Positions 1 to 57,935 of a DNA stretch of 57,935 nt are shown in pieces. The stretch spans positions 1 through 57,935 of IMG/VR virus record IMGVR_UViG_3300025872_000064; one strand, written 5' to 3'. The translations under genes were made by a program, and so were the position numbers. Origin of the DNA: a virus (Duplodnaviria; Caudoviricetes). The notes beneath the pieces were generated by a model. It saw only the letters and a list, made by a program, of their open reading frames with translations. It was not told the DNA's origin and did not search any database. Every line of letters starts with the position of its first letter. Positions within the stretch are counted from its first letter, which is position 1.

Positions 1-62
1 CGCCGCTCCTCTGGCGTGCAGTCGCAGTTCATCGGCTTCTGGTCGCAGATCGGGCAATACAT
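1..62 (-). CDS. 5' part of a small Cys-rich hypothetical cassette protein (MYCPICDQKPMNCDCTPEERR...), running off the window start
   Basis: ATG at 62-60 with GAGGAG RBS upstream; joins in frame with 57935-57815 if the ends are ligated. Confidence 0.6.
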   Translation of the reverse strand, partial: MYCPICDQKPMNCDCTPEER

Positions 63-82
63 CTCGCTTCTCCTCTACGCTC

Positions 83-138
83 ACAGAACCAGCGGATGAA
101 GCGGACGGCGGAGCCGCCGCTTATCCTGCGTGTTCTCA
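83..138 (+). repeat. attC-like recombination site 1
   Basis: ACAGAAC-CAGCG-GATGAAGCGG...CCGCTTATC-CTGCGT-GTTCTCA: R''/5 nt/L'' with extra G/L'/6 nt/R'. Confidence 0.85.
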
Positions 139-468
139 GTCTCCCAGCATTACCGCCACACCGAACAATGCGGCGCAAGCCGCCAAGTACGCCGTCAAAT
201 ACAACGCCCCGCGAAGCGTCCTTGGCGACGCAACCCACGCCAGCGGGTATAGCAACGTCGCCCAGTAAAACGCCTTACACACCGCCACCTTTACAAATGG
301 CGTCCCTTCTCGCACATAACCCGCAAGGCCCATGATGCCAGCCATGAGGACGCCGGGATAGATGACGAGCGGCAGTGACACTGCGACCCACAGCACAACC
401 AGCGCCGCCCGAGAACCAGCGGATGCAGGAGCCGGCTCGGCGCCCCGGTTGATGTTGTCAGTGTTCAT
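136..468 (-). CDS. Hypothetical membrane protein (gene cassette)
   Basis: Three hydrophobic segments; start lies inside attC 2, stop inside R' of attC 1. Confidence 0.7.
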   Translation of the reverse strand: MNTDNINRGAEPAPASAGSRAALVVLWVAVSLPLVIYPGVLMAGIMGLAGYVREGTPFVKVAVCKAFYWATLLYPLAWVASPRTLRGALYLTAYLAACAALFGVAVMLGD

Positions 469-499
469 GTCTCGCCGCTCCTGATCCTTGGCGTTCTGT
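410..499 (+). repeat. attC-like recombination site 2
   Basis: CGAGAAC-CAGCG-GATGCAGGAGC...GCTCCTGATC-CTTGGC-GTTCTGT. Confidence 0.85.
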
Positions 500-501
500 G
501 T

Positions 502-720
502 CTACTTGGCGTCCGTTGGCGGGGCAGGGAGCGGCATCCAGTGTGTCGGATTTTCTGCCGTACACTCGCCGTCTCGGTCGTAGTCGTACACGTCCAACGA
601 TTGCCACCCGTCCTCTGAAAAGGAAGCAAGAAACGGGCGAGATTGCCCTTCTGCAAAACAAAGGCATACGTCGTCAACTTCTGGCAGACGCTCCGTCACC
701 GGAATCCACTCCCCGCTCAT
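502..720 (-). CDS. DUF551-like phage protein (gene cassette)
   Basis: WIPVTERLPE N-terminal and THWMPLPAPP C-terminal motifs. Confidence 0.85.
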   Translation of the reverse strand: MSGEWIPVTERLPEVDDVCLCFAEGQSRPFLASFSEDGWQSLDVYDYDRDGECTAENPTHWMPLPAPPTDAK

Positions 721-769
721 ATTCGTAATCCGTCACTTTCCGTTGGTTTTCCAATACGTTCGATTCGCC

Positions 770-818
770 ACAGAACCACGCGATGCAGCGGACGAGCCGC
801 TGATCGCTGGCGTTATGG
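770..818 (+). repeat. attC-like recombination site 3 (short, 49 bp)
   Basis: ACAGAAC-CACGC-GATGCAGCGG-ACGAG-CCGCTGATC-GCTGGC-GTTATGG. Confidence 0.8.
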
Positions 819-1013
819 CTATGAAATGAACCGCACCGCGTGCTTGTGAATCTTCCCGTCGCCGGTGCCTTTGCCGTAGGCGATGATCGTTCGGTATTCA
901 ACCGCGACCCACTCCAGCCACCGGGTTTCGCCGCCGACCGTAATGGGCCAAAACGCGAACCACTGGCTGATTGTGTTCCCTTCGGCTGGCCTGTCGATCA
1001 TCTTCCATCTCAT
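819..1013 (-). CDS. Hypothetical protein (gene cassette; MRWKMID...)
   Basis: AGGAGA RBS before ATG at 1013; WFAFWP...TRWLEW motif; stop abuts R' of attC 3. Confidence 0.7.
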   Translation of the reverse strand: MRWKMIDRPAEGNTISQWFAFWPITVGGETRWLEWVAVEYRTIIAYGKGTGDGKIHKHAVRFIS

Positions 1014-1041
1014 CGCTATCTCTCCTGTTGTCTCGCCGCAG

Positions 1042-1096
1042 CCATAACCAGCGCATGAAGCGGACGGCAAGCCGCCGCTTATCATGCGTGTTCAGT
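1042..1096 (+). repeat. attC-like recombination site 4
   Basis: CCATAAC-CAGCG-CATGAAGCGG...CCGCTTATC-ATGCGT-GTTCAGT; near-copy of site 1. Confidence 0.85.
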
Positions 1097-1391
1097 CGAC
1101 CACATCGACAGCCTCCTCCAGGCTCGCAACCGCCCGATCGTCCACGACGATGTCCGCGACCGGCTTGCCCATCACCAACTGGTCGTATGGGATGCTGCGT
1201 TCAAACAGCCACTGTTCAGTCATCGCCAACTCCGACCACGATCTGGCTGTGTGGATGATGATCCGGTAGCCGGCCGTTCGCAGGCTCTCGAGCATCTCGC
1301 GGGAGCCTGGCAACGCCTTCGCCAGCGACCGCTCGAACGTCGGCCGCTCCTCGCAGATCACGCCGTCCATGTCGATGGCCGCCGTCTTCAT
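1092..1391 (-). CDS. HAD-superfamily phosphatase (capsule-biosynthesis phosphatase-like)
   Basis: DMDGVI, HTAR, GKP..D..VDD HAD motifs. Confidence 0.8.
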   Translation of the reverse strand: MKTAAIDMDGVICEERPTFERSLAKALPGSREMLESLRTAGYRIIIHTARSWSELAMTEQWLFERSIPYDQLVMGKPVADIVVDDRAVASLEEAVDVVD

Positions 1392-1939
1392 GGCTTCACC
1401 ACATAGACCACCGGGCCTTCGATCACCACCTGCGCGTGGCCGATGAAGAACTCGTCAACAGCCGCCTTCGCGCCGGGGCAGCAGTCCTCGCCGTAGTCGT
1501 CGAACACGATGATGCCGCCGGGGACGACTTGCTCGTAGAGGAACTCCAGGCACGCGGCGTAGGACTCGTAGTTGTCGACGTCCAGGTGGACGAACCGCAG
1601 GCGGCGGCCGGCGAGAACGTCGCCCGTCTCGGCCGGGAATACGCCTGGGTAAACGCTCACCCGCTTGTCGCCGACAAACATATCCATGACCGCCACGGCG
1701 CTCGTGTCACTGAAGGAGCCAATGCCCCACCTTCCGTCCAGCGTCGGATCGTGATTCGGCATTCCCGTGAAGGTGTCGAACAGGAAGACCTTCGACTGTC
1801 CGGCGTTGTCGACGATTGCTCGAGCGCTGCCACCTTTGTAGACTCCGACCTCGACGATGTCGCCGTCGAGCTTGTCCGTCGACTCGAGGAGTGCCACGAG
1901 GCAGTCAAGTTTGTAGGCGTCAATCAGCGATTCACTCAT
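1388..1939 (-). CDS. TylF/MycF/NovP-family sugar O-methyltransferase
   Basis: GDIVEVGVYKGGS, FDTFTGMP, VHLDVD.Y, GGIIVFDDY. Confidence 0.9.
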   Translation of the reverse strand: MSESLIDAYKLDCLVALLESTDKLDGDIVEVGVYKGGSARAIVDNAGQSKVFLFDTFTGMPNHDPTLDGRWGIGSFSDTSAVAVMDMFVGDKRVSVYPGVFPAETGDVLAGRRLRFVHLDVDNYESYAACLEFLYEQVVPGGIIVFDDYGEDCCPGAKAAVDEFFIGHAQVVIEGPVVYVVKP

Positions 1940-2805
1940 CGGAAACTCTCCGCGTGATACCGCCGCATCGTCAGCGGCGCGATCTTCCAGGGAGGGCCGT
2001 CAACGTTGTGGCCGAGGGCCAGGGCCACAAGCGGCAGGCCAGCGGCGATCGACAGGACGCTGCCGCCGCCGAACCTCGGGTTGACCTCGATGATCTTGCC
2101 GCCTTTGAACTGCACGTTCGCCGGCCCGACGATCCCCAGGTCCGCACACACCGCCGCGGCGTCGATCAGGTAGGACACCGACGCCTCGGGGGCGAGCACC
2201 GTCGACTCGATAACTTCTCCACCCTCGACGCGGTCGCGGCTGCGGGCCACGGCGCCGCGGCACTGTCCGGCGCCCAGGAAGAGGTCGACCGACACCTCGT
2301 CGCCGTCGAGGTAGTCCTGGATCACCCACGACGCCGACATTTCGATCGTCTCGGGGCGATGCAGCACCTTCGTCCCGCGGGAGCCGTGGCCGAATCGGGG
2401 CTTCGCGAACTTCGGATACCGCGTCAGCCGCGGGGCCGGGTAGACGTCTGGGTGGTGCTCCTTCATCCAATTTGCGAAGTGCAACTTGTCGTGGCAGAGC
2501 ATCGCCACGGCGGCCGGCGAGCCGATGCACTGCTCCATGTCGCCGCACACAACCGTGGCCTCGTCCATGAGCGGGACGATATGCGTGATCTTCCGGCGAG
2601 CGGCGAACTCGATGATGTCGGGGCCGCACTCGGGATCGTCGAAGTCCATGCCTTCGACGACCTCCTTGGCGACGTCGGCCAAAGGGACGTCGATGCTCGA
2701 CTCGTAGCCGTAGACGTCGGCGTTCCTGGCGATGAACTCATTCGCCAGCGACACCCGACGTCCACCGCCTACGAACAGGACGCGGCTTTTACGAGGCTTG
2801 CGCAT
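1936..2805 (-). CDS. ATP-grasp protein (carbamoyl-phosphate-synthase-like, polysaccharide-cluster type)
   Basis: GGGRRVSL, CHDK, KPRFGHGS, IQDYLDGDE, IEVNPRFGGG; start reassigned to MRKPRK. Confidence 0.8.
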   Translation of the reverse strand: MRKPRKSRVLFVGGGRRVSLANEFIARNADVYGYESSIDVPLADVAKEVVEGMDFDDPECGPDIIEFAARRKITHIVPLMDEATVVCGDMEQCIGSPAAVAMLCHDKLHFANWMKEHHPDVYPAPRLTRYPKFAKPRFGHGSRGTKVLHRPETIEMSASWVIQDYLDGDEVSVDLFLGAGQCRGAVARSRDRVEGGEVIESTVLAPEASVSYLIDAAAVCADLGIVGPANVQFKGGKIIEVNPRFGGGSVLSIAAGLPLVALALGHNVDGPPWKIAPLTMRRYHAESFR

Positions 2806-3869
2806 ACTTTCTCCACATCGTTCTCGGTCAGGCTCGTGTGTGTCGGCAGGACGAGGCCGTATCGGTACAACGAATCGGCGGCGTATATGCGACGGCCTGT
2901 TCTCCCAGCCCGCTGCACATGCTGGAAGTGACAGACGGGAGGAAAGATCGGTCGCGTCTCGATGCCGTCCTCGCGCATCAGTCGCTCGACATGGCGGGCG
3001 TCCATCGGTCGTCCGTATTCCTTGACGACGGCGAACGCCCAGCACCCGTGCGTGTCGTCCTTCGCGACCTCTTGGCGGCGGAAACGGTCAGGCAGGCGGG
3101 AGTTGTACCAGTCGAATACCTGACGGCGCTTCTCCATGAACTCCGACAGGCGGGAGAGTTGCGCCACGCCGATGGCGGCCTGCACCTCGGTCATCCGGTA
3201 GTTCCACCCCAGCGCGTCGTGGACGTAGCGGGTCGCCGTCATCGCCTGGCCGGCGAGGTGGGCGATCCGCTCCGCGAAGAGCTTCTCCTGCGTGCCGACG
3301 GCACCGCCCTCTCCGGTCGTGATCGTCTTCGACCCGTAGAACGAGTAGCAGTTCATGTCCGCAGCCGGCGCCCACCCGCTGCGGAGGCACCCGATGCTTT
3401 CGGCGCAGTCTTCGATGATGACGATCCGCCGGCCCGTCGAGCGGTAGTAGTCGACCTTCCAGTCATTCAGCGACGGCGCCGGCACGCCGTACAGATGCAC
3501 GGGAATGATCGCCTTCGTCTTCTCCGTCACGGCCGCCGCCATCTCGTTCAGGTCGATCGTCCACGACCTCGGATCGACGTCCACAACCACCGGCTTTGCG
3601 CCGCAGTAGAGAACCGCGTTCACCGTGGCAACAAACGTCGTCGCTGGGACGATGACTTCGTCGCCACGACCGACGCCGGCCGCCAGGAGGGCCAGGTGCA
3701 GAGCGGCCGTGCCGCTCGAGACGGCGTGCATGTGGAGGCCGTTGATGCCGCCGAAGAGCCGCTCGAACTCAGCCACGACGGGGCCACGAGTCAGTTGACC
3801 GCCGCGCAGCACATCGAGCACAGCGGTTTCTTCCGCTACGCCGATGTCAGGTTGCCCGCAGTAGATCAC
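2769..3869 (-). CDS. DegT/DnrJ/EryC1/StrS PLP-dependent sugar aminotransferase (perosamine-synthase-like)
   Basis: SSGTAALHLAL, IIEDCAESIG, SFYGSKTITTGEGG, GWNYRMT. Confidence 0.93.
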   Translation of the reverse strand: MIYCGQPDIGVAEETAVLDVLRGGQLTRGPVVAEFERLFGGINGLHMHAVSSGTAALHLALLAAGVGRGDEVIVPATTFVATVNAVLYCGAKPVVVDVDPRSWTIDLNEMAAAVTEKTKAIIPVHLYGVPAPSLNDWKVDYYRSTGRRIVIIEDCAESIGCLRSGWAPAADMNCYSFYGSKTITTGEGGAVGTQEKLFAERIAHLAGQAMTATRYVHDALGWNYRMTEVQAAIGVAQLSRLSEFMEKRRQVFDWYNSRLPDRFRRQEVAKDDTHGCWAFAVVKEYGRPMDARHVERLMREDGIETRPIFPPVCHFQHVQRAGRTGRRIYAADSLYRYGLVLPTHTSLTENDVEKVCASLVKAASCS

Positions 3870-4156
3870 TGGATACCCTCAAGAAACTCGATGGCGTCAC
3901 CGGCGCTCGTCACGACCGTCACCGGGCAGCCCGCCGCAGCCAACTCTCGCATCCGGTGCTCCTGAATCCTCGTCGGACTCTCGCCCGGTCGCTTCGCTTC
4001 CATCCAGGCCGCGCGGCCCTCCCTGATGACAAGGATGTCCGGCAGCCCCGCAACGCTGAACGCACTGCCGTGCGTTTTCATCGCCCACCAGCCCCGCTGC
4101 CTTGCGGCAGCGATGACCTTCGCGACGATCGTCTTCTCGAGCGGCCGGTGCGCCAT
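3866..4156 (-). CDS. VRR-NUC domain nuclease
   Basis: GLPDIL...WMEAKRPG..PTRIQ. Confidence 0.85.
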   Translation of the reverse strand: MAHRPLEKTIVAKVIAAARQRGWWAMKTHGSAFSVAGLPDILVIREGRAAWMEAKRPGESPTRIQEHRMRELAAAGCPVTVVTSAGDAIEFLEGIQ

Positions 4157-4183
4157 CCATGTAGTTTCTGGTCTTGTAGCGTA

Positions 4184-4531
4184 TTAGTCCACAGCGATTT
4201 GCTGGAACGCGCAGCCGCGTCCATCGAAGGCGTAGGCGGGCAGGCTCCACCGACGCTGCCGGGGGCCAACGCGACGACGCTCCTCCTCACCTTCGGGCCA
4301 CGAGGCGCGAATCTCGGCGCAGCGCTGCTCGATCTCCTCTGGACTCGGCGCGTCGCGCTCCGTCACGCTGGGGACGCGGCTTCCCTTGCCGCGGGCTGGC
4401 AATTTGAACCGCTGACGCAGATACCAGAGCGTTCCGCGCGGGACGCCGAGGGCGTCGGCGAGTTCGTCGTTGCGGATGTTCGTGTTCCAAAGGCGGAACA
4501 GTTCCAGCGTGTTGACTTTGACCTTGATCAT
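4184..4531 (-). CDS. Putative HTH DNA-binding protein with PSPEEI..RCAEIRASW motif
   Basis: ELADALGV..GTL HTH-like segment; paralog at 54607-55002. Confidence 0.6.
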   Translation of the reverse strand: MIKVKVNTLELFRLWNTNIRNDELADALGVPRGTLWYLRQRFKLPARGKGSRVPSVTERDAPSPEEIEQRCAEIRASWPEGEEERRRVGPRQRRWSLPAYAFDGRGCAFQQIAVD

Positions 4532-4535
4532 TTTC

Positions 4536-4763
4536 TCACTCCTTCGAGAGAACCGGGAAGCAACGAAACACGACACCCAGGCCGACGAGGCCGAAGGCGT
4601 TTTTCAGAGTTAGTTGCGGCAGGCCGAAGACCTCGGGGATGACCATGTTCCAGGCCGTCCTCGTCGCCAGCGCAATGGCGACCAGGAAGATCGCGCCGAA
4701 CAGCACGAAGCCGATGGCCGAGAACGCGAATGCGGCGATGTCTTCCTGCTCTTTTTCCGTCAT
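4536..4763 (-). CDS. Hypothetical membrane protein
   Basis: Two hydrophobic helices; ATGA coupling to the upstream gene. Confidence 0.65.
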   Translation of the reverse strand: MTEKEQEDIAAFAFSAIGFVLFGAIFLVAIALATRTAWNMVIPEVFGLPQLTLKNAFGLVGLGVVFRCFPVLSKE

Positions 4764-5188
4764 GGCACCACCCACACCACTTCGATTTCGTATGTCAGGT
4801 TGTCTCGCTCAATCGTGAACGGCGTGCCGAGGTGCGAAGCATCAAAAACGTCGACTTCCGACACGCACGACACCGTGATCGCCTTCGGAACGCCGATGTC
4901 GGCGAGCGTCTCGACGTAGCCCGTCAGGCCGTGGCCTTTGTCCCTGCGGTACGTCACGCGATGCTCCGGGTATCCGGCGACGCGGTCGATCCTCTCGTAG
5001 GACACGATCCTGCACTCCTTGAGAACGTCAATGACGGCCTGCTGCGCCTCGCAGAGCCGTCGCGGCGCCAGGCCATCCATGACCTTCGGCGCCGCGACGA
5101 GCGATGCGGCGATTTCACCGGACTGCGTCGCCGCCACCATCGCGGCAGCGGCAGACGCGAGCCTCTGAAGAAATCCTCGACGATCCAT
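4760..5188 (-). CDS. Hypothetical protein with twin-arginine (Tat) signal peptide
   Basis: MDRRGFLQRLASAAAAMVAA. Confidence 0.7.
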   Translation of the reverse strand: MDRRGFLQRLASAAAAMVAATQSGEIAASLVAAPKVMDGLAPRRLCEAQQAVIDVLKECRIVSYERIDRVAGYPEHRVTYRRDKGHGLTGYVETLADIGVPKAITVSCVSEVDVFDASHLGTPFTIERDNLTYEIEVVWVVP

Positions 5189-5191
5189 GTC

Positions 5192-5473
5192 TCACCAGTA
5201 CCGGATGACAGCGTAGAAGCCACGGCGGCCACGGGCGACGCCGATCTCGCGCGGCGTCAACTGGCCGTGATAGCAGCAGTTGCGGACGGCGGCGTCGGCC
5301 GACACCGTCGAGAAACCGATGCCCTCGCGGCAGCGGCCGTGCCGGCCACGGTGGCCGAAGACGCCGGTGCGGGCCATCTCCTCGGCCTCTACCTGGGCGG
5401 GAACGACGATCACGGTCTGGGCGCTCGCCACGCCGCAGAAGGACAGGGCCGCGAGAAGAATGATGCTCTTCAT
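5192..5473 (-). CDS. Small secreted protein (possibly CAP/SCP-like)
   Basis: Sec signal MKSIILLAALSFCGVASA; EGIGFS..NCCY..EIGVARG..FYAVIRY. Confidence 0.65.
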   Translation of the reverse strand: MKSIILLAALSFCGVASAQTVIVVPAQVEAEEMARTGVFGHRGRHGRCREGIGFSTVSADAAVRNCCYHGQLTPREIGVARGRRGFYAVIRYW

Positions 5474-5529
5474 GTGGGTGCTCCGAAGGAAGGGTCGAAC
5501 CAACGGCAGGCAATATCGCGGAGTGTAGG

Positions 5530-5754
5530 CTACTCGTCAACAGCACTTTCGACGAACTTCGCGAGCGCCCTGGAGTAGGCGCCGATCGACTCCTTGACCA
5601 TCAGCAGCGCAAAGGCCAGCCCAGTTTCGCCAGCCTCTTTCGACGCCGTCGCGACGGCCTCGCACATCTCTTGGACGTCGCGGAGGCAGTGCTGCGACCG
5701 CACCAGCGATGCCAGCATCTCGATCTTGTCGTCGTCGGTCACACGCGGCTCCAC
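5530..5754 (-). CDS. Hypothetical protein
   Basis: ORF in operon with typical codon usage. Confidence 0.6.
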   Translation of the reverse strand: MEPRVTDDDKIEMLASLVRSQHCLRDVQEMCEAVATASKEAGETGLAFALLMVKESIGAYSRALAKFVESAVDE

Positions 5755-6164
5755 TTCGTCTCGACGACGTCCTGCTTTGCGAACAGCGTCGGGTGGAAGC
5801 CGGCGCGGCGTGCCACGAGGAGCATGTGCGGGTGGAAGACGGCGACAGTCCAGATGTCCAGGGCCGACTTGAGGCCAGCGGCGGCGAACGCGGCAACACC
5901 CATCGTCCGGTAGTCCTTCGCGACAAATGCCTCGAGCGTGCGCCAGTTCACCTCGCCGCCGGCACCGTCGTCGCCTTCAGTCCACGCTTCCGTCCTGGCC
6001 CAGCCAACGATCTCGCCCTGATCACGCACGATGGCGATCTCGCCGGGGCGGCGGCCGGCGAGCAAGGCCCGCTGGAAGTCGCTGTCCGGCTTCGTCAGAC
6101 GCATGACGATCCAGTTGATGTCGATGACGTCGAGGTCGGCGAGGGGGAGGATGGTACAGTTCAT
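5739..6164 (-). CDS. GNAT-like acetyltransferase
   Basis: IVGWA...AFVAKDYRTMGVA (V.P.YR..G.A-like motif A). Confidence 0.55.
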   Translation of the reverse strand: MNCTILPLADLDVIDINWIVMRLTKPDSDFQRALLAGRRPGEIAIVRDQGEIVGWARTEAWTEGDDGAGGEVNWRTLEAFVAKDYRTMGVAAFAAAGLKSALDIWTVAVFHPHMLLVARRAGFHPTLFAKQDVVETKWSRV

Positions 6165-6415
6165 TTCTCAAACCTCACATACAGCGGCCCGTTCTCGCCG
6201 ACGTAGGCGCCGAGGGTGTTGAACGACAGAAACTCGTCTGCCTCCTCGGGCGTCATGCCGTCGCGCTCGACGAGAACGTCGATGCACTTCTCGATGTCAT
6301 AGACGGCGACGGTCGGGTGGTGGTGGTTCACGGTGTAGCCCACCAGGGCCGCCTCGAGGCCGTCGGCCAGCAGGGCGTCGGGGTTGAGTTCGGCGAGAAG
6401 TTCGAGCGTCGTCAT
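6161..6415 (-). CDS. Conserved phage hypothetical protein
   Basis: ADGLEAALVG..AVYD..GMT.EEA.EF.SFN..GAYVGE.GP pattern. Confidence 0.75.
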   Translation of the reverse strand: MTTLELLAELNPDALLADGLEAALVGYTVNHHHPTVAVYDIEKCIDVLVERDGMTPEEADEFLSFNTLGAYVGENGPLYVRFEK

Positions 6416-7548
6416 GCAAACAACCTCTCTCGCTCGACGGACTTGGCGATCCGCTCGTGCGCTAACTTGACGTACTCTGGATTCAACTCACACCCGACTC
6501 CGCTGCGGCCGAGTTTCGCTGCAACAGCAAGCGTCGTCCCAGAGCCGGCGAATGGGTCCAGCACAAGACACGGCACTGGCCTGTGCTCTTGACACTTGCA
6601 CGACGGCTGCCACCCTTTTGTCTCGACAGAGACTCCAGCGACGTCGTTCGCGCAGTGGTTTCCAGTACCCTCTTCGCCATGTCTCTTTGTGTAGGCATTG
6701 GGGCGTGGGCGTGTCAGTTCCTTTCGCTCCGTAATCCTGCCCCACGGCGATCCGCAGTGCGGACAGCAGCCCTCCTCGCTCGTGCCGGCGAGAACGCACG
6801 GCTCGACGAGGTCAGGCGGCATGGTTGCGAAGTGCGCGCCTTTGTAGGGCTTTGTCGTCACCGTCCAGACGGATCGACGGTTGCGGGTTGCCTTTTCCGT
6901 ATATGTACGCTCTTGTCTTTGTATTTTCGTCTCGCTCCCGTCAAGAACCCTCCGAGTCGCGTAGGGGATGTTTTTTGCGTCTTTATGCTTTGCTGTCTCG
7001 CTTACAGCAACCGAGTCGTAGTAATACCGCTCGCTCTTAGTCAGCATAAAAACGTACTCATGCGCCTTCGTGCAGCGATCACGCACGCTCTCTGGCATCG
7101 GGTTTGGCTTGTGCCAGATGATGTCCTGGCGCAGCCACCACCCGTCAGACTGAAGGGCGAAGGCGACTCGCCATGGGATGCCGACAAGGTCTTTGTTTTT
7201 CAGTGACTTGCACGAAAGGCCGTTCCCTTTTGGCAGTGAGGGGCACGCGACCTCTGTTGCTGCCTGGAAGGACGTAGAACCGCCACGATTCCCGTTGTAT
7301 GCGTTGTACGAATCCCCCAGGTTTACCCAGCAAGTCCCGTCCTCGCGCAGCACACGCCGCACCTCGCGGAACACCTCCACCATGCGGGCGACGTAGGCTT
7401 CCGGTGTGGACTCCAGGCCGATCTGCCCGTCATGGCCGTAGTCACGCAAACCCCAGTATGGCGGGCTTGTTACGCAGCAGTGGACGCTGTCGTCTGCGAG
7501 CGTCCGCAACCCTTCGATGCAGTCGCCTTGAATAATCCTGTGTTCCAT
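6412..7548 (-). CDS. Site-specific DNA methyltransferase (N4-C/N6-A, beta class)
   Basis: VTSPPYWGLRDY, DIIWHKPNPMPES, HFATMP, VLDPFAGSGTT; TGATG coupling. Confidence 0.95.
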   Translation of the reverse strand: MEHRIIQGDCIEGLRTLADDSVHCCVTSPPYWGLRDYGHDGQIGLESTPEAYVARMVEVFREVRRVLREDGTCWVNLGDSYNAYNGNRGGSTSFQAATEVACPSLPKGNGLSCKSLKNKDLVGIPWRVAFALQSDGWWLRQDIIWHKPNPMPESVRDRCTKAHEYVFMLTKSERYYYDSVAVSETAKHKDAKNIPYATRRVLDGSETKIQRQERTYTEKATRNRRSVWTVTTKPYKGAHFATMPPDLVEPCVLAGTSEEGCCPHCGSPWGRITERKELTRPRPNAYTKRHGEEGTGNHCANDVAGVSVETKGWQPSCKCQEHRPVPCLVLDPFAGSGTTLAVAAKLGRSGVGCELNPEYVKLAHERIAKSVERERLFA

Positions 7549-7784
7549 CACTCCATCGCCTCCCTGACCTTCCTCGCCACCTCGGGGCTGCGAAACCAGC
7601 CCACGCTCCACGCACACTTCCGCACATCCTCGTCGTCGCCGTGTCCAATCGCGTCCAACTTCGCCACCAGAAACATCACGTTCCGCTCGAGCCGCGCGAC
7701 TCGTTCTTTCGCTTCGTCAAGCCGCCGCCGCAGGCGGCTGTTGCCCTTGATGGCTCCGGTGAGTTCGCGGCGGTAAGTCTTCAT
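7548..7784 (-). CDS. Hypothetical coiled-coil protein
   Basis: ORF coupled to the methyltransferase. Confidence 0.6.
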   Translation of the reverse strand: MKTYRRELTGAIKGNSRLRRRLDEAKERVARLERNVMFLVAKLDAIGHGDDEDVRKCAWSVGWFRSPEVARKVREAME

Positions 7785-7788
7785 CGAA

Positions 7789-7882
7789 GCAGCCCTTGCG
7801 GGGGTCGAACCCGCGTCTCCAGCGCTTTCTGGCGTTTTTCCTTGTCCGGCGTGCGCACATCCGGTTCCAAACTATCGGGCTG
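7789..7882 (-). ncRNA. tRNA-like element or pseudo-tRNA
   Basis: Perfect T arm GCGGG-TTCGACC-CCCGC; CAGCCC/GGGCTG acceptor-like stem; T8-A9-G10; abnormal anticodon arm; hairpin inserted in the D loop. Confidence 0.5.
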
Positions 7883-8075
7883 AATCCTTTGCGGCCTCTG
7901 ATCGCTCCATAGCCATCGCCTGCGAAGCAAGGCGTATGGAAAGGTCGCGTATTACGTTCGCTATCCCTGCGTAGTGCTTCACCATTTCGCCGCTTCCGAA
8001 CCTAGCCAAGTAGTCGCAAAACAGAAGGGCGTCCGCAGCGCTGTCGATTGCCTTCGTCTCTTCAAACATCGTCAC
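7872..8075 (-). CDS. Hypothetical protein
   Basis: ORF in coupled operon. Confidence 0.55.
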   Translation of the reverse strand: MTMFEETKAIDSAADALLFCDYLARFGSGEMVKHYAGIANVIRDLSIRLASQAMAMERSEAAKDSAR

Positions 8076-8170
8076 TCCTCAAACCAAGTCGTGCAGTGCA
8101 GTAGCGAGAAATACGTCAGCACGCCGGCCGCGGCGAGAGCGCAGGAGACGTTGAGCCAGGTGTGGATCAC
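8072..8170 (-). CDS. Small hydrophobic peptide
   Basis: GTGA overlaps with both neighbours; one TM-like stretch. Confidence 0.4.
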   Translation of the reverse strand: MIHTWLNVSCALAAAGVLTYFSLLHCTTWFEE

Positions 8171-8355
8171 GCCGTCACCTTCGATTCGATGTGACGCTCG
8201 ATCTCGCGGCACTCCTGCTCGACCTCCAGGAAGCCTCGCTTGAACTCGACGACGCTCTGGCCGACGCTGCGGGCCAACTTGGGCAGCCGCGAGCCGAACA
8301 GCATCACAGCGATGCAACCGATGACGACGATCTCGATCGTTCCCAGTCCGAACAT
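8167..8355 (-). CDS. tatA: Twin-arginine translocase TatA/E subunit
   Basis: MFGLG..EIVVI..IAVMLFGSRLPKLARSVGQSVVEFKRG: TM helix, FG hinge, amphipathic helix. Confidence 0.92.
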   Translation of the reverse strand: MFGLGTIEIVVIGCIAVMLFGSRLPKLARSVGQSVVEFKRGFLEVEQECREIERHIESKVTA

Positions 8356-8360
8356 GGTTC

Positions 8361-8687
8361 CTACTCCTTGGATGACACAGAACTCACCGGCGCCGACGCA
8401 GCGACGGGATAGCGGATGACATTGAGACTTAGGCCGTGAGGCAGCACGACCATAGGAATGTCGATGGAGTTTTCAGCCAAGAACTCGCGAGCGCTGTCTT
8501 GCAGTGCTTCCAGCCGATCCGGCGAAATCGGATAGTGCAGCGAGAACACCAGAATCGCCTTCTCCTGCGGCAGTTCCTTGACCTCCGCAGTGGCCGCCTC
8601 GGCGTCAACGCCGCCTTCAGGCGACACCGATGCGGCGATGCCGACGGTGCCTGCTGAGAGCCACTGGATGAGTTCCCTGCGGTTCAT
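8361..8687 (-). CDS. Hypothetical protein with twin-arginine-like signal peptide
   Basis: MNRRELIQWLSAGTVGIAA; directly upstream of tatA. Confidence 0.65.
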   Translation of the reverse strand: MNRRELIQWLSAGTVGIAASVSPEGGVDAEAATAEVKELPQEKAILVFSLHYPISPDRLEALQDSAREFLAENSIDIPMVVLPHGLSLNVIRYPVAASAPVSSVSSKE

Positions 8688-8854
8688 CGCTTCGCCGCCT
8701 CCGAGAGCGCCTGCAACTCCGACCGCACGATCTTCGTCGTGTCCGGTGCCTTGATCGCCAGACGCACCTGGCCGTCGGCGACTCGCGTGACCATGACCTC
8801 GATGTCAGGCCCGATCTGAACCTTCTCGCCTTTGCGGCGCGTGATGACGAGCAT
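8684..8854 (-). CDS. csrA: Carbon storage regulator CsrA/RsmA
   Basis: MLVITRRKGEKVQIGPDIEV...QVRLAIKAP...IVRSEL. Confidence 0.93.
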   Translation of the reverse strand: MLVITRRKGEKVQIGPDIEVMVTRVADGQVRLAIKAPDTTKIVRSELQALSEAAKR

Positions 8855-8889
8855 GAGAAACGGCTCCTTCCGTTGTCGTGGTGAGTAGC

Positions 8890-9369
8890 CTACAGACCGC
8901 CAGACCGCTTGGCAAGCCAAGTTTTCACCGCCTCGCGAACGGCAGGGCGTGGGTGGCTTTCGGCTGCCCAGGACAGGTAGTCGGCGCCACGCGGCGTGGC
9001 GGCGGCCTCGTCGAGCGTCTGGCCGGCGTATCGGCCGTCGCGGAACCGGAATGCGTCAGGCGCCGGCTCCTGGATGACGCCGGCTATTGCCTTCGCCTCC
9101 TGCTTCGTCCCGCAGAAACAGCACTCCAGGAGCCACTGGCCGCGATCCTCGTCGAGGATGTCATGGCACTCGGCTACGCAGGCATCGTCGGCACAGACGT
9201 AGGCGTGGTCGATGCGGCCGAGGGGGCGAAGTTCCTTTATAGATTGCGACACATCGAAAGCCGGGACGAACTCGTTTTGACCTCCCCTACTAGCGTCGCG
9301 CTTGCGCGCACGCCGGGGCTGCCTCTTCTGATCCTCCGGCGGCAGCGATGTCTCGAATAGTAGGCTCAT
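8890..9369 (-). CDS. Hypothetical protein with Cys cluster and ExoX/DUF3820-like C-terminal domain
   Basis: C..C / CC.CG; FRDGRYAGQTL...DYLSW. Confidence 0.6.
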   Translation of the reverse strand: MSLLFETSLPPEDQKRQPRRARKRDASRGGQNEFVPAFDVSQSIKELRPLGRIDHAYVCADDACVAECHDILDEDRGQWLLECCFCGTKQEAKAIAGVIQEPAPDAFRFRDGRYAGQTLDEAAATPRGADYLSWAAESHPRPAVREAVKTWLAKRSGGL

Positions 9370-11006
9370 AGGGGCAACTCCATTGCGTTGGGTTCATCGG
9401 ACTCACAGACGATCAGCCGCTCCTTGGCGCGGGTCACGCCGACGTATTCGATGCGGCACTCCTCGTCGAACGTGGCGGGGTCCAGTTGCCGCTCCTTCTC
9501 GACGCGGGTCGCCGTCTCCGTCGCCAGGACGACGTCCTGGGCCTCCATTCCCTTGGCCCCGTGGATCGTGGACAGCCGCACGTTCGGCGTCGTCGCCACG
9601 CCGGGGCCGTGCTTCTTCGCGGCGTGATACCACTTCGCGCCGCCGTCCAGGAGGTCGGCCCACTTCCCATCGGCAACGTGCTGCGCCAGCAGAGGCGTGC
9701 AGCCCCCAACGGTGACAAGCTCGTCTGCCCCCATGTAGTCCACATGATCCTTGAACCGTCCGTCCCGCCACGCCTTCTTCGCCCCGTGGAGGAGGAACTG
9801 GTCGCCCATCGACCGGGCCGGCGTCAGTTCGATGGCAGTCTGCCACTCGTCGTGGCCGATGCCCTTGCCGTGTTGTAGTTTCCAGTAGGCATTGAACGCG
9901 GTCAATGCCTTCGTATCGTCGCTTTTGGTGATCCTGGCGTGCGGAATCTTCCTGGCTGTGAGGATGTCCTCGAACTTCGCCAGCGAGAAATTGCACCGTG
10001 CCAGCACCAGGGTCGTCCGCGAACCGTCGACCTGGGCGAGGGCGTGCTCAATCGACGGCTCGCGGATCACGCACCCGTCATGCGAGGCCGGAGCGATCCC
10101 GCGGTCGAAGTATCCCGTCCGCATCCGCTTCAGGCACCGCTCGCCCAGTTCCATCACCGCCCGCGGGCAGCGGTAGGACTGCGGCATCGTCCGCTCCTTG
10201 TCGACTTCCCAAGATAGGAAGTTTCGGTAATCTGCACCGCCAAAGCCAAAGACCGACTGGAATGGGTCTGCGGCGAGGAACACCCACTTCACATCCGGCC
10301 CAGAAGCGAGCCGCCGGCAGACCATGTCGACCAACTTCGACGAGTCTTGGGCCTCGTCGAATATCCATGCCTTCACGCCGACGGGCTGGATGCCGTTCGG
10401 CTCGACGGACTCCGGCCCGTCGATGGTGAACCGAACGCCCGAGAACATCGCCAGCGTGTCGACGTAGTCGACGCGGCCGTCGATCTTCTTGGCGTCCTCG
10501 TATGCCTTAACCCAGAACTTCACCGTCTCGAGCGACGGGACGTCCAGACCAGCCACCGAACGCCTGGCGTGAACGTCGGCCAGCGGCTCGACGCGGTTGC
10601 GGGAGACGTCCCAGAGCGACAGGGAAATCGCCGCCTCGTCGTCGCCGACGACCGAGGTGAACCCGCTGTCGTCGACCTTCTTCCACTCCACCCGCACCCG
10701 GAGGCGGTCGGCGATCCACTTCGTGGACTCGTTGTCGGCCTTAAGGAGGTCGCCGTTCTTGATCTCCAGTTGCCGGTAGCACGTTGAATGCACCGTCCTG
10801 AACCACCCATGCTTCTCCAGGACGCTGGGGTGGCAGTCGAACCGCTCCGACGCCCTGGACACCATCTCGGCCCTGGCGGCCTTGGTGAACGACGCAAAGC
10901 CGATCTGCGACGGCTCGCCGATCCGCTCCACGACGTCGCCCATGATCTTGAGCAACTCCGTCGTTTTCCCCGTCCCAGCCCCACCGACAAGCCTCGCTGA
11001 TTGCAT
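9366..11006 (-). CDS. UvrD/Rep superfamily 1 helicase
   Basis: GGAGTGKTT, FDEAQD, DPFQSVFGFGGA, QSYRCP, STIHGAKGMEA, YVGVTRAKE. Confidence 0.93.
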   Translation of the reverse strand: MQSARLVGGAGTGKTTELLKIMGDVVERIGEPSQIGFASFTKAARAEMVSRASERFDCHPSVLEKHGWFRTVHSTCYRQLEIKNGDLLKADNESTKWIADRLRVRVEWKKVDDSGFTSVVGDDEAAISLSLWDVSRNRVEPLADVHARRSVAGLDVPSLETVKFWVKAYEDAKKIDGRVDYVDTLAMFSGVRFTIDGPESVEPNGIQPVGVKAWIFDEAQDSSKLVDMVCRRLASGPDVKWVFLAADPFQSVFGFGGADYRNFLSWEVDKERTMPQSYRCPRAVMELGERCLKRMRTGYFDRGIAPASHDGCVIREPSIEHALAQVDGSRTTLVLARCNFSLAKFEDILTARKIPHARITKSDDTKALTAFNAYWKLQHGKGIGHDEWQTAIELTPARSMGDQFLLHGAKKAWRDGRFKDHVDYMGADELVTVGGCTPLLAQHVADGKWADLLDGGAKWYHAAKKHGPGVATTPNVRLSTIHGAKGMEAQDVVLATETATRVEKERQLDPATFDEECRIEYVGVTRAKERLIVCESDEPNAMELPL

Positions 11007-11085
11007 GGCCCGTTTTCCTCCTTGTTTGGTTTTTTGTGGGCCGGTTTCCGGTCCACCGTAAGTCCTTTATTTCCAGGCACTTTCG

Positions 11086-12834
11086 TCACGTTGGACCGCA
11101 AACCAGCGTTCCCGCGCTCGTCACTGGGTTTTGATTTTCAATTTCCCCCCTATCTATAAGGCCACTTTGCGGGACACCGCCTTCAGGATGGGCAATGTTT
11201 TCAAGATGGGTAATGTGCTTCTGCGTCCACACGACGTACCGGCGCCTCACGCCGGTCGCGGTTCGGTGCCGGTCGATTCTGAACTCCGGCTCGCCGGAGG
11301 CAGCCAGGATGCGTCGCTTGAGGGCGATGCACTCCCCCTCGGCCAGACGCACCTTCCGGTTCTTCTGAATGTCCTCCCAGACACGATTCCATGAGAAGTA
11401 GAGCAGTGGCTCCCCCTCGGCTGAATTGACCCAGGAGGGCCGTCCAGAGGGGTGTGGCGCGGTGCCGTCCGCGTCGGCCTCCGGCCGTACGGCTGCCGAC
11501 AGTCCGTCGAGCAGCCAGCCGGCGACGACGGCGAACCGCTGCTGTTCCGCCGGAGGCCACTCCTCTGTCTTCTCGTCCATGAGTTTGACCTTCAGGCCGC
11601 GGACCCGCGTCCACGCCTTCTCGCCCTCCTTCTTGAAGGAGAAGCCGTTCCAAATCTTGGCCCACTCCTTCGGGTTCGGGTCGGTGACGTCGATCGTCCC
11701 AGTGGCCTCAAGAATCTTGCGGGCCACCGAGATCGGGCTGCTCCAGTCGGCGCTCGAGAGCGAGACATGGACATGGTCGGCCCTCCCGTCGCTGTTGGCG
11801 ACGACCGGAACGTGCAATTTGAACTCCTTGGGGTCGGAATGCACGACCGTCAACTTCCACATTCCAGGGAACCACTCGCCGCCGCGGAACTCGAGGCCGC
11901 TGGCCGCGTGGACGTTCCTGGCCTTCGCCTCCTCGACCTTCTTGTCTGCGTCCTGGTCTGTGCTCGCGATCTTCGTCGCCCCGGCCGCGCGGGCCTTCAT
12001 GCCCCACCGCAACTGGCTCATCCAGATTTGCCGCAGTTCCGGCTCTTCTAGCTCTGGACTGCATTGGGTCTTGTTGAGCGACCGCATAACCATCAGGACG
12101 TTCTGCTGCTCCGCAGGGTCGTGCGGATCGCGCATTCGCATGACTTCAGATGAAATCCACGCCACCATCGAGTCGTGACGCTCGCCCTTCCCCACAACAC
12201 GCTCGAAGAGCGTGTTCTTCGTGATCACGCCTTCTCCAGAAGTCTCGCCAGCGCACGCCGAAATCACGGCCAGCACGAGCGCCTCTGGTAGACGCGCTGG
12301 CTCGATTTCGTCCGGTGATCGCCCCGCATCCCACTTGTAGACGTTCCCGGTGTGGTGGCGGCTGGGGGGGATGATCGACTGCGCCTGCTTTCCGCCGCCG
12401 CCGAATCGAACCTCTAGGCCACCAATCTTCTTGACGCCGCGTGGAATGGAGATCAACCGCTCGTCCATGAGCCAGAGGCGGTGGCCGCCGCGGTTCGACG
12501 AGTAGCCAATTGTGCGGGCGTTGATGATCCCGAACTTCTTCGCCGTCTCGAGCGACTTCTCGTCGTCCCATTCGGTGTCGACCAGGCCGCTGGCAGTGCC
12601 GAGCGGCAGTCCGATGTTCCACCGCTCGCCACCCTCGAACCACGAGGCGATCGTGTCCTCGTCCTTCGTGGCGTGCGGAAGCCAGTCGTTTTCTACAGGG
12701 TGCTTCCCAGGAGTCGCGCATGAGAATCCGAGGCGGCACATGCAGGCACCGTCCTCTCGCATTCCATAGTTCCGCACCAGCGGCCAGCCGAACTCTGCGG
12801 CGTAGTGAGCCGCCGCCTTAAATATGTCTGTCAT
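11086..12834 (-). CDS. Bifunctional DNA primase/polymerase (Prim-Pol) with PriCT-like region
   Basis: C.C...C..PGKHP, WNIGLP.G..SGLVD.E.D, GGHR, IIPPSRHHTG..Y.W, GERHD. Confidence 0.85.
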   Translation of the reverse strand: MTDIFKAAAHYAAEFGWPLVRNYGMREDGACMCRLGFSCATPGKHPVENDWLPHATKDEDTIASWFEGGERWNIGLPLGTASGLVDTEWDDEKSLETAKKFGIINARTIGYSSNRGGHRLWLMDERLISIPRGVKKIGGLEVRFGGGGKQAQSIIPPSRHHTGNVYKWDAGRSPDEIEPARLPEALVLAVISACAGETSGEGVITKNTLFERVVGKGERHDSMVAWISSEVMRMRDPHDPAEQQNVLMVMRSLNKTQCSPELEEPELRQIWMSQLRWGMKARAAGATKIASTDQDADKKVEEAKARNVHAASGLEFRGGEWFPGMWKLTVVHSDPKEFKLHVPVVANSDGRADHVHVSLSSADWSSPISVARKILEATGTIDVTDPNPKEWAKIWNGFSFKKEGEKAWTRVRGLKVKLMDEKTEEWPPAEQQRFAVVAGWLLDGLSAAVRPEADADGTAPHPSGRPSWVNSAEGEPLLYFSWNRVWEDIQKNRKVRLAEGECIALKRRILAASGEPEFRIDRHRTATGVRRRYVVWTQKHITHLENIAHPEGGVPQSGLIDRGEIENQNPVTSAGTLVCGPT

Positions 12835-13346
12835 GTGCTCCTCCTTGGCAACCACTGAACAATGTTTCCTGCTTCGTTCCACAACTCTGCGGAGACGGAA
12901 TGCTGATACGGGCCGGAGTTGCCGTCGCCTGGCACAAAGAATCTCAAGTCATAGTCGCCACCTCCGTCGCCGTGACAGATACAAAACCTCGCGACGTCTG
13001 GAGTAAGGCCGAATCTCCCGCCGGCATCTACGTCTATGGATGACTCATTGCCAAAGTCATCGAAGACACACCCCCACGAAACCCTTGACACAAAATGACC
13101 CCTGAACTCCTCGTCGTCCGAGTAAGGCTTCACCTCGACGTAAAGGTCATGAAATCCACCGCACTCCGAGTGGTGGCATGGAAACTTCAAGTAGAAGTCA
13201 GGCGTCCACCCATCTAGGTCTATTGGCTCGTACCTCCACTCCCATCCGAGAAGGTCGAAGAATGCCGCCCAGCGTGCCTCGAGACGCGAGCGAAACATGA
13301 CGCCGCCGTACTTGGTCTGGTGCGCCTTGATGGTGTATTTCTTCAC
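12831..13346 (-). CDS. PD-(D/E)xK nuclease-like protein
   Basis: FRSRLEARWA.FFD..GW.W.YEP, PDF, VEVKP. Confidence 0.8.
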   Translation of the reverse strand: MKKYTIKAHQTKYGGVMFRSRLEARWAAFFDLLGWEWRYEPIDLDGWTPDFYLKFPCHHSECGGFHDLYVEVKPYSDDEEFRGHFVSRVSWGCVFDDFGNESSIDVDAGGRFGLTPDVARFCICHGDGGGDYDLRFFVPGDGNSGPYQHSVSAELWNEAGNIVQWLPRRST

Positions 13347-13367
13347 GGCAAGACTTTTTGTTGGTGT

Positions 13368-13411
13368 AAGAAATCCCCTCCCGGCCCCGCAGTCGCAGGG
13401 GCCGGGAGGGG
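13368..13411 (-). terminator. Probable intrinsic terminator
   Basis: 14-bp perfect stem CCCCTCCCGGCCCC/GGGGCCGGGAGGGG followed by ATTTCTT on the minus strand. Confidence 0.6.
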
Positions 13412-13555
13412 CGAAGTCGTCCGCTGCCGTGGCGGGAAAGGGAAAAACGCCAGAGGGTCAGTCAGACTTCCTGCCGTTACTAGGCCACAAGCAGGCTGGG
13501 CCTGCCGGTCCACGGTGATGAGTCGTGGTTTGGGCCTCCGGCCAGGCCGCCGTGA

Positions 13556-14335
13556 TCACTCCTCGTCGTGGTCGCCGCCGGCTTCCACAACCGCGCCGGC
13601 CGGGGGAGCGGAGAACATCCGCTTGAGCGGCTCGACGTAGATGCGTCGCGCCACCTCGCCCTGCTCCTCGCTGACGAGGCCGACGACGCGAGGGACGATG
13701 ACGCTGTACGGCTGGCCGCCGCTGCTCTTCGCCTTCTCGAGCTTCAGCCCGATCACGCACTCGTAGTGGAACGATGGCAGACGCTTCAGAAACGGCAGGA
13801 GGCCACGCAGGCTCCCTGGCCCGACCGTCACCAGGATCGGCCAGACGTCGCCCTCGCGGAGGATAGCGATGATCCGGCTCTCCTTGCACCTCTTCCCGGC
13901 ACCGCCACGGGCCGAGCCGTAGCCGAACTCGGGCGAGTTCGCGAGCGCCGTCCAGTCATAGCGACGGTCGCCGATCCGAAACTTCTCGAGCACCTTCGGG
14001 TCGATGTTGCTCCCCAGGTCGTCCGACACGCGGTAGCCGACGAGGAGATCGTTCGTCACGATCACCGGCCGCTGATCCGTCGGGTCGTCCTGGGGCCAGA
14101 GCACACCGCGCTTGGCGATGCCGACGCACAGGCCGACGAGTTCGTCGAACGACTCGTCGTTCCCGTTCACCGGCACCGTCCACTTCGTGCCACCGCCCGC
14201 CGGGGTCTTCACCCTGACGAGGTCTTGCTCGTTCATCGGCTCGCCATCGAGGTTCGCCTCGATGATCCGCATCTGCCGACTGTCAGCCCGCAGGGCTGGA
14301 TAGTCGATCGTCTTCGTCGAAATCGCAGTCGTCAT
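13556..14335 (-). CDS. Putative ssDNA-binding/annealing replication protein
   Basis: Position in replication module; RVKTPAGGG..W, GKRCK; acidic C-terminus. Confidence 0.55.
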   Translation of the reverse strand: MTTAISTKTIDYPALRADSRQMRIIEANLDGEPMNEQDLVRVKTPAGGGTKWTVPVNGNDESFDELVGLCVGIAKRGVLWPQDDPTDQRPVIVTNDLLVGYRVSDDLGSNIDPKVLEKFRIGDRRYDWTALANSPEFGYGSARGGAGKRCKESRIIAILREGDVWPILVTVGPGSLRGLLPFLKRLPSFHYECVIGLKLEKAKSSGGQPYSVIVPRVVGLVSEEQGEVARRIYVEPLKRMFSAPPAGAVVEAGGDHDEE

Positions 14336-14371
14336 GCTTTTCTCCTTGCATGAACCAATCGAACCAGAGCG

Positions 14372-14821
14372 TCAGCCAACCGTGACATGACGCAGCCGGG
14401 GGGCAACGTGCTCCCCGACAAGACCTTCAAACGCAGTTCCAGCGGAGTGGCAGGAGCGGGCATCCCTGCCCGCCTCCTTCGCCTGCTCACGCAGGAGGCT
14501 CTTCAGGCGGGCGGTGTTGACGGTCTGGAGTTGTTCCCAGCACCCAGCCTTCACCGCCGCCTTGATGACGGCCTCCTTCTTGTCCTCCGTAACGCTCATG
14601 TGGTGGTCGAACTCGACCCTCCACGACCTCCCTGCGACCCTGACTCCGTCCAGGCGTTGTGTTGTCATCTCCTCGACGGCCAGCGACTCGAGGTGCTGGC
14701 GGCGAGCCTTGAGTTGGTCGATGCGGTCATTCGCCTCGACCATCTGTATGTCGATGGCGGCGATTTCAGCGAGCACCGTGGAGAGCGTGCTGTCGGTGCT
14801 TGTAGCCTGTGATGAGTTCAT
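14372..14821 (-). CDS. Conserved phage replication-module protein (coiled coil)
   Basis: N-terminal coiled coil; TVNTARLKSLLRE motif. Confidence 0.6.
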   Translation of the reverse strand: MNSSQATSTDSTLSTVLAEIAAIDIQMVEANDRIDQLKARRQHLESLAVEEMTTQRLDGVRVAGRSWRVEFDHHMSVTEDKKEAVIKAAVKAGCWEQLQTVNTARLKSLLREQAKEAGRDARSCHSAGTAFEGLVGEHVAPRLRHVTVG

Positions 14822-16151
14822 TCACGACTTCCTTTCTGTCCCGAAGTGCCGCATAGACCCGGCCGTCCACGGTGGATCGGCCGCTGATCGTTGCGACAAG
14901 GTGGTAGATGACGGTCTTCGCCGTCTGGCCGGGGCGGTGCAGCCGCGCGACGGCCTGCTCGTATTCCGCGAGGCTGTAGCCGAGGCTGTAGAACCAGCAG
15001 TAGGCCGCCCGAGTCAGGTCGATGCCGATCCCGCCCGACTGAATCTGCGCGACAAGGACGGATGTCTTGGCCTGCTGCCAATCGGCCAGTTCGTTGCGTT
15101 CGCCGGAGAGTTCGCTGACCTTCCGCCCGAGAGCCTCGGCGATGCTCTTCGCCGCCTCGATGTCGCTCTTGAACCGACAGAAAATCACTACTGGCTCCGA
15201 CGCGGGCAAGTCCTCCAGCATATCAGACAGCATCTTCGCCTTTGCTGGATGCTCGTCGATTCTGGTGGCCGTCTTCTCGTCGTCGAACCGGACGTAGCCG
15301 CCGCAGATTTGCTGGAGACGGAGAAGCTGCACAAGGGCATTCGTCGGCGTCACCGTTCCGGCTTCGCACACCGCACAGAACTCGTTCTCAACCTCGCGGT
15401 AGAGGCTTGACTCCTTCGGCGACAGGTCGCAGGCAACGTCGTGGAACGAGATCGGCGGGAGGTCGATGACGTCGGTGGTCCGAACGTAGTGCGTCGTGGC
15501 CGCGATCTTCTTGTTGGCCTGGGCCAGATTCTTAAAGCCGACCACGAACTTCTGCGGCCCGTTGGCGAAGACGGCGTAGTTGGCTTTGTGGAGCGTGTAT
15601 GACGTACCGAAAGTGGTACAGTCCGGCGCCTCGACGGCCCGGTAGATCGCCCAGGCGTCCAGGATCGAATGCGGGATGAGCGTCCCGGTGAGGCCGAGGC
15701 GTCTGGCCGTCGGATTGGCCTTCACCATCTTGGCCGCCCAGCGGCTCGCCACGCCCGTGGCACTTTTGAGACGGTGGATTTCGTCCCAGATGAAGCAGTC
15801 CCACCGAGCCTTCTCGACGCTCTTGAGCCGCCAGACGCTCTCGTAATTGCAGACAACGAGCACCGGCGAGGTGTCGGCCAGGGCCGCAGTGACCGCCTTG
15901 TCCTTTGCGGCCGAGCCGTTCTGGTCGAGCGGGACAACTCGCAATTCGGGAAACCACATTCCAATTTGCTTGCTCCAGGCCGGAATCACGGCCTTCGGGC
16001 AGCACACGAGCGTTCGGTTCGCGCCCAGGCGGCGCAGATACTCAAGCGCCGTCCGAGTTTTGCCGCTGCCCATCCCGTGATGCAGGATGGCCGCTTGGCG
16101 GTCGAGCGCCCAGCGAATCGCGTCCTCTTGATGCTGCCAAAGCCAACGCAC
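14766..16151 (-). CDS. SNF2-like superfamily 2 helicase
   Basis: GMGSGKT, WDEIH, LTGT, SGGIGIDL, QAVARLHRPGQ. Confidence 0.93.
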   Translation of the reverse strand: MRWLWQHQEDAIRWALDRQAAILHHGMGSGKTRTALEYLRRLGANRTLVCCPKAVIPAWSKQIGMWFPELRVVPLDQNGSAAKDKAVTAALADTSPVLVVCNYESVWRLKSVEKARWDCFIWDEIHRLKSATGVASRWAAKMVKANPTARRLGLTGTLIPHSILDAWAIYRAVEAPDCTTFGTSYTLHKANYAVFANGPQKFVVGFKNLAQANKKIAATTHYVRTTDVIDLPPISFHDVACDLSPKESSLYREVENEFCAVCEAGTVTPTNALVQLLRLQQICGGYVRFDDEKTATRIDEHPAKAKMLSDMLEDLPASEPVVIFCRFKSDIEAAKSIAEALGRKVSELSGERNELADWQQAKTSVLVAQIQSGGIGIDLTRAAYCWFYSLGYSLAEYEQAVARLHRPGQTAKTVIYHLVATISGRSTVDGRVYAALRDRKEVVNELITGYKHRQHALHGAR

Positions 16152-16205
16152 GGCATTCCTCCATCCATGAGCGTGGAGGAATGTATCGGGCCGATAGGCT
16201 ACGAG

Positions 16206-16772
16206 TCAAGAGACTTTCTTTCGCGGCCGTCCAGGCTTCTTGCCGGCGGCCTCGAGCGCCCGCATCTCCTTGACGTTCTCCTGGCACGAACGCCGCGAGA
16301 TGATGAACACCTTCGACCCTGTTTTCCCCCTCGGGTTCCAGGGCTTCCTGCCGACGACCTTCCCGCTGGCGATGAGCCGCGGGATCAGCGTTTGGTGGAC
16401 ACAGAGGATTTTCGCCGCCTCGGCCATGCCGATGGCGTCGGCGAAGGCGATCGGCGCCTTCACCGCCTTCAGGTGCCGCAGGGCGTCGGGGCGTGTATGG
16501 AGCCACGAGCGTGGCCGACGCTCCGTCCTTCCGCCGGCCGCCCGAAACCGCTCGTCATAGTCCTGGTAGTTGGCCTCACACTCGGCCCCGTCATAGATCG
16601 CGTAGGTGCGGCTGGGATCGTCGGAATACAGCGAGCCGGTGACGAGGTGGGACGTCAACTGGCCCTTCTCCACCATCTTGGCCGGCTGTGTCCAATGAAT
16701 GCCCATGATGGCGGCGGCCTCCGCAGAGCCGACGGCTTGGGCAAGATAGTCAACCTTTCCCGCCTTTGCCAT
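16206..16772 (-). CDS. DNA-binding protein with two excisionase-like HTH repeats (candidate repressor or Xis)
   Basis: GSAEAAAIMGI and GMAEAAKILCV repeats; divergent from the integrase. Confidence 0.6.
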   Translation of the reverse strand: MAKAGKVDYLAQAVGSAEAAAIMGIHWTQPAKMVEKGQLTSHLVTGSLYSDDPSRTYAIYDGAECEANYQDYDERFRAAGGRTERRPRSWLHTRPDALRHLKAVKAPIAFADAIGMAEAAKILCVHQTLIPRLIASGKVVGRKPWNPRGKTGSKVFIISRRSCQENVKEMRALEAAGKKPGRPRKKVS

Positions 16773-16870
16773 TTTTCCCGCTCCTGATGGGCTTGACCTT
16801 CAGTGGAGGATAGGGGATTCTAGGGGGTGGAAGGAAGCAGGAAGCCAAAACCCCGGAAAGGAGGCCGGTC

Positions 16871-17080
16871 GTGGCCCAGCGGACATTTACGGTCCTTGTC
16901 GAATGGGAGGACGGGGAGGTGTGTGACGCCGACGAGTTCACGATCTCGGCGAAGTCTGCCGCCGAGGCAAAAACCATCGCCAGAGCCATGTGGCTCGCCA
17001 CGGCGGGCGGAAGGTATCGGTTTTGCCGGGTGAAAAAAATCTCGATTCTCACGAAACGCATGATGCGCTTGTTTGCCTGA
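16871..17080 (+). CDS. Hypothetical protein
   Basis: AAAGGAGG RBS upstream of the GTG start. Confidence 0.55.
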   Translation: MAQRTFTVLVEWEDGEVCDADEFTISAKSAAEAKTIARAMWLATAGGRYRFCRVKKISILTKRMMRLFA

Positions 17081-17119
17081 TCGCACGGATGTGGTACTCC
17101 ATTTGGAGGAGATGCCACC

Positions 17120-17974
17120 TTGTTCCTGCACCAGCTACTTGGCGATCTTTACGCCCCGTTGAAGGGGATCAGCGACCGCACCATTCGGCTCTACGGGATG
17201 ACGATCGGCAAGTATCGTCAATTTCTTGGCGGCGTCGAGCCGACAGTAGAGCAACACCTCGACGAACTCGAACTCGCCAAGTTCCTGGCCTGGCGTCTGA
17301 AGACGCGGTCGGTCGGGACGGCGGCGAAGGACAGGGCGCAGTTGCACGCGCTCGCAGAGTTCGCCGCCCGCCGTGGTCTATGCCCTTGGCCGCAGATGCG
17401 CACGATCCGCGTGCCGGAGCGGGTGCCTAGAGCCTGGCTGATCGACGAGTTCAGAAAACTCCTCGTCGCCTGCGATGGAGAGCAAGGCGAAACCTGCGGC
17501 GTGCCGGCGAGCCAATGGTTCCGCGCCATCCTCCAGGCCGCGTACTGGACGGGCGAGCGGATCGGAGGCCTGCTGGCGCTCGAGTGGTCGGACGTCGAGC
17601 CGCAGGCGGTGATCTTCCGCGCCGAGGGGCGGAAGGGGCAGCGGGCCGACATCTACCGGCCGATCCCTCCCGAGTGCTACGAGGCCATCATGGCGACCAA
17701 GACGAGGCGGAAGATCGTCTTCGACTGGGATCGCAGCTACACCCTCATCTGGCACCGCCTCGGCCGCATCTGCGAGCGGGCGGGCCTACCCAATGACCGG
17801 ATGAGCAAGTTCCACCGCGTGAGGAAGACGTCGGCCTCATACTACGCCGCAGCCGGCGGCGACCCGCAGACGCTGATGGGTCACTCGAGTCCGGCCGTCA
17901 CGAGGAAGTACCTAGACCCGAGGATCGTGCGGCCCGACACAAACGCGCCCGACGTCCTGCCGAAAGTCAGTTAG
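17120..17974 (+). CDS. int: Tyrosine recombinase/integrase
   Basis: TGERIG (R), GRK (K), FHRVRK (HxxR), MGHS, TRKY (Y). Confidence 0.9.
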   Translation: MFLHQLLGDLYAPLKGISDRTIRLYGMTIGKYRQFLGGVEPTVEQHLDELELAKFLAWRLKTRSVGTAAKDRAQLHALAEFAARRGLCPWPQMRTIRVPERVPRAWLIDEFRKLLVACDGEQGETCGVPASQWFRAILQAAYWTGERIGGLLALEWSDVEPQAVIFRAEGRKGQRADIYRPIPPECYEAIMATKTRRKIVFDWDRSYTLIWHRLGRICERAGLPNDRMSKFHRVRKTSASYYAAAGGDPQTLMGHSSPAVTRKYLDPRIVRPDTNAPDVLPKVS

Positions 17975-18278
17975 GCTCCACCGGCAGCAACGCCACCGCC
18001 TCGTCCCAAGGGATCACCTCAACGGCAGGCAGCAGGACGGCCTTGTCGGCCGCTTCCCACATCTCATGCAGCCAGCCGCCGGGTTGAATGGCGTGGAGCA
18101 GCGTGGCCGACAGCATGAGCCTGCCGTCTGTGAGTTGGCGAGGGATGGCAACGCAGTCTGGCCTGCCGTATTCGGCGTGGAGTTCCGCAAGCCGCTGGGC
18201 AAGTTCTGGCGTGAACACCAGCGCATGGGCCAGCGAGAACTCTACGGACGGCGGAATGTCGATGTCAGAGAGCGTCAT
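17967..18278 (-). CDS. Hypothetical protein (tail-fibre associated)
   Basis: Coupled to the preceding lectin-domain gene. Confidence 0.6.
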   Translation of the reverse strand: MTLSDIDIPPSVEFSLAHALVFTPELAQRLAELHAEYGRPDCVAIPRQLTDGRLMLSATLLHAIQPGGWLHEMWEAADKAVLLPAVEVIPWDEAVALLPVEPN

Positions 18279-20563
18279 ACTTGCCTGCTTAGTGCTGTCT
18301 GAAACGCCTGCATTGCTGTGTAGTACGCCGCTGACTGCGCGTCGGTCATAGACAGTCCGATGGAGTACCCGCCGAAACGGCCATCAGAGTGGTAGGCGGC
18401 GGTTCCATTTTCATTCAGTGCGAAAACGTATACGTTTCCAGCATAGGTGTTTGTCGCGGTGACGGCTGACGAGGAAGACGCAAGGCTTCCGTTCTTGTAC
18501 AGTGCAAGGCTGCTGGTGGAAGGCTGCGATGACAGCCACATGGCACCGCCGGTGTAGTTCGGAGAAGTGGCCGATGCCACTGTATTACCGCTGTAGGTTA
18601 TGTATGTGCTTGCTGGATTTAGCGTCTCTAGTTCCCAGTAAAACAATGTAGCGGTCGGGACTCGCGCTCCAATGGATACCCGGTAAGTCCCAGACGACTT
18701 GACGCGCTCATAGACTGCCAAGTGCCGGTCGCCAAGTGCAACGGTGTTTGCCGGAAGCCCAGTGTTCAGGAACTTGGTGCTGCCGTCGCCCTTCAGACCG
18801 CCGTTTGCCCCCGTCTCCGCATAGTCGGTGGCGGCGGCAAAACTAGCGTTTGTGTCGGTAGCGCCTCCGTACTGCGTTCCTGAGAGGCTAGGACCGCGAT
18901 AGAGCGGCGTCCTGACGGCGATAAGCGAGGCGTCAGCGGTGCCGCAGAACAGATTCAGCCGGTAGAAGCGATCCCGAATCCCCGCATTTTCGATGTCCAC
19001 GCAGAACTGGTTCACCGCCGTCGCCGTAGTGGACGAGACGGTGCCGCCGTTTGCGTAGACCCGGTTCACCCAGTTCTGCGCGTCGGCATTGCTAACCTGC
19101 GGCGCAAGTACGGCGCCGTACTTAGCCGCCAAGTAAGACATAAGCCGCGCGGCTTCTGCGTCGGTCAGCGCCCTGTTGTAAGCGCCAAACTCTGCGATCT
19201 GGCCGTTCAGGGGAGCGCTGAAGTCTGTCCAGTTAGCCAGCACAAGGCCCACAGATGTGTTGTTGGTGCCGGGATTGCCTGCGGCCCAGATTGCTTTGCT
19301 GTTTACGGCGCCGCGAGATGTCGCCCCGCTAAACCCTGCCACAACGCAGGCTACCGCACCAGACTGCGCGCCTCCAATATCTATGAAAGCAGAGCCGGCC
19401 CAAGTCTTGAGTGTGTTTGACGAAAGGTTGATGGTCACAATCTGCCGCGTGCCGGGAGCCATGCCGTCTACGATTGTTCCAACCGTTCCCGCACCGCCTG
19501 CTCGTACTGCCGCAAAAAACGTATTGGGCTGCGATGTAGCCATCGGAACCGTCAGTCGCTGCGTTCCAGTTGCTGCGATACCTCGCCGCGACCCGACAGT
19601 CGTTGCGCTAACAGTCAGCCTGCTCGCCCCAGTCGCCTGCGTGGCGTGCCTGTTGTTCCCGCTCTTATCACGCCAATACCCCACCGGATCGCTGGTCGCC
19701 GTTGCCTGTGCGTGGACGCCAGCGATCCCCCACTTCGCCGCGAGGTAGGCTTCGACGCGGGCGCGGTCGGTGGTGGAGAGGGCCACATTGAAGTGGATGA
19801 TCTCCGCGATGTAGCCATTGAGGTATTCGGAGGTGGCCCGCGCGCCAATCGTCACCGCTTGGTTGAGGCTGTGGTCTGCGGTCTGGCCGGACGCGGACGC
19901 GGACACCAGACCGTCCAAGAATCCGTTGGCGGCAGTCGTTGAGGTGACGGTGTAGATTCGCGTGGCGGTCGTCGGGTTGACGCTGGCGGTCAACACCTGC
20001 GACGATCCGGCGTTTTTCTGGAGCATCCACACGGACTGGTCGGATCGCACCGCGAGGCCGAATCCGAGCGTGCCGCCGACCGCGCTCAGTTTGGTGTAGA
20101 CGCCCTTGTTCGCCGCCGACACTTGGCGGAACACAACGAAGTAGGTCACATCGTTGGAATTGAAGTCCGCGTTGGCTGGGACGGTCATGGCGTTGGCCGA
20201 ACCATCGAACGTAACCACACTCCTGCCGTTCAGTCCAGCGGCGGTGAGCGTCGGGCGGGCGGTGGTTGTCGCTGTCGCATGGTTGTTGCGGCCACTCTTG
20301 TCCTGCCACCGCGAGATGACGCCGCCTGGCGCGACCTGTGAGCCGCCGCTGGCCGCGTCGAACATGGAGGTGGCATCGGCACCATCCCACCATCCCACGC
20401 ACCCACTGATCTCCGTAGGTGCCGACACCGCCGTCACCGGCCCAGCGTCGGTGGTGTAGAGCGACGAGGCGTCAGCCGCGTCCAGCCAGAGGGCGAGGCC
20501 AGAGATGGATCGCGGATCGAAGCCGGAGGCGCGGGGACGCAGAAGTTTCGGACTCATGCCCAT
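18275..20563 (-). CDS. Virion protein with LamG/concanavalin-like domains (tail fibre or receptor-binding candidate)
   Basis: LWLDAAD, W.DKSG.N.HAT, LNG.IAE, YLAAK.G motifs occur twice; C-terminal GLKGDGSTKFLNTG domain. Confidence 0.75.
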   Translation of the reverse strand: MGMSPKLLRPRASGFDPRSISGLALWLDAADASSLYTTDAGPVTAVSAPTEISGCVGWWDGADATSMFDAASGGSQVAPGGVISRWQDKSGRNNHATATTTARPTLTAAGLNGRSVVTFDGSANAMTVPANADFNSNDVTYFVVFRQVSAANKGVYTKLSAVGGTLGFGLAVRSDQSVWMLQKNAGSSQVLTASVNPTTATRIYTVTSTTAANGFLDGLVSASASGQTADHSLNQAVTIGARATSEYLNGYIAEIIHFNVALSTTDRARVEAYLAAKWGIAGVHAQATATSDPVGYWRDKSGNNRHATQATGASRLTVSATTVGSRRGIAATGTQRLTVPMATSQPNTFFAAVRAGGAGTVGTIVDGMAPGTRQIVTINLSSNTLKTWAGSAFIDIGGAQSGAVACVVAGFSGATSRGAVNSKAIWAAGNPGTNNTSVGLVLANWTDFSAPLNGQIAEFGAYNRALTDAEAARLMSYLAAKYGAVLAPQVSNADAQNWVNRVYANGGTVSSTTATAVNQFCVDIENAGIRDRFYRLNLFCGTADASLIAVRTPLYRGPSLSGTQYGGATDTNASFAAATDYAETGANGGLKGDGSTKFLNTGLPANTVALGDRHLAVYERVKSSGTYRVSIGARVPTATLFYWELETLNPASTYITYSGNTVASATSPNYTGGAMWLSSQPSTSSLALYKNGSLASSSSAVTATNTYAGNVYVFALNENGTAAYHSDGRFGGYSIGLSMTDAQSAAYYTAMQAFQTALSRQV

Positions 20564-20566
20564 GCG

Positions 20567-20878
20567 TCAGTTCCTCGCCTGTTCCTCGACCACGGCCTTC
20601 ACGAACTGATGCAGTTCGCGCTGGCCGTGCGACAGTTCCTGGAGCGTCATGGCCTGCTGGCGTTGCACTTGCCCGATCTCTTTGAGCGTCTCGGCCGTCG
20701 TGTCCAGAAACTCGACATGGGACTTCACCATCGGCTCGACAACCGTGCCGTGGATGGCGATCGCGGCCTCGCGGCCAAAGAACATCACGACCGCGAGGAT
20801 CACGCACGGCACGCCGAACCTGTCGGCAATGCGGAGAAACGTGTCCAAGACGCTCTGCTTGATCTCCTCGGCCGTCAC
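20567..20878 (-). CDS. Single-TM protein with coiled coil (holin-like)
   Basis: FGVPCVILAVVMFF helix plus heptad tail. Confidence 0.5.
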   Translation of the reverse strand: MTAEEIKQSVLDTFLRIADRFGVPCVILAVVMFFGREAAIAIHGTVVEPMVKSHVEFLDTTAETLKEIGQVQRQQAMTLQELSHGQRELHQFVKAVVEEQARN

Positions 20879-20891
20879 GGTCGCCCCCTCG

Positions 20892-21245
20892 TCAGGTCTT
20901 GAGGAGGACGACGCACGACACCGCCGTGCCGGCGGCTTGGCCGGCGACGAGTTTCAACGCTCCGACGCCATAGGCGGCGTCTGGGAGAGCGTAGACGCGG
21001 GCCTCGGTGGCCGACTGGGCCAAGGCGATGTCGGCCGCGCTGCCGCTGGCGTCATAGAGCCGGCCGAACGTGCCGTCCGTCGTGCCGCTGCACCAGAGTT
21101 GAATCGAGGTGGCCGCGGTCGCGCCGGTGCCGAGAAGCACCGCACCGCCGGCAACGTCGTCCCAGCGAATCGTGGTGGCCGACGCGGTCGCCGTGGACAG
21201 CGTGACGGGAAGCGACTTGAACTTCCGCCGAATCTTCGGTTCCAT
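20892..21245 (-). CDS. Hypothetical beta-rich virion protein
   Basis: A/T/G-rich; AAGGAGG RBS before ATG at 21245. Confidence 0.6.
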   Translation of the reverse strand: MEPKIRRKFKSLPVTLSTATASATTIRWDDVAGGAVLLGTGATAATSIQLWCSGTTDGTFGRLYDASGSAADIALAQSATEARVYALPDAAYGVGALKLVAGQAAGTAVSCVVLLKT

Positions 21246-21306
21246 CGCAGGCACCTCCTTGTGCGTTGCGGGCCTCTATGGGCCTCACGGGGCGTGCTAC
21301 ACGGGG

Positions 21307-21864
21307 CTATACCACCATTGTAGCGGCCTGTAGCCGGCTCATTGCGGCATCGACGGCGGTCTGGAGGGCGAAAATCCCACCGTCGTTGACGATCTCGTCG
21401 TCGACGTATTCGTCGGGAATGCCGCGCTCGCTCTCGTGGCTCGCCGCTTCGCCGTCCAGAACGCCGAAGCCGGGGCGCACCACCCGCCACACGACGCCGC
21501 CGCGGGCCTTGATAGCCGCCGCCTCGTTGGGGAAGCGGACGTCGGTGATGCAGAAATTGACCCCCGGCGAGGACTCGATCTTCTGCATCGTCGCCATGAC
21601 CCAGATTTCCTCGTGGATCATCTTCCGGCCCCACTCGGTGCCGAGGGTCTGGAGAAGTTTCCGTGGGGAGGCGTCGAGCCAGCCCAGCGGCTGCTCCTTT
21701 CGGCTCCGATCCTGCAACTCCTCGACCGTCAGCCCGGTGATCGCCGACACGGCCTCGTAGATCGGATCGGCAAACGCCAGCGGCACGAACTTATGCTCCA
21801 GGCACAGGCGCTCCGCAACCGTGTTCTTCCCCGCCCCGGCCGCCCCGCAGAGTCCAATGATCAC
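21307..21864 (-). CDS. Deoxynucleoside monophosphate kinase
   Basis: IIGLCGAAGAGKNT, FADP, PRKLLQTLGTEWGR, ITDVRFPNE, HESE. Confidence 0.92.
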   Translation of the reverse strand: MIIGLCGAAGAGKNTVAERLCLEHKFVPLAFADPIYEAVSAITGLTVEELQDRSRKEQPLGWLDASPRKLLQTLGTEWGRKMIHEEIWVMATMQKIESSPGVNFCITDVRFPNEAAAIKARGGVVWRVVRPGFGVLDGEAASHESERGIPDEYVDDEIVNDGGIFALQTAVDAAMSRLQAATMVV

Positions 21865-22364
21865 AGCGTCATCTCCTGGCCGTCGAATCGGATCGTCACC
21901 CCCAGCGGCTCCGCGAGCCACCGCATACTGACGTTCGCCTCGCGTAGCATGGCCTCGGCCTTGACGATGCTTGCCGTCCACCGCTCCGGTGTCGCGGCTC
22001 GCGGCCGAACATGGCCGACGACCTCGGTGATCCCGGCCACGATGATCGCCCTGGCGCAGTCCATGCAGGCGAACCAGGGGCAGTAAAGCGTCGCCCCCAG
22101 CGTCGGCGTGCCGACTCGCGCGGCCTGATAGATCGCCATCCGCTCCGCGTGTTCGATGTAGTCATATTTCGCCGGCCGCGCGAGCCGATCCGGCGCCGCC
22201 CACACTCCCGCCGGCACCTTGTTGATCCCGACGCAGACGTAGGCCGCGGCCCGCGGCACCAGGATCGCGCCGTTCTGGGTGTGCATGTCGTGGCTTCCGG
22301 CAGCGGCCTCCTGGGCGGCGATGCGGAGCCAGTCGAGCGGGGTGTTGTGGTGCAGGGTAGCCAT
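21861..22364 (-). CDS. dCMP deaminase
   Basis: HAERMAI and ACMDCARAII zinc motifs. Confidence 0.88.
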   Translation of the reverse strand: MATLHHNTPLDWLRIAAQEAAAGSHDMHTQNGAILVPRAAAYVCVGINKVPAGVWAAPDRLARPAKYDYIEHAERMAIYQAARVGTPTLGATLYCPWFACMDCARAIIVAGITEVVGHVRPRAATPERWTASIVKAEAMLREANVSMRWLAEPLGVTIRFDGQEMTL

Positions 22365-23521
22365 TATTCCGCCCCCGCAACGTGCATCGACACCAGGCCG
22401 CCCTCGGGGCGGTAGAGGAACGTCTCCATCGCCCGCCGTGAGCCGATGAACCCGTTCTCGGCGTGCCAGTCATCCGGCGGGCAGAGGGCCGGCGCTGTCC
22501 TCACGATCACGCCGTCGATCGTCTCGATGGGCCGTTGCCACTCTGCGGCCTGCGAGTGGTAGTGGCCTGTGTGCCACTCCCGGCAGACAGCGTTGCTCCA
22601 GTGACGCGGCTGCTCGAGCGCCATGATCTGGCCCAGTTTCCGCTTGGCCTTGTGGCCGTGGCAGAAGCCGATCAGGTTCTTACCGTGCGTCGCGTACTGC
22701 CGGCCTGTCCACGCCTCGGACACCGTGACGCGGCCGTCCTTGCGGAATCGCTCCATCAGCACCCGCTGGAATGCCCAGGACAGCGTCTCGTCGTGGTTTC
22801 CGTTGACCACCAGGACGTCCGTCGGCGCCGTTTCGGCCGACCGCTCGACGATCTCTAGGAGCGTGTCCCAGCCGATCTCGAGCATCTTCTGGAGCCGGCC
22901 GTCCCGCTCGAGTTGCGTGCCGGACGTCGTCTGCCCCTTGGGGTTGTCATAGTGCAGGAGGTCGCCAAGAAACGCGATCGTCCGGCGGGCCGGCTTCAAG
23001 GCGTCGCCGACGGCGAGAAGCTCGCCCGCTGCCTGCCGCACCACCTTCTCGGCGATGTAGAGATCGTAGTCCTCGGCCCCGGTGGTTCCGCGCCAGGCGT
23101 ATTTCCCGAAGTGGGCATCGGCCACGACCACGACTTGCCAGAGGCCACTGCGCTTCGACGGCTTCGGCACGGCCTTGCGGCGCAGGTCTTTCGTCGCCGC
23201 CTTGATCATCGCCTCGACGCACTCGCGGACCCCAGGCCCAGCCTTGGGCTTGAGCCTGACGAAGACGCGATGTAGTTCGATGCTGCCGCCGTTTCCGTCG
23301 CCGCACTCCCACTTGGTGGCTTCAGACGAGGCGACTTCGTATGCCTGCATATCCGCGCCGATATGCCGCAGGAGGTCTTCGACGGTCTTGATCCTTCGCG
23401 AGGTGCTTTTCGCCTCCAGCGTGTCGCCGTCCTGCCGCTGCGTGACCTGTTCGGAGTCCGCGGCCGGCGTTTCCGCAGGCAGCGACGAGATGATCGCCGC
23501 CTTCAGCCCCTTTGCAGCCAT
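22364..23521 (-). CDS. Calcineurin-like metallophosphoesterase
   Basis: ADAHFG, GDLLH, GNHD, CHGH, GHYH. Confidence 0.85.
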   Translation of the reverse strand: MAAKGLKAAIISSLPAETPAADSEQVTQRQDGDTLEAKSTSRRIKTVEDLLRHIGADMQAYEVASSEATKWECGDGNGGSIELHRVFVRLKPKAGPGVRECVEAMIKAATKDLRRKAVPKPSKRSGLWQVVVVADAHFGKYAWRGTTGAEDYDLYIAEKVVRQAAGELLAVGDALKPARRTIAFLGDLLHYDNPKGQTTSGTQLERDGRLQKMLEIGWDTLLEIVERSAETAPTDVLVVNGNHDETLSWAFQRVLMERFRKDGRVTVSEAWTGRQYATHGKNLIGFCHGHKAKRKLGQIMALEQPRHWSNAVCREWHTGHYHSQAAEWQRPIETIDGVIVRTAPALCPPDDWHAENGFIGSRRAMETFLYRPEGGLVSMHVAGAE

Positions 23522-23838
23522 GCTTCGACTCCTGGGAATCCGATCTTGCAGATGTCGCGCTCGTTGAGTTGCTTGGCAATCGCCTTGGCGAGCGTGCGGC
23601 GAGGCGTCTTGATGGCGCCGGCCCGAAACTGCCGCTTGATCTCGTCCAGTTCCGCCCTGGCTTCCGGTGCCACGTTGTCGATCCAGTACCCGATGCCGTG
23701 GTAGGTGTCGGGGAGCGTGGCGACAACGGCGTCAAGCAGGCTCGTCGCGGAGGCTCCAGAGGACGCGGGAGATGTCGCGGGCGGCCTCGGTAACGTGTTC
23801 TTCGCTGGCCGTTGGGAACGAGACATGGATGCACTCAT
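23503..23838 (-). CDS. Hypothetical protein (start uncertain)
   Basis: C-terminal ~80 aa look coding; lies between coupled genes. Confidence 0.5.
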   Translation of the reverse strand: MSASMSRSQRPAKNTLPRPPATSPASSGASATSLLDAVVATLPDTYHGIGYWIDNVAPEARAELDEIKRQFRAGAIKTPRRTLAKAIAKQLNERDICKIGFPGVEAWLQRG

Positions 23839-24016
23839 GCAGGATCGTCTCCAGGCGGGCGCGGCCCTTGAGCCGCTCGTCGATCAGAATCTTTCGCGGC
23901 ATCTTCGGGTTCTTCGCATCCGGCAAGTACGCCCACCCGGCCGCCCGCCCCCGCAGCCGCGTGAAGCGGAGGAGCCATCTGACGCCGTGGATCGTGAAGT
24001 GGTGGTCGCCGGCCAT
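23732..24016 (-). CDS. Small HExxH metallopeptidase-like protein
   Basis: LETILHECIH...SEEHV. Confidence 0.65.
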   Translation of the reverse strand: MAGDHHFTIHGVRWLLRFTRLRGRAAGWAYLPDAKNPKMPRKILIDERLKGRARLETILHECIHVSFPTASEEHVTEAARDISRVLWSLRDEPA

Positions 24017-24038
24017 AGGTAATATCGTGACAAGTAGC

Positions 24039-24290
24039 CTAGGGGTTGTCCACGCCGATTCCGATGATTTTACCTAGTTTATTGAGCGCGGCTTGCCGTT
24101 CAGGACACCGGCACGGCGCCCCCGTGATCGCCGAAACTCGCTCCTTGGTAATGCCAACGGACTCCAAGCCGGCGGCGACGTAGTCTCCCAGGCCGCCGCG
24201 GCACTCTCGACGCTCCGTCCTGCCGCCCTCGGGGAGCGGGCGGCGGCAGATGACACACATCCTGCTGTTATAGATGCACCGGGCCATCAC
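24039..24290 (-). CDS. Conserved Cys-rich phage protein
   Basis: GLGD.V...GITK...PC.C.ERQ..LN. Confidence 0.65.
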   Translation of the reverse strand: MMARCIYNSRMCVICRRPLPEGGRTERRECRGGLGDYVAAGLESVGITKERVSAITGAPCRCPERQAALNKLGKIIGIGVDNP

Positions 24291-27200
24291 TCAATCCTGA
24301 AGGTGATGTCAGGAAAGCCGCACCGTCGCGTTCGCGTGAAATCGTATTGCACGGACGGCACTTGCGAATTGCAGTAGGCTTGCGTCGATGCCTGAAACGT
24401 ATCCCCTACTGCATGATCGTCTGTGTCCGCTGGCGGCTTGTAGCGGATCAGTTCCCACCCGTTCTCCTCGCTCACTTCTCCGCTGCACTCGACTGTGTCC
24501 AGCGGCTCCACGGTGGCAGTAATCGTCCTATTGAAATACTTTCCGCCAGAGATCAGCGTCACGCTGGCAAGGTGCGTGCGCTGCTTGTAAAACAAACCAC
24601 CGCCGTATATCTCGACGTCCTCAACAATCCCATTGTCGCTGTAGAGATAGCCACCAAACAAGATGTCGACGCTGACGATGGCGCCGCTTTCGTCGGTCGT
24701 GACCGTCGCGTAGGGGTTGTCATACTCTTGGTCGCCACCCGAGAAGATCACCTCGGCGCCATTCTCGTAGCCAGAACCTCCGTCAATGATCGTCACCGAC
24801 GATACCATCCAGTACCCTTCCTGGTACGTTTCCTGGAGGGTCGCCTCCAGCACGGCCCCGCTCCCGCCGGCAACGCTCAACGTGATCGTCGGCTCGACGC
24901 GCCCCGTGCGAAGCACGATCTCCGCCGCCTGGACTTCAGAATCATCTTCGCCAAGCACGATCGCGGCATATTGACCGTCTTCGTATCCCGTCCCGCCGTC
25001 CACGATTGTGACGGACGATATAGACCAGACGTCATTTTCAGAGTCATACGAGTACGCAAGCGTAAAGTTGCCGCTGCCGCCGATCGACAGCGTTGGCTGT
25101 TCGCGGTTGGGGGGCGATGCTGTTGCGATGGCTGGAATTGCCTCGACACCATCGGCGCCGGTAGCCGTGAAGTCCAGCCCAACAGGCTCGTAGTAGCCGG
25201 AGCCGCCGCTGATGATCGACACGGCAGACACATACCAGAACGGATTGCCACTGACGTCGGTGCCGGAAGCGAGCGAAACAGAGAACACGGCGTTCCCTGG
25301 TGGCGCCGTGGCGACGACCGTAGGCTGCGAGTAAGTGACCGTGGTCTTGTAGTTGCTGCGGCCGATGAGGATGCGTGGGTAGTAGGAATAGCCTGGATAG
25401 CCGGGAACGTCCTGAACGGCGATAGACGAAAGCGAGGCGCCACCCCGCACCAACCCTGGCGAAGACACAGATGCCGACTGAATGCCGCCATTTACAATCG
25501 TTGCCAGAAACGATGGCGTATTTACAACATGGCCGACAGAGAAGTTCGACAGCGTAAACGGCCAGTCGCCGTCCGCAAGTGTGGAGCCACCACCTGGCGA
25601 GTTTACTGAAACCGACGTCAGCGTGTAGTTGCCATTACCGGATGAAGTAAATCCAAATGACAGCGATGGCGGTTGGCTGAATCCAGCAACCCCATCAAAT
25701 GAAGTGGCAACCGGAGTCGAGTAGGTGTATTCGACGTCAGCGGGGACGAAGAACGTGTCATCTGTTCCGAGGTTGCCGTTTGCTGGTTGAACATACGCCT
25801 CGTCATCAAATACTTGCGGGACGTATAGGTTGCTCCCAGGCGATGTGATTGTGAATGACTCAAGCCACCACACAGGCTGCCCTGCAAGGTCTTCTGTTTG
25901 CTTGCAGACTGGCGTTAGCACTGGCTGGACTGCCGACGATGGCTGTGTTGGTTGCCAGATTGCCCACGTTCCGGTCGGCGGGACTCTGCTGAAAAGCCTT
26001 CTGGCCCATAACCTCTCGTCGTAGACCGTGCTGCTCGGGACAGACCATGTCATCCCATGATAGACGAAGACATACTCGCCCCCAGGCGTGTAGTCGACGG
26101 AGCGTATGTCTTCCGGCAACGACCGGCCCGCCGGCGAGCCAGTTCCAGCCGCTCCGCTCGTAGACGCCCTGATTGAAAGCGTCCTGTTTTCGCCGTATCT
26201 GTATGTTGTTGGCGGTGTGGTGTTTGTCTGGTTCAGCGAGCCTCCGCAGCCAATACACGGTGCCAGCGGGTAGTCTTCGCTTTCTGTTGCAGAGCAGAAT
26301 CCGAAGTCGATGGCAGTGAAGCACTCCCCGCCAACGAAGTTGAGTCCGATCTCGCCAGACTGCTGCCACATGATGTAGGCAGTGGCCTCGGCCCCAGAGC
26401 CACCGCCGCCTGAAAATGACAGCGCAGGAGGTGCCGAGTAGGAGCCGCCAGACTGGACGCCGACGCTGTAAACGCCGCCAGGCGTGAAATGCGGCGTTGC
26501 CGTAGCGCCAGCCCCACCACCGCCGGAGATTGCCACGGTCGGCCACCCGATCGGGATCGCGCCGCTCGCATTTCTGTAGAGTCCAGGATTCGTGACAACG
26601 ATTTCCGCGACAGAGCCAGAAACCGTCAGCGTGCCGGCCGCGCCGCTTCCGCCACCACCCTCAAAGGCGAGCGGTGCATTGAGCGGATAGCCAGACCCGC
26701 CAGATTGAATCGACACAGAGGCCACGCGGTAGCGGAGAACGGCGACTGCGGCGGCGCCTGTGCCGCCGCCGCCGGAGATCGTGACGGTTGGCGCCGACGT
26801 ATATCCAGAGCCACCGATGACCACCGTCACCACAGTGACTGCCCCATCCGGCGAGATGGACGCCGTTGCAGAACAACCAGAGCCGCCGCCGCCAGATACA
26901 GAGACTGTCGGCGCTGACGTGTAGCCGCTGCCGCCGCTGGCGATTTCGATGGCGTAGACATACCCGGACATGACGGCGGTTGCTTCTAGGCCGGAGCCGA
27001 CGCTGGCCGAAACTGTTGGCGGCGAAGTGTAAAGCGAGCCGCCGTTGGTGACGACAGCCGCCGTTCCGCCACCGCGAACGACAGCAGTCGCCGCAGCCGC
27101 TGTCACCGCCACGCCGCCGGAGATCGTCACGGTCGGGGGCGATGTGTAGCCAGAGCCTCCGCTCGTGACCTCTACTGACTGAAGCGACTGTCGCACTTCG

Positions 27201-27466
27201 GCAGTAAACGTCGCCGTGCCACTGGACGGCGCAAGAGTAGGGGCCGAGGTGTAGCCGCTGCCTGGGGTGTCCAAGGTGACAGCGATGACTGGCGACACGC
27301 CGCCTGCCGGCTGACAGTCAGTTGTGACGGCCCCGTAGTTCCCCTCGGACGCGGCAATCGTCTCGCCGCCATCGCCGCCGTACTCAAGCGACGCTATGAG
27401 CCGCGTGTGCGACCGGTCGGTGCATTTTGAGCAACCGCCGCAGCACGGCGAGCAACCGAACAGCAT
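24287..27466 (-). CDS. Large Gly/Ser/Thr-rich repeat virion protein (tail fibre-like)
   Basis: Many GGSGYTS.PTV.ISGGGG.GA.A.A repeats; downstream of tail genes. Confidence 0.75.
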   Translation of the reverse strand: MLFGCSPCCGGCSKCTDRSHTRLIASLEYGGDGGETIAASEGNYGAVTTDCQPAGGVSPVIAVTLDTPGSGYTSAPTLAPSSGTATFTAEVRQSLQSVEVTSGGSGYTSPPTVTISGGVAVTAAAATAVVRGGGTAAVVTNGGSLYTSPPTVSASVGSGLEATAVMSGYVYAIEIASGGSGYTSAPTVSVSGGGGSGCSATASISPDGAVTVVTVVIGGSGYTSAPTVTISGGGGTGAAAVAVLRYRVASVSIQSGGSGYPLNAPLAFEGGGGSGAAGTLTVSGSVAEIVVTNPGLYRNASGAIPIGWPTVAISGGGGAGATATPHFTPGGVYSVGVQSGGSYSAPPALSFSGGGGSGAEATAYIMWQQSGEIGLNFVGGECFTAIDFGFCSATESEDYPLAPCIGCGGSLNQTNTTPPTTYRYGENRTLSIRASTSGAAGTGSPAGRSLPEDIRSVDYTPGGEYVFVYHGMTWSVPSSTVYDERLWARRLFSRVPPTGTWAIWQPTQPSSAVQPVLTPVCKQTEDLAGQPVWWLESFTITSPGSNLYVPQVFDDEAYVQPANGNLGTDDTFFVPADVEYTYSTPVATSFDGVAGFSQPPSLSFGFTSSGNGNYTLTSVSVNSPGGGSTLADGDWPFTLSNFSVGHVVNTPSFLATIVNGGIQSASVSSPGLVRGGASLSSIAVQDVPGYPGYSYYPRILIGRSNYKTTVTYSQPTVVATAPPGNAVFSVSLASGTDVSGNPFWYVSAVSIISGGSGYYEPVGLDFTATGADGVEAIPAIATASPPNREQPTLSIGGSGNFTLAYSYDSENDVWSISSVTIVDGGTGYEDGQYAAIVLGEDDSEVQAAEIVLRTGRVEPTITLSVAGGSGAVLEATLQETYQEGYWMVSSVTIIDGGSGYENGAEVIFSGGDQEYDNPYATVTTDESGAIVSVDILFGGYLYSDNGIVEDVEIYGGGLFYKQRTHLASVTLISGGKYFNRTITATVEPLDTVECSGEVSEENGWELIRYKPPADTDDHAVGDTFQASTQAYCNSQVPSVQYDFTRTRRCGFPDITFRIE

Positions 27467-27826
27467 CTAGCACTCCGCGACGACGAGGTAGTAAGAGCCG
27501 GTCTGCCCGCGCTGGATACCGACCCACTTGTTCGCGGGGACGTCGCCCCAGTGGTTCACGCAGTCCTCCAGCGTCTCATCGCTGCTTGTCTCGTTCGGCG
27601 GCGTGCCGTCCTCATAGAGTGGGATCGTCATCACCGTGTTCTTCGTCCAAGTGGCCGTGGTCTTGCCGATGCGGAGGCGGTAGCCGCTACCGCCGCCCTC
27701 GTCCTCAAACCGCGTCGGTATCCGCGAAAGCCCTGCTTGGTACGGCATCGAGTCGACGCGCTTCACCACGCTGATGATGCGGTCTGTCAGGACTGGGCCG
27801 AATTGGTAGGACTTGTTTTCAGCCAT
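27467..27826 (-). CDS. Hypothetical tail protein
   Basis: Position in tail module. Confidence 0.6.
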   Translation of the reverse strand: MAENKSYQFGPVLTDRIISVVKRVDSMPYQAGLSRIPTRFEDEGGGSGYRLRIGKTTATWTKNTVMTIPLYEDGTPPNETSSDETLEDCVNHWGDVPANKWVGIQRGQTGSYYLVVAEC

Positions 27827-28953
27827 CAGACTATGTCGAAGATGCGGACGCCCATGTTGACGAAATTGGGGCCGAATGGAATGGCGTCTTGGGTCAAATA
27901 TCGCTCGGTTAGAACTGGCTCCTCTCCGGCCGGTGGGTTCTGGACGTCCCGCGGCGTGCCGTCAAGGTTGAGCGCGACTGGCTGTGCGGAAGGCCGCTGT
28001 GTAACGGCGCCTTCAGGGCTGCTTATCAGAACCCTTGCGCGCATCTTCTTTCCTTGCGAGTCCTTGGCAAGTTCCGGGGCGTTCGGCCAACCTTTGACCT
28101 TAGAGTCGATGATCTCAAGGTTCAGTGCGCCGTTGTCGACTCCGGCCTCATTCACGCGGTCGTTTTTGATGTTGAATCCCTCGAGCAACTGCTCGGTCCA
28201 CCAACCGCCGTTAGTCTTAATGGAGAACTCATACGTTCTCTGAAATCCACGATAAATCGCTGTCCCGTGAGATTCGACAACAGGGCGTACCGAGATGTTT
28301 CGGAGCATACAAGTGTATTTGTTGATCTGTAGCCCAAGAAACGTGAACTGGTCGCTGTTGACCTTCCCGGAGTCGTCAAGGCGGCGGGTTGGGTAGTTGT
28401 CGAACTGCTCGATGTTGATCGAGATGATCGGCACCAACATAGAGACGCCGTCGTATCTGTCTCCGACTGGATTTAGTGGCGGTTTTGGGGCTTCCAGTAC
28501 GTCCTCAAACGCACCAACGCCGAGAAAGCCGTTTCCGAAGGCACCCGGCCGACGCCCAGGCACCCAGACCTGTCCGATCTTTCGCCACGACTTCGTCGGC
28601 ACCTCCATCAACGACGATGTGATGCTGTATTGCGCCGGCCTGATGTCAGGCGGCTCCTTGTTCGGGTCATTGCCAGGGTCGGCACCAGGCGTGGTGCGGT
28701 AGTTGGCAGTGACGATGCGGACGACGCGGGAGTCGCCTTCTGCCTTTTCCGAGATAGAGACGCACGGGAGTTGCGTGTTTACGGGGTGCGTGTCGCCGAT
28801 GTAGACGCCGATCTCCTTCTGGACGTCATACGCTTCCGCAGGGGACTGGAGGATGACCCGCCATGTCCGCACAGAGACGTCAGCCAACTGGCCGCCGTCT
28901 ACGGAGCGGCTGTTCTCGTTGCCGGACGTTATTTCCTTGACTAACTTCGGCAT
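27826..28953 (-). CDS. Putative tail tip/distal tail protein
   Basis: Second gene after the tape measure; IGDTHP motif. Confidence 0.6.
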   Translation of the reverse strand: MPKLVKEITSGNENSRSVDGGQLADVSVRTWRVILQSPAEAYDVQKEIGVYIGDTHPVNTQLPCVSISEKAEGDSRVVRIVTANYRTTPGADPGNDPNKEPPDIRPAQYSITSSLMEVPTKSWRKIGQVWVPGRRPGAFGNGFLGVGAFEDVLEAPKPPLNPVGDRYDGVSMLVPIISINIEQFDNYPTRRLDDSGKVNSDQFTFLGLQINKYTCMLRNISVRPVVESHGTAIYRGFQRTYEFSIKTNGGWWTEQLLEGFNIKNDRVNEAGVDNGALNLEIIDSKVKGWPNAPELAKDSQGKKMRARVLISSPEGAVTQRPSAQPVALNLDGTPRDVQNPPAGEEPVLTERYLTQDAIPFGPNFVNMGVRIFDIV

Positions 28954-28956
28954 CGA

Positions 28957-29325
28957 CTAGCCCTCCAGGATGTCGACTCGGAGCCGCGTGCCGGCGACGC
29001 CGACGGCCTGATAGTCGACGCCTGTAGTCAATCGGAACAACTGCGGCTCGCCGGCCTTGATGGTCGTGAATGGGGCGAACGAGCCGCCGGCCGTGATCCC
29101 GACCTGGGCGGTCGCCGAGGTCGCGGTCGACAGGTTTCGAACGAACGCGATGCCGACCGCCGACAGGTTCGCCGTCGAGATGCTGACGGCGTTCGTCGAC
29201 AGCGTGTAGGTGTCGGACTTGAGTCCGGCGATGCCCATGTCTGCCGTCACGCCGGAGGCGTTGACCTGACTCACCAGGAAGCCCTTGTTGACGTTGAGCG
29301 TGATACCGTAAGAAATATCTGCCAT
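28957..29325 (-). CDS. Hypothetical virion protein
   Basis: VRNLST motif shared with 36252 and 36763 genes. Confidence 0.6.
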   Translation of the reverse strand: MADISYGITLNVNKGFLVSQVNASGVTADMGIAGLKSDTYTLSTNAVSISTANLSAVGIAFVRNLSTATSATAQVGITAGGSFAPFTTIKAGEPQLFRLTTGVDYQAVGVAGTRLRVDILEG

Positions 29326-29327
29326 GT

Positions 29328-32300
29328 TTATCCTCTGATTTCCACGACGTCTGCACCGGCCTGTTCGTTGATCGCGTCGATGACGCCTTGCAGCAAATCC
29401 GACTGCTTCTGAAGTTCGACGAGGTTGACGTCCCTGTTTGGATCGTCGCCGCGGAGGAGTCGATTGAGTTCCCGGTTCCCCTCCATCGTCTGAGCGTCGG
29501 CCACGTTGAGCGCCGCCCGCGACGGCCCCTGGAGCATCGCGTTGAGTCGCTCCTCGCGGAAGCCGGCGAGCATCGGGGCGACTTGCTGCATCTGCTGCTC
29601 GGCAAGGCGGTTGAGGGCGGCGTTGCGGCCAGCGACGTCGGCAACGAACCGCTGGCCTTGCAGTTCGACCGTGAACGCCTCGGTTATGTCCCTCGCGCTC
29701 TGTTCGACCTCTCGCCTTGCTCGCTGCGCAGGCGTCATCGCGAGTTCGCGACCACGATCGCCTGACGCTGCCCGCTCCGCACGGCGCGTCATGTCGTCTC
29801 GCCGCTGGCGGGCAGCCTGAACTTCTGGGTTGTTGTTGACGTCGGCGTTGATGCTCGCCTCAAGCCGCCGCCTCTCCTCGCGAGCCGCAGCGCGTTCCTC
29901 GGCCGTTCCGCCTCGAGTGCCGTCGGCTCCGACGCCGTTCGCTGGCGCGGCCAGCATACTGTCGATTTCGCGGAGTCGCTTGAACCTCTTGTCTCCGTTC
30001 CTGACAGCGTCCTGCTCCATCTTTTCGACGGCCGACGCTCGCTTGTCTTCAAACTCCTTCTGCGCTTTTCGCGCCTCCTCCAGGTCGCGCTCTGCCCTTG
30101 TCCTCTGCGCCCCAGTCGCGTTCGTCCCTTGCGCGACGTCCTCGCGCCTGGCCTGCTCGGCCCGCTGCTCGAGCGTCGCGACGTCCTGCGCGACGGACTC
30201 CGACAACCTTGCGAGTTCGGAGCCGAACGTCTTCACGGCCGCGGCGGCGTCGCGGAGAGCGTTGATATGGGCCTTGATGGCGTTGATGTCATTGTTGAGC
30301 GCCCTGGCCTCTTCGACGCGGCCTGCCTGGGCGGCCTCGCCTGCGGCCTTCTGTAACTGGGCCAGTGACTCGGCAAATGCGGCAATCTCGTCCTCGATGC
30401 CACTCGCGCCGACGACGCCATCAAATGCCGAGGCAATGTCGGCCTGGGCGGCGTTCATGGCGTCCGCGATCCGCAGAGCTTCTCTGCTGATTCTGGCGGC
30501 GAGTTTGTCGGCTTCGATTTGCTGAACCTGCGTCAGCAGTTGTTCGCGGAGTTGCTGAAGCGGAAGGATGATTGAACCTTCTGCACCTCGCTGAACAAGT
30601 TCGTCGATTCTTGCCTGAAGAGCGCGGAGTGCATCTTGCGGAGACTGTCCGAGGTTTTGCAGATTGGCGACTTGTTGCTCTGCTCTCGCAGAGCCACCGC
30701 CCATCGTCAGAATCCCGGCTTCCGCTCTGTAGTTAGCCGCCAGCGTGTCAATCACCTGGCTGCGAATACTTCCGCGAGCACGACGCTCCGCATCGCTTAC
30801 GGCCCTCCGCTCTTCTTGCCGCTGCCGCTCTTGTGCTGCCTGAAGTTGCAACCTAGCGCGAACTTGCTGCTCGGGGCTTGTAGCGCTGCCCAATTCTCGC
30901 TCAAACCTTGCGACGTCTCCACGCGCTGCCGCAACGCCGATGTCAACGGACTGAACTCGTTGCTCTCGTGCCTGTCGCTGTTGCTGCTGAATCTCTTCGA
31001 CTTGGCGGCGAATGGAGGCATTTCTCTGCCCACGCTGCGACAGGCCAGCGTCCTGAACGGCCTCCGCGACCTTCTTGTAGGACTCTGCTAGGGCGTCGAC
31101 AACTCGCTTTTGGTCGGCGAGCGCTGCGCTCAACGACTTCGTCTGGTCTTCGGTCTTTCGGCCGTTGTTGTACCAGTTGATCAAGGCCGCGACGAGTTGC
31201 GCGCCGATGGCTGTAGAGATGCCAACAATAAGTCCAGTTGTACCTCCGAGTACGAAGCCAAGCTGCGAGATGTTGTTGCCAGCAGCACGCACTCGCTGAT
31301 CAAGGCCACCAGTAACGCTGAAGAAGTCTTCGATGGCGAACGCCGCCTGCTGGATGGCAAGGCCAGCCCTATCCCCGAAGCCACGCGCGACGTCGCCGGC
31401 TCGCCGGAAGTCTTCGGCGAATCGGCCAGGTCGCACGCCTTCCGCAGCCGCGGCGGTGCGGATCAATTCCTGCCGGGTTCTCGCAACGTCTGCCGCGGCC
31501 TGCTCCGCGCTGTCTGCCGTCCCAGAGAAAGCGCGGAATGCCGCCTGTCTGTAAGCCTCAAGAGCGGCGACGGCCGGGCCTCGCTGCTCGGCAGTCAGCC
31601 GAGACAGTCTGTTCTGGACGAACTCGATCTGCGATCCGACGGAGCGAAGTTGCCGCTCGTCGATGCCCAGCGACAGGCCGGCGACGCCCTCGCCACCGAA
31701 GTTTTGCAGAAACTGCTGGCCGATGTCTCGGCGGCTGTTGAGCGCAGCCTGGATGGCTTGCGTCTCCTGCTGAACTCGCCGCAGTTGGTCAGCCGTAAAA
31801 CCGACGCCGGCGCGGCCGAGGTTTTGCCACCGCGTCGTGAGGTTGTCGACAACCGGGCCAAGCGATCCAGCCAAGTCAGGCAGTTCGCGGAGTTGATTGC
31901 GGACGGCGGTGATCTCACCACCGACTCGGTCAAGGAACGCCTGCTGCGGGTTGACGCGAGACGCTGCCCCCTGATTCGACAACAGGTCCGAACCACGCTG
32001 GTCGACGTTGAGGAACCTAGAAGCTGCTTCGGCCCGCCGCTGGGCGTCGGCAAGTGCCTCCGTCCGAACCCGCGCGTCCTCAAGTAGTTGCAGATAGGCG
32101 CGGACGTCCGTCTGCTGGCCCTCGTTCGCGATGAGGTTCGACTCACGCTGGTCGACAACAAGGAAACGTGATGCAGCCTCGGCCCGCCGCTGGGCATCGG
32201 CCAGTGCTTCCGTTCTGGCCCGCGCCTGCTCAAGCAGTTGGATGTATTCGCGAATGTCCTGCTGCTGGCCCTCGTTCGCGATGAGGTTCGACTCGCGCTG

Positions 32301-33359
32301 GTCGACGTTGAGGAATCTGGATGCGGCAGCGGCGCGCCGCTGGGCGTCTGTCAGCGCCTCGGTTCTGACTCGCGACTCCTCGAGAAGCTGGAGATAGGCA
32401 CGAACATCCTGCTGCTGGCCTTGGCTCGCGAGGAGGTTCGACTCACGCTGGTCGACATTGAGGAACCTGGAAGCGGCCTCGGCCCGCCGCTGGGCGTCAG
32501 CGGCGGCCTCTCTCTGGGCGTTCGCCGCCTGCTGCGACAGCGTGATCTCTCGCTCCAACTGGTCGTTGACCAGCCGCAGTGCCGCCACCTGGCGGCCATA
32601 CGCGGCCTCGGCCGCCTGCGCGTCTCCATTTCGCGTGACGCGGATGCGCTCGAGCGTGGAGAGGAGATTCGCCGCCTCCTGGGCCGCCTGCCGCTGCTGG
32701 CCGACGAGGGCCGCCACGCCGCTGCCTTGAATCTGCTCTGGCGACAGGGCCGCGGCCTGCTGCTGGAGAGCGGCGGCACGGGACGTCTGCTGAAGGAAGC
32801 CAGGGCGCTGGAAGCGGAGTTCCTGGCCGGAGGCGAGGCCCGCGGTCGCCTGGCCCGCCTCGCGGAGGCGGCTCGCGGCCTGCGTGACGCGGTTGATCCG
32901 CGCCTCAAGGTTGGCAAAGTCGCGCTCGCTGACCCTGGCGCCGTTGCCGATTGAGGTGCGGAGTTGCTCGGCCGCCTTCTGCGCCGACTCGAGCGCCGGG
33001 GCGAAGTTCCGCTGCACCTCGGCCGACAGGCCAGCGAGGTCGCCCCTGGCCTGCGAGACGGGCTTGGCGATCCGCTCGGCGGCCTCGGCGAACTGCCGGA
33101 TCGCCTGCACTTCCTGCTGATTGACTAACTTGAGATTCTGGCCGACGCCGACCTTGAGCGCCCGCTGCAACTTTTGCAGCGGGGTCAGGATGTTGTCGAA
33201 CTCGCGGCCCGCGCGGCCCGTGGCGCCGGAGATCGTGCTTTGAATCTTCCTCGCGAACTGCGTGACGTCCTTGGCGCCGGCGTTCAGCCCTCGCGACAGC
33301 CCCTTGGAGTCTGCCGTGAGGATCGCCGAGATTTTGCCGAGGTAGCCGCGTCCAGCCAT
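29328..33359 (-). CDS. Tail tape measure protein
   Basis: 1343 aa, Ala/Gln/Arg-rich helical, central hydrophobic segment; follows tail chaperones. Confidence 0.88.
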   Translation of the reverse strand: MAGRGYLGKISAILTADSKGLSRGLNAGAKDVTQFARKIQSTISGATGRAGREFDNILTPLQKLQRALKVGVGQNLKLVNQQEVQAIRQFAEAAERIAKPVSQARGDLAGLSAEVQRNFAPALESAQKAAEQLRTSIGNGARVSERDFANLEARINRVTQAASRLREAGQATAGLASGQELRFQRPGFLQQTSRAAALQQQAAALSPEQIQGSGVAALVGQQRQAAQEAANLLSTLERIRVTRNGDAQAAEAAYGRQVAALRLVNDQLEREITLSQQAANAQREAAADAQRRAEAASRFLNVDQRESNLLASQGQQQDVRAYLQLLEESRVRTEALTDAQRRAAAASRFLNVDQRESNLIANEGQQQDIREYIQLLEQARARTEALADAQRRAEAASRFLVVDQRESNLIANEGQQTDVRAYLQLLEDARVRTEALADAQRRAEAASRFLNVDQRGSDLLSNQGAASRVNPQQAFLDRVGGEITAVRNQLRELPDLAGSLGPVVDNLTTRWQNLGRAGVGFTADQLRRVQQETQAIQAALNSRRDIGQQFLQNFGGEGVAGLSLGIDERQLRSVGSQIEFVQNRLSRLTAEQRGPAVAALEAYRQAAFRAFSGTADSAEQAAADVARTRQELIRTAAAAEGVRPGRFAEDFRRAGDVARGFGDRAGLAIQQAAFAIEDFFSVTGGLDQRVRAAGNNISQLGFVLGGTTGLIVGISTAIGAQLVAALINWYNNGRKTEDQTKSLSAALADQKRVVDALAESYKKVAEAVQDAGLSQRGQRNASIRRQVEEIQQQQRQAREQRVQSVDIGVAAARGDVARFERELGSATSPEQQVRARLQLQAAQERQRQEERRAVSDAERRARGSIRSQVIDTLAANYRAEAGILTMGGGSARAEQQVANLQNLGQSPQDALRALQARIDELVQRGAEGSIILPLQQLREQLLTQVQQIEADKLAARISREALRIADAMNAAQADIASAFDGVVGASGIEDEIAAFAESLAQLQKAAGEAAQAGRVEEARALNNDINAIKAHINALRDAAAAVKTFGSELARLSESVAQDVATLEQRAEQARREDVAQGTNATGAQRTRAERDLEEARKAQKEFEDKRASAVEKMEQDAVRNGDKRFKRLREIDSMLAAPANGVGADGTRGGTAEERAAAREERRRLEASINADVNNNPEVQAARQRRDDMTRRAERAASGDRGRELAMTPAQRARREVEQSARDITEAFTVELQGQRFVADVAGRNAALNRLAEQQMQQVAPMLAGFREERLNAMLQGPSRAALNVADAQTMEGNRELNRLLRGDDPNRDVNLVELQKQSDLLQGVIDAINEQAGADVVEIRG
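31985..32500 (-). repeat. 150-bp (50-aa) tandem repeat in the tape measure gene, about 3.4 units
   Basis: AGGAA...GCCGCTGGGC blocks at 32011, 32161, 32311, 32461; protein ADAQRRAEAASRFLNVDQRESNL. Confidence 0.9.
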
Positions 33360-33363
33360 CGTC

Positions 33364-33678
33364 TCATCCTTGAGGCTTCTGCAACTTCATCAGTTCGGAG
33401 AACATCGCATCCTGCGACTGCTTCGGCCGCTTCGACGCTGGGATGAACACTTCTTCGTCAGGCACACGCTTGTAGTTGCCGGACGCCGCCATGATCGTCC
33501 TGCATATCCTGGCCGTCTGTTGCCAACTGTTCTCCAGCGGCCACCGCTGCTGGTAGGCGTACCACTCCGACAATTCTTGCGAATCGACCGTCTCGAGCAG
33601 TTCTTTGACCGACCGGCCCAGTGCCAGCGCTAGGTCGAAGTAGAACTTTCGCTCGGGGCGGTCTGTGAACCGTTTCCC
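33364..33678 (-). CDS. Tail assembly chaperone C-terminal extension (gpGT-like, -1 frameshift)
   Basis: GGGAAAC slippery site at 33678-33672; -1 frame continues GKRFTDRPERKFYFDLALALGRSV. Confidence 0.78.
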   Translation of the reverse strand, partial: GKRFTDRPERKFYFDLALALGRSVKELLETVDSQELSEWYAYQQRWPLENSWQQTARICRTIMAASGNYKRVPDEEVFIPASKRPKQSQDAMFSELMKLQKPQG

Positions 33679-34004
33679 AGCGCATCCACGGCCTCGTCGG
33701 TGAAGGCGTTGTGCTGCCACGCCTTGTCGAAGAGACGGTTGATCACGACGCTGGACTTGCCGCCGAGGGCGTCGATGTCGGCGTCGGCGAACAGCCGCTC
33801 GCCCGACTCGTCGGCCAGCGTCATCACGAGGAAGCGAACGCGGAACGCCTTCATCTTCTGCTCGCTGTAGGCTTCCTCGAACTTGTCGCGTTCGGTGCCG
33901 CTGATGGTGCGGATGTAGACGTCACCGCCCCACTCCGGCACGGGGACCGCTTCGGACAACTTCACATCCTTCGCCGCCAGAATCTTCGCCTTGCTCAACG
34001 CCAT
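33630..34004 (-). CDS. Tail assembly chaperone (gpG-like)
   Basis: VPEWGGDVYIR.ISG.ERD.FE; position between tail tube and tape measure. Confidence 0.82.
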   Translation of the reverse strand: MALSKAKILAAKDVKLSEAVPVPEWGGDVYIRTISGTERDKFEEAYSEQKMKAFRVRFLVMTLADESGERLFADADIDALGGKSSVVINRLFDKAWQHNAFTDEAVDALGNGSQTAPSESSTST

Positions 34005-34007
34005 GAA

Positions 34008-34391
34008 TCAGGTTCCTGCGTAATCTGTGACCTTGAAGTTTGCAGTCCCTCGCACCAACTCCCCGACACGAGCCTCCGTATTGGCAGACTCAAGAATTGC
34101 CCGTCGCGACACCGTCCACTTGGGCGATGCGAACGTCAGTTGGCCGATGCCCCTGACGATGTCCTGAACGTCTCCGGTAGCCGTCGTGGCGATGAAGTCC
34201 AGGGAGATGCTCCCGCCAGACCACTCGCCCGTCGGGACGAGGATGGACGTCCCAGAAGGGTCGCTTGGAGACGTCATATCGACGATCTCCGCGACCGGCG
34301 TCTCGACGCTGATCCCGACGATGGCTCCCTTGAACTCGCCCTTGGAGCCAGTGAACGTGAATGTCGCCCCTTGGGCAGCGAATCCCGCCAT
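34008..34391 (-). CDS. Tail tube-like protein 2
   Basis: MAGFAAQGATFTF..., VGELVRGTANFKV; paralog of the adjacent gene. Confidence 0.65.
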   Translation of the reverse strand: MAGFAAQGATFTFTGSKGEFKGAIVGISVETPVAEIVDMTSPSDPSGTSILVPTGEWSGGSISLDFIATTATGDVQDIVRGIGQLTFASPKWTVSRRAILESANTEARVGELVRGTANFKVTDYAGT

Positions 34392-34394
34392 CGC

Positions 34395-34730
34395 TTACGC
34401 GACTCGGAACGTCGCACTCCCGGAGACGAGGGCGCCGACCGAACCGCCGATCGAAGACGACGCGATCGTCGCGTTGCCGCTGAACGAGATCGGGCCGGAG
34501 ATCGACAGAGAGCCGGACACGCCGGCCGTGAGGATGTTCGTGGAGATGTAGTCGATCTGCACCTCGCGGTCGGTCGCGAAGCCACCGACGTACTCCCGAC
34601 GGCCGTTCGGGGCGATGCCCAGGTGGCTGCCGTCGATGAGGTCTTGGGTGTCATTGACCTGGACCGAGGTGACCGTGAGGTTGGACCCGCCGAACGAGAA
34701 CGTGAGTCCCTGTGCCGAAACGCCTGCCAT
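34395..34730 (-). CDS. Tail tube-like protein 1 (major tail)
   Basis: MAGVSAQGLTFSF..., VGALVSGSATFRV; follows tail terminator. Confidence 0.7.
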   Translation of the reverse strand: MAGVSAQGLTFSFGGSNLTVTSVQVNDTQDLIDGSHLGIAPNGRREYVGGFATDREVQIDYISTNILTAGVSGSLSISGPISFSGNATIASSSIGGSVGALVSGSATFRVA

Positions 34731-34769
34731 GAGTCGCGCCTCCTTGCGCCAGTGTCGTGACCTGTAGGG

Positions 34770-35195
34770 TTACGAGGCGGCCTCTTGCCACCTGATCTGA
34801 TACAGTTGCCTGACCTCGTAAGCCGGCGGGAGTTGTGCTCCGACGGCCGTAGGATCGAGGAAATCGTCAGTTTCGCTGACGAGCCTCATATCACTGATTG
34901 TAACCCCCATTGCCGTGCCGGTGTTGCCATCCAGAGCAAGCCGAACCTCGTCTCCCAACTCCCTGGCGGCGTCGTGCGTGAGCGCCCAGGAGGCCACCTG
35001 GATGGACAAGAGCGGCATGAACATCGGCCCGGTCAGGCTGGCCTCGCGGATGATGTTCTGCCGCTTGTAGACAATGAAGGGGAACCCTGCCGACTTCGGC
35101 ACGGCGATCGGGTAGACGTTGAAGCCGACGAGGCGGGCGACCGCCGGGACGCTCGTCAGCCGGTAAAAGACGTAGTCCTCGGGCTTGATGATCAC
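34770..35195 (-). CDS. Tail terminator (DUF3168-like)
   Basis: VYP..P....PFIVY, A.ELGD.VR.ALDG. Confidence 0.75.
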   Translation of the reverse strand: MIIKPEDYVFYRLTSVPAVARLVGFNVYPIAVPKSAGFPFIVYKRQNIIREASLTGPMFMPLLSIQVASWALTHDAARELGDEVRLALDGNTGTAMGVTISDMRLVSETDDFLDPTAVGAQLPPAYEVRQLYQIRWQEAAS

Positions 35196-35941
35196 CGGAG
35201 TTCCTCGATGTAGGTCTTCATGTTTGCGATGAGGGACGCCAGGACGGCCGAGGAGTTCTCGGAGATCGTCTTCTGCATCAGGTTCTTGGCTGGCATGGGG
35301 CGGATTGTCTCGCCCGGCTTCAGCGTGATCGGGTGCATCTCGCCTGGAGCGTCGGAGCCGAAGTCGTGCGGGTAGCCGACGCCCATCTTGGCCTGCCGCG
35401 TCCGCTCATTCTTCGACCCCATGAGGAAGTAGTAGCCGCGGCCCATGCTCGCAAACTGCTCGTTATTGAACGTGCCGGCCCGCTTCATCTTCCCGTTGAT
35501 CATTTGGTGGACGTTGACGTAGGTGCGGCGTCCCTGCGTGCCGGGCTTGCGAGCGCCGGTCCCGAACTCGACCAGCCAGGCGTGATTCCCGCTCCCCATG
35601 TCAGGGTCGGCGCCGACGGGGCCGGTGACTCGCGGGCCGGTGATCGCGACCGTCGCCCCTTCGTACTGCCGAATCCGCGTCGTTATCGACTTGCCGAGGT
35701 TGTCGGTGACGTTGTTGATCTTGGACTTGTAGCCCTTGCGAATGATCTCCGACGCCTTCTTGGCGGCCTTGGCTTTCAGTTGGCCGGGGTCTTTCATGGC
35801 CCGTAGGGCCATCAGCTCAAGCTCTTTTGCGACCTCGCGAGCGCCGGCCGTCTGGATGCTGACGAACCCTTCGACGATCTGCTTGGCAGACTGCCCCCCG
35901 AAGTCACGCGGCTGCGTTGCGTCAATGAGTACCGCCATCAC
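35192..35941 (-). CDS. HK97 gp10-like tail completion protein
   Basis: TDNL.KSI, HAWLVEFGT, MPA.NLM motifs. Confidence 0.72.
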   Translation of the reverse strand: MMAVLIDATQPRDFGGQSAKQIVEGFVSIQTAGAREVAKELELMALRAMKDPGQLKAKAAKKASEIIRKGYKSKINNVTDNLGKSITTRIRQYEGATVAITGPRVTGPVGADPDMGSGNHAWLVEFGTGARKPGTQGRRTYVNVHQMINGKMKRAGTFNNEQFASMGRGYYFLMGSKNERTRQAKMGVGYPHDFGSDAPGEMHPITLKPGETIRPMPAKNLMQKTISENSSAVLASLIANMKTYIEELR

Positions 35942-36255
35942 TGCACCTCGCGGGCCAGGATTTCCAAGGCCGTGCGGTTGTCACGCTCGACGACCGCTGC
36001 AATTTCCATCGTACGGCCTCGCCAGACGAGGCGGTTGAGATGCGTGACGTCGGCACGGTAGCGGATGCGGATGCGGTGGGTCGCGATCACGTTGGCCTGC
36101 TGGGCCTGGAGGATGTCACGGCTCGAGAGGCCGCTGACGCTCGCCCACACCGTGGCGACGGTGGTGTCCCAGTCCATGACCGTCTCGCCGGAGGGCTTGC
36201 GCACCTCCGTCTGAGACTTAATCGCGACCCGCTCACGCATGGTCCCGATGATCAT
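35938..36255 (-). CDS. Head closure/head-tail adaptor
   Basis: G.MRERV.I, VWASV, THRIRIRYR..V. Confidence 0.85.
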   Translation of the reverse strand: MIIGTMRERVAIKSQTEVRKPSGETVMDWDTTVATVWASVSGLSSRDILQAQQANVIATHRIRIRYRADVTHLNRLVWRGRTMEIAAVVERDNRTALEILAREVQ

Positions 36256-36758
36256 GTGACCGTGCCTTCGCCGATGAACAGAACTTCGTAGGTGCAGGAG
36301 CCGGAGGCGGCCGAGAATCGGGCGGCGGAAGCGGACGCCGAAGCAGTCACGACGACGCCGCTGTCAGTCGGGGCGGAAAACAAGTAGCACCCGCCAGGCG
36401 GGAGCGTGAGCGACAGGTTGATCGGCAGCCCGGCGAACGCGCCAACGCCAGAAATGCCGCCGATCCGAAGGTCTTGCGTTGTGCTCGTGTTCTTCACATA
36501 GACCAACTTGATCTGCGTGAACGCCACCGTCACCGCGGCGCCGTCGCGTGTGTCGGAGAGATTCCAGAGCATCAGGTCGTCGTTCGACGTCGTCGCCGTC
36601 CGCGAGTCGCTCCACACCACCTGCGCCTGGTTGGCCCCGGTGCCGTCTGTGAGCCGAAGCGCGTAGTTGGCCGGCGTGGCCCGCAGCGTCCGCGACAGGT
36701 CGCCGCTGGACGTCTCATGGGCGAGGATGGAGAGGGCGATCTGGGCGGTGAGTGCCAT
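36252..36758 (-). CDS. Hypothetical virion protein
   Basis: VWSD.RT, VKNTSTT; paralog of the adjacent gene. Confidence 0.65.
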   Translation of the reverse strand: MALTAQIALSILAHETSSGDLSRTLRATPANYALRLTDGTGANQAQVVWSDSRTATTSNDDLMLWNLSDTRDGAAVTVAFTQIKLVYVKNTSTTQDLRIGGISGVGAFAGLPINLSLTLPPGGCYLFSAPTDSGVVVTASASASAARFSAASGSCTYEVLFIGEGTVT

Positions 36759-36762
36759 CTAA

Positions 36763-37248
36763 TCAGGTTCCCATGACGTAGATTTCGTAGTTCTGGCCCG
36801 TCGTCCCACCGACGCGGAGGATGCTCCCGCCGGACGTCGTGGCGAAGCCGGCCGAGTTGGGGCAGGACAGCATGAACGCGCCGCCCTCGCGGATCGGGTA
36901 GCCGCGGAGCGTCAGCGCCCCGAGGTTGATGATCGGCGAGAAGTTCCAGGCCGTGACGTCCTGCCGGAACAGGCTGAACTGGCTCCCCGTCCAGCCGGCC
37001 GACAGGGCGATCTGGCTCGTTGTCGACAGGTTCTTGATGCAGAGCAACTTCACCGTGCCGATGCCGATGGCCGAGAAGTCGACCTCGTCTAGCCCCGCAG
37101 AGAACGTGCGGCGGTCGCTCCAAACCTTCGTGCAGTCGCCGACGTCGAAGAAGAACGTCAGCGGGTGGTCGGCAATCTCCGTCGTGAGGCCATTCGCGAG
37201 CTGCGAACGTGCCTGCACTTTTGCCTGCACATGGGCCTGGAGGCTCAT
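36763..37248 (-). CDS. Hypothetical virion protein
   Basis: Start MSLQAH with ATGA coupling; VWSDRRT, IKNLSTT. Confidence 0.65.
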   Translation of the reverse strand: MSLQAHVQAKVQARSQLANGLTTEIADHPLTFFFDVGDCTKVWSDRRTFSAGLDEVDFSAIGIGTVKLLCIKNLSTTSQIALSAGWTGSQFSLFRQDVTAWNFSPIINLGALTLRGYPIREGGAFMLSCPNSAGFATTSGGSILRVGGTTGQNYEIYVMGT

Positions 37249-37895
37249 CGGTAGCCTCCCCAGCCGGACGCCGCCAGGAGCGTGTCGAACGTCTGCGGCA
37301 CCGGCAGCACTTGGCTGAAGCCTGTGACCACTGGCTGTCGCATCTCGAACCAGTGGGCGACGAGGAGAAGGATCAGACCCTTGACCGTGCTCGGCACGCT
37401 TGAGCCGCTCGCCCCGTAGCCTGCCGGCCAGCGGACGATGACGCTGTTCTCGTCGCCACGCACCGCCGGCCAGACGCCGCCGAACTGCGGATAGATGCGG
37501 CCTGGTGTTGCGTAGTAGTCGGTCTGAAATGCCCCGGCCGCCGAGGTGATCGTCTGGCTGACACCGGCCTCGTCGCGGTAGATGACCGTCACCGTGCCGC
37601 TTGCCATCGGCGGGCGGGGGAGGATGATCTCCCACAAGGGAAAGCAGTCATAGCGGGCCTCGAGCGTCTGGGAGATGAGGCTGACGTCCAGCACGTTCTC
37701 GACGTACTCCGTCGCCATCGCGATCAGACTATTGAGGTAGGTGTCCTCATCTGAGGTGTCGACGCGGCACTGCGTCTTCGCCTCCGCGAGCGTCACCGGA
37801 TAGGCCGCCGGGGCGGTGTATTTGATGAGGCTGCGGTACGGCGTGACGCCGGCCGACGGGTACTCCGGCGAGCCGTAGGTGATCGAAACGGTCAT
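37245..37895 (-). CDS. Head-tail connector protein
   Basis: PVTLAEAK..CRVD..DED, AGYG...VP, ILLLVAHWFE.R. Confidence 0.88.
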   Translation of the reverse strand: MTVSITYGSPEYPSAGVTPYRSLIKYTAPAAYPVTLAEAKTQCRVDTSDEDTYLNSLIAMATEYVENVLDVSLISQTLEARYDCFPLWEIILPRPPMASGTVTVIYRDEAGVSQTITSAAGAFQTDYYATPGRIYPQFGGVWPAVRGDENSVIVRWPAGYGASGSSVPSTVKGLILLLVAHWFEMRQPVVTGFSQVLPVPQTFDTLLAASGWGGYR

Positions 37896-38089
37896 TTCGC
37901 CTTCCTCCTGGCCGGCTGCGGCATCGTGGCCCGCTCACTCCGCTCCTCGACGGTCGCGGCCTCCAGGCGGCGCTCGCCGATCTCCTCGACCATGCCGCGA
38001 GCGATGTAGATGCGGGCCGCGCCGTCGCCCCAATCAAACTCCTGGCCGGGGCGGTAGCCAGCGAACGACTTCAGTACGCGAATCCTCAT
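37892..38089 (-). CDS. Small head-module protein
   Basis: M.IRVLK.F.GY.PG pattern after capsid genes. Confidence 0.6.
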   Translation of the reverse strand: MRIRVLKSFAGYRPGQEFDWGDGAARIYIARGMVEEIGERRLEAATVEERSERATMPQPARRKAK

Positions 38090-38814
38090 GGCACGAACCC
38101 CCAGGCGCCTTCCGGAGGCTTCTTTCCGTTGTTCCAGAACTCCGTCGTGTGCTGCTGCACCTTGCCGCCTTCGACGCTCCTGGACGGCCAGGTGATCATC
38201 AGTTCGGCGTGGCCGACGCTGACGTTTGTTGCGATGCCCAGGCGGTTGCCGCTGGCGGCGAACTTCTTCCAGAAGTAGATGTCCTCGTCAACATGGCCGC
38301 CCGTGAACGTCCCATCGTCGTTTGCCTCTGCCAGGAACCACGGCTTCGGCATCTTCTTGATGGCGGCGGTGCGGATGAACGTGCAACCGAAGTGCGCCGT
38401 CTCGACAGGCTGGACGACCTTCTGGAACCAGTCATTCTCGACCGTCGTGCGCTCGTCTGGCGTCACGCCCGGCAGGGCGAACATCACCGTGTTCGCTTCC
38501 CGCTTTGTCTGGAGCGGGGCGATGGCGTCGAAGCCCGAGTGCAGAAGGAGGGCGAGGAGCGCCTCCACCGTCTTGGCGGTGAAGATCGTGTCATAGTCGA
38601 TCGTCAGCACGACGTCGTGCGTGTCGATGACTTGCTCCATTGTCCGCTGCAAACACTGACCAAAAAACGCCCCGGTGTATTTGATCGGGGCGATCCCGTG
38701 CGGCGCGAGAGCCTGCGAGATGCAGAAGAAATTATCAGTGAAGCCGAGGCGAGGGACGCTCATCAGAGCGGCTACCTTCACCTCGGCTTCACAATTACCG
38801 ACACGCAGCAGCAT
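38086..38814 (-). CDS. GT-A fold glycosyltransferase-like protein
   Basis: IDYD (DxD), HFGCTFIR, PWF, EDIYF, VGH. Confidence 0.75.
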   Translation of the reverse strand: MLLRVGNCEAEVKVAALMSVPRLGFTDNFFCISQALAPHGIAPIKYTGAFFGQCLQRTMEQVIDTHDVVLTIDYDTIFTAKTVEALLALLLHSGFDAIAPLQTKREANTVMFALPGVTPDERTTVENDWFQKVVQPVETAHFGCTFIRTAAIKKMPKPWFLAEANDDGTFTGGHVDEDIYFWKKFAASGNRLGIATNVSVGHAELMITWPSRSVEGGKVQQHTTEFWNNGKKPPEGAWGFVP

Positions 38815-38890
38815 GGTTCGCTCCTTGTGAGGAGCGGGCGCGCATCCTTGCGCCTTTGTCGGCCGTCATGGCCGTCCCGCTTGTACGGGA

Positions 38891-39328
38891 CTAGCCAACG
38901 ACTCGGCCGATGACACCAGCGTCCGCGTTGGTCACGGGCGACTCTTCGCCACGGCCAAGCCGAGCCACGATCGCCACGTTCGCCGTGGCGCCTGGCGTGT
39001 AGGACACCTTCAGGTAGCGCTTCTTGGCCTTCGCGTCGATGTCGAACTTCAGGACGGACGTCAGAGCCGTGCTCGTGACAGCCGGGATCGTGAAGCCACC
39101 GACGCCGCCGCCCACCAGGGCGGTGACGTTCGAGTAGGACGAGTTGTCGTCCGACTCTTCGACCTTCACGACGTTCGCGAACACCGTGCTGGCGTTGCTG
39201 GCCCGCAGCACGGTCACGCTGGCGTGATCGAAACCGAGGGTGTCGATCGTTAGTGTGGCGGTCGCGGTCGCGCCGACAGCCGCAGCCTCGACGTTCGCAA
39301 CGACCTTATGGTTCTGGGAGTGGATCAT
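38891..39328 (-). CDS. Capsid decoration/cement-like protein
   Basis: IDTLGF, VEESDD..SY, KRYLKV; directly after the major capsid gene. Confidence 0.65.
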   Translation of the reverse strand: MIHSQNHKVVANVEAAAVGATATATLTIDTLGFDHASVTVLRASNASTVFANVVKVEESDDNSSYSNVTALVGGGVGGFTIPAVTSTALTSVLKFDIDAKAKKRYLKVSYTPGATANVAIVARLGRGEESPVTNADAGVIGRVVG

Positions 39329-39347
39329 GCTTCAGAGGCTCCTGTTA

Positions 39348-40697
39348 TCACGAGGCGGCCGAACGGAGAGCGATCACGGGACCGACCTCCGAAGTCGTGC
39401 CAAGGGTGTGTGCGACCGAATCGAACCGCATCGTTCCCTGGAGCAGAAGCTGGTCGGTGGTCGCGTAGACCTGATCGAACAGCCGCACCGAGAAGTCACG
39501 ACGCCGGGCGTAGATGCAGGCGAGGTTCAGGTTGCCGAAGAGCACCTTCACCTTGCTGGTGTCCGCGCCGAGGGTGCTGTTCATCACATGCACCATCCGC
39601 ACGGGGTAGCCGAGGAAGGACTCGCCAGCCGCCGCACCGATGTTCTCGACGGTGTTGCCACCGGCCGCGTACTTCAGGCGGGCGATGCTCGCCGCGTAGC
39701 CGGCCGGCGACACATACCAGGCCGCTCCCTGACGGGCGTAGAGGGGCAACTTGCCCATCACGGCCAGGAAGTCCTCGATGTCCAGCGTCTCGAACGCCGT
39801 GTTGCCCGTCGCGGCCGACACCACCGAAGCGGTGTGCGTACCGTCGTTGATCTTGTTGATGACGCCGTTGATACCGCCGTAGGTGCTCGTACCGTCACCG
39901 ATCCAGCCGCACTGGTCGATGCGGAAGGCCAGCGAGGTGCTGAACTCCGTAGCGACTGCGTCGGCCAAGGACACCACGCCAGCGGTATCTTCCACCACCT
40001 CGGTGCTCATGCGGCAGCCGACTGCGAGCTTCTTGGCGACGAGCGATACGTTGCCGTAGGTCGGCTCGCTCTCCGTCACGCTGGAGCCTTCGCCAACGAA
40101 GTAGGCAGTCGTGCCGGACAGACGCTTCGGGATCACCATCGTGTCCCGGCTCATCGACACGTTCTCGACGGCGGCCGGGTAGGTGCCGTAGGTTTCGACG
40201 AGACGGATCACGCGAGCGGCGAACTCCTCCGGCACCAGGCTGCCTCCGGCCGAGTTGCTGCCCTCGTTGAGGGCGCGGGCCTCGACGCCGTGCTCACGGC
40301 ACCACCGGATGTCCGACTCGTTCTTGAACACCGTGGCCTTGATCCACCGGCCGCAGCGGTAGGCGCTCTCGACGGCATCGGGGCCGTCGTTGAACGCACG
40401 CAGGGTCGAGTGGTGCGGGTTGATCGCCCGAATCTCGACCTTCTTGGGCTGCTCGGCAGCCACGGGTGCGGCGGGGGCCGCCGGGGCCGCAGCCTCGACG
40501 ACAGCGCGGAGTTCCTGCTCCTTCGCGGCGAGCTTGCCCTCGAACTCCAGGTCGGACTTGACCTTGTCGGCTTCGTCGGAAAGCCGACGGAGTTCCGCGG
40601 TCTGATCCTCCGAACGCTCGGCCACATCGGCCAGTTCGGTCATCCGGGCGGCGATCGCCGCGGCACGGTCCTGAAGACGCTTGAGGTTGCTCGCCAT
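39348..40697 (-). CDS. Major capsid protein (HK97 fold)
   Basis: Coiled-coil delta domain, GGSLVPEEF, GDGT, FLGYPV, LFGNL. Confidence 0.93.
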   Translation of the reverse strand: MASNLKRLQDRAAAIAARMTELADVAERSEDQTAELRRLSDEADKVKSDLEFEGKLAAKEQELRAVVEAAAPAAPAAPVAAEQPKKVEIRAINPHHSTLRAFNDGPDAVESAYRCGRWIKATVFKNESDIRWCREHGVEARALNEGSNSAGGSLVPEEFAARVIRLVETYGTYPAAVENVSMSRDTMVIPKRLSGTTAYFVGEGSSVTESEPTYGNVSLVAKKLAVGCRMSTEVVEDTAGVVSLADAVATEFSTSLAFRIDQCGWIGDGTSTYGGINGVINKINDGTHTASVVSAATGNTAFETLDIEDFLAVMGKLPLYARQGAAWYVSPAGYAASIARLKYAAGGNTVENIGAAAGESFLGYPVRMVHVMNSTLGADTSKVKVLFGNLNLACIYARRRDFSVRLFDQVYATTDQLLLQGTMRFDSVAHTLGTTSEVGPVIALRSAAS

Positions 40698-40855
40698 GAT
40701 TGGCCTTGCTCCTTGTGAAGCCGGCCAATCGCGAAGGTGCGGCGGCCGGCGGGTGGTTTGCCCGCAAGCGCGCCGCGAAATGAATCCTCAAGTCGCTCGC
40801 ACTGCTCCCTGCGAAATCCTTCGCAGGGCGTATATCTTGATTTGTAGGGTACTGA

Positions 40856-42271
40856 CTACTTGCCGTGCAAGTGAGTCCGCAGCATCGTTGCCTTGAGCGA
40901 CGCGATCTTCGACCGAAAGTGCTCCGTCGAGTCTGACGCAGCAACGCTCGCAGACCTCTCCGAAGTCATCGACAACTTCGACGCCGGGATGACCCACAAC
41001 TTGCAGATGCCTTCCGGGGCGATGTCGCCTTCGACGGCCTCGCACATTCCACCGCCGTCATACATCAAGCAGTTCGCGCACCTCATGCCGGCGTCGGCAA
41101 AGGGGCTTTCCGCCATGTAGTGGGCGCCATTCGGGCCTTCCTGCGGCCACTGGCCCATCTGCTCCGCGATGGATTCTGTGGCATCGAGAAGCGCAGCGTT
41201 CTTCGGCGTGATGTCGGCGTTCTCTTCTGAGTAGTCTTCCATCGTGAGCGGCTGATCGGGCTCCTCGATGGAGCGGCCTTCGGCCTTGTCGAGCGCGGCC
41301 ACCTTCCTGGCAGACCAGTTCTTCGCCGCGTTTCCGCCCCACAGAAGGTGCGCTACGAACCCCGGAGACTCGCTTCCAGGCGTATCCCATCCGGCCTTGG
41401 CGTCGACCGCGTGCCGCGCGAACCAGGCATTCATCTCACGGACCCAGTCGGGATTCATGTTTTCGCGACGGGCGAGGCGATTCGCCCTGGCGACCGTCTC
41501 CGGCTTCAGGCCGTCGCCGCTCTTGCCTTCCTCGTGCAGCTTCAATCCTCGTCGAGCCGCCGCGGCCATTCCGGCCGTAGGTTTGAGACTGATGGCGGCA
41601 CGCTCCTCATCGCCGGCCGCCACCGCACCATCTTCTGGGGAGGCGTTCTCTTCGGCTTCAGGAGCCTGGACAACAGCCTCAACAGCAGGCTCCGACGCTC
41701 TGTGCTCACTGGCGATCTCCGACGCTGCCTTGGTGTTCTCAGCGAGAGCCATTTCGATGGCTCGCTTGCTGACGTAGGTTTCGGTGGCGAGATAGGCCGG
41801 GGTGTCGACGGGGCCGGCGTCCCCGAGATACGAAAACTTCTTGATCCGGCGGATCATTCGGCCGTTGGCGTCGCGTGTCCACGACTCGTCCGCTGGTTTC
41901 GAGCGGAAGGCGAAGCTTGATCCGCGAACGTCGCCTCTTTCGATCAATTCGACGACGTCCGCAGCCGACCGCGGAGGGTCGATTTCGTACCGCAGGCCGC
42001 GCTCGTCGACCGTCAGCCGCATCGTGCCGCTGGTGGTGCGGCCGATGACGCGCTCGTGGTTGTATTTGCCGAAAACGTCGGGATTCGACCGCATGACGTC
42101 GTCGAACGCACCGCGTTCCACGATCTCGACGAAGCCACCCAAGTCCTGCGACTCGGATTCAAAGACGGCGGCGTAGCCGCGAATGACCGTGCGGCCATTG
42201 TCGTCCTGCTTGACAACCAGCCCCGGCACTTCGCCGATCAGGCGTCGCTCAAGTTCGCACGATCCGTCCAT
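40856..42271 (-). CDS. HK97-family prohead protease with extra C-terminal domains
   Basis: IRGYAAVF, GGFVEI..GAF, YNH, GSSFAF, PVDTPAY; C-terminal CANC..C..C. Confidence 0.9.
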   Translation of the reverse strand: MDGSCELERRLIGEVPGLVVKQDDNGRTVIRGYAAVFESESQDLGGFVEIVERGAFDDVMRSNPDVFGKYNHERVIGRTTSGTMRLTVDERGLRYEIDPPRSAADVVELIERGDVRGSSFAFRSKPADESWTRDANGRMIRRIKKFSYLGDAGPVDTPAYLATETYVSKRAIEMALAENTKAASEIASEHRASEPAVEAVVQAPEAEENASPEDGAVAAGDEERAAISLKPTAGMAAAARRGLKLHEEGKSGDGLKPETVARANRLARRENMNPDWVREMNAWFARHAVDAKAGWDTPGSESPGFVAHLLWGGNAAKNWSARKVAALDKAEGRSIEEPDQPLTMEDYSEENADITPKNAALLDATESIAEQMGQWPQEGPNGAHYMAESPFADAGMRCANCLMYDGGGMCEAVEGDIAPEGICKLWVIPASKLSMTSERSASVAASDSTEHFRSKIASLKATMLRTHLHGK

Positions 42272-43872
42272 GACTTCGTCGCCTCCTCATACGGCCTGCC
42301 GGAGCGGTGACACTCCAGGAGGCGGTTCCTCGTCTCTTCCATCCACGCAAGCGCGAACGCCTCGATGTCGCGGCCAGTGGCCTTTGCGGCGTCCAGCAGT
42401 TCGGTCTTCATCCGCTGCTCGTGGGCCTCGAGCCACGCCTGCAACTTTCCAGGCTTGTTGCGGCGCTCAAGAATCCCGTCGGCCTCGACGGCCGCGAGCC
42501 GCCGGAGCGTCGTGCGGAAGAGCACCTCGGCCGAGGAGCGGGTGCTGGTGGCGGCCTCCGCAGGCGTCGGCCCGTCGTTTCCATCGGTCGGCTGGTCGCC
42601 GTTGTCGACGGAGTTGTCTGCCGGAGCGGCGGCGGTCGGAAGTTCAGCCGGCGCACCCGTCGGATTCTCGGCGGTGAAGGCGTCCAGTAGTTGCATATTC
42701 ACCTGGACGAACCGCTTGTTACCGAGGCCGTCGGGGAGCGGGTTGTAGCCGATCTGGCCGCGGATTTCGTCGACACTAAGACAGCCCATGTTGAACATCT
42801 CTCGCAGGAACTGCGAGCGGGCCTGGTAGTCGCCTGCCATGAGCGCCGACATATCGAACTCGACGAAGTAGTTGGCCGAGTCCGCGATCAGGTCGCGACG
42901 GACGGCAAACTGCCACCGCCGGCAGTGCGGGATGAGCGAGAACGTCGCGAAGTCGATGGCCGACTGCTCGACGGAGTTGTAGCGGACGTTGGACAGGTCG
43001 CCGAGTAGATGCAACGGCACCCGATAGCCGCGCGAGATTTCTTCCACGGCGTAGCGGCGCGTGGCGATAAGCTCCGCGTGCTGGTTGTTGACAGGGTCGT
43101 TCTTCTTGTGGAAGCCGAATGGCATGACCACGGTGGAGAACGCTTTGGTCGGGCCGCGGTGGGCGTCGTCCCACTGGCTCTTGAAGTTCCGCAGCGCGTC
43201 AGGCTTGAACGGCTGATCGGTTTCGATGTACGTCCCCGTCTGGGCGCCGTTGCCAAAGAACGCCGACGAGTGGAGTTCCGTCGCCCTGGCGAGGGCGATG
43301 GCGTCCTTGGCGAGCGAGATCGGGATGTAGCCGGTGACGCCGTCGCTCGAGAGCCAGCGGAGGTGGAAAATCTGATCCTGCCGGTACTTCTTCGGCTCGG
43401 CCTGCATCGGCTCGGTGTATTGGTACTGGAGCCGGCCGTTCTCGAGACGGACGATCGTCATCCGGCTGGCGTGCAGGGGGATCAGTTGGTCGACGGCACC
43501 GCGGCGGCCGGGCTTGATGAGGGAGTAGGCGTTGCCCCAGAGGAGCAACTGGCTCATCATCCACTCCCGCCACTCGAAACTCGTCATCCAGTCATTCGGC
43601 TGGTAGGCGAGGACTTCCTGGAGCGGCTGGTCTTCGGCGATTTCCTTACCTCCACCCGGCAGGCGCCGGTAGAGGTTGAATGGCATCGAGGCGATGCTTT
43701 CCGATAGCACTCTTACGCAGCAAAGTACAGCGCTGCACTTCAGGCTGCTCTCGGGGCTGATGGTGACGCCGGCCGTCGTCTTGTTGTTCTCGACGATTTC
43801 CTCGAAGACGCGAGAGAGGCTGGATCGCATCTCTAGGAGATCAGCAACATTTTCGTCGTCGAAGTCCGGCAT
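42238..43872 (-). CDS. Portal protein (HK97 family)
   Basis: SAV.CCV.VLSE.IAS.P, LLWGNAY, IFHLR, EI.R.Y.VP. Confidence 0.93.
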   Translation of the reverse strand: MPDFDDENVADLLEMRSSLSRVFEEIVENNKTTAGVTISPESSLKCSAVLCCVRVLSESIASMPFNLYRRLPGGGKEIAEDQPLQEVLAYQPNDWMTSFEWREWMMSQLLLWGNAYSLIKPGRRGAVDQLIPLHASRMTIVRLENGRLQYQYTEPMQAEPKKYRQDQIFHLRWLSSDGVTGYIPISLAKDAIALARATELHSSAFFGNGAQTGTYIETDQPFKPDALRNFKSQWDDAHRGPTKAFSTVVMPFGFHKKNDPVNNQHAELIATRRYAVEEISRGYRVPLHLLGDLSNVRYNSVEQSAIDFATFSLIPHCRRWQFAVRRDLIADSANYFVEFDMSALMAGDYQARSQFLREMFNMGCLSVDEIRGQIGYNPLPDGLGNKRFVQVNMQLLDAFTAENPTGAPAELPTAAAPADNSVDNGDQPTDGNDGPTPAEAATSTRSSAEVLFRTTLRRLAAVEADGILERRNKPGKLQAWLEAHEQRMKTELLDAAKATGRDIEAFALAWMEETRNRLLECHRSGRPYEEATKSWTDRANLSDA

Positions 43873-43875
43873 CGC

Positions 43876-45405
43876 TTAGAACACCACCAGTTTCGGGTCT
43901 TCTTCGGGGCCGTGCGTCGCGCTGCTGGCGAGGCCCAAGGCCATGATCAAGGCCACGGCGGCGTCGATCCTTGCTGTCGCGTGAGAGTGTTGTTTTGTAG
44001 GCTTGACGTTCCCGGCGTCATCGACGCGGCACTGCATATTGCTCAAGTGGAGGGCGATCGCCTTGTTGTCGCCGAGTCGGAGCCGGCCTCCCAATGCCAG
44101 CGCCTCAAGCAACTTCGTCGGCGCCGAGAGGCTGGCGTAGCCCTGTCCGTAGGGCTTGACGTCAATCCCTTCAGCCACCAACTGGGTCGTGATATGCGTG
44201 GCATTCCAGCGATCAATAGCCACGGCGCGGACTGCGTTCTTCTCGCAAAACGAGAGGACGTAGTTCCGAACCGCGTCAAAATCAACAAGATCGCCTTCCG
44301 TAAGTGTAACGAATCCGTCCTTGGCCCATTGCCGATACGGCGCTTCCGGCTTGTCGGCGTTCTCCTCTGGGATGAAGAGATGCGCGTGAACGTCGAACGA
44401 TCCGTCATCGTCAGCCCAGACGGCGACGAACGCCGTGGTGTCGGTGTTGCTCGACAAGTCGAGGCCGCAGTAAGCGATGCGGTCGCCGATGGGCCTTGTC
44501 GGCACGAGGCACTTGTCGATTGTGCCGGTGCGGAAGTAGCGGTTTGCCCCGTTTGACACCCACTGGTTTAGGTACAGCGTCCTGAACTTGATCTCCTGGA
44601 CGACGCTCTCGCGGGCGAGCGACGCCTCGCGTTCCATGAACTCCTTCCGCACGGTCGTTCCATAGTTCGGCATGGCGGTGCGCCAGGTGGCCTCGTCGAA
44701 CGGGTCGGCATCGTCGGGGGCCGCGAAGATGCACGGCAGAAACGTCGGATCGTCGATCAGGCCGTCCTTGACCTTCAGCGCCCGCTGCCACTCGTCATAG
44801 CAGGGGCCGACGCGATCCATGCCGGCCGTCGTCACATAGATGACGAGCGGCTCGGCTCGCGCACCCATACCCGATTCCAGCACATCGACCAAATCCCGGC
44901 TGGTCTGGACATGGTATTCGTCCACCACCACCAGGCTCGGGTTGTAGCCGTGCTTGCCCTTGTGCTCGGAGGAAAGGAATTGAATCGTGCTCTGCTTGTG
45001 CGGTATGACGATGGAGTTCTTATAGATTTTGCACCGCTTCAGCAGGCCGGGGCAGGATTCGATGTACCTCGAGCACGCCGTGAACAGGAGGCTCGCCTGC
45101 TTCCGATCCCCGGCGGCGATGAGAATCTGGCCGCCGGCCTCGCCGAAGAACCCCTCGTAGGCGCCGATCACGGCGCACATCGCCGTCTTGCCCATCTTCC
45201 GAGGCAGGGCCAGCAGGCTCCGCTGATACTGTCGCCGGCCGTCCGGCCGCTTGGTATTGAAGAGGCTGTCGAGGTACTCGTCCTGCCAGGGTGCCGGGAT
45301 GAACGGCTGGCCGGTGAACGGGGACTCCGTATGCTTCAGCAGCCGCGCGAACTCGCGGATGTCAACCCGTCGCTGCGTCGTCAAAGAGGGCGTCCACGGG
45401 GTCAT
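43876..45405 (-). CDS. terL: Terminase large subunit
   Basis: PRKMGKT, VVDEYH, TTAG, GLDLS..D, RIDAAVA; exact start uncertain. Confidence 0.95.
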   Translation of the reverse strand: MTPWTPSLTTQRRVDIREFARLLKHTESPFTGQPFIPAPWQDEYLDSLFNTKRPDGRRQYQRSLLALPRKMGKTAMCAVIGAYEGFFGEAGGQILIAAGDRKQASLLFTACSRYIESCPGLLKRCKIYKNSIVIPHKQSTIQFLSSEHKGKHGYNPSLVVVDEYHVQTSRDLVDVLESGMGARAEPLVIYVTTAGMDRVGPCYDEWQRALKVKDGLIDDPTFLPCIFAAPDDADPFDEATWRTAMPNYGTTVRKEFMEREASLARESVVQEIKFRTLYLNQWVSNGANRYFRTGTIDKCLVPTRPIGDRIAYCGLDLSSNTDTTAFVAVWADDDGSFDVHAHLFIPEENADKPEAPYRQWAKDGFVTLTEGDLVDFDAVRNYVLSFCEKNAVRAVAIDRWNATHITTQLVAEGIDVKPYGQGYASLSAPTKLLEALALGGRLRLGDNKAIALHLSNMQCRVDDAGNVKPTKQHSHATARIDAAVALIMALGLASSATHGPEEDPKLVVF

Positions 45406-45850
45406 TGACCACCTTCACCGCACCGTACCCGAGTCGGGTGCGGTCGGCTGGGGTGAGGCCCAGGACGGTTTCCAGTTGCCGTAGCTGCTCGTGGCAATGG
45501 TTGCTCTGGGCCTGCCACTTCGTCGGCCGGCAGAACCGCAGGGAGCCGTCGGGGGCGAGAACTTCTCGCCAGCACTCGCCGGTCTTGGCGAGTTGCTGTT
45601 CGGCCTCTTGCCACTTATCCCAGACGATCGCGTATCGCGTGATCACCTGGGTGTCAGAGTTACATAACGTCCCCATCTGCTGTGTAAACTCGCAGACGAG
45701 ACGAAACATTGCCTTCGCCGAGGGCCGCAGCCACTCCGGCGGCTCGGGCAGGGCGGTAGCCGGCGTGCCGAGTTCCTCGCGGTACTTGGCATCTTTCGAC
45801 CCTCTCATCGAGAGGATGTGCTTCGGCGTTGGTGCTGGGCCTCTGACCAT
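45362..45850 (-). CDS. terS: Terminase small subunit (P27 family)
   Basis: RGPAPTP, PPEWL, LGLTPADR. Confidence 0.9.
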   Translation of the reverse strand: MVRGPAPTPKHILSMRGSKDAKYREELGTPATALPEPPEWLRPSAKAMFRLVCEFTQQMGTLCNSDTQVITRYAIVWDKWQEAEQQLAKTGECWREVLAPDGSLRFCRPTKWQAQSNHCHEQLRQLETVLGLTPADRTRLGYGAVKVVNDPVDALFDDAATG

Positions 45851-46217
45851 GACACCAGCGTAGGCTCTCGAGCGCCGCTGCCGCAAAGGAGTCCAGAAAA
45901 CGTCGAAAATCGCGGCGAATAGCCGTGATTTTCCAGTTTCGCGAAAGGCGAAAATTGCCGGGGAGCAAATAGGTCATACCTCCGCGAATCCGCGTGGCTG
46001 GGGACAAGCGGTCTGCCGCCCGATCGCCCCCGACGGCGTATCCCCCACCCGTAGGGGGTGTTGTATTTTCCCCACGATTCCCGCGGCAGATGATGCGCCG
46101 CCGCGCGGCGCGCCTTGATTCGTAGACTTCCGGCGCCGTTGTCGCATCTGCTAAGTGTCCGGCCCGAAAATAATTTGAGCCGGCGCGCAAGGCTTGCCGA
46201 TTGGCAGCGTATGCTAG

Positions 46218-46247
46218 TTGACAGCCGGACATCCGGCAGGGTACATT
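46218..46247 (+). promoter_or_regulatory. Sigma70-like promoter for the early gene array
   Basis: TTGACA-18 nt-TACATT. Confidence 0.55.
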
Positions 46248-46302
46248 GAATCAAGCCGCGGCGGAAACCGCGGCCGATACCTTGAAACGGAGAATTGAGA
46301 AT

Positions 46303-46542
46303 ATGAAACGGGCAACCTACAACGGTATGCGGGAGGAACTAGCGCATATCATCGGCGACGTTCGCATACTGTCGGGCGAGATTGTCGGGCCGTCTGATGC
46401 GACATGGCAGGACGTCGCGGGTACGCTTGCTGTCAACTTGCGTTGCCTTGCTGCCATGCTGGAAGAATGGCGCAAGGGTAACGCTGAACCGTTCTGTAGT
46501 TTTCCCGGATTGGACGACGTTGGAGTTGATGCCCGAGGCTAA
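46303..46542 (+). CDS. Hypothetical early protein
   Basis: ORF after TTGAAACGGAGA leader. Confidence 0.6.
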   Translation: MKRATYNGMREELAHIIGDVRILSGEIVGPSDATWQDVAGTLAVNLRCLAAMLEEWRKGNAEPFCSFPGLDDVGVDARG

Positions 46543-46620
46543 CTTGCAAGCCGAGACTATCCGCCGCGGCGCGTTGCCGCGGCGGGGGACGATTGAAACC
46601 TGAAACGGAGAGTTTTTACC

Positions 46621-47007
46621 GTGGAAACCTATAGCCCCTTCATAATTTCCGCCCGTCTTTTGCCAGCCGTTGACGTCGCCGGCGCGACGGTATCGGTTGA
46701 CCCGACAAGCAACCGCGACCACTACGGGAAGCCGGAGTGGCGCTACTTTATCGACCTACCCGACGGAACCGAGCACACTGGCGGAGAGCTTTACGGGTGG
46801 GGGGACGCGGGGGAAATGCTGGAAACGCTTTTGGCGTTTCTCGGCGCTTGCGGGGAAAGCGTTAACTACCGCGACAGGACAGGCCGCGGCGGGGAAAACG
46901 CCGACATTTTTCCGCCCGAGGTTGCGGCATGGTGCGCCGCTAATTCAGACGCGCTTTCGGTTGCGTCTTTTGAGTGTGAGGAAGCAAACCGCGCGCGGCG
47001 GGAATAG
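46621..47007 (+). CDS. Hypothetical early protein
   Basis: GGAG RBS; LL.FLGACGES, FP..VA.W. Confidence 0.7.
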   Translation: METYSPFIISARLLPAVDVAGATVSVDPTSNRDHYGKPEWRYFIDLPDGTEHTGGELYGWGDAGEMLETLLAFLGACGESVNYRDRTGRGGENADIFPPEVAAWCAANSDALSVASFECEEANRARRE

Positions 47008-47114
47008 TCCGGCCGCCACCGCAACCCCACGGCGCCCGCGGCCGTGGGGCGACGGTGGCGGCCCGATGGCCGGGCCGCCCGAACGTGGAAACCTTGAAAC
47101 GGAGACGGGAAACA

Positions 47115-47462
47115 ATGCTGCCAACCCCGAAAACAATCGCGGCCCGTATCGGCTGCCCGATGGAAACCGCCCGCGCTATCCGCCGGGCGATTGAAGCGCA
47201 CGAGCGCAGCGGCGCCCCGTTCGCGGCCGGAACCCTAGACGCTATCTCGGAAATACTGGGGCCGGGGGCATACGGGGCAGAGCTTATCCGCCCCGGCGAC
47301 GGGCCGCGGTCCCATTCGATTGAATACGTCAACCGTGGGGACACTTATGACCCCACGATTCTATATCTCGACGGCGTTTCCCACGGCGGCCGGGCGACGG
47401 GCCGCGGGCGGTGGGCAGTGGGAACGTGGGGAGACATAGTGGAACGGGGGCGCTACGAATAA
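47115..47462 (+). CDS. Hypothetical early protein
   Basis: YVNRGDTYDPTI...GTWGDIVE. Confidence 0.7.
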   Translation: MLPTPKTIAARIGCPMETARAIRRAIEAHERSGAPFAAGTLDAISEILGPGAYGAELIRPGDGPRSHSIEYVNRGDTYDPTILYLDGVSHGGRATGRGRWAVGTWGDIVERGRYE

Positions 47463-47562
47463 ACCGCCCGGCTCCCCCGCAACCGGCGCCGCCCGCGGGC
47501 GCCGGCGACGGGGGCGCCGCGCGGCGCCCGGAACGTGGAAACGTGGAAACGGAGTCTAGATC

Positions 47563-47871
47563 ATGCAAACCGAACCCCTACGCTATCTTCGCGACGTCGC
47601 GCCGGATGCGAAAATCTATCGTTCCCCAGTCCGGCCCGACGGGTGGGGGGGAAACTATCCGGGACAGGGCGCCGACGGGTACGGGCGGAAAATATCGACG
47701 GACTACGTCGCCCGATACGGGGGGCGTACCCGACGGGTCTACGTTTGCCAATTCTCCAACGCTGGCACGGCCTACGTTATCGACGGGGGGCGGTGGGCAA
47801 TCGTCGATAACCTCCCGCTAGACGTTCCGCCGCTGCCGCCCGAGTATCGCGGGCGGATTGTCGCCCGATAG
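47563..47871 (+). CDS. Hypothetical early protein
   Basis: GYGRKI.T.Y...GR.RRVY..QFSNAGTAY. Confidence 0.7.
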   Translation: MQTEPLRYLRDVAPDAKIYRSPVRPDGWGGNYPGQGADGYGRKISTDYVARYGGRTRRVYVCQFSNAGTAYVIDGGRWAIVDNLPLDVPPLPPEYRGRIVAR

Positions 47872-47970
47872 CGCCGGCCCCGCGCTAACCCCCGGCCGTG
47901 GAAACGGGCGGGGGCGTGCGCGCGGCCGCCGCGGTGGCGACCCCGATTGTGGAAACGGGAGGAAATGACG

Positions 47971-48342
47971 ATGGAAACGGAAACGGTACATTGTGACGGT
48001 TGCGGCGCGGATTGCGTCCCCACGGGTTGCACAACCGGATACGGGCGAACGGCCGACGGGCGGCGGTTGTGCTTTTCATGCTGCGACGCGCGAGAACGGG
48101 CGGATTTTGCGGCGGCCGATACATACTGCGCGTACGTCTCCGGCGACGGCCGGAGTATTTCAACGTGGCCGGGGGGCAAGCTGGCAACCGTAACCTATTC
48201 CCGCCGCCACCGTGGCGGTTTCGGTGGGGAGTATTTCACGGTTGATGCCACGGCGCCCGACGGTAGCCGCTGGTACGGGCGGGGCGGCGGCCCCGGTATG
48301 TTCGTCCGGCTGAAACGGCGCAAGGCTACAGGCCGAGCATAA
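47971..48342 (+). CDS. Hypothetical early protein with Zn-finger-like Cys pairs
   Basis: CDGCG, TGYG, CFSCC, STWPG; GGAGG RBS. Confidence 0.7.
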   Translation: METETVHCDGCGADCVPTGCTTGYGRTADGRRLCFSCCDARERADFAAADTYCAYVSGDGRSISTWPGGKLATVTYSRRHRGGFGGEYFTVDATAPDGSRWYGRGGGPGMFVRLKRRKATGRA

Positions 48343-48471
48343 CCGGCCCCGCGGCGCCCCCCGACGGTGGAAACCGGCGGGGGCAACCGCGGGGCCGTCA
48401 ACGGGCGGCCCGTTCGTGGAAACCGGCACGCGCCGGCACGGGGGGAATTTATCTATCGGGAGGGTTTCACA

Positions 48472-48699
48472 ATGCGGAAAGTATCGCGGTACGATTTTGG
48501 TTGCGGGGCCGTGGAGAGAATCGCCCGGCCGGCGGGGGAAGCGACTATTACGATGGAGCACGGCGCCTATATCGTCCGGCGGGCGCCGTGGCATACCGCC
48601 GGATACCGTGTGGTGCCGTGCCGTACCGTCCGGGAGGCGCGGCGGCTTGCGGCCGCGCTTGCGGCTGGGAAGCCGGCCGAGCGTAGGGGGGACCGCTAA
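48472..48699 (+). CDS. Hypothetical early protein
   Basis: GGAGG RBS before ATG. Confidence 0.6.
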   Translation: MRKVSRYDFGCGAVERIARPAGEATITMEHGAYIVRRAPWHTAGYRVVPCRTVREARRLAAALAAGKPAERRGDR

Positions 48700-48824
48700 A
48701 CCGCCCCGCCCGCAACCCCCGTCCGGCGAAACCGGCGGGGGCGACGGGCGGGGCGCCAACGTGGCGCCCCCGTTCGTGGAAACCGACGGCCGATCGGCCG
48801 CCGGATTAGTGGGAGACTGTACCT

Positions 48825-49055
48825 ATGGAAAACTGGAAACTAGAGCGCGCCGGATGCGGGCGCTACCATGTTCGCGGCGCTGACGGCTACCGTCGGGCGG
48901 GTGTGATTCTGGGCGGAAACCGCCGCTACCTTGTCGAGATAGCCGGCCGAACGTGGCCGGGATATTTTCCGTCGGCGCGGGCCGCCGGGGCGGCGCTTGT
49001 CAATCATCACAACACGGCGCCCGGCGGCTGGCCGGTCGTCCATCCAGCACAGTAA
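48825..49055 (+). CDS. Hypothetical early protein
   Basis: GGAG RBS before ATG. Confidence 0.6.
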   Translation: MENWKLERAGCGRYHVRGADGYRRAGVILGGNRRYLVEIAGRTWPGYFPSARAAGAALVNHHNTAPGGWPVVHPAQ

Positions 49056-49175
49056 CCCCCGGCCGTGGAAACCGAAAGCAACCCCGTCCGTAACAACCCC
49101 GATTCTCACAATCCCAAGTGTCCAACAATCGCAAACACCGGAGAAAGCCGCCAAAAACTTTTTTTGTTGACGTAG

Positions 49176-49204
49176 TTGACAGCGTATTGCCGAAAGCGTA
49201 TTGT
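49176..49204 (+). promoter_or_regulatory. Sigma70-like promoter with overlapping direct repeat
   Basis: TTGACA-17 nt-TATTGT, A/T-tract UP-like element, AGCGTATTG x2. Confidence 0.75.
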
Positions 49205-49273
49205 ATCCCGTGCGGCCGAGGGCAGCGTAGCCCCGGCCGTGGAAACGATTACCCCGAGTGGAGGAACGCGACG

Positions 49274-49549
49274 ATGGGATACGTTGGAAACGCGATGATT
49301 GAACTGGCCGAGGCGGGCGCGGTCATGGCCGAGATGGCCGAGGTGCAGGCGTGGCGGGCTGCCGGCCACACCGTGCCGCTGGTGTGGGTTGAGGTCGATA
49401 CCTACCGTGGCCGGCGCAATATGCCTGCCATGACCCTGGAGACGGCCGAGCGGCTCGCCGGCTGCCTGGACGACGAGGAGGCCCGCGAGGCGCTGCGGCA
49501 GGCCGTGGCGGATGCCCGAAGCTACCGGAAGATGGTCGGTCGCGACTGA
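49274..49549 (+). CDS. Hypothetical protein
   Basis: GGAGG RBS; follows promoter. Confidence 0.65.
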   Translation: MGYVGNAMIELAEAGAVMAEMAEVQAWRAAGHTVPLVWVEVDTYRGRRNMPAMTLETAERLAGCLDDEEAREALRQAVADARSYRKMVGRD

Positions 49550-49640
49550 CGCCGCCAGCCGCCCCGGCTCGTTGCCTGGGCGGTGCGATGATGGGATGAT
49601 TCACCACAACCCCCGTATGGGGGAACGAGAGGAGACGACG

Positions 49641-49889
49641 ATGACCGACCGATTCAAGTTCCTGGCCGTGCGCCGCGCCGGCCGTGTGGCGATCGTGCGT
49701 GTGCTGCACAGCGGCGAGGTGGCCGGCTACGATCCCGTGGCCGACCGCGAGCAGCGGCAGCGGCACTTCAAGATTCACCGCGGGCCTGCGGCATACGATG
49801 CTGCCTTCGGCGACTCGCGGCAGTATGACAGCCTGAAAGATGCCGTGGCCGACGCGGCAGTGTCCGGTCGGTGGGTCGAGACTGCCTGA
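49641..49889 (+). CDS. Hypothetical protein
   Basis: GAGGAG RBS. Confidence 0.65.
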   Translation: MTDRFKFLAVRRAGRVAIVRVLHSGEVAGYDPVADREQRQRHFKIHRGPAAYDAAFGDSRQYDSLKDAVADAAVSGRWVETA

Positions 49890-49961
49890 CCACCGGCCCG
49901 TAGAAACCAGAGTTCGATTCCACCCTGCCGCCCCGTGCGGCGAAACCAGAGGAGAGGGACG

Positions 49962-50207
49962 ATGAAGAAGACACAGATGCTAACGATTCGAAACGCTGAA
50001 GTGCGAATCGTAGACAAGATGGTTGCGGTCGTGTTCAACAAGTGGCAAGAGCACGAGGTTGCGATGATGAACACAGGATTCGGCCCCGTCGCAGATCGGG
50101 CGGTGCTGCGGTCCATCAAGGAATCCGGCGCTGCGAACTGGAGCGATGACGAGATCGCGAAACTGGCTCACCACATCGAGGAGCGGGCAATCCTGTCCGG
50201 TTTGTGA
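49962..50207 (+). CDS. Hypothetical protein
   Basis: GAGGAGAGG RBS. Confidence 0.6.
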   Translation: MKKTQMLTIRNAEVRIVDKMVAVVFNKWQEHEVAMMNTGFGPVADRAVLRSIKESGAANWSDDEIAKLAHHIEERAILSGL

Positions 50208-50392
50208 TGCAAAACCGAGTCTCACCATACGAAGCCGGCTGGCTCACGTTCCTTGTCCAGCAGCGGATGGCGACGGCCTCCGAGGCCCGCGAGGCGCAGA
50301 ATCGCGTGGCACAGGACGCCGTCCGCGAACTTGAGGAGCGTCTGCGACAGCGCCGGCTCGAGCGCAGGCGGAAAAAACGCGAGGAGGACTAG
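50204..50392 (+). CDS. Hypothetical basic protein
   Basis: GTGA coupling. Confidence 0.5.
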   Translation: MMQNRVSPYEAGWLTFLVQQRMATASEAREAQNRVAQDAVRELEERLRQRRLERRRKKREED

Positions 50393-50463
50393 GCTACTGG
50401 CCGATAGTCAGCGTAGGCTACTGGCCGTGATACGGGACCGTGAAAACCAGCAGGAGCAGAACC

Positions 50464-50766
50464 ATGAAGATCGAAGGGTTCAACGACGGGGATCGTGCCT
50501 GGGCGGCGTCGGTGTACGTCAAGGACGGGCTGGGCAGCGAGCCGGCGTCGGCGCTGGCCTATGCCAGCGAGGTGACGATCGTGATGGCGGCCGGGGGCAT
50601 CGTGCAGGAGGACGGTCGGCCGCCCCGCGTCAGCGGAGTCGGCGAGACGTTCCACCAGACGCAGCAGCAGGCCCGAGAGTGGGCGGCGGCTGAACTCCGC
50701 AGGAGCGCCGCCAACCTGTACCGGCAGGCCGAGGAACTGGCCGAGCCGCGCGTGGTGACCGTATGA
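50464..50766 (+). CDS. Hypothetical protein
   Basis: AGGAG RBS. Confidence 0.6.
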   Translation: MKIEGFNDGDRAWAASVYVKDGLGSEPASALAYASEVTIVMAAGGIVQEDGRPPRVSGVGETFHQTQQQAREWAAAELRRSAANLYRQAEELAEPRVVTV

Positions 50767-51035
50767 TCTGCCTCGTTCGAGATACCTGGAGGGCCGTGCT
50801 CGTCGTGGTCGTCGCCGTGCTGCTTCGCGGAGTCTTCGCGGAGCGGCCGGCGGCGCTGCCGGCACCCGTGGCCCCTGCGTGGCAACCGGCGGCCGTCCAG
50901 TGGTCGCCCCCGACCGTGGCAACCGGAGCGTGGCAACCCATGCCCGCCCCGGCCGTGGAAACCCAAGGCCCGATTCGCCGTGTCGCCAGAGAACTCGTAG
51001 ACTTGTCCGAAGCCGTTTTAGGAGTGGTTCGATGA
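50763..51035 (+). CDS. Membrane-anchored Pro/Ala-rich protein
   Basis: N-terminal TM helix; WQP repeats; ATGA coupling. Confidence 0.55.
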   Translation: MICLVRDTWRAVLVVVVAVLLRGVFAERPAALPAPVAPAWQPAAVQWSPPTVATGAWQPMPAPAVETQGPIRRVARELVDLSEAVLGVVR

Positions 51036-51379
51036 ACATCAATACTGACGACTGGTTTCCGCTCGCCGACATTGAGCAGCACTCGAAAACGCTGCGGCAG
51101 CGGACGGCGTATCGCCTCGCCGAGGAACTGCGGCTCATCCATGTGTTCTTCGGCGTGAAGTGCATCCGTAAGGCCGACGTTCATACCCTCGAGTCCAATC
51201 GCCGGCCGCTGGGGAACCGGCAATGGATTGAGTCCTATGAGGCCGCGGCGGCGGCGGCAAAGGCTGCCAACGCAAGCAAGAGCCGCAGGCTCAAAGATGC
51301 AGGGCCGACGCAGGCAGAGAAGAAGCGGAACGCCGGGCTGCGGACGCTCGCTACAAAGACTCGCGGGCAGTCTTCCTAG
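51032..51379 (+). CDS. Hypothetical basic (possibly DNA-binding) protein
   Basis: AGGAG RBS; ATGA coupling. Confidence 0.55.
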   Translation: MNINTDDWFPLADIEQHSKTLRQRTAYRLAEELRLIHVFFGVKCIRKADVHTLESNRRPLGNRQWIESYEAAAAAAKAANASKSRRLKDAGPTQAEKKRNAGLRTLATKTRGQSS

Positions 51380-51665
51380 AGTGGCACCGCCGGCACAATA
51401 GCTGCAACCCCGACAGCGGCGTGGCCTCTGCGGCCTCGTTGACGGGCTTGGCGACAACGTGATCTATCTGACTGTCTCCAGCCCGGTGGCAGACCTTGCC
51501 GCATTCGCGGCAGCAGCCGCCGTCACGGGCGATGACGGCCTTCCGCACCCGCTGCCATGCGGCCGAGCCGTACCCCCGTTCGTGGGAACTGGCGCGGGCC
51601 TGGGCGGCCTCCGTCCGGCGAAACGAGCCGAAGCGTGGCCTAAAGGTTGGGATTCTGCGCGGCAC
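51351..51665 (-). CDS. HNH endonuclease (HK97 gp74-like packaging nuclease)
   Basis: RGYG..W..VR..V..RD..C..CG, IDHV, LQLLC..CHSRKT. Confidence 0.9.
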   Translation of the reverse strand: MPRRIPTFRPRFGSFRRTEAAQARASSHERGYGSAAWQRVRKAVIARDGGCCRECGKVCHRAGDSQIDHVVAKPVNEAAEATPLSGLQLLCRRCHSRKTARESL

Positions 51666-51978
51666 TCGACCACCCGACCAGGAGAACGCGATGGCTCTCG
51701 CGGGCGAACCACCACTCGATCACCAGTTTGATGACCGCCTGCGCGAGCATCGACAGGAGGAACATGGCGACGACGCTGCCGTATCGCTTCCGCAGGCGCA
51801 CCGAGACGCGGGCCTTGACCACCTCTTCCAGGCGATCCGATGGGCAGCCGGCAGGCCACTCCTCGACGATCATCTCCACGATGCGGTCGCGGAGCGGGCC
51901 GTGCATAGCCAGCCGCATTCCGCCGCGTTTTGCGATGTATGCCTTCAGCGGGCGGTAGACCGAATCACTGGCGGGCAT
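51640..51978 (-). CDS. Hypothetical membrane-associated protein (start uncertain)
   Basis: YGSVVAMFLLSMLAQAVIKLVIEWW helix. Confidence 0.6.
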   Translation of the reverse strand: MPASDSVYRPLKAYIAKRGGMRLAMHGPLRDRIVEMIVEEWPAGCPSDRLEEVVKARVSVRLRKRYGSVVAMFLLSMLAQAVIKLVIEWWFARESHRVLLVGWSSAAQNPNL

Positions 51979-52283
51979 GTGCCGCTCGTGCATGGTGCGT
52001 CCTTTGTCTTTTCCTTCCCGGTTCCATCGCACGCGGCGCAGACCACTGACACGGTTCCATCGCCGAGGCGGCCCTTGCCGCCACACGCGCTACAGACCCC
52101 CGCAGGGCCGGGCTTCGGCGCCGGCGTCGGGCCGACGGCCGCCGACCACACGCCGTAGTTGCCGGTGACGGCGATGAGCGGCTGGAGATTCTCCTTCACG
52201 TTCTGCTCGACGCACCCGACAACCGCGGCGGCGATGATCGCGACAATGGCGACGCCCACGGCGTCAACGACGAGCCATCTCAT
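51945..52283 (-). CDS. Lipoprotein-like protein with DnaJ-type Zn finger
   Basis: Hydrophobic signal ending VVGC; CSACGGKG...CAACDGTG. Confidence 0.65.
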   Translation of the reverse strand: MRWLVVDAVGVAIVAIIAAAVVGCVEQNVKENLQPLIAVTGNYGVWSAAVGPTPAPKPGPAGVCSACGGKGRLGDGTVSVVCAACDGTGKEKTKDAPCTSGTCPPVIRSTAR

Positions 52284-53278
52284 ACGTTCCCCTTCGCACC
52301 GTAGGTCGTCTGCCGGCGTCGCGGCCACCCGGCGACGCTCGAGAGGGCAATGTTCTGGGCGCGGTCGATGGTGCTCGCCAACGCCCAGTAGGCACCATCG
52401 GGAATCTCCAGGTCGGTGCCGCGCACCTTCCGCGGGCCTTTGTTCCACTTGTTCCAACTGTTCAACCAGCACACGAGCGCCTGCCCGTACTTCTGGTGCG
52501 TCTCTGGGCGATCGTCATAGCCGATGTAGCACTGGCTGTGCTGCCAGACGCCGATCTGCCTGCTGAAGCCATCCTCGTTTCGCGTCCGCTCGAAGCCCAT
52601 CGACGAGCAGTTGAAGATTCCGTAGCCCTGAAAGAGGAAGTCGCGCACGGCCTCCCGGCCCTTCAGGAACGTCGCCGTGCGGGCGATGTGTTTGCTCGAC
52701 TCCGCGAGCCACTTGTCGCCGGGCAACTTCTTCCCGCCGAGGCGGATCGTCTCTTCGGTGTAGCGAGTGAGGTCGAAGCCGAGTTCTTGGTACGGCTTCC
52801 GCACCAGGAACCCGCGCGTCGTCGCCGTCTGCGCAGCGGCGGAACAGAACCACCCGTCGCCGTCGAAACCACGCCACGCGAACAGGCTCTCGCTCGCGAC
52901 CGGGATATTGAGGATGCCGTCGCGCGGCAGTTCCGGTGCGACCTCGACCTGGCCGGTGACTTCGTCTGGGCGGCCGTCGTTGATCTCGAGCGCGAGGCTC
53001 ATCAGCAACCCGTTTGCGCATCCTTTGCTGACACAGTCGCCCCATAGTTGCGTCGGGCCGGGCCAGCAGCCGGGGAACACGCTGTCGACGACGGGCGAGA
53101 GGAGGATCAGTTTGCCTTTGCCGGCGTCCGCGAACTCCCACTCATTGGCGACGTCGGAGCCGTCTGGGTTGCCGCCCCTGCGGATGATGGAGTCGGCGAA
53201 CTGCTCGTCGGCCTGGGGGTTCGGCCGGCAGCCGGCGAACCCACGCGAGTAGGCATCAAGTGGATCGAAATTACTCAT
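52280..53278 (-). CDS. Papain-like (C1 family) cysteine peptidase
   Basis: Q.WGDCVS (Gln, Cys), WQHSQCYIGYDD (His), LNSW (Asn), DGAYW. Confidence 0.78.
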   Translation of the reverse strand: MSNFDPLDAYSRGFAGCRPNPQADEQFADSIIRRGGNPDGSDVANEWEFADAGKGKLILLSPVVDSVFPGCWPGPTQLWGDCVSKGCANGLLMSLALEINDGRPDEVTGQVEVAPELPRDGILNIPVASESLFAWRGFDGDGWFCSAAAQTATTRGFLVRKPYQELGFDLTRYTEETIRLGGKKLPGDKWLAESSKHIARTATFLKGREAVRDFLFQGYGIFNCSSMGFERTRNEDGFSRQIGVWQHSQCYIGYDDRPETHQKYGQALVCWLNSWNKWNKGPRKVRGTDLEIPDGAYWALASTIDRAQNIALSSVAGWPRRRQTTYGAKGNV

Positions 53279-53753
53279 GGCCGATGCCGAGGCTCCATGA
53301 GAGCACGCCGCACGCCGCCACAAGCCTCGAGCCGACCTTCTCGTCGATCTTTTGCACCTCGGCCCCGCAGGCGTTGATGAACGTCTCGTCGATGGCTTCG
53401 GCGAGGCCGGAGTACTTGCCGACGTTGGCCTTGTCGATCGCCAGACGCAGCGAGCCGCCGTGGAAGTTGGCGAACTGCTCCGTCGAGCCGATGATTGGAA
53501 GTTCACGCTGCCGGTCGCGGATCAGGACGAACGCCATCGCGTCATAGAACGCCGCCAGGTACTGCCGGTCTTTCGGCAGCATCTTCGGCAGGATCGGCCG
53601 CAGCGGTTCGGCCCACTTGAGCAACTCCGCATCGGGCTGCGGCGTGTTGATGTTCTCGTGCGGGGCAGGGGGCCACGGCATGGAGAGGTCGGAACCCTTC
53701 CAGGCGAAGAAGAGAAGCACGGCCGCCACGATCCACCTCGCGTCGATCTTCAT
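53271..53753 (-). CDS. Membrane-anchored hypothetical protein
   Basis: N-terminal TM helix plus Pro linker. Confidence 0.65.
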   Translation of the reverse strand: MKIDARWIVAAVLLFFAWKGSDLSMPWPPAPHENINTPQPDAELLKWAEPLRPILPKMLPKDRQYLAAFYDAMAFVLIRDRQRELPIIGSTEQFANFHGGSLRLAIDKANVGKYSGLAEAIDETFINACGAEVQKIDEKVGSRLVAACGVLSWSLGIGHE

Positions 53754-54031
53754 AGGTCACTCCCGTCCACGAGCGCCAGCGTCAGCGTGTCGACGGCCTT
53801 CTTCTGCTCGTCGCCGAGCCGGTCGGTGGCTCGCAGCCGCAGGCGCACCGTCGCCAGGTTGGCGATGGCATCGCGGTATGAAGGGGCGATGGCCTCCTCG
53901 AGCGGCTTGGGCGGCGGGACGAGGCTGTCGTCCTGCCAGAGGCCGATCGCCCACTGAATGAGCAGTTGCACCTGCGGGCCGAACGCCACGCACAGTGCAG
54001 CCACGGCGGCGAGGTACTGAAGAATCGTCAC
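53750..54031 (-). CDS. Membrane-anchored hypothetical protein
   Basis: GTG start coupled to upstream stop; N-terminal TM helix. Confidence 0.6.
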   Translation of the reverse strand: MTILQYLAAVAALCVAFGPQVQLLIQWAIGLWQDDSLVPPPKPLEEAIAPSYRDAIANLATVRLRLRATDRLGDEQKKAVDTLTLALVDGSDL

Positions 54032-54306
54032 TGCGTCACCTGTGCGATGACCCAGTTGAAGAACGCCTGCCCCTCGGGGGTCTTGAGCACCGCCTCCAGG
54101 TGGAAGAGCGCCTCGTCGTCCAGGCTCGTGGACGACTTGCCAGCGGCCCACTGGAGCGTCTTCACGACGGCGGTGGCCTGGTCATACGGAGTCTTCGCGT
54201 CCATCACCGACTGGAGGCGGCCGATCAGCGGCGCCCACTCGGCGAGGAGTTTCAGCTTCTCGAAGATCGGCAGCCCAGCGCCGTAGATTTCCTCTTCATT
54301 GTCCAT
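54028..54306 (-). CDS. Hypothetical protein
   Basis: AAGGAGG RBS. Confidence 0.65.
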   Translation of the reverse strand: MDNEEEIYGAGLPIFEKLKLLAEWAPLIGRLQSVMDAKTPYDQATAVVKTLQWAAGKSSTSLDDEALFHLEAVLKTPEGQAFFNWVIAQVTQ

Positions 54307-54490
54307 TCCGCACCTCCTTGTGCTTGTTCAGAAATGCCATGTATTGCGGCGAGAGCGTCCTGCTCTGGCTCGTCAGTTTGCCCCAGTGACTCGGCGGCGG
54401 CTCCGGCACCTTCGACATGAGTGGAGGAGTGTCGTCGCCGTAGCGCGCCTGCAACTCCCTGGCGTCAAGGTGGTCGTCACTCACTGCCAT
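54296..54490 (-). CDS. Hypothetical protein
   Basis: Overlapping operon arrangement. Confidence 0.5.
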   Translation of the reverse strand: MAVSDDHLDARELQARYGDDTPPLMSKVPEPPPSHWGKLTSQSRTLSPQYMAFLNKHKEVRNGQ

Positions 54491-54692
54491 GCACGAAGGT
54501 ATTCATCAGGTCGAAGCACCCGTCGAAGATGACGCGAACCATCTCGTTCGCCTCGGTCGAACTCATCTTCCGGTCGAACTTCCAGAGTTCGTCCTCGACG
54601 AAGTCGTCATTCTTCTTCAGGATCAGTCGAGCCTCCTTGGCCCCTATGATCAGGTGTACCTCGGATAGCATCGTTGTCTGGCCCTGTAGCAT
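54477..54692 (-). CDS. Hypothetical protein (start uncertain)
   Basis: Overlapping operon arrangement. Confidence 0.5.
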   Translation of the reverse strand: MLQGQTTMLSEVHLIIGAKEARLILKKNDDFVEDELWKFDRKMSSTEANEMVRVIFDGCFDLMNTFVHGSE

Positions 54693-55002
54693 TTTCCATT
54701 CTAACAGACCTGGCGGCCTCGAGACGGGCTTCCCGCTCCACCTGGGACCAGCCCGCGCGGATGCGGGCGCAGGCCATCCGTATCTCTTCCGGCGACGGCA
54801 GATAGAACTCCGGCTCCGGCCGGTCGGGGAGGCCGAGGGCGGCGGCGAACGCCAGCACCTCGTCGGACGTCATCCCCATCTCCTCGCAAATCTCGTCATG
54901 CGACGAGTCGCCGGCCCAGAGCCTGCGAAGCTTGCGCTTTTGGTTTGCCCGCTCCTCGGAGGCAGCCAGTTCAGCCGGGGTCATCCGGCGTCGAGATGTC
55001 AT
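54607..55002 (-). CDS. Putative HTH protein with PSPEEI..ACARIRAGW motif
   Basis: Paralog of 4184-4531; ATGA coupling. Confidence 0.6.
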   Translation of the reverse strand: MTSRRRMTPAELAASEERANQKRKLRRLWAGDSSHDEICEEMGMTSDEVLAFAAALGLPDRPEPEFYLPSPEEIRMACARIRAGWSQVEREARLEAARSVRMENATGPDNDAIRGTPDHRGQGGSTDPEEE

Positions 55003-55853
55003 TTCCAGACAGCGATATACCTGGAGCCGGGATTGAGCCACATCTGCCAGCCTGCCCGCTGCATCAGCCTGTGATGCCCAACGTGCTCGCAGTCCTCGCC
55101 GCTGTAGCCTCCTGCCAGAAACGCTTCCGTCCAATATACCGCGAGGCCGCCGAAGGCCGAGTTCATCGGCAGCGGCGGCGAGCCGACGGGGGGGAGGAAC
55201 GAGGAGAACCATGTGAAGCCGATCTCGTTGCGGCGATCCCGCCACCAGTTCGGCCGCGCGGCCCAGGCGTCATAGTGGGCCACGCCCACATTCCCGTCCT
55301 CCTGCGGCATCCGAATCAGCGAATAGGAGGCCATGCCGCCAGGCGGGGTCGTCGAGCCGCTGGAACGCTTGTGGGCGAGCCAGGCGATGCTGTTGAAGAC
55401 ACCATCGACGCTGAACCCGTGCTCCGGGTCAAGGTCGATGACGATGGTGAACGCGGTGCCAGCGGCGTTCTGCTTCACCCACTCCAGGCACCTGTTGCGG
55501 CAGTGGGCCAGGCGGATCGTCCGCTCCGGCTCGAAGCCGCGGGAGTCGATGCCGCCGAGGGTGTCATGCTCGACCGTCAGCCACGGCAGGAGTTCCGCGG
55601 CCTTGTCCAAGCCGACGTTCGTCCCGTCCGTGGAGTCGTTCTCGTAGACGAACATCCGGCAGTCTTGGAAGCCACGCTGCACCTCGACCAAGAGGTCGAA
55701 CGTGTTCCCCATCGCCGGCATGGCGTTTCTGGCGATCGCCACGATCGTCGCCTTCAGGTCGGCGGCGATGGCGCGGCCCTCGGCCACCTTCGCCGCGTAG
55801 GCGTCGGCGTACTCCTGATCGACGCCCCACACATCTTCCGGTCGCTTAATCAT
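54999..55853 (-). CDS. GT-A glycosyltransferase (CAP59/GT69-like)
   Basis: YENDSTD.T, LAHCRN, IDLD, YDAWA, SAFGGLAVY, DCEHV. Confidence 0.8.
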   Translation of the reverse strand: MIKRPEDVWGVDQEYADAYAAKVAEGRAIAADLKATIVAIARNAMPAMGNTFDLLVEVQRGFQDCRMFVYENDSTDGTNVGLDKAAELLPWLTVEHDTLGGIDSRGFEPERTIRLAHCRNRCLEWVKQNAAGTAFTIVIDLDPEHGFSVDGVFNSIAWLAHKRSSGSTTPPGGMASYSLIRMPQEDGNVGVAHYDAWAARPNWWRDRRNEIGFTWFSSFLPPVGSPPLPMNSAFGGLAVYWTEAFLAGGYSGEDCEHVGHHRLMQRAGWQMWLNPGSRYIAVWK

Positions 55854-56583
55854 TGTTTACCGTCCAGAGTTCAAAAGGCTGCACCACCGGCACCGACGAA
55901 TCGCACCAGACTTCGCCGCCGAGGGATCGAATCGACTCGCAGAGGCCGACGAGGCCGTTGCCGTTCATGCGGGCGCCTTGGCGGATGTACGCGGCGTCCA
56001 GGAGCACCACGCTCCCGACGCTGTCCAGGCGAAACGGGCCGTCCTGCCGGTAGCACTCGTGATATGGTGGCTTGTTGCCAAAGCGGACGCCGTCCTTTCT
56101 GTACCCCCAGGTGTCATAGAAGATCGGCGGGTCGAGCGTCAGTCGTTTCGGCGTGCGGATGCCGAGTTCCGGGTGCGCTGGGCAGTGCGACAGCCACGGC
56201 CAGCCGCCGGCGGCACCGATGGCCTCGGCCCCCAGGCAGTCGGCGTTGCCGAGAGCCACGGCGACGTCGGGGAGCGTGAACAGATCGCTCTCGTGCCAGA
56301 GAACGTGCGTGTCTGTGTCGCGGACGTAGTCCAGGATCGCGTCGCCGGCAGCCGAGAGCCGTGGCAGGCGGTCTTCCAGTTGCTCCTCCGGCTCGACGAG
56401 AATCTCGCACTCCACGCCGCAGTAGCCGGCCATCGCCGAGAGCATGTGCGGCGTCGCGTCCCGCCCCGGCCGGACGGTAAACATCCAGCGGTCGACGTTG
56501 ACCTTCTGAAACAGGTGCATCGCACGATCCGCGAGGTGCTTGCCCGCGTCCTGATACCACATCGAGATGCCGACGATGCTCAT
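55846..56583 (-). CDS. GT-A glycosyltransferase-like protein (Anp1-like)
   Basis: VLWHESD, FYDTWGYR, LDSVGS.VLL, G.VW.D. Confidence 0.7.
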   Translation of the reverse strand: MSIVGISMWYQDAGKHLADRAMHLFQKVNVDRWMFTVRPGRDATPHMLSAMAGYCGVECEILVEPEEQLEDRLPRLSAAGDAILDYVRDTDTHVLWHESDLFTLPDVAVALGNADCLGAEAIGAAGGWPWLSHCPAHPELGIRTPKRLTLDPPIFYDTWGYRKDGVRFGNKPPYHECYRQDGPFRLDSVGSVVLLDAAYIRQGARMNGNGLVGLCESIRSLGGEVWCDSSVPVVQPFELWTVNND

Positions 56584-56586
56584 AGG

Positions 56587-56790
56587 TCAAATATCCAGCA
56601 TTTCCGAGGGAATCTTGGCTCGCAGCGTCTCGCACAACTTCCGCACGGCGTCAGACGAATCGCCGTGCTTGAGAATCGACCGGCAGTGCTGGTCGATGTC
56701 CCACAAGACCGTCAAGGCGTCGCGGCCGAGGCGGGCGGCGTCATATTCGCCTTGCTCGTCGGGGAGCGTGAATGTGAAGGTGGCTTTCAT
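56587..56790 (-). CDS. Conserved phage hypothetical protein
   Basis: MKA...F.LP.EQ.EY..A..G...LWDIDQ..RS.LKHG. Confidence 0.75.
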   Translation of the reverse strand: MKATFTFTLPDEQGEYDAARLGRDALTVLWDIDQHCRSILKHGDSSDAVRKLCETLRAKIPSEMLDI

Positions 56791-56807
56791 GGCTTACGCC
56801 CGGCAGC

Positions 56808-56933
56808 GTTCTCGACATTATCCAGCACGTTATCCAGCACCGCCGCGTGTCTCGCGGCCGAACGGCGCATCCCTGCGGCGTGTTATCCAGCGGGACGGGC
56901 GTTTATACGGGTCTGTAGAAACACTGGTTCTCT
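56808..56933 (+). other. Candidate attI-like site
   Basis: GTAGAAA-CACTG-GTTCTCT simple site with no attC hairpin; upstream RTTATCCAGC x3 (56817, 56829, 56882). Confidence 0.5.
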
Positions 56934-56936
56934 CCA

Positions 56937-57773
56937 CTACGCCACGTCCATCGGCAACGCTTGTTGCGCCAGCCGTTTCCTGCTGATCTCGACGTATTCA
57001 GGGTTCACCTCGATCCCGATGAACCTCCGCCCCGTCTCACTCGCCATCATCGCCGTCGTGCCGCTGCCGCTGAATGGGTCGAGCACCACGTCGCCTGAGT
57101 TGCTCCAGCTCACGATATGGTCGCGGGCCAGCCGCTCAGGAAACTGTGCTGGATGAAACCTCTTGCGGCTGCTCGTCTCTGGTGCCACGTTCCAAACATT
57201 GAACCGTATTCCGTGCTCTGCCATCCGCTTCCCTTCATGTGATTTGCGGATCAGATCACCGCTCGGCAGGCGAATCGTTCCAGCCTTTCCGATTGCACCA
57301 GCGTAAACGTTCTTCCGATCCCGAATCGGGTTGAACGTCTTCGGCTTTCCTTTGCTGAAAACGAGCATGTATTCACTGCTCGGCCCGTATCGAACACGAA
57401 CCGACCCTACTCCAGTGAAGCACCCTTTGTTCCAGATCATCGTGTCGTGAAGTCGCAGGCCGATTCCCTTGAAATGCAGCGCCTGCGAAAAACTCGTCCC
57501 TGTCTCGTCGCCGTCTTTCGTCTCGTCGTTGACCACCCACACAATGACCCCGCCCGGCTTAAGCAGCCGCTTCAGATTCCACGCCACCCCGTAGAAATCC
57601 CACGAGTGGCCGCCGTAGGTGCGAAGGTCATCGTATGGCGGGCTCGTCACCACGAGGTCAATCGACTCGCTCGGCATCTGCCGCATCACTTCGCAGTTAT
57701 CCCCGCAAATGATTTGATCCAGCGGGAGAGAACCAGCCGATGCAACGGACGGCCCTGCTACGTCATGTGTCAT
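56937..57773 (-). CDS. Site-specific DNA methyltransferase (N4-C/N6-A, beta class), carried as a gene cassette
   Basis: VTSPPY, HPAQFP, VLDPFSGSGTT; GAGGA RBS and ATG lie inside attC 5. Confidence 0.93.
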   Translation of the reverse strand: MTHDVAGPSVASAGSLPLDQIICGDNCEVMRQMPSESIDLVVTSPPYDDLRTYGGHSWDFYGVAWNLKRLLKPGGVIVWVVNDETKDGDETGTSFSQALHFKGIGLRLHDTMIWNKGCFTGVGSVRVRYGPSSEYMLVFSKGKPKTFNPIRDRKNVYAGAIGKAGTIRLPSGDLIRKSHEGKRMAEHGIRFNVWNVAPETSSRKRFHPAQFPERLARDHIVSWSNSGDVVLDPFSGSGTTAMMASETGRRFIGIEVNPEYVEISRKRLAQQALPMDVA

Positions 57774-57815
57774 GGTGAGTCCTCTGGTGGCCGCCGTTGA
57801 TCTTCCGTGTTCTCT
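57727..57815 (+). repeat. attC-like recombination site 5
   Basis: AGAGAAC-CAGCC-GATGCAACGG...CCGTTGATC-TTCCGT-GTTCTCT. Confidence 0.85.
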
Positions 57816-57935
57816 CACTTCGTCCGTTCAATCAACGCCCGCAGCGTGGACACGACATTCGCCTCGCGCCTTTCATCATCGGCGTCTGCTTTGTCGCAAA
57901 GAGCAGCACACTCGCAAGTGAATATCGCTTCCTCA
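57815..57935 (-). CDS. 3' part of a small hypothetical cassette protein (...STLRALIERTK*)
   Basis: Open frame from the window end to a TGA abutting R' of attC 5. Confidence 0.6.
   Translation of the reverse strand, partial: EEAIFTCECAALCDKADADDERREANVVSTLRALIERTK

Follow-up and report, generated by a model that had tools for sequence, protein, structure and literature searches.

The tailed-phage genome analysed here raises the question of whether a series of imperfect palindromes separating single small ORFs represents attC sites of the integron type and, if so, which enzyme might act on them. The window, by which we mean the whole stretch of 57,935 nt, is a complete, circularly permuted tailed-phage record; the phage is of freshwater origin, with Planctomycetes as its apparent host. 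Phage-borne attC clusters are already known: a study of phages that had been isolated or deposited described 17 CALINs, clusters of two or more attC sites with no integron integrase nearby (Qi et al., 2023, PMC9892861). Beyond what the original prediction described, the present analysis found an attI-like terminal element, reversed cassette genes and no integron integrase in this phage or in 44 relatives.

Exactly five structured sites were found in the window by a covariance-model scan, all on the plus strand and all where the original prediction had placed attC-like sites, forming one contiguous array that spans the ends of the record. They are given here in array order, with the AAC and GTT positions read from the sequence.

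57724-57818, plus strand: attC-type site 5, long-loop class; AAC 57731-57733, GTT 57809-57811; R1 31.4 bits with filters off, 55.7 bits full-length
81-140, plus strand: attC-type site 1, short-loop class; AAC 87-89, GTT 132-134; R1 86.8 bits, E 1.7e-24
408-501, plus strand: attC-type site 2, long-loop class; AAC 414-416, GTT 493-495; R1 22.7 bits with filters off, 51 bits full-length
768-820, plus strand: attC-type site 3, minimal 5-nt loop class; AAC 774-776, GTT 812-814; R1 45.5 bits, E 1.3e-11
1040-1098, plus strand: attC-type site 4, last of the array; AAC 1046-1048, GTT 1090-1092; R1 66.1 bits, E 4.7e-18

A minus-strand ORF continues unbroken over the end-to-start junction of the record, from 57818 across to 74, and the fifth site therefore belongs to the same contiguous array. 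With five sites in 1.3 kb across this junction and no IntI, the array has the composition of a CALIN; the arrangement of a complete integron, with intI beside attI and an array, is not present in the phage window. The covariance model, R1, was built from 36 sites, three of which are from this window. With filters off it recovered exactly the five window sites on the plus strand (E 1.7e-24 to 1.7e-4), and the only other matches below E 0.1 in the whole window were weaker echoes of these sites on the reverse strand. A search with the 23-mer of the 5' arm, allowing up to three mismatches, gave four matches in the window, with none expected in 100 shuffles; site 3 is too mismatched for this pattern and hence was missed. 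A structural finder reported 290 sites in the fetched loci versus four in shuffles, and Rfam and tRNA scans gave no matches to the sites.

All five sites share one layout, consisting of AAC, 5 nt, 3 bp, a bulged G, 6 bp, a bulged A, the stem and loop, 6 nt and GTT, that is, an imperfect palindrome R''-L''-loop-L'-R' with the top-strand AAC in R'' and GTT in R'. On the top strand, 189 of 204 unique sites have G as the one bulge and 193 have A as the other. In the minus strand of every window site the bulged bases are on the arm facing 5'-AAC-3', 6 bp apart, with T as the distal base, and the central spacer of 5-6 nt is unpaired. In the account of PMC5027507, the recombinogenic bottom strand of attC likewise has extrahelical bases opposite the AAC arm, 6 bp apart, with a distal T. 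The features that mobile-integron attC sites are described as having in PMC5027507 and PMC2727003 are thus shared: the AAC/GTT R box, a central spacer whose 5 and 6 nt stay unpaired, an L box in which one base is extrahelical, with another extrahelical base, a T, at a distance of 6 bp on the bottom strand, a terminal structure that varies and the R' proper to each cassette at its far end. In contrast to those sites, C replaces the usual G as the proximal bottom-strand base, within L'' (as it also does in Pirellulales host sites), the core is highly conserved within the family and the gene lies on the bottom strand (PMC5027507, PMC2727003). Loop lengths are held to 5, 12 or 44-47 nt. Folding stability favours the bottom strand over the top only slightly (mean -0.48 kcal/mol; more stable in 134 sites, less in 68, tied in 17), and the short sites display no difference in stability between strands.

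In a model-fitted alignment of 148 distinct sites, 98.9% of cells pair and eight of 16 pairs vary on both sides; the double-change cells number 192, versus 36.2±4.8 in shuffles (0 of 500 reach 192) and 9-20 in slid controls. Both divergent stem positions of site 2 are compensated in the model alignment. This covariation, within the limits of an alignment fitted by the model, indicates that the structure of the sites is under selection. Our own structure-aware model, which does not replace the reference attC model named with the original prediction, recovers the sites, and their stems covary. By their anatomy, the five elements are genuine attC-type sites, and IntI would be the enzyme that recombines them.

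The sites delimit five cassettes, each containing one small ORF, between an attI-like element at one end and a fixed flank at the other.

56815-56929, plus strand: array-terminal attI-like element, with a GC-rich inverted repeat in addition to four TTAT(C/A)C motifs in direct orientation
56928-57809, minus strand: cassette 1, N6/N4 DNA methyltransferase gene at 56937-57773 (PF01555, E 8.5e-43; phrog_67, E 7.5e-67); limits taken from GTT 56927-56929 and GTT 57809-57811
57810-57935, minus strand: cassette 2, first part, a 60-aa Cys-rich ORF that runs on over the circular junction in an unbroken frame
1-132, minus strand: cassette 2, second part, including site 1, in the same unbroken frame; GTT at 132-134
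133-493, minus strand: cassette 3, 110-aa hydrophobic ORF at 136-468; limits at GTT 132-134 and 493-495
494-812, minus strand: cassette 4, DUF551 gene at 502-720 (PF04448, E 2.8e-12)
813-1090, minus strand: cassette 5, 64-aa ORF at 819-1013; a 100% identical cassette occurs in viral locus L008
1092-1391: HAD-like gene, the fixed flank after site 4

The 110-aa ORF of cassette 3 gave no match in a family search; it is read from a start codon in the loop of site 2 to a stop codon within the R' box of site 1. In cassette 1, the start codon of the methyltransferase falls within the loop of site 5, which contains both the ribosome-binding site and the ATG of this gene.

The same site family is present in 96 IMG/VR contigs of 4-205 kb, in arrays of up to seven sites, and the 154 cassettes examined group into 132 clusters at 75% nucleotide identity. 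Searching all loci by tblastn with ten proteins of the window revealed none that consistently adjoins the array. Among 135 scanned ORFs lying opposite to the site strand, 23 Pfam families were matched and approximately 100 ORFs had no Pfam match. The cassette genes are of phage type, with DUF551 and DNA methyltransferases, as had been anticipated, and also HNH.

The R boxes of these cassettes carry the footprint of recombination. In attC sites R'' complements the far end of its own cassette and not the adjacent R', and this was found here, with three of the five window sites clearly discriminating. Over 132 non-redundant cassettes, complementarity of R'' scored 4.75 of 6 against the distal GTT box of the cassette it belongs to and 2.83 of 6 against its own hairpin partner, the latter being the level of random pairs (2.81); the match across the cassette was the better one in 100 cases, the poorer in 14 and equal in 18 (Wilcoxon p 2e-15). 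The complementarities predicted within the window were correct for site 4 with 812 (9/9), site 3 with 493 (8/8) and site 2 with 132 (6/7). Site 5 is complementary to the box at 56927, as had been claimed, with an extent of 9/9 (GGAGAGAAC / GTTCTCTCC) where 7/7 had been given. Site 1 shows no preference, matching 5/8 either way.

Related phages differ by whole cassettes, and their breakpoints fall at the same boxes. The body of cassette 5 is 100% identical to that of the L008 cassette, between unrelated flanks, with homology extending from GTT 812 to just past GTT 1090. When two further cassettes, L009_2 and L029_3, are compared, both breaks fall precisely at GTT and the 76-nt right core is 100% identical. 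Contigs from other studies diverge from the window at 493, 814 and 1090: in one from another sample the DUF551 cassette directly follows the attI-like element, joined at 493, and in a relative another core stands before the HAD region, the sequences parting at 1090. The comparison of relatives for cassette change at G/TT, suggested together with the original prediction, returned whole-cassette differences and GTT breaks both in shared cassettes and in contigs from other samples. In two of the five informative cassette pairs the body is common and the right-hand loop is not, one break lying 7 nt beyond GTT, which suggests that homologous exchange inside the conserved cores also occurs. Metagenome assemblies may also misjoin within repeated cores. 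Joints in Logan contigs were discarded as evidence, their sides being just 18-48 nt long, in cores common to many phages and unassignable to this phage; from these contigs the loose-end breakpoints alone were used.

The cassettes of the phage are inverted relative to those of bacterial integrons. A canonical cassette has a promoterless ORF on the top strand followed by its attC; in all five window cassettes the gene is on the attC bottom strand, as is the longest ORF of 132 out of the 154 cassettes examined. Family matches came from opposite-strand ORFs alone, none of the 110 same-strand ORFs matching Pfam. The phage transcript consequently runs through the site first and the gene after, and in 65 of 94 long-loop cassettes the start codon is inside the loop. 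As a control for polarity, nearly all sites reported by the finder in 80 IntI-bearing loci were opposite to intI, matching the strand here called top. We know of no functional integron with genes in the bottom-strand orientation, and searches of the open literature returned no account of arrays in Planctomycete phages or of reversed cassettes.

An attI would be an integrase-specific site at the promoter-proximal end of an array, with direct repeats and a simple site ending in G|TT, where cassettes insert. The element at the left end of the array would fit this layout, with four TTATNC repeats and the ending ...CACTG|GTT; no intI adjoins it. In the window it ends in ...AGAAACACTG|GTT at 56927-56929, which is the left boundary of the first cassette. 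Of 68 phage arrays, 39 begin on the left with the same element and the same ending (37 unique sequences). The genes that flank it are conserved sporadically, in 2-24 loci. In 151 Pirellulales genomes a degenerate pattern of the element gave four matches, versus five for a reversed control; the matches are not above the control, and the element is therefore not a copy of a host attI. The upstream regions of 11 Pirellulales intI genes were inspected and share no motif with it beyond loose resemblances, namely TATACGG..CATTG|GTT in genome G170 and a repeated GTTTATCCGGA in genome G166. The terminal element may act as an attI.

No enzyme of the integron type accompanies these sites in the phages. 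The window has no match to TIGR02249 at E<=1, and none of 44 related array-bearing viral records (0/44) has an IntI above the cut-off; as a catalyst IntI is therefore inferred and not seen. The sole tyrosine recombinase of the phage, and the only candidate enzyme encoded in cis, is the following.

17120-17974, plus strand: tyrosine recombinase, Xer/phage-type (PF00589, 44.5 bits; PF02899)

Its best NCBIfam matches score 31-45 bits against cut-offs of 220-335, and an hhalign comparison with 11 Pirellulales IntI proteins returned a probability of 13%; judged by these similarities, the product is an ordinary Xer/phage-type integrase and not an integron integrase. IntI relatives are encoded by 250 IMG/VR contigs, and in the best 80 of these both the site family (one stray site) and the terminal element are absent; a lone match to the motif of the element, in locus L154, is inside a gene and far from intI.

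The same site type does occur beside intI in bacteria. Among 151 genomes from the order of a Pirellulales MAG, R1 matches were found in 23, and IntI was above the cut-off in 23 of the same set. In G178:C155, sites sharing the L box are located at 1.2-2.6 kb from intI and on its divergent strand, and arrays of this type adjoin intI in both G178:C155 and G170:C3. The kinship with integrons proposed at the outset is supported by this link to Pirellulales. Compared at three host loci (G178:C155, G166:C23 and G170:C3), the sedentary chromosomal integrons of Pirellulales have sites identical to those of the phage in geometry, including the top-strand bulged G and A; some of their sites have the same L-box sequence, the long-loop stem is similar and the R''/R' footprint is present. 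Unlike the phage arrays, they lie beside intI and carry their genes on the top strand, and their attI regions do not match the terminal element. Pfam matches in host arrays (HicA, SUKH, DUF2442) are on the top strand only, which is the canonical orientation. A scan of genome contigs with a 20-mer gave 16 matches, six of them real sites, four of which are in Planctomycetota MAGs; the two in other MAGs, on contigs of 1.3 and 3.3 kb, were taken for mis-binned phage DNA. The remaining ten matches were chance occurrences inside coding sequence, among them a link to a Chromatiaceae MAG through a contig with a broken intI, which was dropped.

The integron-like reading of the original prediction is supported by structure, relatives, host link and gene content. 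We consider it probable that genuine attC-type sites and an attI-like terminal element form an integrase-less integron cassette array recombined at G|TT by a host IntI. Such an array would in effect be a CALIN with an anchor site, situated in the accessory region of a temperate Planctomycetota phage; site-specific recombination at G|TT of the sites, folded as single strands, would let phages gain, lose or exchange its cassettes, which have one small phage gene apiece. The integrase would be supplied in trans by the host: IntI is common in Pirellulales, and the attC sites on their chromosomes agree with those of the phage in geometry and partly in sequence. With the gene on the attC bottom strand, unlike in bacterial cassettes, the site comes before the gene in the transcript, and in the long-loop class the ribosome-binding site and start codon of the gene are in the loop. 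A broader proposal is advanced only tentatively, at somewhat less than even confidence: that an undescribed large group of freshwater Planctomycetota phages runs its own integrase-less platform, made up of an attI-like anchor and an attC array, borrows the host IntI and trades phage-only accessory or anti-restriction genes (DNA methyltransferases, Mom-like, HNH and DUF551) in reversed cassettes, with the gene on the recombinogenic bottom strand and attC as its 5' leader and start region. If so, the phage and host cassette pools would be incompatible in expression and yet share one enzyme.

It is unlikely that the enzyme is encoded by the phage, either as the Xer-like recombinase at 17120-17974 or as an unrecognized protein, with the terminal element as its anchor and no need for a host IntI. 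Such an enzyme would fit the lack of IntI in the viral records, the absence of the terminal element from host genomes and the conservation of core and terminal element, which is far greater among phages than between phage and host; moreover, 11 of 14 near-complete array-bearing records have one PF00589 protein. However, the other three have no PF00589 match, the integrases vary in length (open frames of 282-436 aa) and are encoded at a distance from the array, which amounts to 17 kb here, the recombinase of the window is devoid of IntI-specific similarity, conservation of the genes flanking the terminal element is only sporadic and the site type is common to host arrays beside intI.

A second alternative, which we regard as quite improbable, is that the hairpins are mainly RNA signals on the minus-strand transcript, involved in processing, termination, attenuation or translational control, and that shuffling is a by-product of homologous recombination. 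Short repeats between single accessory ORFs, with modular shuffling, are known from the promoter/stem-loop repeats of T4-type hyperplastic regions and from the boundary sequences of lambdoid nin regions, and for the T4-type repeats shuffling through homologous recombination between them has been proposed. Those repeats occupy a comparable position, between replication and late genes, but they have no AAC/GTT footprint, no bulged hairpin and no host counterpart beside an integrase. The placement of a site before every gene in the transcript, the start codons in long loops, the tightly held loop lengths and the two pairs broken within a conserved core are all in keeping with an RNA signal. What it leaves unexplained is that the outer boxes of a hairpin pair with each other at the random level and with the far end of the cassette well above it, that breakpoints fall at GTT and that host integrons beside intI have the same site type in reverse polarity to their genes; nor do the hairpins match any Rfam family. 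A secondary role in RNA may nevertheless belong to them.

It is highly improbable that the array is a passive fragment of a host chromosomal integron, of the kind reported in phages (PMC9892861), or a phage/host assembly chimera, for which the approximately tenfold depth of core k-mers relative to unique phage sequence in the probable source run would give an assembler many alternatives, given that the genes are of phage type and opposite-stranded to host cassettes, the architecture recurs with a common terminal element in the 96 viral contigs, a single 31-kb unitig joins sites 3-4 to phage genes and the ORF over the record ends is intact.

Like the phage CALINs described by Qi et al. (2023, PMC9892861), the arrays considered here have at least two attC sites, no intI and DNA methyltransferase cassettes, and the traffic of cassettes through phages was proposed there as well. 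They differ from the CALINs described there in being found in at least 96 metagenomic viral contigs, in arrays of up to seven sites, in having a conserved attI-like terminal element and a site type shared with Pirellulales integrons, and in the systematic bottom-strand position of their genes, with start codons inside site loops; in that description co-oriented cassettes are typical and divergent sites are noted in one phage (PMC9892861).

The usual view is of integrons as devices of bacteria, pieces of which phages carry on occasion; here, attC organizes the variable region of a phage group, for which the sample examined contained over 130 distinct cassettes, and the design is inverted with respect to that of the host. 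The terminal element is a candidate for a new class of attI, and the reversed cassettes constitute a natural experiment on attC polarity versus transcription and translation. The arrays also flag a rich pool of small phage genes with no assigned function, which are likely to act at the phage-host interface. If a host IntI drives the exchange, infection and integron activity would be newly linked, and the enzyme with which bacteria stock their defence cassettes would reshuffle the counter-defence genes of phages as well.

The window is a complete IMG/VR virus record (57,935 bp, 63.7% G+C), labelled linear there and estimated by CheckV to be 100% complete. Its virion genes (terminase large subunit, portal, head protease and major head protein), its replication genes (SNF2 helicase, primase-polymerase and UvrD-type helicase) and a tyrosine recombinase identify it as a temperate-type tailed phage. 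The minus strand holds nearly all genes, and the recombinase, the only one of its kind in the window, lies on the strand opposite to the replication genes. From 57818, a minus-strand open reading frame of 60 codons continues unbroken through the record end to position 74; the record is therefore circularly permuted, and its linear label conceals a circular or terminally redundant genome. This reading frame (57818-57935 plus 1-74), intact only with the record ends joined, is Cys-rich and contains CxxC motifs. With the ends joined, the fifth attC-type site, at the right end, falls in line with the four at the left end as a single uninterrupted array.

Features of the array and its surroundings
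56815-56929: terminal element, window copy, at the left end of the array
57724-57818, plus strand: attC-type site 5
81-140, plus strand: attC-type site 1
408-501, plus strand: attC-type site 2
768-820, plus strand: attC-type site 3
1040-1098, plus strand: attC-type site 4
1092-3869, minus strand: block adjoining the array, with a HAD-like phosphatase, a TylF-type O-methyltransferase, an ATP-grasp-like 369-aa ORF without family match and a DegT-type aminotransferase (phrog_3139)

The array is flanked by replication and DNA-modification genes on one side and by the small genes preceding the terminase on the other, a position at which many temperate phages carry a mosaic accessory region. Two N6/N4 DNA methyltransferases are encoded in the window, one fixed in the replication module (6412-7617) and one as a cassette (56937-57773). 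The block directly beside the array is made up of sugar- or small-molecule-modification genes and may represent a DNA or surface-glycan modification pathway.

All five predicted sites are present and share an attC layout. On the plus strand, each comprises a variable box ending in AAC, 5 nt, a 3-bp stem, an unpaired G, a 6-bp stem, an unpaired A, a further stem and a loop (5, 12 or about 45 nt), followed by the complementary arms, 6 nt and GTT with a second variable box. Allowing at most three mismatches, a 23-mer taken from the 5' arm hits four of the five; none would be expected by chance. R1, a covariance model built from 36 short-loop sites (three of the window and 33 of related contigs, alignment A2), recovered exactly these five with filters off, all on the plus strand, and nothing else in the whole window at E < 0.1 except weaker reverse-strand echoes of them.

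Beyond the window, an exact 20-mer from the 5' arm occurs in 96 IMG/VR contigs, with a complete site at almost every occurrence, and R1 detected arrays of up to seven sites per locus; in our own scan of the fetched loci, the family sites within a locus all lay on one strand and no locus carried them on both. A structural finder requiring AAC, 5 nt, 3 bp, a bulge and 6 bp, then complementary 9 nt (at most one mismatch), 6 nt and GTT, reported 290 sites in these loci versus four in shuffled copies. Three classes of loop length occur (5-7, 11-12 and 44-47 nt). Among 148 distinct sites, in an alignment fitted to the model and hence biased in favour of the structure, standard pairs occupy 98.9% of cells versus 88.2% in shuffles, and 8 of 16 pairs have changed on both sides. 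Double-change cells number 192, versus 36.2±4.8 in shuffles (0/500 reaching 192) and 9-20 with partners slid. In the divergent window sites 2 and 5, each altered stem position has its compensating change. The structure is thus under selection, and an Rfam search returned no family match for the sites. The array-bearing viral records vary in size between about 19 and 205 kb; complete ones of 35-93 kb are among them, and direct terminal repeats occur in five. The array type is therefore common to quite different phages and not confined to one lineage. In run X1, the probable source sample, core-site k-mers of window positions 1-900 reach a depth of 350-430 versus 32-40 for the unique sequence of the phage, so that many other arrays with the same cores coexist in that sample.

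In an integron array, the box after G/TT at the left end of a cassette was once paired with the R'' box of the attC site of the same cassette. Complementarity was scored over the 6 nt beyond AAC in R'' for 154 cassettes (132 clusters at 75% nucleotide identity).

Mean complementarity of R'' (154 cassettes; 132 non-redundant)
With the 6 nt after GTT of the preceding site: 4.77/6; 4.75/6
With the box of its own hairpin: 2.84/6; 2.83/6
Random pairs: 2.81/6 (154 cassettes)

In the non-redundant set, the match across the cassette exceeded that with the own partner in 100 cases, fell below it in 14 and tied in 18 (p 2e-15). Within one hairpin, the outer boxes are therefore complementary at chance level only, in contrast to those bounding a cassette, which do complement each other. 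Sites acting solely as RNA or DNA structures would not give complementarity across cassettes together with random boxes within the hairpin. The R''/core-site complementarities listed by the original prediction are correct, that of site 5 with 56927 having been understated, as it extends to 9/9 with GTTCTCTCC instead of 7/7.

Five cassette pairs were found in differing contexts among fetched IMG/VR loci. The body of window cassette 5 is 100% identical to a cassette of L008, from GTT 812 to just past GTT 1090 with four differences in the right core, while the left site in L008 is of another loop class and the flanks are unrelated. L009_2 and L029_3 break exactly at GTT at both ends; their bodies are only 87% identical, but the 76-nt right core is identical, variable loop included, as expected if the rightward core belongs to the cassette. 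The pair L013_1 and L046_1 begins at GTT and has an unusual L box in common but differing loops, L020_2 and L061_5 break 7 nt after GTT on the left and within the core on the right, and L058_1 and L072_3 are too divergent for breakpoints to be placed. Logan contigs of other studies, from which joints with short sides inside shared cores were left out, provide independent support: in run X6 the terminal element is followed directly by the DUF551 cassette, with the joint at 493; beyond 814, site 3 leads into other cassettes in X5 and X1; and the HAD region in X5 has a different core in front of it, at 1090. These comparisons support cassette exchange at G/TT, as the original prediction would have it, but some breaks fall inside the conserved core, where exchange also seems to occur.

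In 68 of the 87 arrays with enough upstream sequence, the left GTT box of the first cassette complements R'' of the first site, and 39 of these 68 (37 unique sequences) carry a conserved element ahead of it, with two to four direct TTATNC motifs and a GC-rich inverted repeat, ending in AGAAACACTG immediately before GTT. Its position and layout recall an attI site, and it may have a corresponding role. No intI lies beside it, and it was not found above control in the Pirellulales genomes.

As described in PMC5027507, the extrahelical bases share the AAC-bearing arm when the site is read on the top strand, and in the bottom strand, the one recombined, they sit on the arm opposite AAC; the base within L'' is usually G, the distal one is a conserved T, and a 6-bp stem separates the two. 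By this rule, the plus strand of the window is the attC top strand and the minus strand the bottom strand, whose 3' arm reads T, 6 bp and then C, the proximal bulge thus differing from the usual G. All five window cassette genes are encoded on the minus (bottom) strand (methyltransferase, E 8.5e-43; DUF551, E 2.8e-12), and family-wide the longest ORF lies on the bottom strand in 132 of 154 cassettes. This ORF spans a median 96% of the inter-site space, mostly stops 1-10 nt from the G of GTT and, in 65 of 94 long-loop cassettes, starts inside the loop. In genes starting there, the L''/R'' arm is itself translated (57727-57773 and 414-468, minus strand), so that the methyltransferase and a 110-aa ORF have a common, site-encoded N-terminal ...ASAGS... 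stretch. The sites might also act at the RNA level, as leaders of downstream genes.

Pfam matches of cassette ORFs by strand
Phage arrays, bottom (opposite) strand: 135 ORFs scanned; 23 families (DUF551 in 15, DNA methyltransferases in 5, HNH, AP2, HTH, others)
Phage arrays, top (same) strand: 110 ORFs scanned; 0 matches
Pirellulales host arrays, top (same) strand: 17 ORFs scanned; 6 families (HicA in 2, SUKH, DUF5677, DUF2442)
Pirellulales host arrays, bottom (opposite) strand: 17 ORFs scanned; 0 matches

For the phage ORFs of the bottom strand, PHROGs also gave Mom-like, PAPS-reductase and phosphoesterase families. Host integrons and phage arrays share a site type, but host genes lie on the top strand and phage genes on the bottom strand; the phage cassettes are therefore reversed. 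Neither this reversal nor the terminal element featured in the original prediction.

The 16 genome-contig matches to the site 20-mer include six real sites, four of them in Planctomycetota MAGs, and the runs containing the sequence are all freshwater or lake metagenomes, or unlabelled. Among 151 genomes from the order of one site-bearing MAG, labelled Pirellulales, 23 have R1 matches and 23 have an IntI above the NCBIfam cut-off. On one contig (G178:C155), three sites lie upstream of intI at 1.2-2.6 kb, on the strand divergent from it, with an L box identical to that of the phage C/G-type sites and the same cassette footprint; longer arrays with this geometry are present on G166:C23 and G170:C3. 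Sites divergent to intI are the canonical integron arrangement, against which the strand assignment given above was checked: in 80 IntI-bearing loci, nearly all finder-reported sites lie opposite intI, and their top-strand bulge is mostly C. Those adjoining intI in Pirellulales chromosomes are also divergent and have a top-strand bulge G, as in the phage. The phage sites are akin to host attC sites. A 42.8-kb contig of a Pirellulales MAG, with family sites at both ends (47-139 and 42735-42788), has the look of a further circularly permuted phage genome, with an assembly break within the array; the genome with which it is binned also has an IntI on a 1.6-kb contig.

The window itself has no IntI match (TIGR02249, E<=1), and its sole recombinase is an ordinary Xer/phage-type enzyme. 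Across 44 array-bearing viral records, no IntI passes the cut-off (one weak match, 24.8 bits), and of the 14 at least 90% complete, 11 encode one PF00589 protein and three none. IntI relatives occur in at least 250 IMG/VR contigs; the best 80 of these do not carry the phage site family, one stray site apart. Full-length relatives in loci L151-L230, from these contigs, are 45-57% identical to Pirellulales IntI; canonical attC arrays lie on the divergent strand in many of the contigs, which are classed as viral but may be either phages or misclassified bacterial integrons.

The window array is best read as an integrase-less integron array. Its site anatomy, structural selection, cassette footprint, breakpoints, host attC kinship, inverted gene orientation and lack of intI are direct observations; the recombining enzyme would be an IntI-type integrase supplied by the host during infection or lysogeny, moving cassettes by recombination of folded bottom strands at G/TT. 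Clusters of attC sites in phages, which IntI1 recognises, have been published already, as have methyltransferase cassettes (PMC9892861). Full-text searches, covering main texts outside subscription journals, returned nothing on Planctomycete phages, reversed cassettes, attC-loop start codons or an attI-like element without intI. The array is thus not categorically new, and is of clear interest to specialists in integrons and phage evolution.

Follow-up and report, generated by a model that had tools for sequence, protein, structure and literature searches.

Candidate structured RNA hairpins and a coupled 16-nucleotide motif between consecutive early genes of a phage lineage

The DNA examined in this study, a stretch of 57,935 nt hereafter called the window, derives from a phage that does not belong among the T4-like phages and whose head module is of the HK97 type. 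Its only integrase, a tyrosine integrase, is encoded among the structural genes, 29 kb from the elements described below. Six small early genes are arranged in tandem downstream of a promoter that resembles those recognized by sigma-70, and five consecutive spacers that separate them carry related structures. A promoter scan of positions 45500 to 52500 yielded only three promoter-like sites (46218, 49176, and 48466), the last of which overlaps a start codon, and no such site was found inside the five spacers. Thus, the five spacers lie in one operon that is headed by a host-type promoter. Each sigma-70-like promoter that is present is followed, within the predicted 5′ UTR, by a small hairpin and a copy of the motif discussed below.

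An initial annotation of this DNA called attention to five GC-rich hairpins that follow five consecutive stop codons, and both inspection of the sequence and folding confirm that they are present. Each is a two-tier hairpin that begins 0 to 3 nt past the stop codon of an early gene (47005–07, 47460–62, 47869–71, 48340–42, and 48697–99), and the set spans positions 47011 to 48755 (Table 1). The two tiers are separated in all five cases by a conserved, A-rich 3 × 3 internal loop, and the loop identities that had been reported are those seen in the folds: CAA/CGA three times, UAA/CGU once, and a flipped version, CGC/CAA, once. When folded in isolation, the hairpins have predicted free energies of −46.8 to −49.2 kcal/mol, with z values of −2.9 to −5.95. 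Only 0 or 1 of 200 dinucleotide shuffles matched the stability of a given hairpin. In three of the five modules, a smaller second hairpin overlaps the lower stem, whose 3′ arm contributes 3 to 7 nt to it. The complete composite spacer is ∼80–100 nt long and consists of the stop codon, 1–5 nt, the two-tier hairpin, the second hairpin, a 16-nt motif, ∼20 nt that include a Shine-Dalgarno sequence, and the next start codon.

Intrinsic terminators are defined by a hairpin and an immediate run of T or U residues. The hairpin is present here and the run is not: as had been pointed out earlier, none of the five hairpins is followed directly by a T-run when the sequence is inspected. A terminator scan likewise identified no plus-strand site at the five hairpins, and its sole match was weak and on the minus strand (47486–47468). 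The elements had also been proposed to be undescribed, and an Rfam search of the whole window at gathering score agrees, as it returned no match. At E values up to 5, a search of positions 46200 to 51500 returned two chance-level matches, neither of them on a hairpin.

The 16-nt motif has the consensus CCCCGAnC-GTGGAAAC and is located 3′ of each of the five hairpins, where it is followed by a purine-rich Shine-Dalgarno sequence and a start codon. This arrangement of a CCCG-type motif and a ribosome-binding site had been noted at the outset and holds for all five modules. The core octamer GTGGAAAC occurs 12 times in the window, always on the plus strand and always within positions 46621 to 50955, although only 1.45 occurrences are expected and none of 100 shuffles reached 12. 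Either GTGGAAAC or GTGGCAAC is present in apical loops as well as in the free motif. The 16-mer is asymmetric and strictly shares the orientation of the genes. It sits in intergenic gaps, in tandem arrays with a spacing of 15–47 nt, and also ∼35 nt downstream of good sigma-70-like promoters. It forms a single conserved block: no second block was detected from −50 to +60 relative to it, and it contains no sigma-70 −35/−10 pattern. Inverted repeats precede 25 of 149 motif copies. A literature search with the bare motif recovered only matches to primers.

Table 1. Positions of genes, promoters, hairpins, and motif copies in the early region of the window
Feature	Position	Strand	Description
Sigma-70-like promoter (TTGACA-18-TACATT)	46218–46247	+	10/12 consensus positions; heads the small-gene operon
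Simple 11-bp hairpin, first intergenic gap	46560–46586	+	From fold of 46543–46625; followed by ATTGAAAC/CTGAAAC variants and Shine-Dalgarno
Early gene 1	46621–47007	+	128 aa; phrog_21648, function unknown
Two-tier hairpin 1	47011–47063	+	Lower stem 11 bp, CAA/CGA, upper stem 9 bp, loop GCCCGCG; −46.8 kcal/mol, z −5.95
Second hairpin, module 1	47057–47079	+	8 bp; 7 nt common to 3′ arm of hairpin 1
16-nt motif, module 1	47077–47092	+	GCCCGAAC-GTGGAAAC
Early gene 2	47115–47462	+	115 aa; no family
Two-tier hairpin 2	47464–47524 (core 47474–47514)	+	Lower stem 6 bp, CAA/CGA, upper stem 8 bp, loop GCCCGCG; −49.2 kcal/mol
Second hairpin, module 2	47512–47529	+	7 bp, loop GCGC; 3 nt common to lower stem
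16-nt motif, module 2	47527–47550	+	CCCGGAAC-GTGGAAAC, then another GTGGAAAC in tandem
Early gene 3	47563–47871	+	102 aa; phrog_3436; cassette missing from relative L029
Two-tier hairpin 3	47871–47932 (core 47881–47922)	+	UAA/CGU, upper stem CCCCCG...CGGGGG, apical CCGU-GGAA-ACGG; −49.1 kcal/mol
16-nt motif, module 3	47941–47956	+	CCCCGATT-GTGGAAAC
Early gene 4	47971–48342	+	123 aa; common to L029, ∼90% identity
Two-tier hairpin 4	48344–48397	+	11 bp, CGC/CAA (flipped), CCCCCG...CGGGGG, apical CGGU-GGAA-ACCG; −47.4 kcal/mol, z −5.6
Second hairpin, module 4	48400–48414	+	6 bp, loop CGG
16-nt motif, module 4	48408–48423	+	GCCCGTTC-GTGGAAAC
Early gene 5	48472–48699	+	75 aa; unrelated gene in its place in L029
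Two-tier hairpin 5	48702–48755	+	11 bp, CAA/CGA, CCCCCG...CGGGGG, apical CCGG-CGAAA-CCGG; −48.1 kcal/mol, z −5.68
Second hairpin, module 5	48750–48770	+	9 bp, loop ACG; 6 nt common to lower stem
16-nt motif, module 5	48768–48783	+	CCCCGTTC-GTGGAAAC
Early gene 6	48825–49055	+	76 aa; final gene of first operon
Second sigma-70-like promoter (TTGACA-17-TATTGT)	49176–49204	+	Followed by leader hairpin and GTGGAAAC copy 49239–49246 within predicted 5′ UTR

A covariance model trained only on hairpins of the CCCCCG...CGGGGG class assigned 75.7, 70.5, and 84.8 bits to hairpins 3, 4, and 5, respectively. The same model recovered the untrained hairpins 1 (47012–47092, plus strand, 36 bits, E = 6.6e-6) and 2 (47470–47542, plus strand, 30.6 bits, E = 9e-5), and it gave no further match at E < 1e-4 on either strand of the 57,935 nt. 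The 30 modules of the CCCCCG class were picked by this pattern, which fixes the upper stem in advance; in the lower stem, 6 of 10 pairs show changes on both sides. The covariation score for this set is 0.144 versus 0.037 for shuffled alignments, and none of 500 shuffles reached the observed value. All 18 distinct apices form mini-hairpins with differing stems (CGGC/GCCG, CGGU/ACCG, CCGU/ACGG, CGUG/CACG, and UCGU/ACGA), and GNRA loops cap 8 of them.

Ten hairpins with a GCCCGYG loop, which were chosen for having at least six closing pairs, carry 8-bp stems that are all different, and 7 of the 8 pairs have changed on both sides. Their covariation score is 0.817 versus 0.192 when shuffled, again with 0 of 500 shuffles reaching the observed score; this test and that for the CCCCCG class are inflated, because many module copies are related by descent. 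At least 6 bp close 12 of 231 GCCCGNG contexts, against a background of 0.41%. The CAA/CGA bubble is present in 18 of 25 two-tier contexts. Stems thus covary beneath conserved loops, which is the outcome anticipated when covariation was proposed as a check, and the hairpin structure is under selection.

The element was originally described as either a structured RNA or a single-stranded DNA. The first of these possibilities is favored over single-stranded DNA of either strand, because the bubble closes on the antisense strand (UCG/UUG), where the RNA fold is also more stable, and because GNRA-type apical loops are found on the sense strand only. Sense copies score 70–85 bits with the covariance model, whereas their antisense images score 22–24 bits. 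Wobble pairs give no indication of strand, as the lower stem has 8 G-U and 7 A-C cells. Judged by these patterns, the five hairpins appear to represent a phage-lineage-specific family of sense-strand RNA stem-loops.

Related phages in IMG/VR contain additional examples. The covariance model identified 46 sense-strand copies in 22 of the 28 related loci searched. Nearly all modules (49 of 51) are located at the end of an open reading frame of at least 50 codons, with a gap of 1–7 nt past the stop codon in 46, and all 51 have a start codon with a Shine-Dalgarno sequence 8–66 nt 3′ of the motif. A search for related loci with the 408-aa protein encoded at 52280–53506 found only three loci, and a blastn comparison of positions 46000 to 50000 with GenBank phages produced no match. 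None of the listed sequencing runs recorded as RNA covers positions 46200 to 49300. When IMG/VR was searched with the pattern GCAA-N8/9-GCCCGCG-N8/9-CGAC, the matches listed, at least 116, all looked random, and one had paired arms.

Comparison of relatives reveals that the genes around the module are replaced while the module is retained. The sequence that the window has in common with L029 is limited to the spacers and one gene, and the junctions fall at 47465, within 47509–47543 / 47921–47956, and at 48451, 48687, and 48785. Between contigs, 79 pairs of modules share at least 85% identity (85–99%); these pairs are not independent, and neither flank is similar in 67 of them by blastn or in 66 by tblastx. 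Similarity extends into the upstream flank in only 9 of the 79. Breakage of gene swaps at the module had been named at the outset as a check, and these comparisons bear it out. Since the spacer is conserved independently of its neighboring genes, early-gene cassettes appear to be exchanged at the module. Service as a gene-shuffling unit was one of several roles originally listed for this element, and it is the only one for which sequence comparison gives direct evidence, in that cassette junctions between relatives fall at the module.

Our preferred interpretation, which we hold tentatively and with slightly less than even confidence, is that the module is a sense RNA element that punctuates the polycistronic early transcript, either as a processing site or as a 3′-stabilizing site, and whose DNA doubles as a recombination linker. 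On the transcript, the hairpin could act as a barrier to 3′ exonucleases, as a site for an endonuclease specific for double strands, or as both. If it is an endonuclease site, the bubble would be expected to restrict cleavage to one strand, as is the case at the RNase III sites that separate the early genes of T7. A cut 3′ of the bubble would give the upstream message a 3′ hairpin, and the released 3′ arm of the lower stem could refold into the second hairpin, located at the 5′ terminus of the next message. As DNA, the conserved spacer could serve as a patch of homology for recombination, much like the promoter-early stem-loops (PeSLs) of T4-type phages.

The geometry of the hairpins is compatible with this proposal. 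Their 11 + 3 + 9–10 stacked positions amount to about two helical turns interrupted by an internal loop. This agrees with the RNase III processing signal as characterized in one report, namely a double helix of about two turns, possibly coaxially stacked, with an internal loop that restricts cutting to one strand and leaves a protective 3′ hairpin (PMC1540722). The same report indicates that E. coli RNase III fails to bind or cut when its proximal box contains G-C pairs (PMC1540722). The stems of the phage hairpins are nearly all G-C and would be disfavored by the E. coli enzyme, which counts against the proposal insofar as the host enzyme follows the E. coli rule. No RNase III domain was detected in the phage's own proteins.

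Several known systems resemble the module in part. The early genes of phage T7 are separated by the RNase III processing sites R0.3 to R1.3. Like the module, these sites are long hairpins of about two turns that are split by an internal loop and have no terminator tail, and they separate small early genes that follow one another in an operon transcribed from host-type promoters. The module differs in that its stems are nearly pure G-C, its bubble is symmetric (3 × 3) with conserved CAA/CGA, its onset is 0–3 nt past the stop codon, and it is coupled to the 16-nt motif; moreover, cleavage is only predicted here. REP/BIME elements of enterobacterial operons, which shield upstream mRNA from 3′ exonucleases, are also imperfect G+C palindromes that lack T-tails and lie just past stop codons within operons. 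REP elements are chromosomal, are present in hundreds of copies, and are linked to RAYT transposases, whereas the module was found only in this phage group.

The PeSLs are described in two reports as ∼100-nt intergenic composites that extend from a stop codon to the next Shine-Dalgarno sequence and contain a G+C stem-loop; the genes around them are small and of unknown function, and relatives differ from one another by insertions, deletions, and replacements at these sites (PMC2839356; PMC4122927). The module shares all of these attributes, including the placement of the stem-loop and the presence of junctions within the element. However, the same reports assign to each PeSL a strong sigma-70-like early promoter and stem-loops shown to terminate, with mini-circles arising by recombination (PMC2839356; PMC4122927), whereas the five spacers described here have neither a sigma-70-like promoter nor a T-run, and they contain two-tier covarying hairpins and a different motif. 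The 13-bp start-associated sequence (SAS) of Cluster K mycobacteriophages encompasses the ribosome-binding site, lies 3–8 bp before the start codon, and in about half of its copies is preceded by inverted repeats with a sequence consensus (extended SAS; PMC3203893). Both motifs are asymmetric, have a single orientation, precede many non-structural genes, follow inverted repeats in a share of their copies, and are conserved in front of genes of different families (PMC3203893). In contrast to the SAS, the 16-mer has another sequence and is located 8–66 nt before the start codon, apart from the Shine-Dalgarno sequence; its hairpin is tied in position to the stop codon of the preceding gene, and the stems covary under conserved loops rather than adhering to a consensus.

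Other explanations for the module deserve consideration. A pure exonuclease barrier does not explain the conserved CAA/CGA and GCCCGYG loops, for which a protein that reads sequence fits better. A phage or host protein might recognize the bubble and apical loop on variable stems, comparable to boxB/N, coat-protein operators, and iron-responsive elements, and thereby control antitermination, translation of neighboring cistrons, or decay, and the 16-mer might be bound in addition by this protein or by a different factor. Conserved loops on covarying stems, such as CAA/CGA in 18 of 25 contexts and GCCCGYG on 10 stems, are the usual signature of hairpins recognized by proteins, and the sharing of GTGGAAAC/GTGGCAAC between apical loops and the free motif suggests a single reader; the 16-mer is a lone block as well. 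We nevertheless consider this arrangement unlikely. The 40 window ORFs that were scanned against Pfam contain no RNA-binding or helix-turn-helix domain and, to our knowledge, known antitermination sites occur once per operon and not behind every gene. It is unlikely, too, that the module is a cassette of the PeSL type, in which U-less terminators or attenuators would insulate genes and the 16-mer would be a promoter for a polymerase with a phage-made or alternative specificity factor. The order of stop codon, stem-loop, motif, Shine-Dalgarno sequence, and start codon is that of PeSLs, where cassettes are also swapped (PMC2839356), and the motif is strictly co-oriented with the genes. Evidence to the contrary comes from the hairpins, all five of which lack a T-run, and from the 16-mer, which has no −35/−10 sequences or partner block at a fixed distance and which also occurs in tandem arrays and downstream of good promoters. 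Furthermore, the Pfam scans of window ORFs revealed neither an RNA polymerase gene nor a sigma gene.

The module might instead function only as DNA, in which case the 16-mer would be an oriented operator and the hairpins would provide cruciform or recombinase sites; alternatively, the entire module would be a small mobile element that inserts between genes. Oriented operators are exemplified by the stoperators of Cluster A mycobacteriophages. Because the phage encodes a tyrosine integrase, it could have a prophage state and a repressor; in addition, the motif is asymmetric, co-oriented with transcription, and located in intergenic gaps and arrays, and the module is conserved between unrelated flanks. 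We judge this explanation to be doubtful, given that it is the sense strand that has the bubble and the GNRA-type loops, that covarying apical stems would be needless in a double-stranded DNA operator, that the module and the ORF before it do not move together, and that no repressor was identified. With regard to recombination sites, integron attC sites move with the upstream ORF, have conserved core sites, and have an integron integrase nearby. The module was rejected as an attC site, because only 9 of 79 upstream flanks are similar and the sole integrase is distant.

A very improbable alternative emerges from a similarity to CRISPR repeats. The last 9 nt of the motif (CGTGGAAAC) are identical to the conserved terminal 9 nt of a widespread family of 36-nt repeats linked to type I-U/I-G cas genes. 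Motif copies on early transcripts could therefore be decoys or anti-repeats, taken from or aimed at host crRNA, that disturb processing or loading while also punctuating the operon. An array of 18 repeats ending in CGTGGAAAC is present in 1 of 401 Planctomycetota genomes (no cas genes lie within 16 kb of it), and the repeats end exactly at this sequence in 63 of 74 parsed metagenome arrays. Genes for Cas3, GSU0053, GSU0054, and a Cas4-Cas1 fusion adjoin one array, and a Cas4-Cas1 fusion adjoins a second. However, the cas genes of both arrays point toward the array on the opposite strand, so the transcribed repeat probably begins with the complement of these nucleotides and ends elsewhere. The overlap is only 9 nt, and many CRISPR repeat families end in GAAAC, which makes such a match not very specific. 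The similarity does not extend to the whole repeat: its 5′ half, absent from the phages, has three matches in the phage group at up to three mismatches, none beside a motif. In addition, across 1658 spacers, no match to the phage group exceeds 18–21 nt. A second apparent 9-nt match (CGTGGCCCC) was seen in only 7 of 149 contexts.

A search of genome contigs with TerL identified one 9.9-kb contig that is binned in a Planctomycetaceae metagenome-assembled genome (MAG), which provides a weak hint of the host. The phages form an uncultured freshwater lineage, with Planctomycetota as a possible host phylum. The motif CCCGNNCGTGGAAAC is absent from that MAG and present in 73 of 401 Planctomycetota genomes (87 matches). 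At the 15 of these 87 matches that were examined, a module was never found; the loci hold single coding-like occurrences or, in one case, a coding-like tandem repeat. These 15 loci indicate that the motif is not a general signal of Planctomycetota in the genomes searched.

The early regions of phages are full of small genes with unknown functions, and the expression and exchange of these genes have been detailed for only a few model phages. A spacer that is kept at 85–99% identity while the genes on either side of it change allows the concept of linkers for modular exchange to be tested directly in phages other than the T4 family. If the module acts as we propose, it would be a compact and portable RNA element in which the bubble, the apical loop, and the 16-mer are evident targets for mutation. 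Should the bubble prove to be a site for a nuclease or another protein, the hairpins would add a new family to Rfam and could be used to locate early operons in metagenomic phages.

Each of the five two-tier hairpins in the window begins 0-3 nt past a stop codon, and together they separate the six genes of the first promoter-headed early unit. All are built from a 5- to 11-bp lower stem, a 3x3 bubble, 8-10 upper-stem pairs, and a 4- to 7-nt loop. Three hairpins have a CAA/CGA bubble; the remaining two carry UAA/CGU and CGC/CAA, respectively. Folded alone, the hairpins reach -46.8 to -49.2 kcal/mol (z = -2.9 to -5.95), and at most 1 of 200 shuffles of each folds as stably. No T-run follows any of the five. 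Every detail described in the initial annotation (hairpins, position after stop codons, 3x3 loops, following motif, and ribosome-binding site) is present in the sequence, including the absence of U-tails. Three spacers of the five contain a second hairpin that takes in 3-7 nt of the lower stem's 3' arm, so that the two structures compete for those bases.

Covariation had been proposed as a check on these structures and is evident in both hairpin classes. In an alignment of 30 modules with a CCCCCG...CGGGGG upper stem, both sides change in six of ten lower-stem pairs (21 cells). The lower-stem covariation score is 0.144 versus 0.037 for shuffled alignments, with 0 of 500 shuffles reaching the observed value, and slid registers score 0.011-0.049. 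The outer upper stem is invariant because the set was chosen by that pattern. All 18 distinct apices are mini-hairpins with differing stems; the apical loop is GGAA, GCAA, or GAAA in eight, and GGCA, GCAG, CGAAA, AAA, or AGA in the others. In the second class, the loop GCCCGYG sits on at least 10 different 8-bp stems, and in this set, selected for at least six closing pairs, both sides change in seven of eight pairs (covariation score 0.817 versus 0.192). At least six pairs close 12 of 231 GCCCGNG contexts, compared with a background of 0.41%. Minimum-energy folds of the 100 nt upstream of the motif yield a symmetric two-tier hairpin in 25 of 149 distinct contexts, with CAA/CGA in 18 of these and the flipped form in two. 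Many module copies are kin by descent, which inflates the covariation statistics, and the E-values of our covariance model are rough. Despite this, the direction of the result is clear: The hairpin structure is under selection.

Relatives were collected by a TerL search of IMG/VR (80 loci, 72-99% identity). Where they retain the early block, the motif is clustered on one strand, with forward/reverse counts in six records of 11/0, 6/1, 5/1, 10/0, 17/0, and 11/1. A scan for the CCCCCG...CGGGGG pattern gave 25 matches in 20 stretches, of which 23 share one arrangement: stop codon, hairpin, second hairpin, motif or variant, Shine-Dalgarno site, and start codon. A covariance model trained on 30 modules of this class, run on the window with filters off, recovered three training copies at 70-85 bits and two untrained GCCCGCG-loop copies at 36 and 30.6 bits, all on the plus strand, and no further match below E 1e-4. 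Over 28 relatives' loci (304,536 nt), there were 50 matches with E up to 0.001. Forty-six lie on the gene strand, in 22 of the 28 loci, and four are antisense images of strong sense matches; six relatives without a motif cluster in the sequence searched gave no match. At 49 of the 51 modules an ORF of 50 codons or longer ends, 1-7 nt before the module in 46; in all 51, a start codon equipped with a Shine-Dalgarno site follows 8-66 nt past the motif.

A profile of 148 motif contexts has one uninterrupted block, CCCCGAnC-GTGGAAAC; between -50 and +60 of the motif, no other block is conserved. In the window, GTGGAAAC occurs 12 times (1.45 expected), always on the plus strand and within 46621-50955. 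The 16-mer is also found ∼35 nt downstream of sigma-70-like promoters, behind a small leader hairpin (window 49176-49246 and several relatives), and in tandem arrays with a spacing of 15-47 nt. Several two-tier hairpins also have GTGGAAAC or GTGGCAAC as their apex. The single block, post-promoter position, arrays, and apical copies argue against an ordinary promoter and for a predicted transcript site or oriented operator.

Several additional repeats were observed. The tandem arrays comprise the motif variants GTGGCAAC, GTAGAAAC, ATGGAAAC, GGGGAAAC, and GTGGAAAC, each after CCCCGNNC. That of the window lies inside an open frame (50763-51035), with copies in different reading frames, and looks like a putative multi-site binding region, iteron- or sponge-like. 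A direct repeat, TAGGCTACTGGCCG (50390-50403 and 50414-50427), followed by the variant GTGAAAAC, occupies the gap before the gene at 50465. Behind some GCCCGCG-loop hairpins (modules of relatives L219 and L232), a second leader type, GATTGGTC(G)AAAC..CTGGAAACGGAGAC, takes the place of the 16-mer; related window forms are ATTGAAACCTGAAACGGAGAG and TTGAAACGGAGAC (46590-46612 and 47093-47105). A recurring theme is GAAAC directly against the Shine-Dalgarno site.

Which strand and molecule act was judged from several features. Lower-stem G-U and A-C cells (8 versus 7) give no strand signal. The antisense bubble, UCG/UUG, is largely closed and the antisense fold is more stable, so an A-rich bubble would not be kept if selection acted only on stability or favored a DNA cruciform. 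GNRA-type loops occur on the sense strand only, and the covariance model favors sense over antisense by ∼50 bits. Together with the tie to stop codons, these features point to the sense transcript.

A selected sense-strand structure is tied to stop codons, within a unit headed by a host-type promoter and without terminator tails. We tentatively favor the explanation that the hairpin is a processing or stabilizing element on early RNA, where it would punctuate the polycistronic message. T7 places RNase III sites of this type between its early genes. At about two turns of helix, interrupted by a central bubble, the hairpin matches the length of the usual RNase III substrate, in which internal loops restrict cutting to one strand and the product retains a protective hairpin at its 3' end (PMC1540722). 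Cutting at the 3' side of the bubble would also free the 3' arm of the lower stem, which could then refold into the second hairpin at the 5' end thus created; such cutting and refolding would explain the overlap of the two hairpins. Against processing, the stems are almost all G-C, and E. coli RNase III disfavors G-C-rich stems of this kind (PMC1540722). The phage encodes no RNase III. Because a plain barrier needs no conserved loop sequences, a regulatory protein that reads the loops is a serious rival, even if an unlikely one overall. A U-less terminator combined with a phage promoter is rather doubtful, given that there is no T-run and that the 16-mer is unlike an ordinary promoter. The A-rich bubble, which a cruciform would not retain, makes roles at the DNA level alone improbable.

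A CRISPR-related role of the motif is highly improbable. The GAAAC end of the motif prompted a search for arrays in which GTGGAAAC recurs at repeat spacing. One of 401 Planctomycetota genomes carries such an array, with 18 copies of a 36-nt repeat that has CGTGGAAAC at its end, and a metagenome scan gave at least 119 such stretches; among the matches listed, repeats end exactly at CGTGGAAAC in 63 of 74 parsed arrays. This repeat family is widespread, has conserved ends around a covarying hairpin, and shares its last 9 nt, CGTGGAAAC, with the end of the phage motif. A Cas4-Cas1 fusion adjoins two of the arrays (metagenome loci L315 and L277); at L315, Cas3, GSU0053, and GSU0054 are adjacent as well. 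This is the type I-U/I-G gene set. However, only these 9 nt are shared, the remainder of the repeat is absent from the phages, and no match to the phage group was obtained with 1658 spacers. Where cas genes neighbor an array (two cases), they point towards it on the other strand, so a transcribed repeat would probably begin with the motif complement. Judged from these sequences, the link is weak and would be a long-shot lead.

The window is a complete record (57,935 bp; CheckV 100%) without terminal repeats. Because it encodes a tyrosine integrase, the phage may be temperate; no repressor was recognized among the window genes. The only clue to the host, one phage-like contig binned with a Planctomycetaceae MAG, is a weak hint at that family. 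A run of small plus-strand genes of unknown function (∼46.2-51.4 kb) opposes the minus-strand genes; two of ten match a PHROG family, and none of the ten has a Pfam match above threshold. Only two good sigma-70-like promoters occur in 45500-52500, both on the plus strand. Candidates for sugar or DNA modification are its TylF-like methyltransferase, ATP-grasp enzyme, and DegT-type aminotransferase; two N6/N4 DNA methylases and a dCMP/cytidine deaminase are encoded as well. TerL starts ∼500-720 nt from a contig end in many related contigs, and three records that are complete or nearly so have the early block at their other end; thus, a physical genome end or an assembly break is probably near 45.9-46.1 kb. 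The candidate stretch (45964-46079) is ∼80% conserved. Near the early block, a hairpin plus T-run that looks like a canonical terminator occurs only at 46042-46058. Between the two early units, a conserved block, GATTCTCACAATCCCAAGTGTCC (49101-49123), immediately precedes an A/T run and the second promoter, and recurs in relatives L011, L029, L030, and L039.

Coordinates of features in the window, in related phage loci and records, and in CRISPR arrays
Feature	Position	Strand	Remark
Small and large terminase subunits, portal, prohead protease, HK97-type capsid, head-tail connector		-	
Prim-Pol, UvrD-type helicase, SNF2 helicase, DNA methylases		-	
TylF-like, ATP-grasp, DegT-type, N6/N4 methylase, and deaminase genes	1388-3869, 6412-7617, 56937-57818, 21861-22364	all -	
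XerC/D-like tyrosine integrase	17120-17974	+	alone among minus-strand genes
Sigma-70-like promoter	46218-46247	+	
Sigma-70-like promoter	49176-49204	+	
Two-tier hairpins	47011-47063, 47464-47524, 47871-47932, 48344-48397, 48702-48755	all +	
Spacer common to window and L029	47465-47543		90% identity
Gene 4 and flanking spacers, common to window and L029	47921-48451		90.6% identity
Spacer common to window and L029	48687-48785		96% identity
Motif-variant array, window	50850-50962	+	
Motif-variant arrays, relatives	L011 ∼15560-15700; L039 ∼13949-14040		reverse complement
Motif-variant arrays, records G001 and G003	first 200-540 nt		
Planctomycetota CRISPR array	G300:C17:604-1900 (L249-L255)		same repeat family also at metagenome loci L256-L335

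Rfam contains no match to the module, consistent with the proposal that the element was undescribed, and the module is placed in none of the known systems compared. At the RNA level, its presumed working is closest to that of T7 RNase III sites and REP elements; at the DNA level, PeSLs are closest, and the SAS/ESAS repeats of Cluster K mycobacteriophages have a similar layout (PMC3203893). PeSL membership is ruled out by the lack of a sigma-70 promoter in each element, SAS membership by a different motif and spacing, an intrinsic terminator by the missing T-run, and an integron attC site because the module does not move with the upstream ORF.

The suspicion that gene swaps break at the module is borne out by comparisons between relatives. 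Over 46.2-49.1 kb, the window and the related locus L029 have only three segments in common, and the genes between them are unrelated. An extra ∼405-nt cassette in the window relative to L029 ends in the second-hairpin and motif part of two neighboring spacers. In L011, an additional gene plus module stands directly ahead of the homologue of the gene at 49641. We compared the 250-nt flanks of module pairs from different contigs (at least 85% identity over at least 60 nt; 23 contigs, n = 79, pairs not independent). By blastn, neither flank is similar in 67 pairs, only the upstream flank in six, only the downstream flank in three, and both in three; the corresponding tblastx values are 66, six, four, and three. 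These alignments clearly show a spacer that persists as the genes beside it are replaced, with cassettes exchanged at the spacer; PeSLs of T4-type phages are described as behaving in this way (PMC2839356, PMC4122927).
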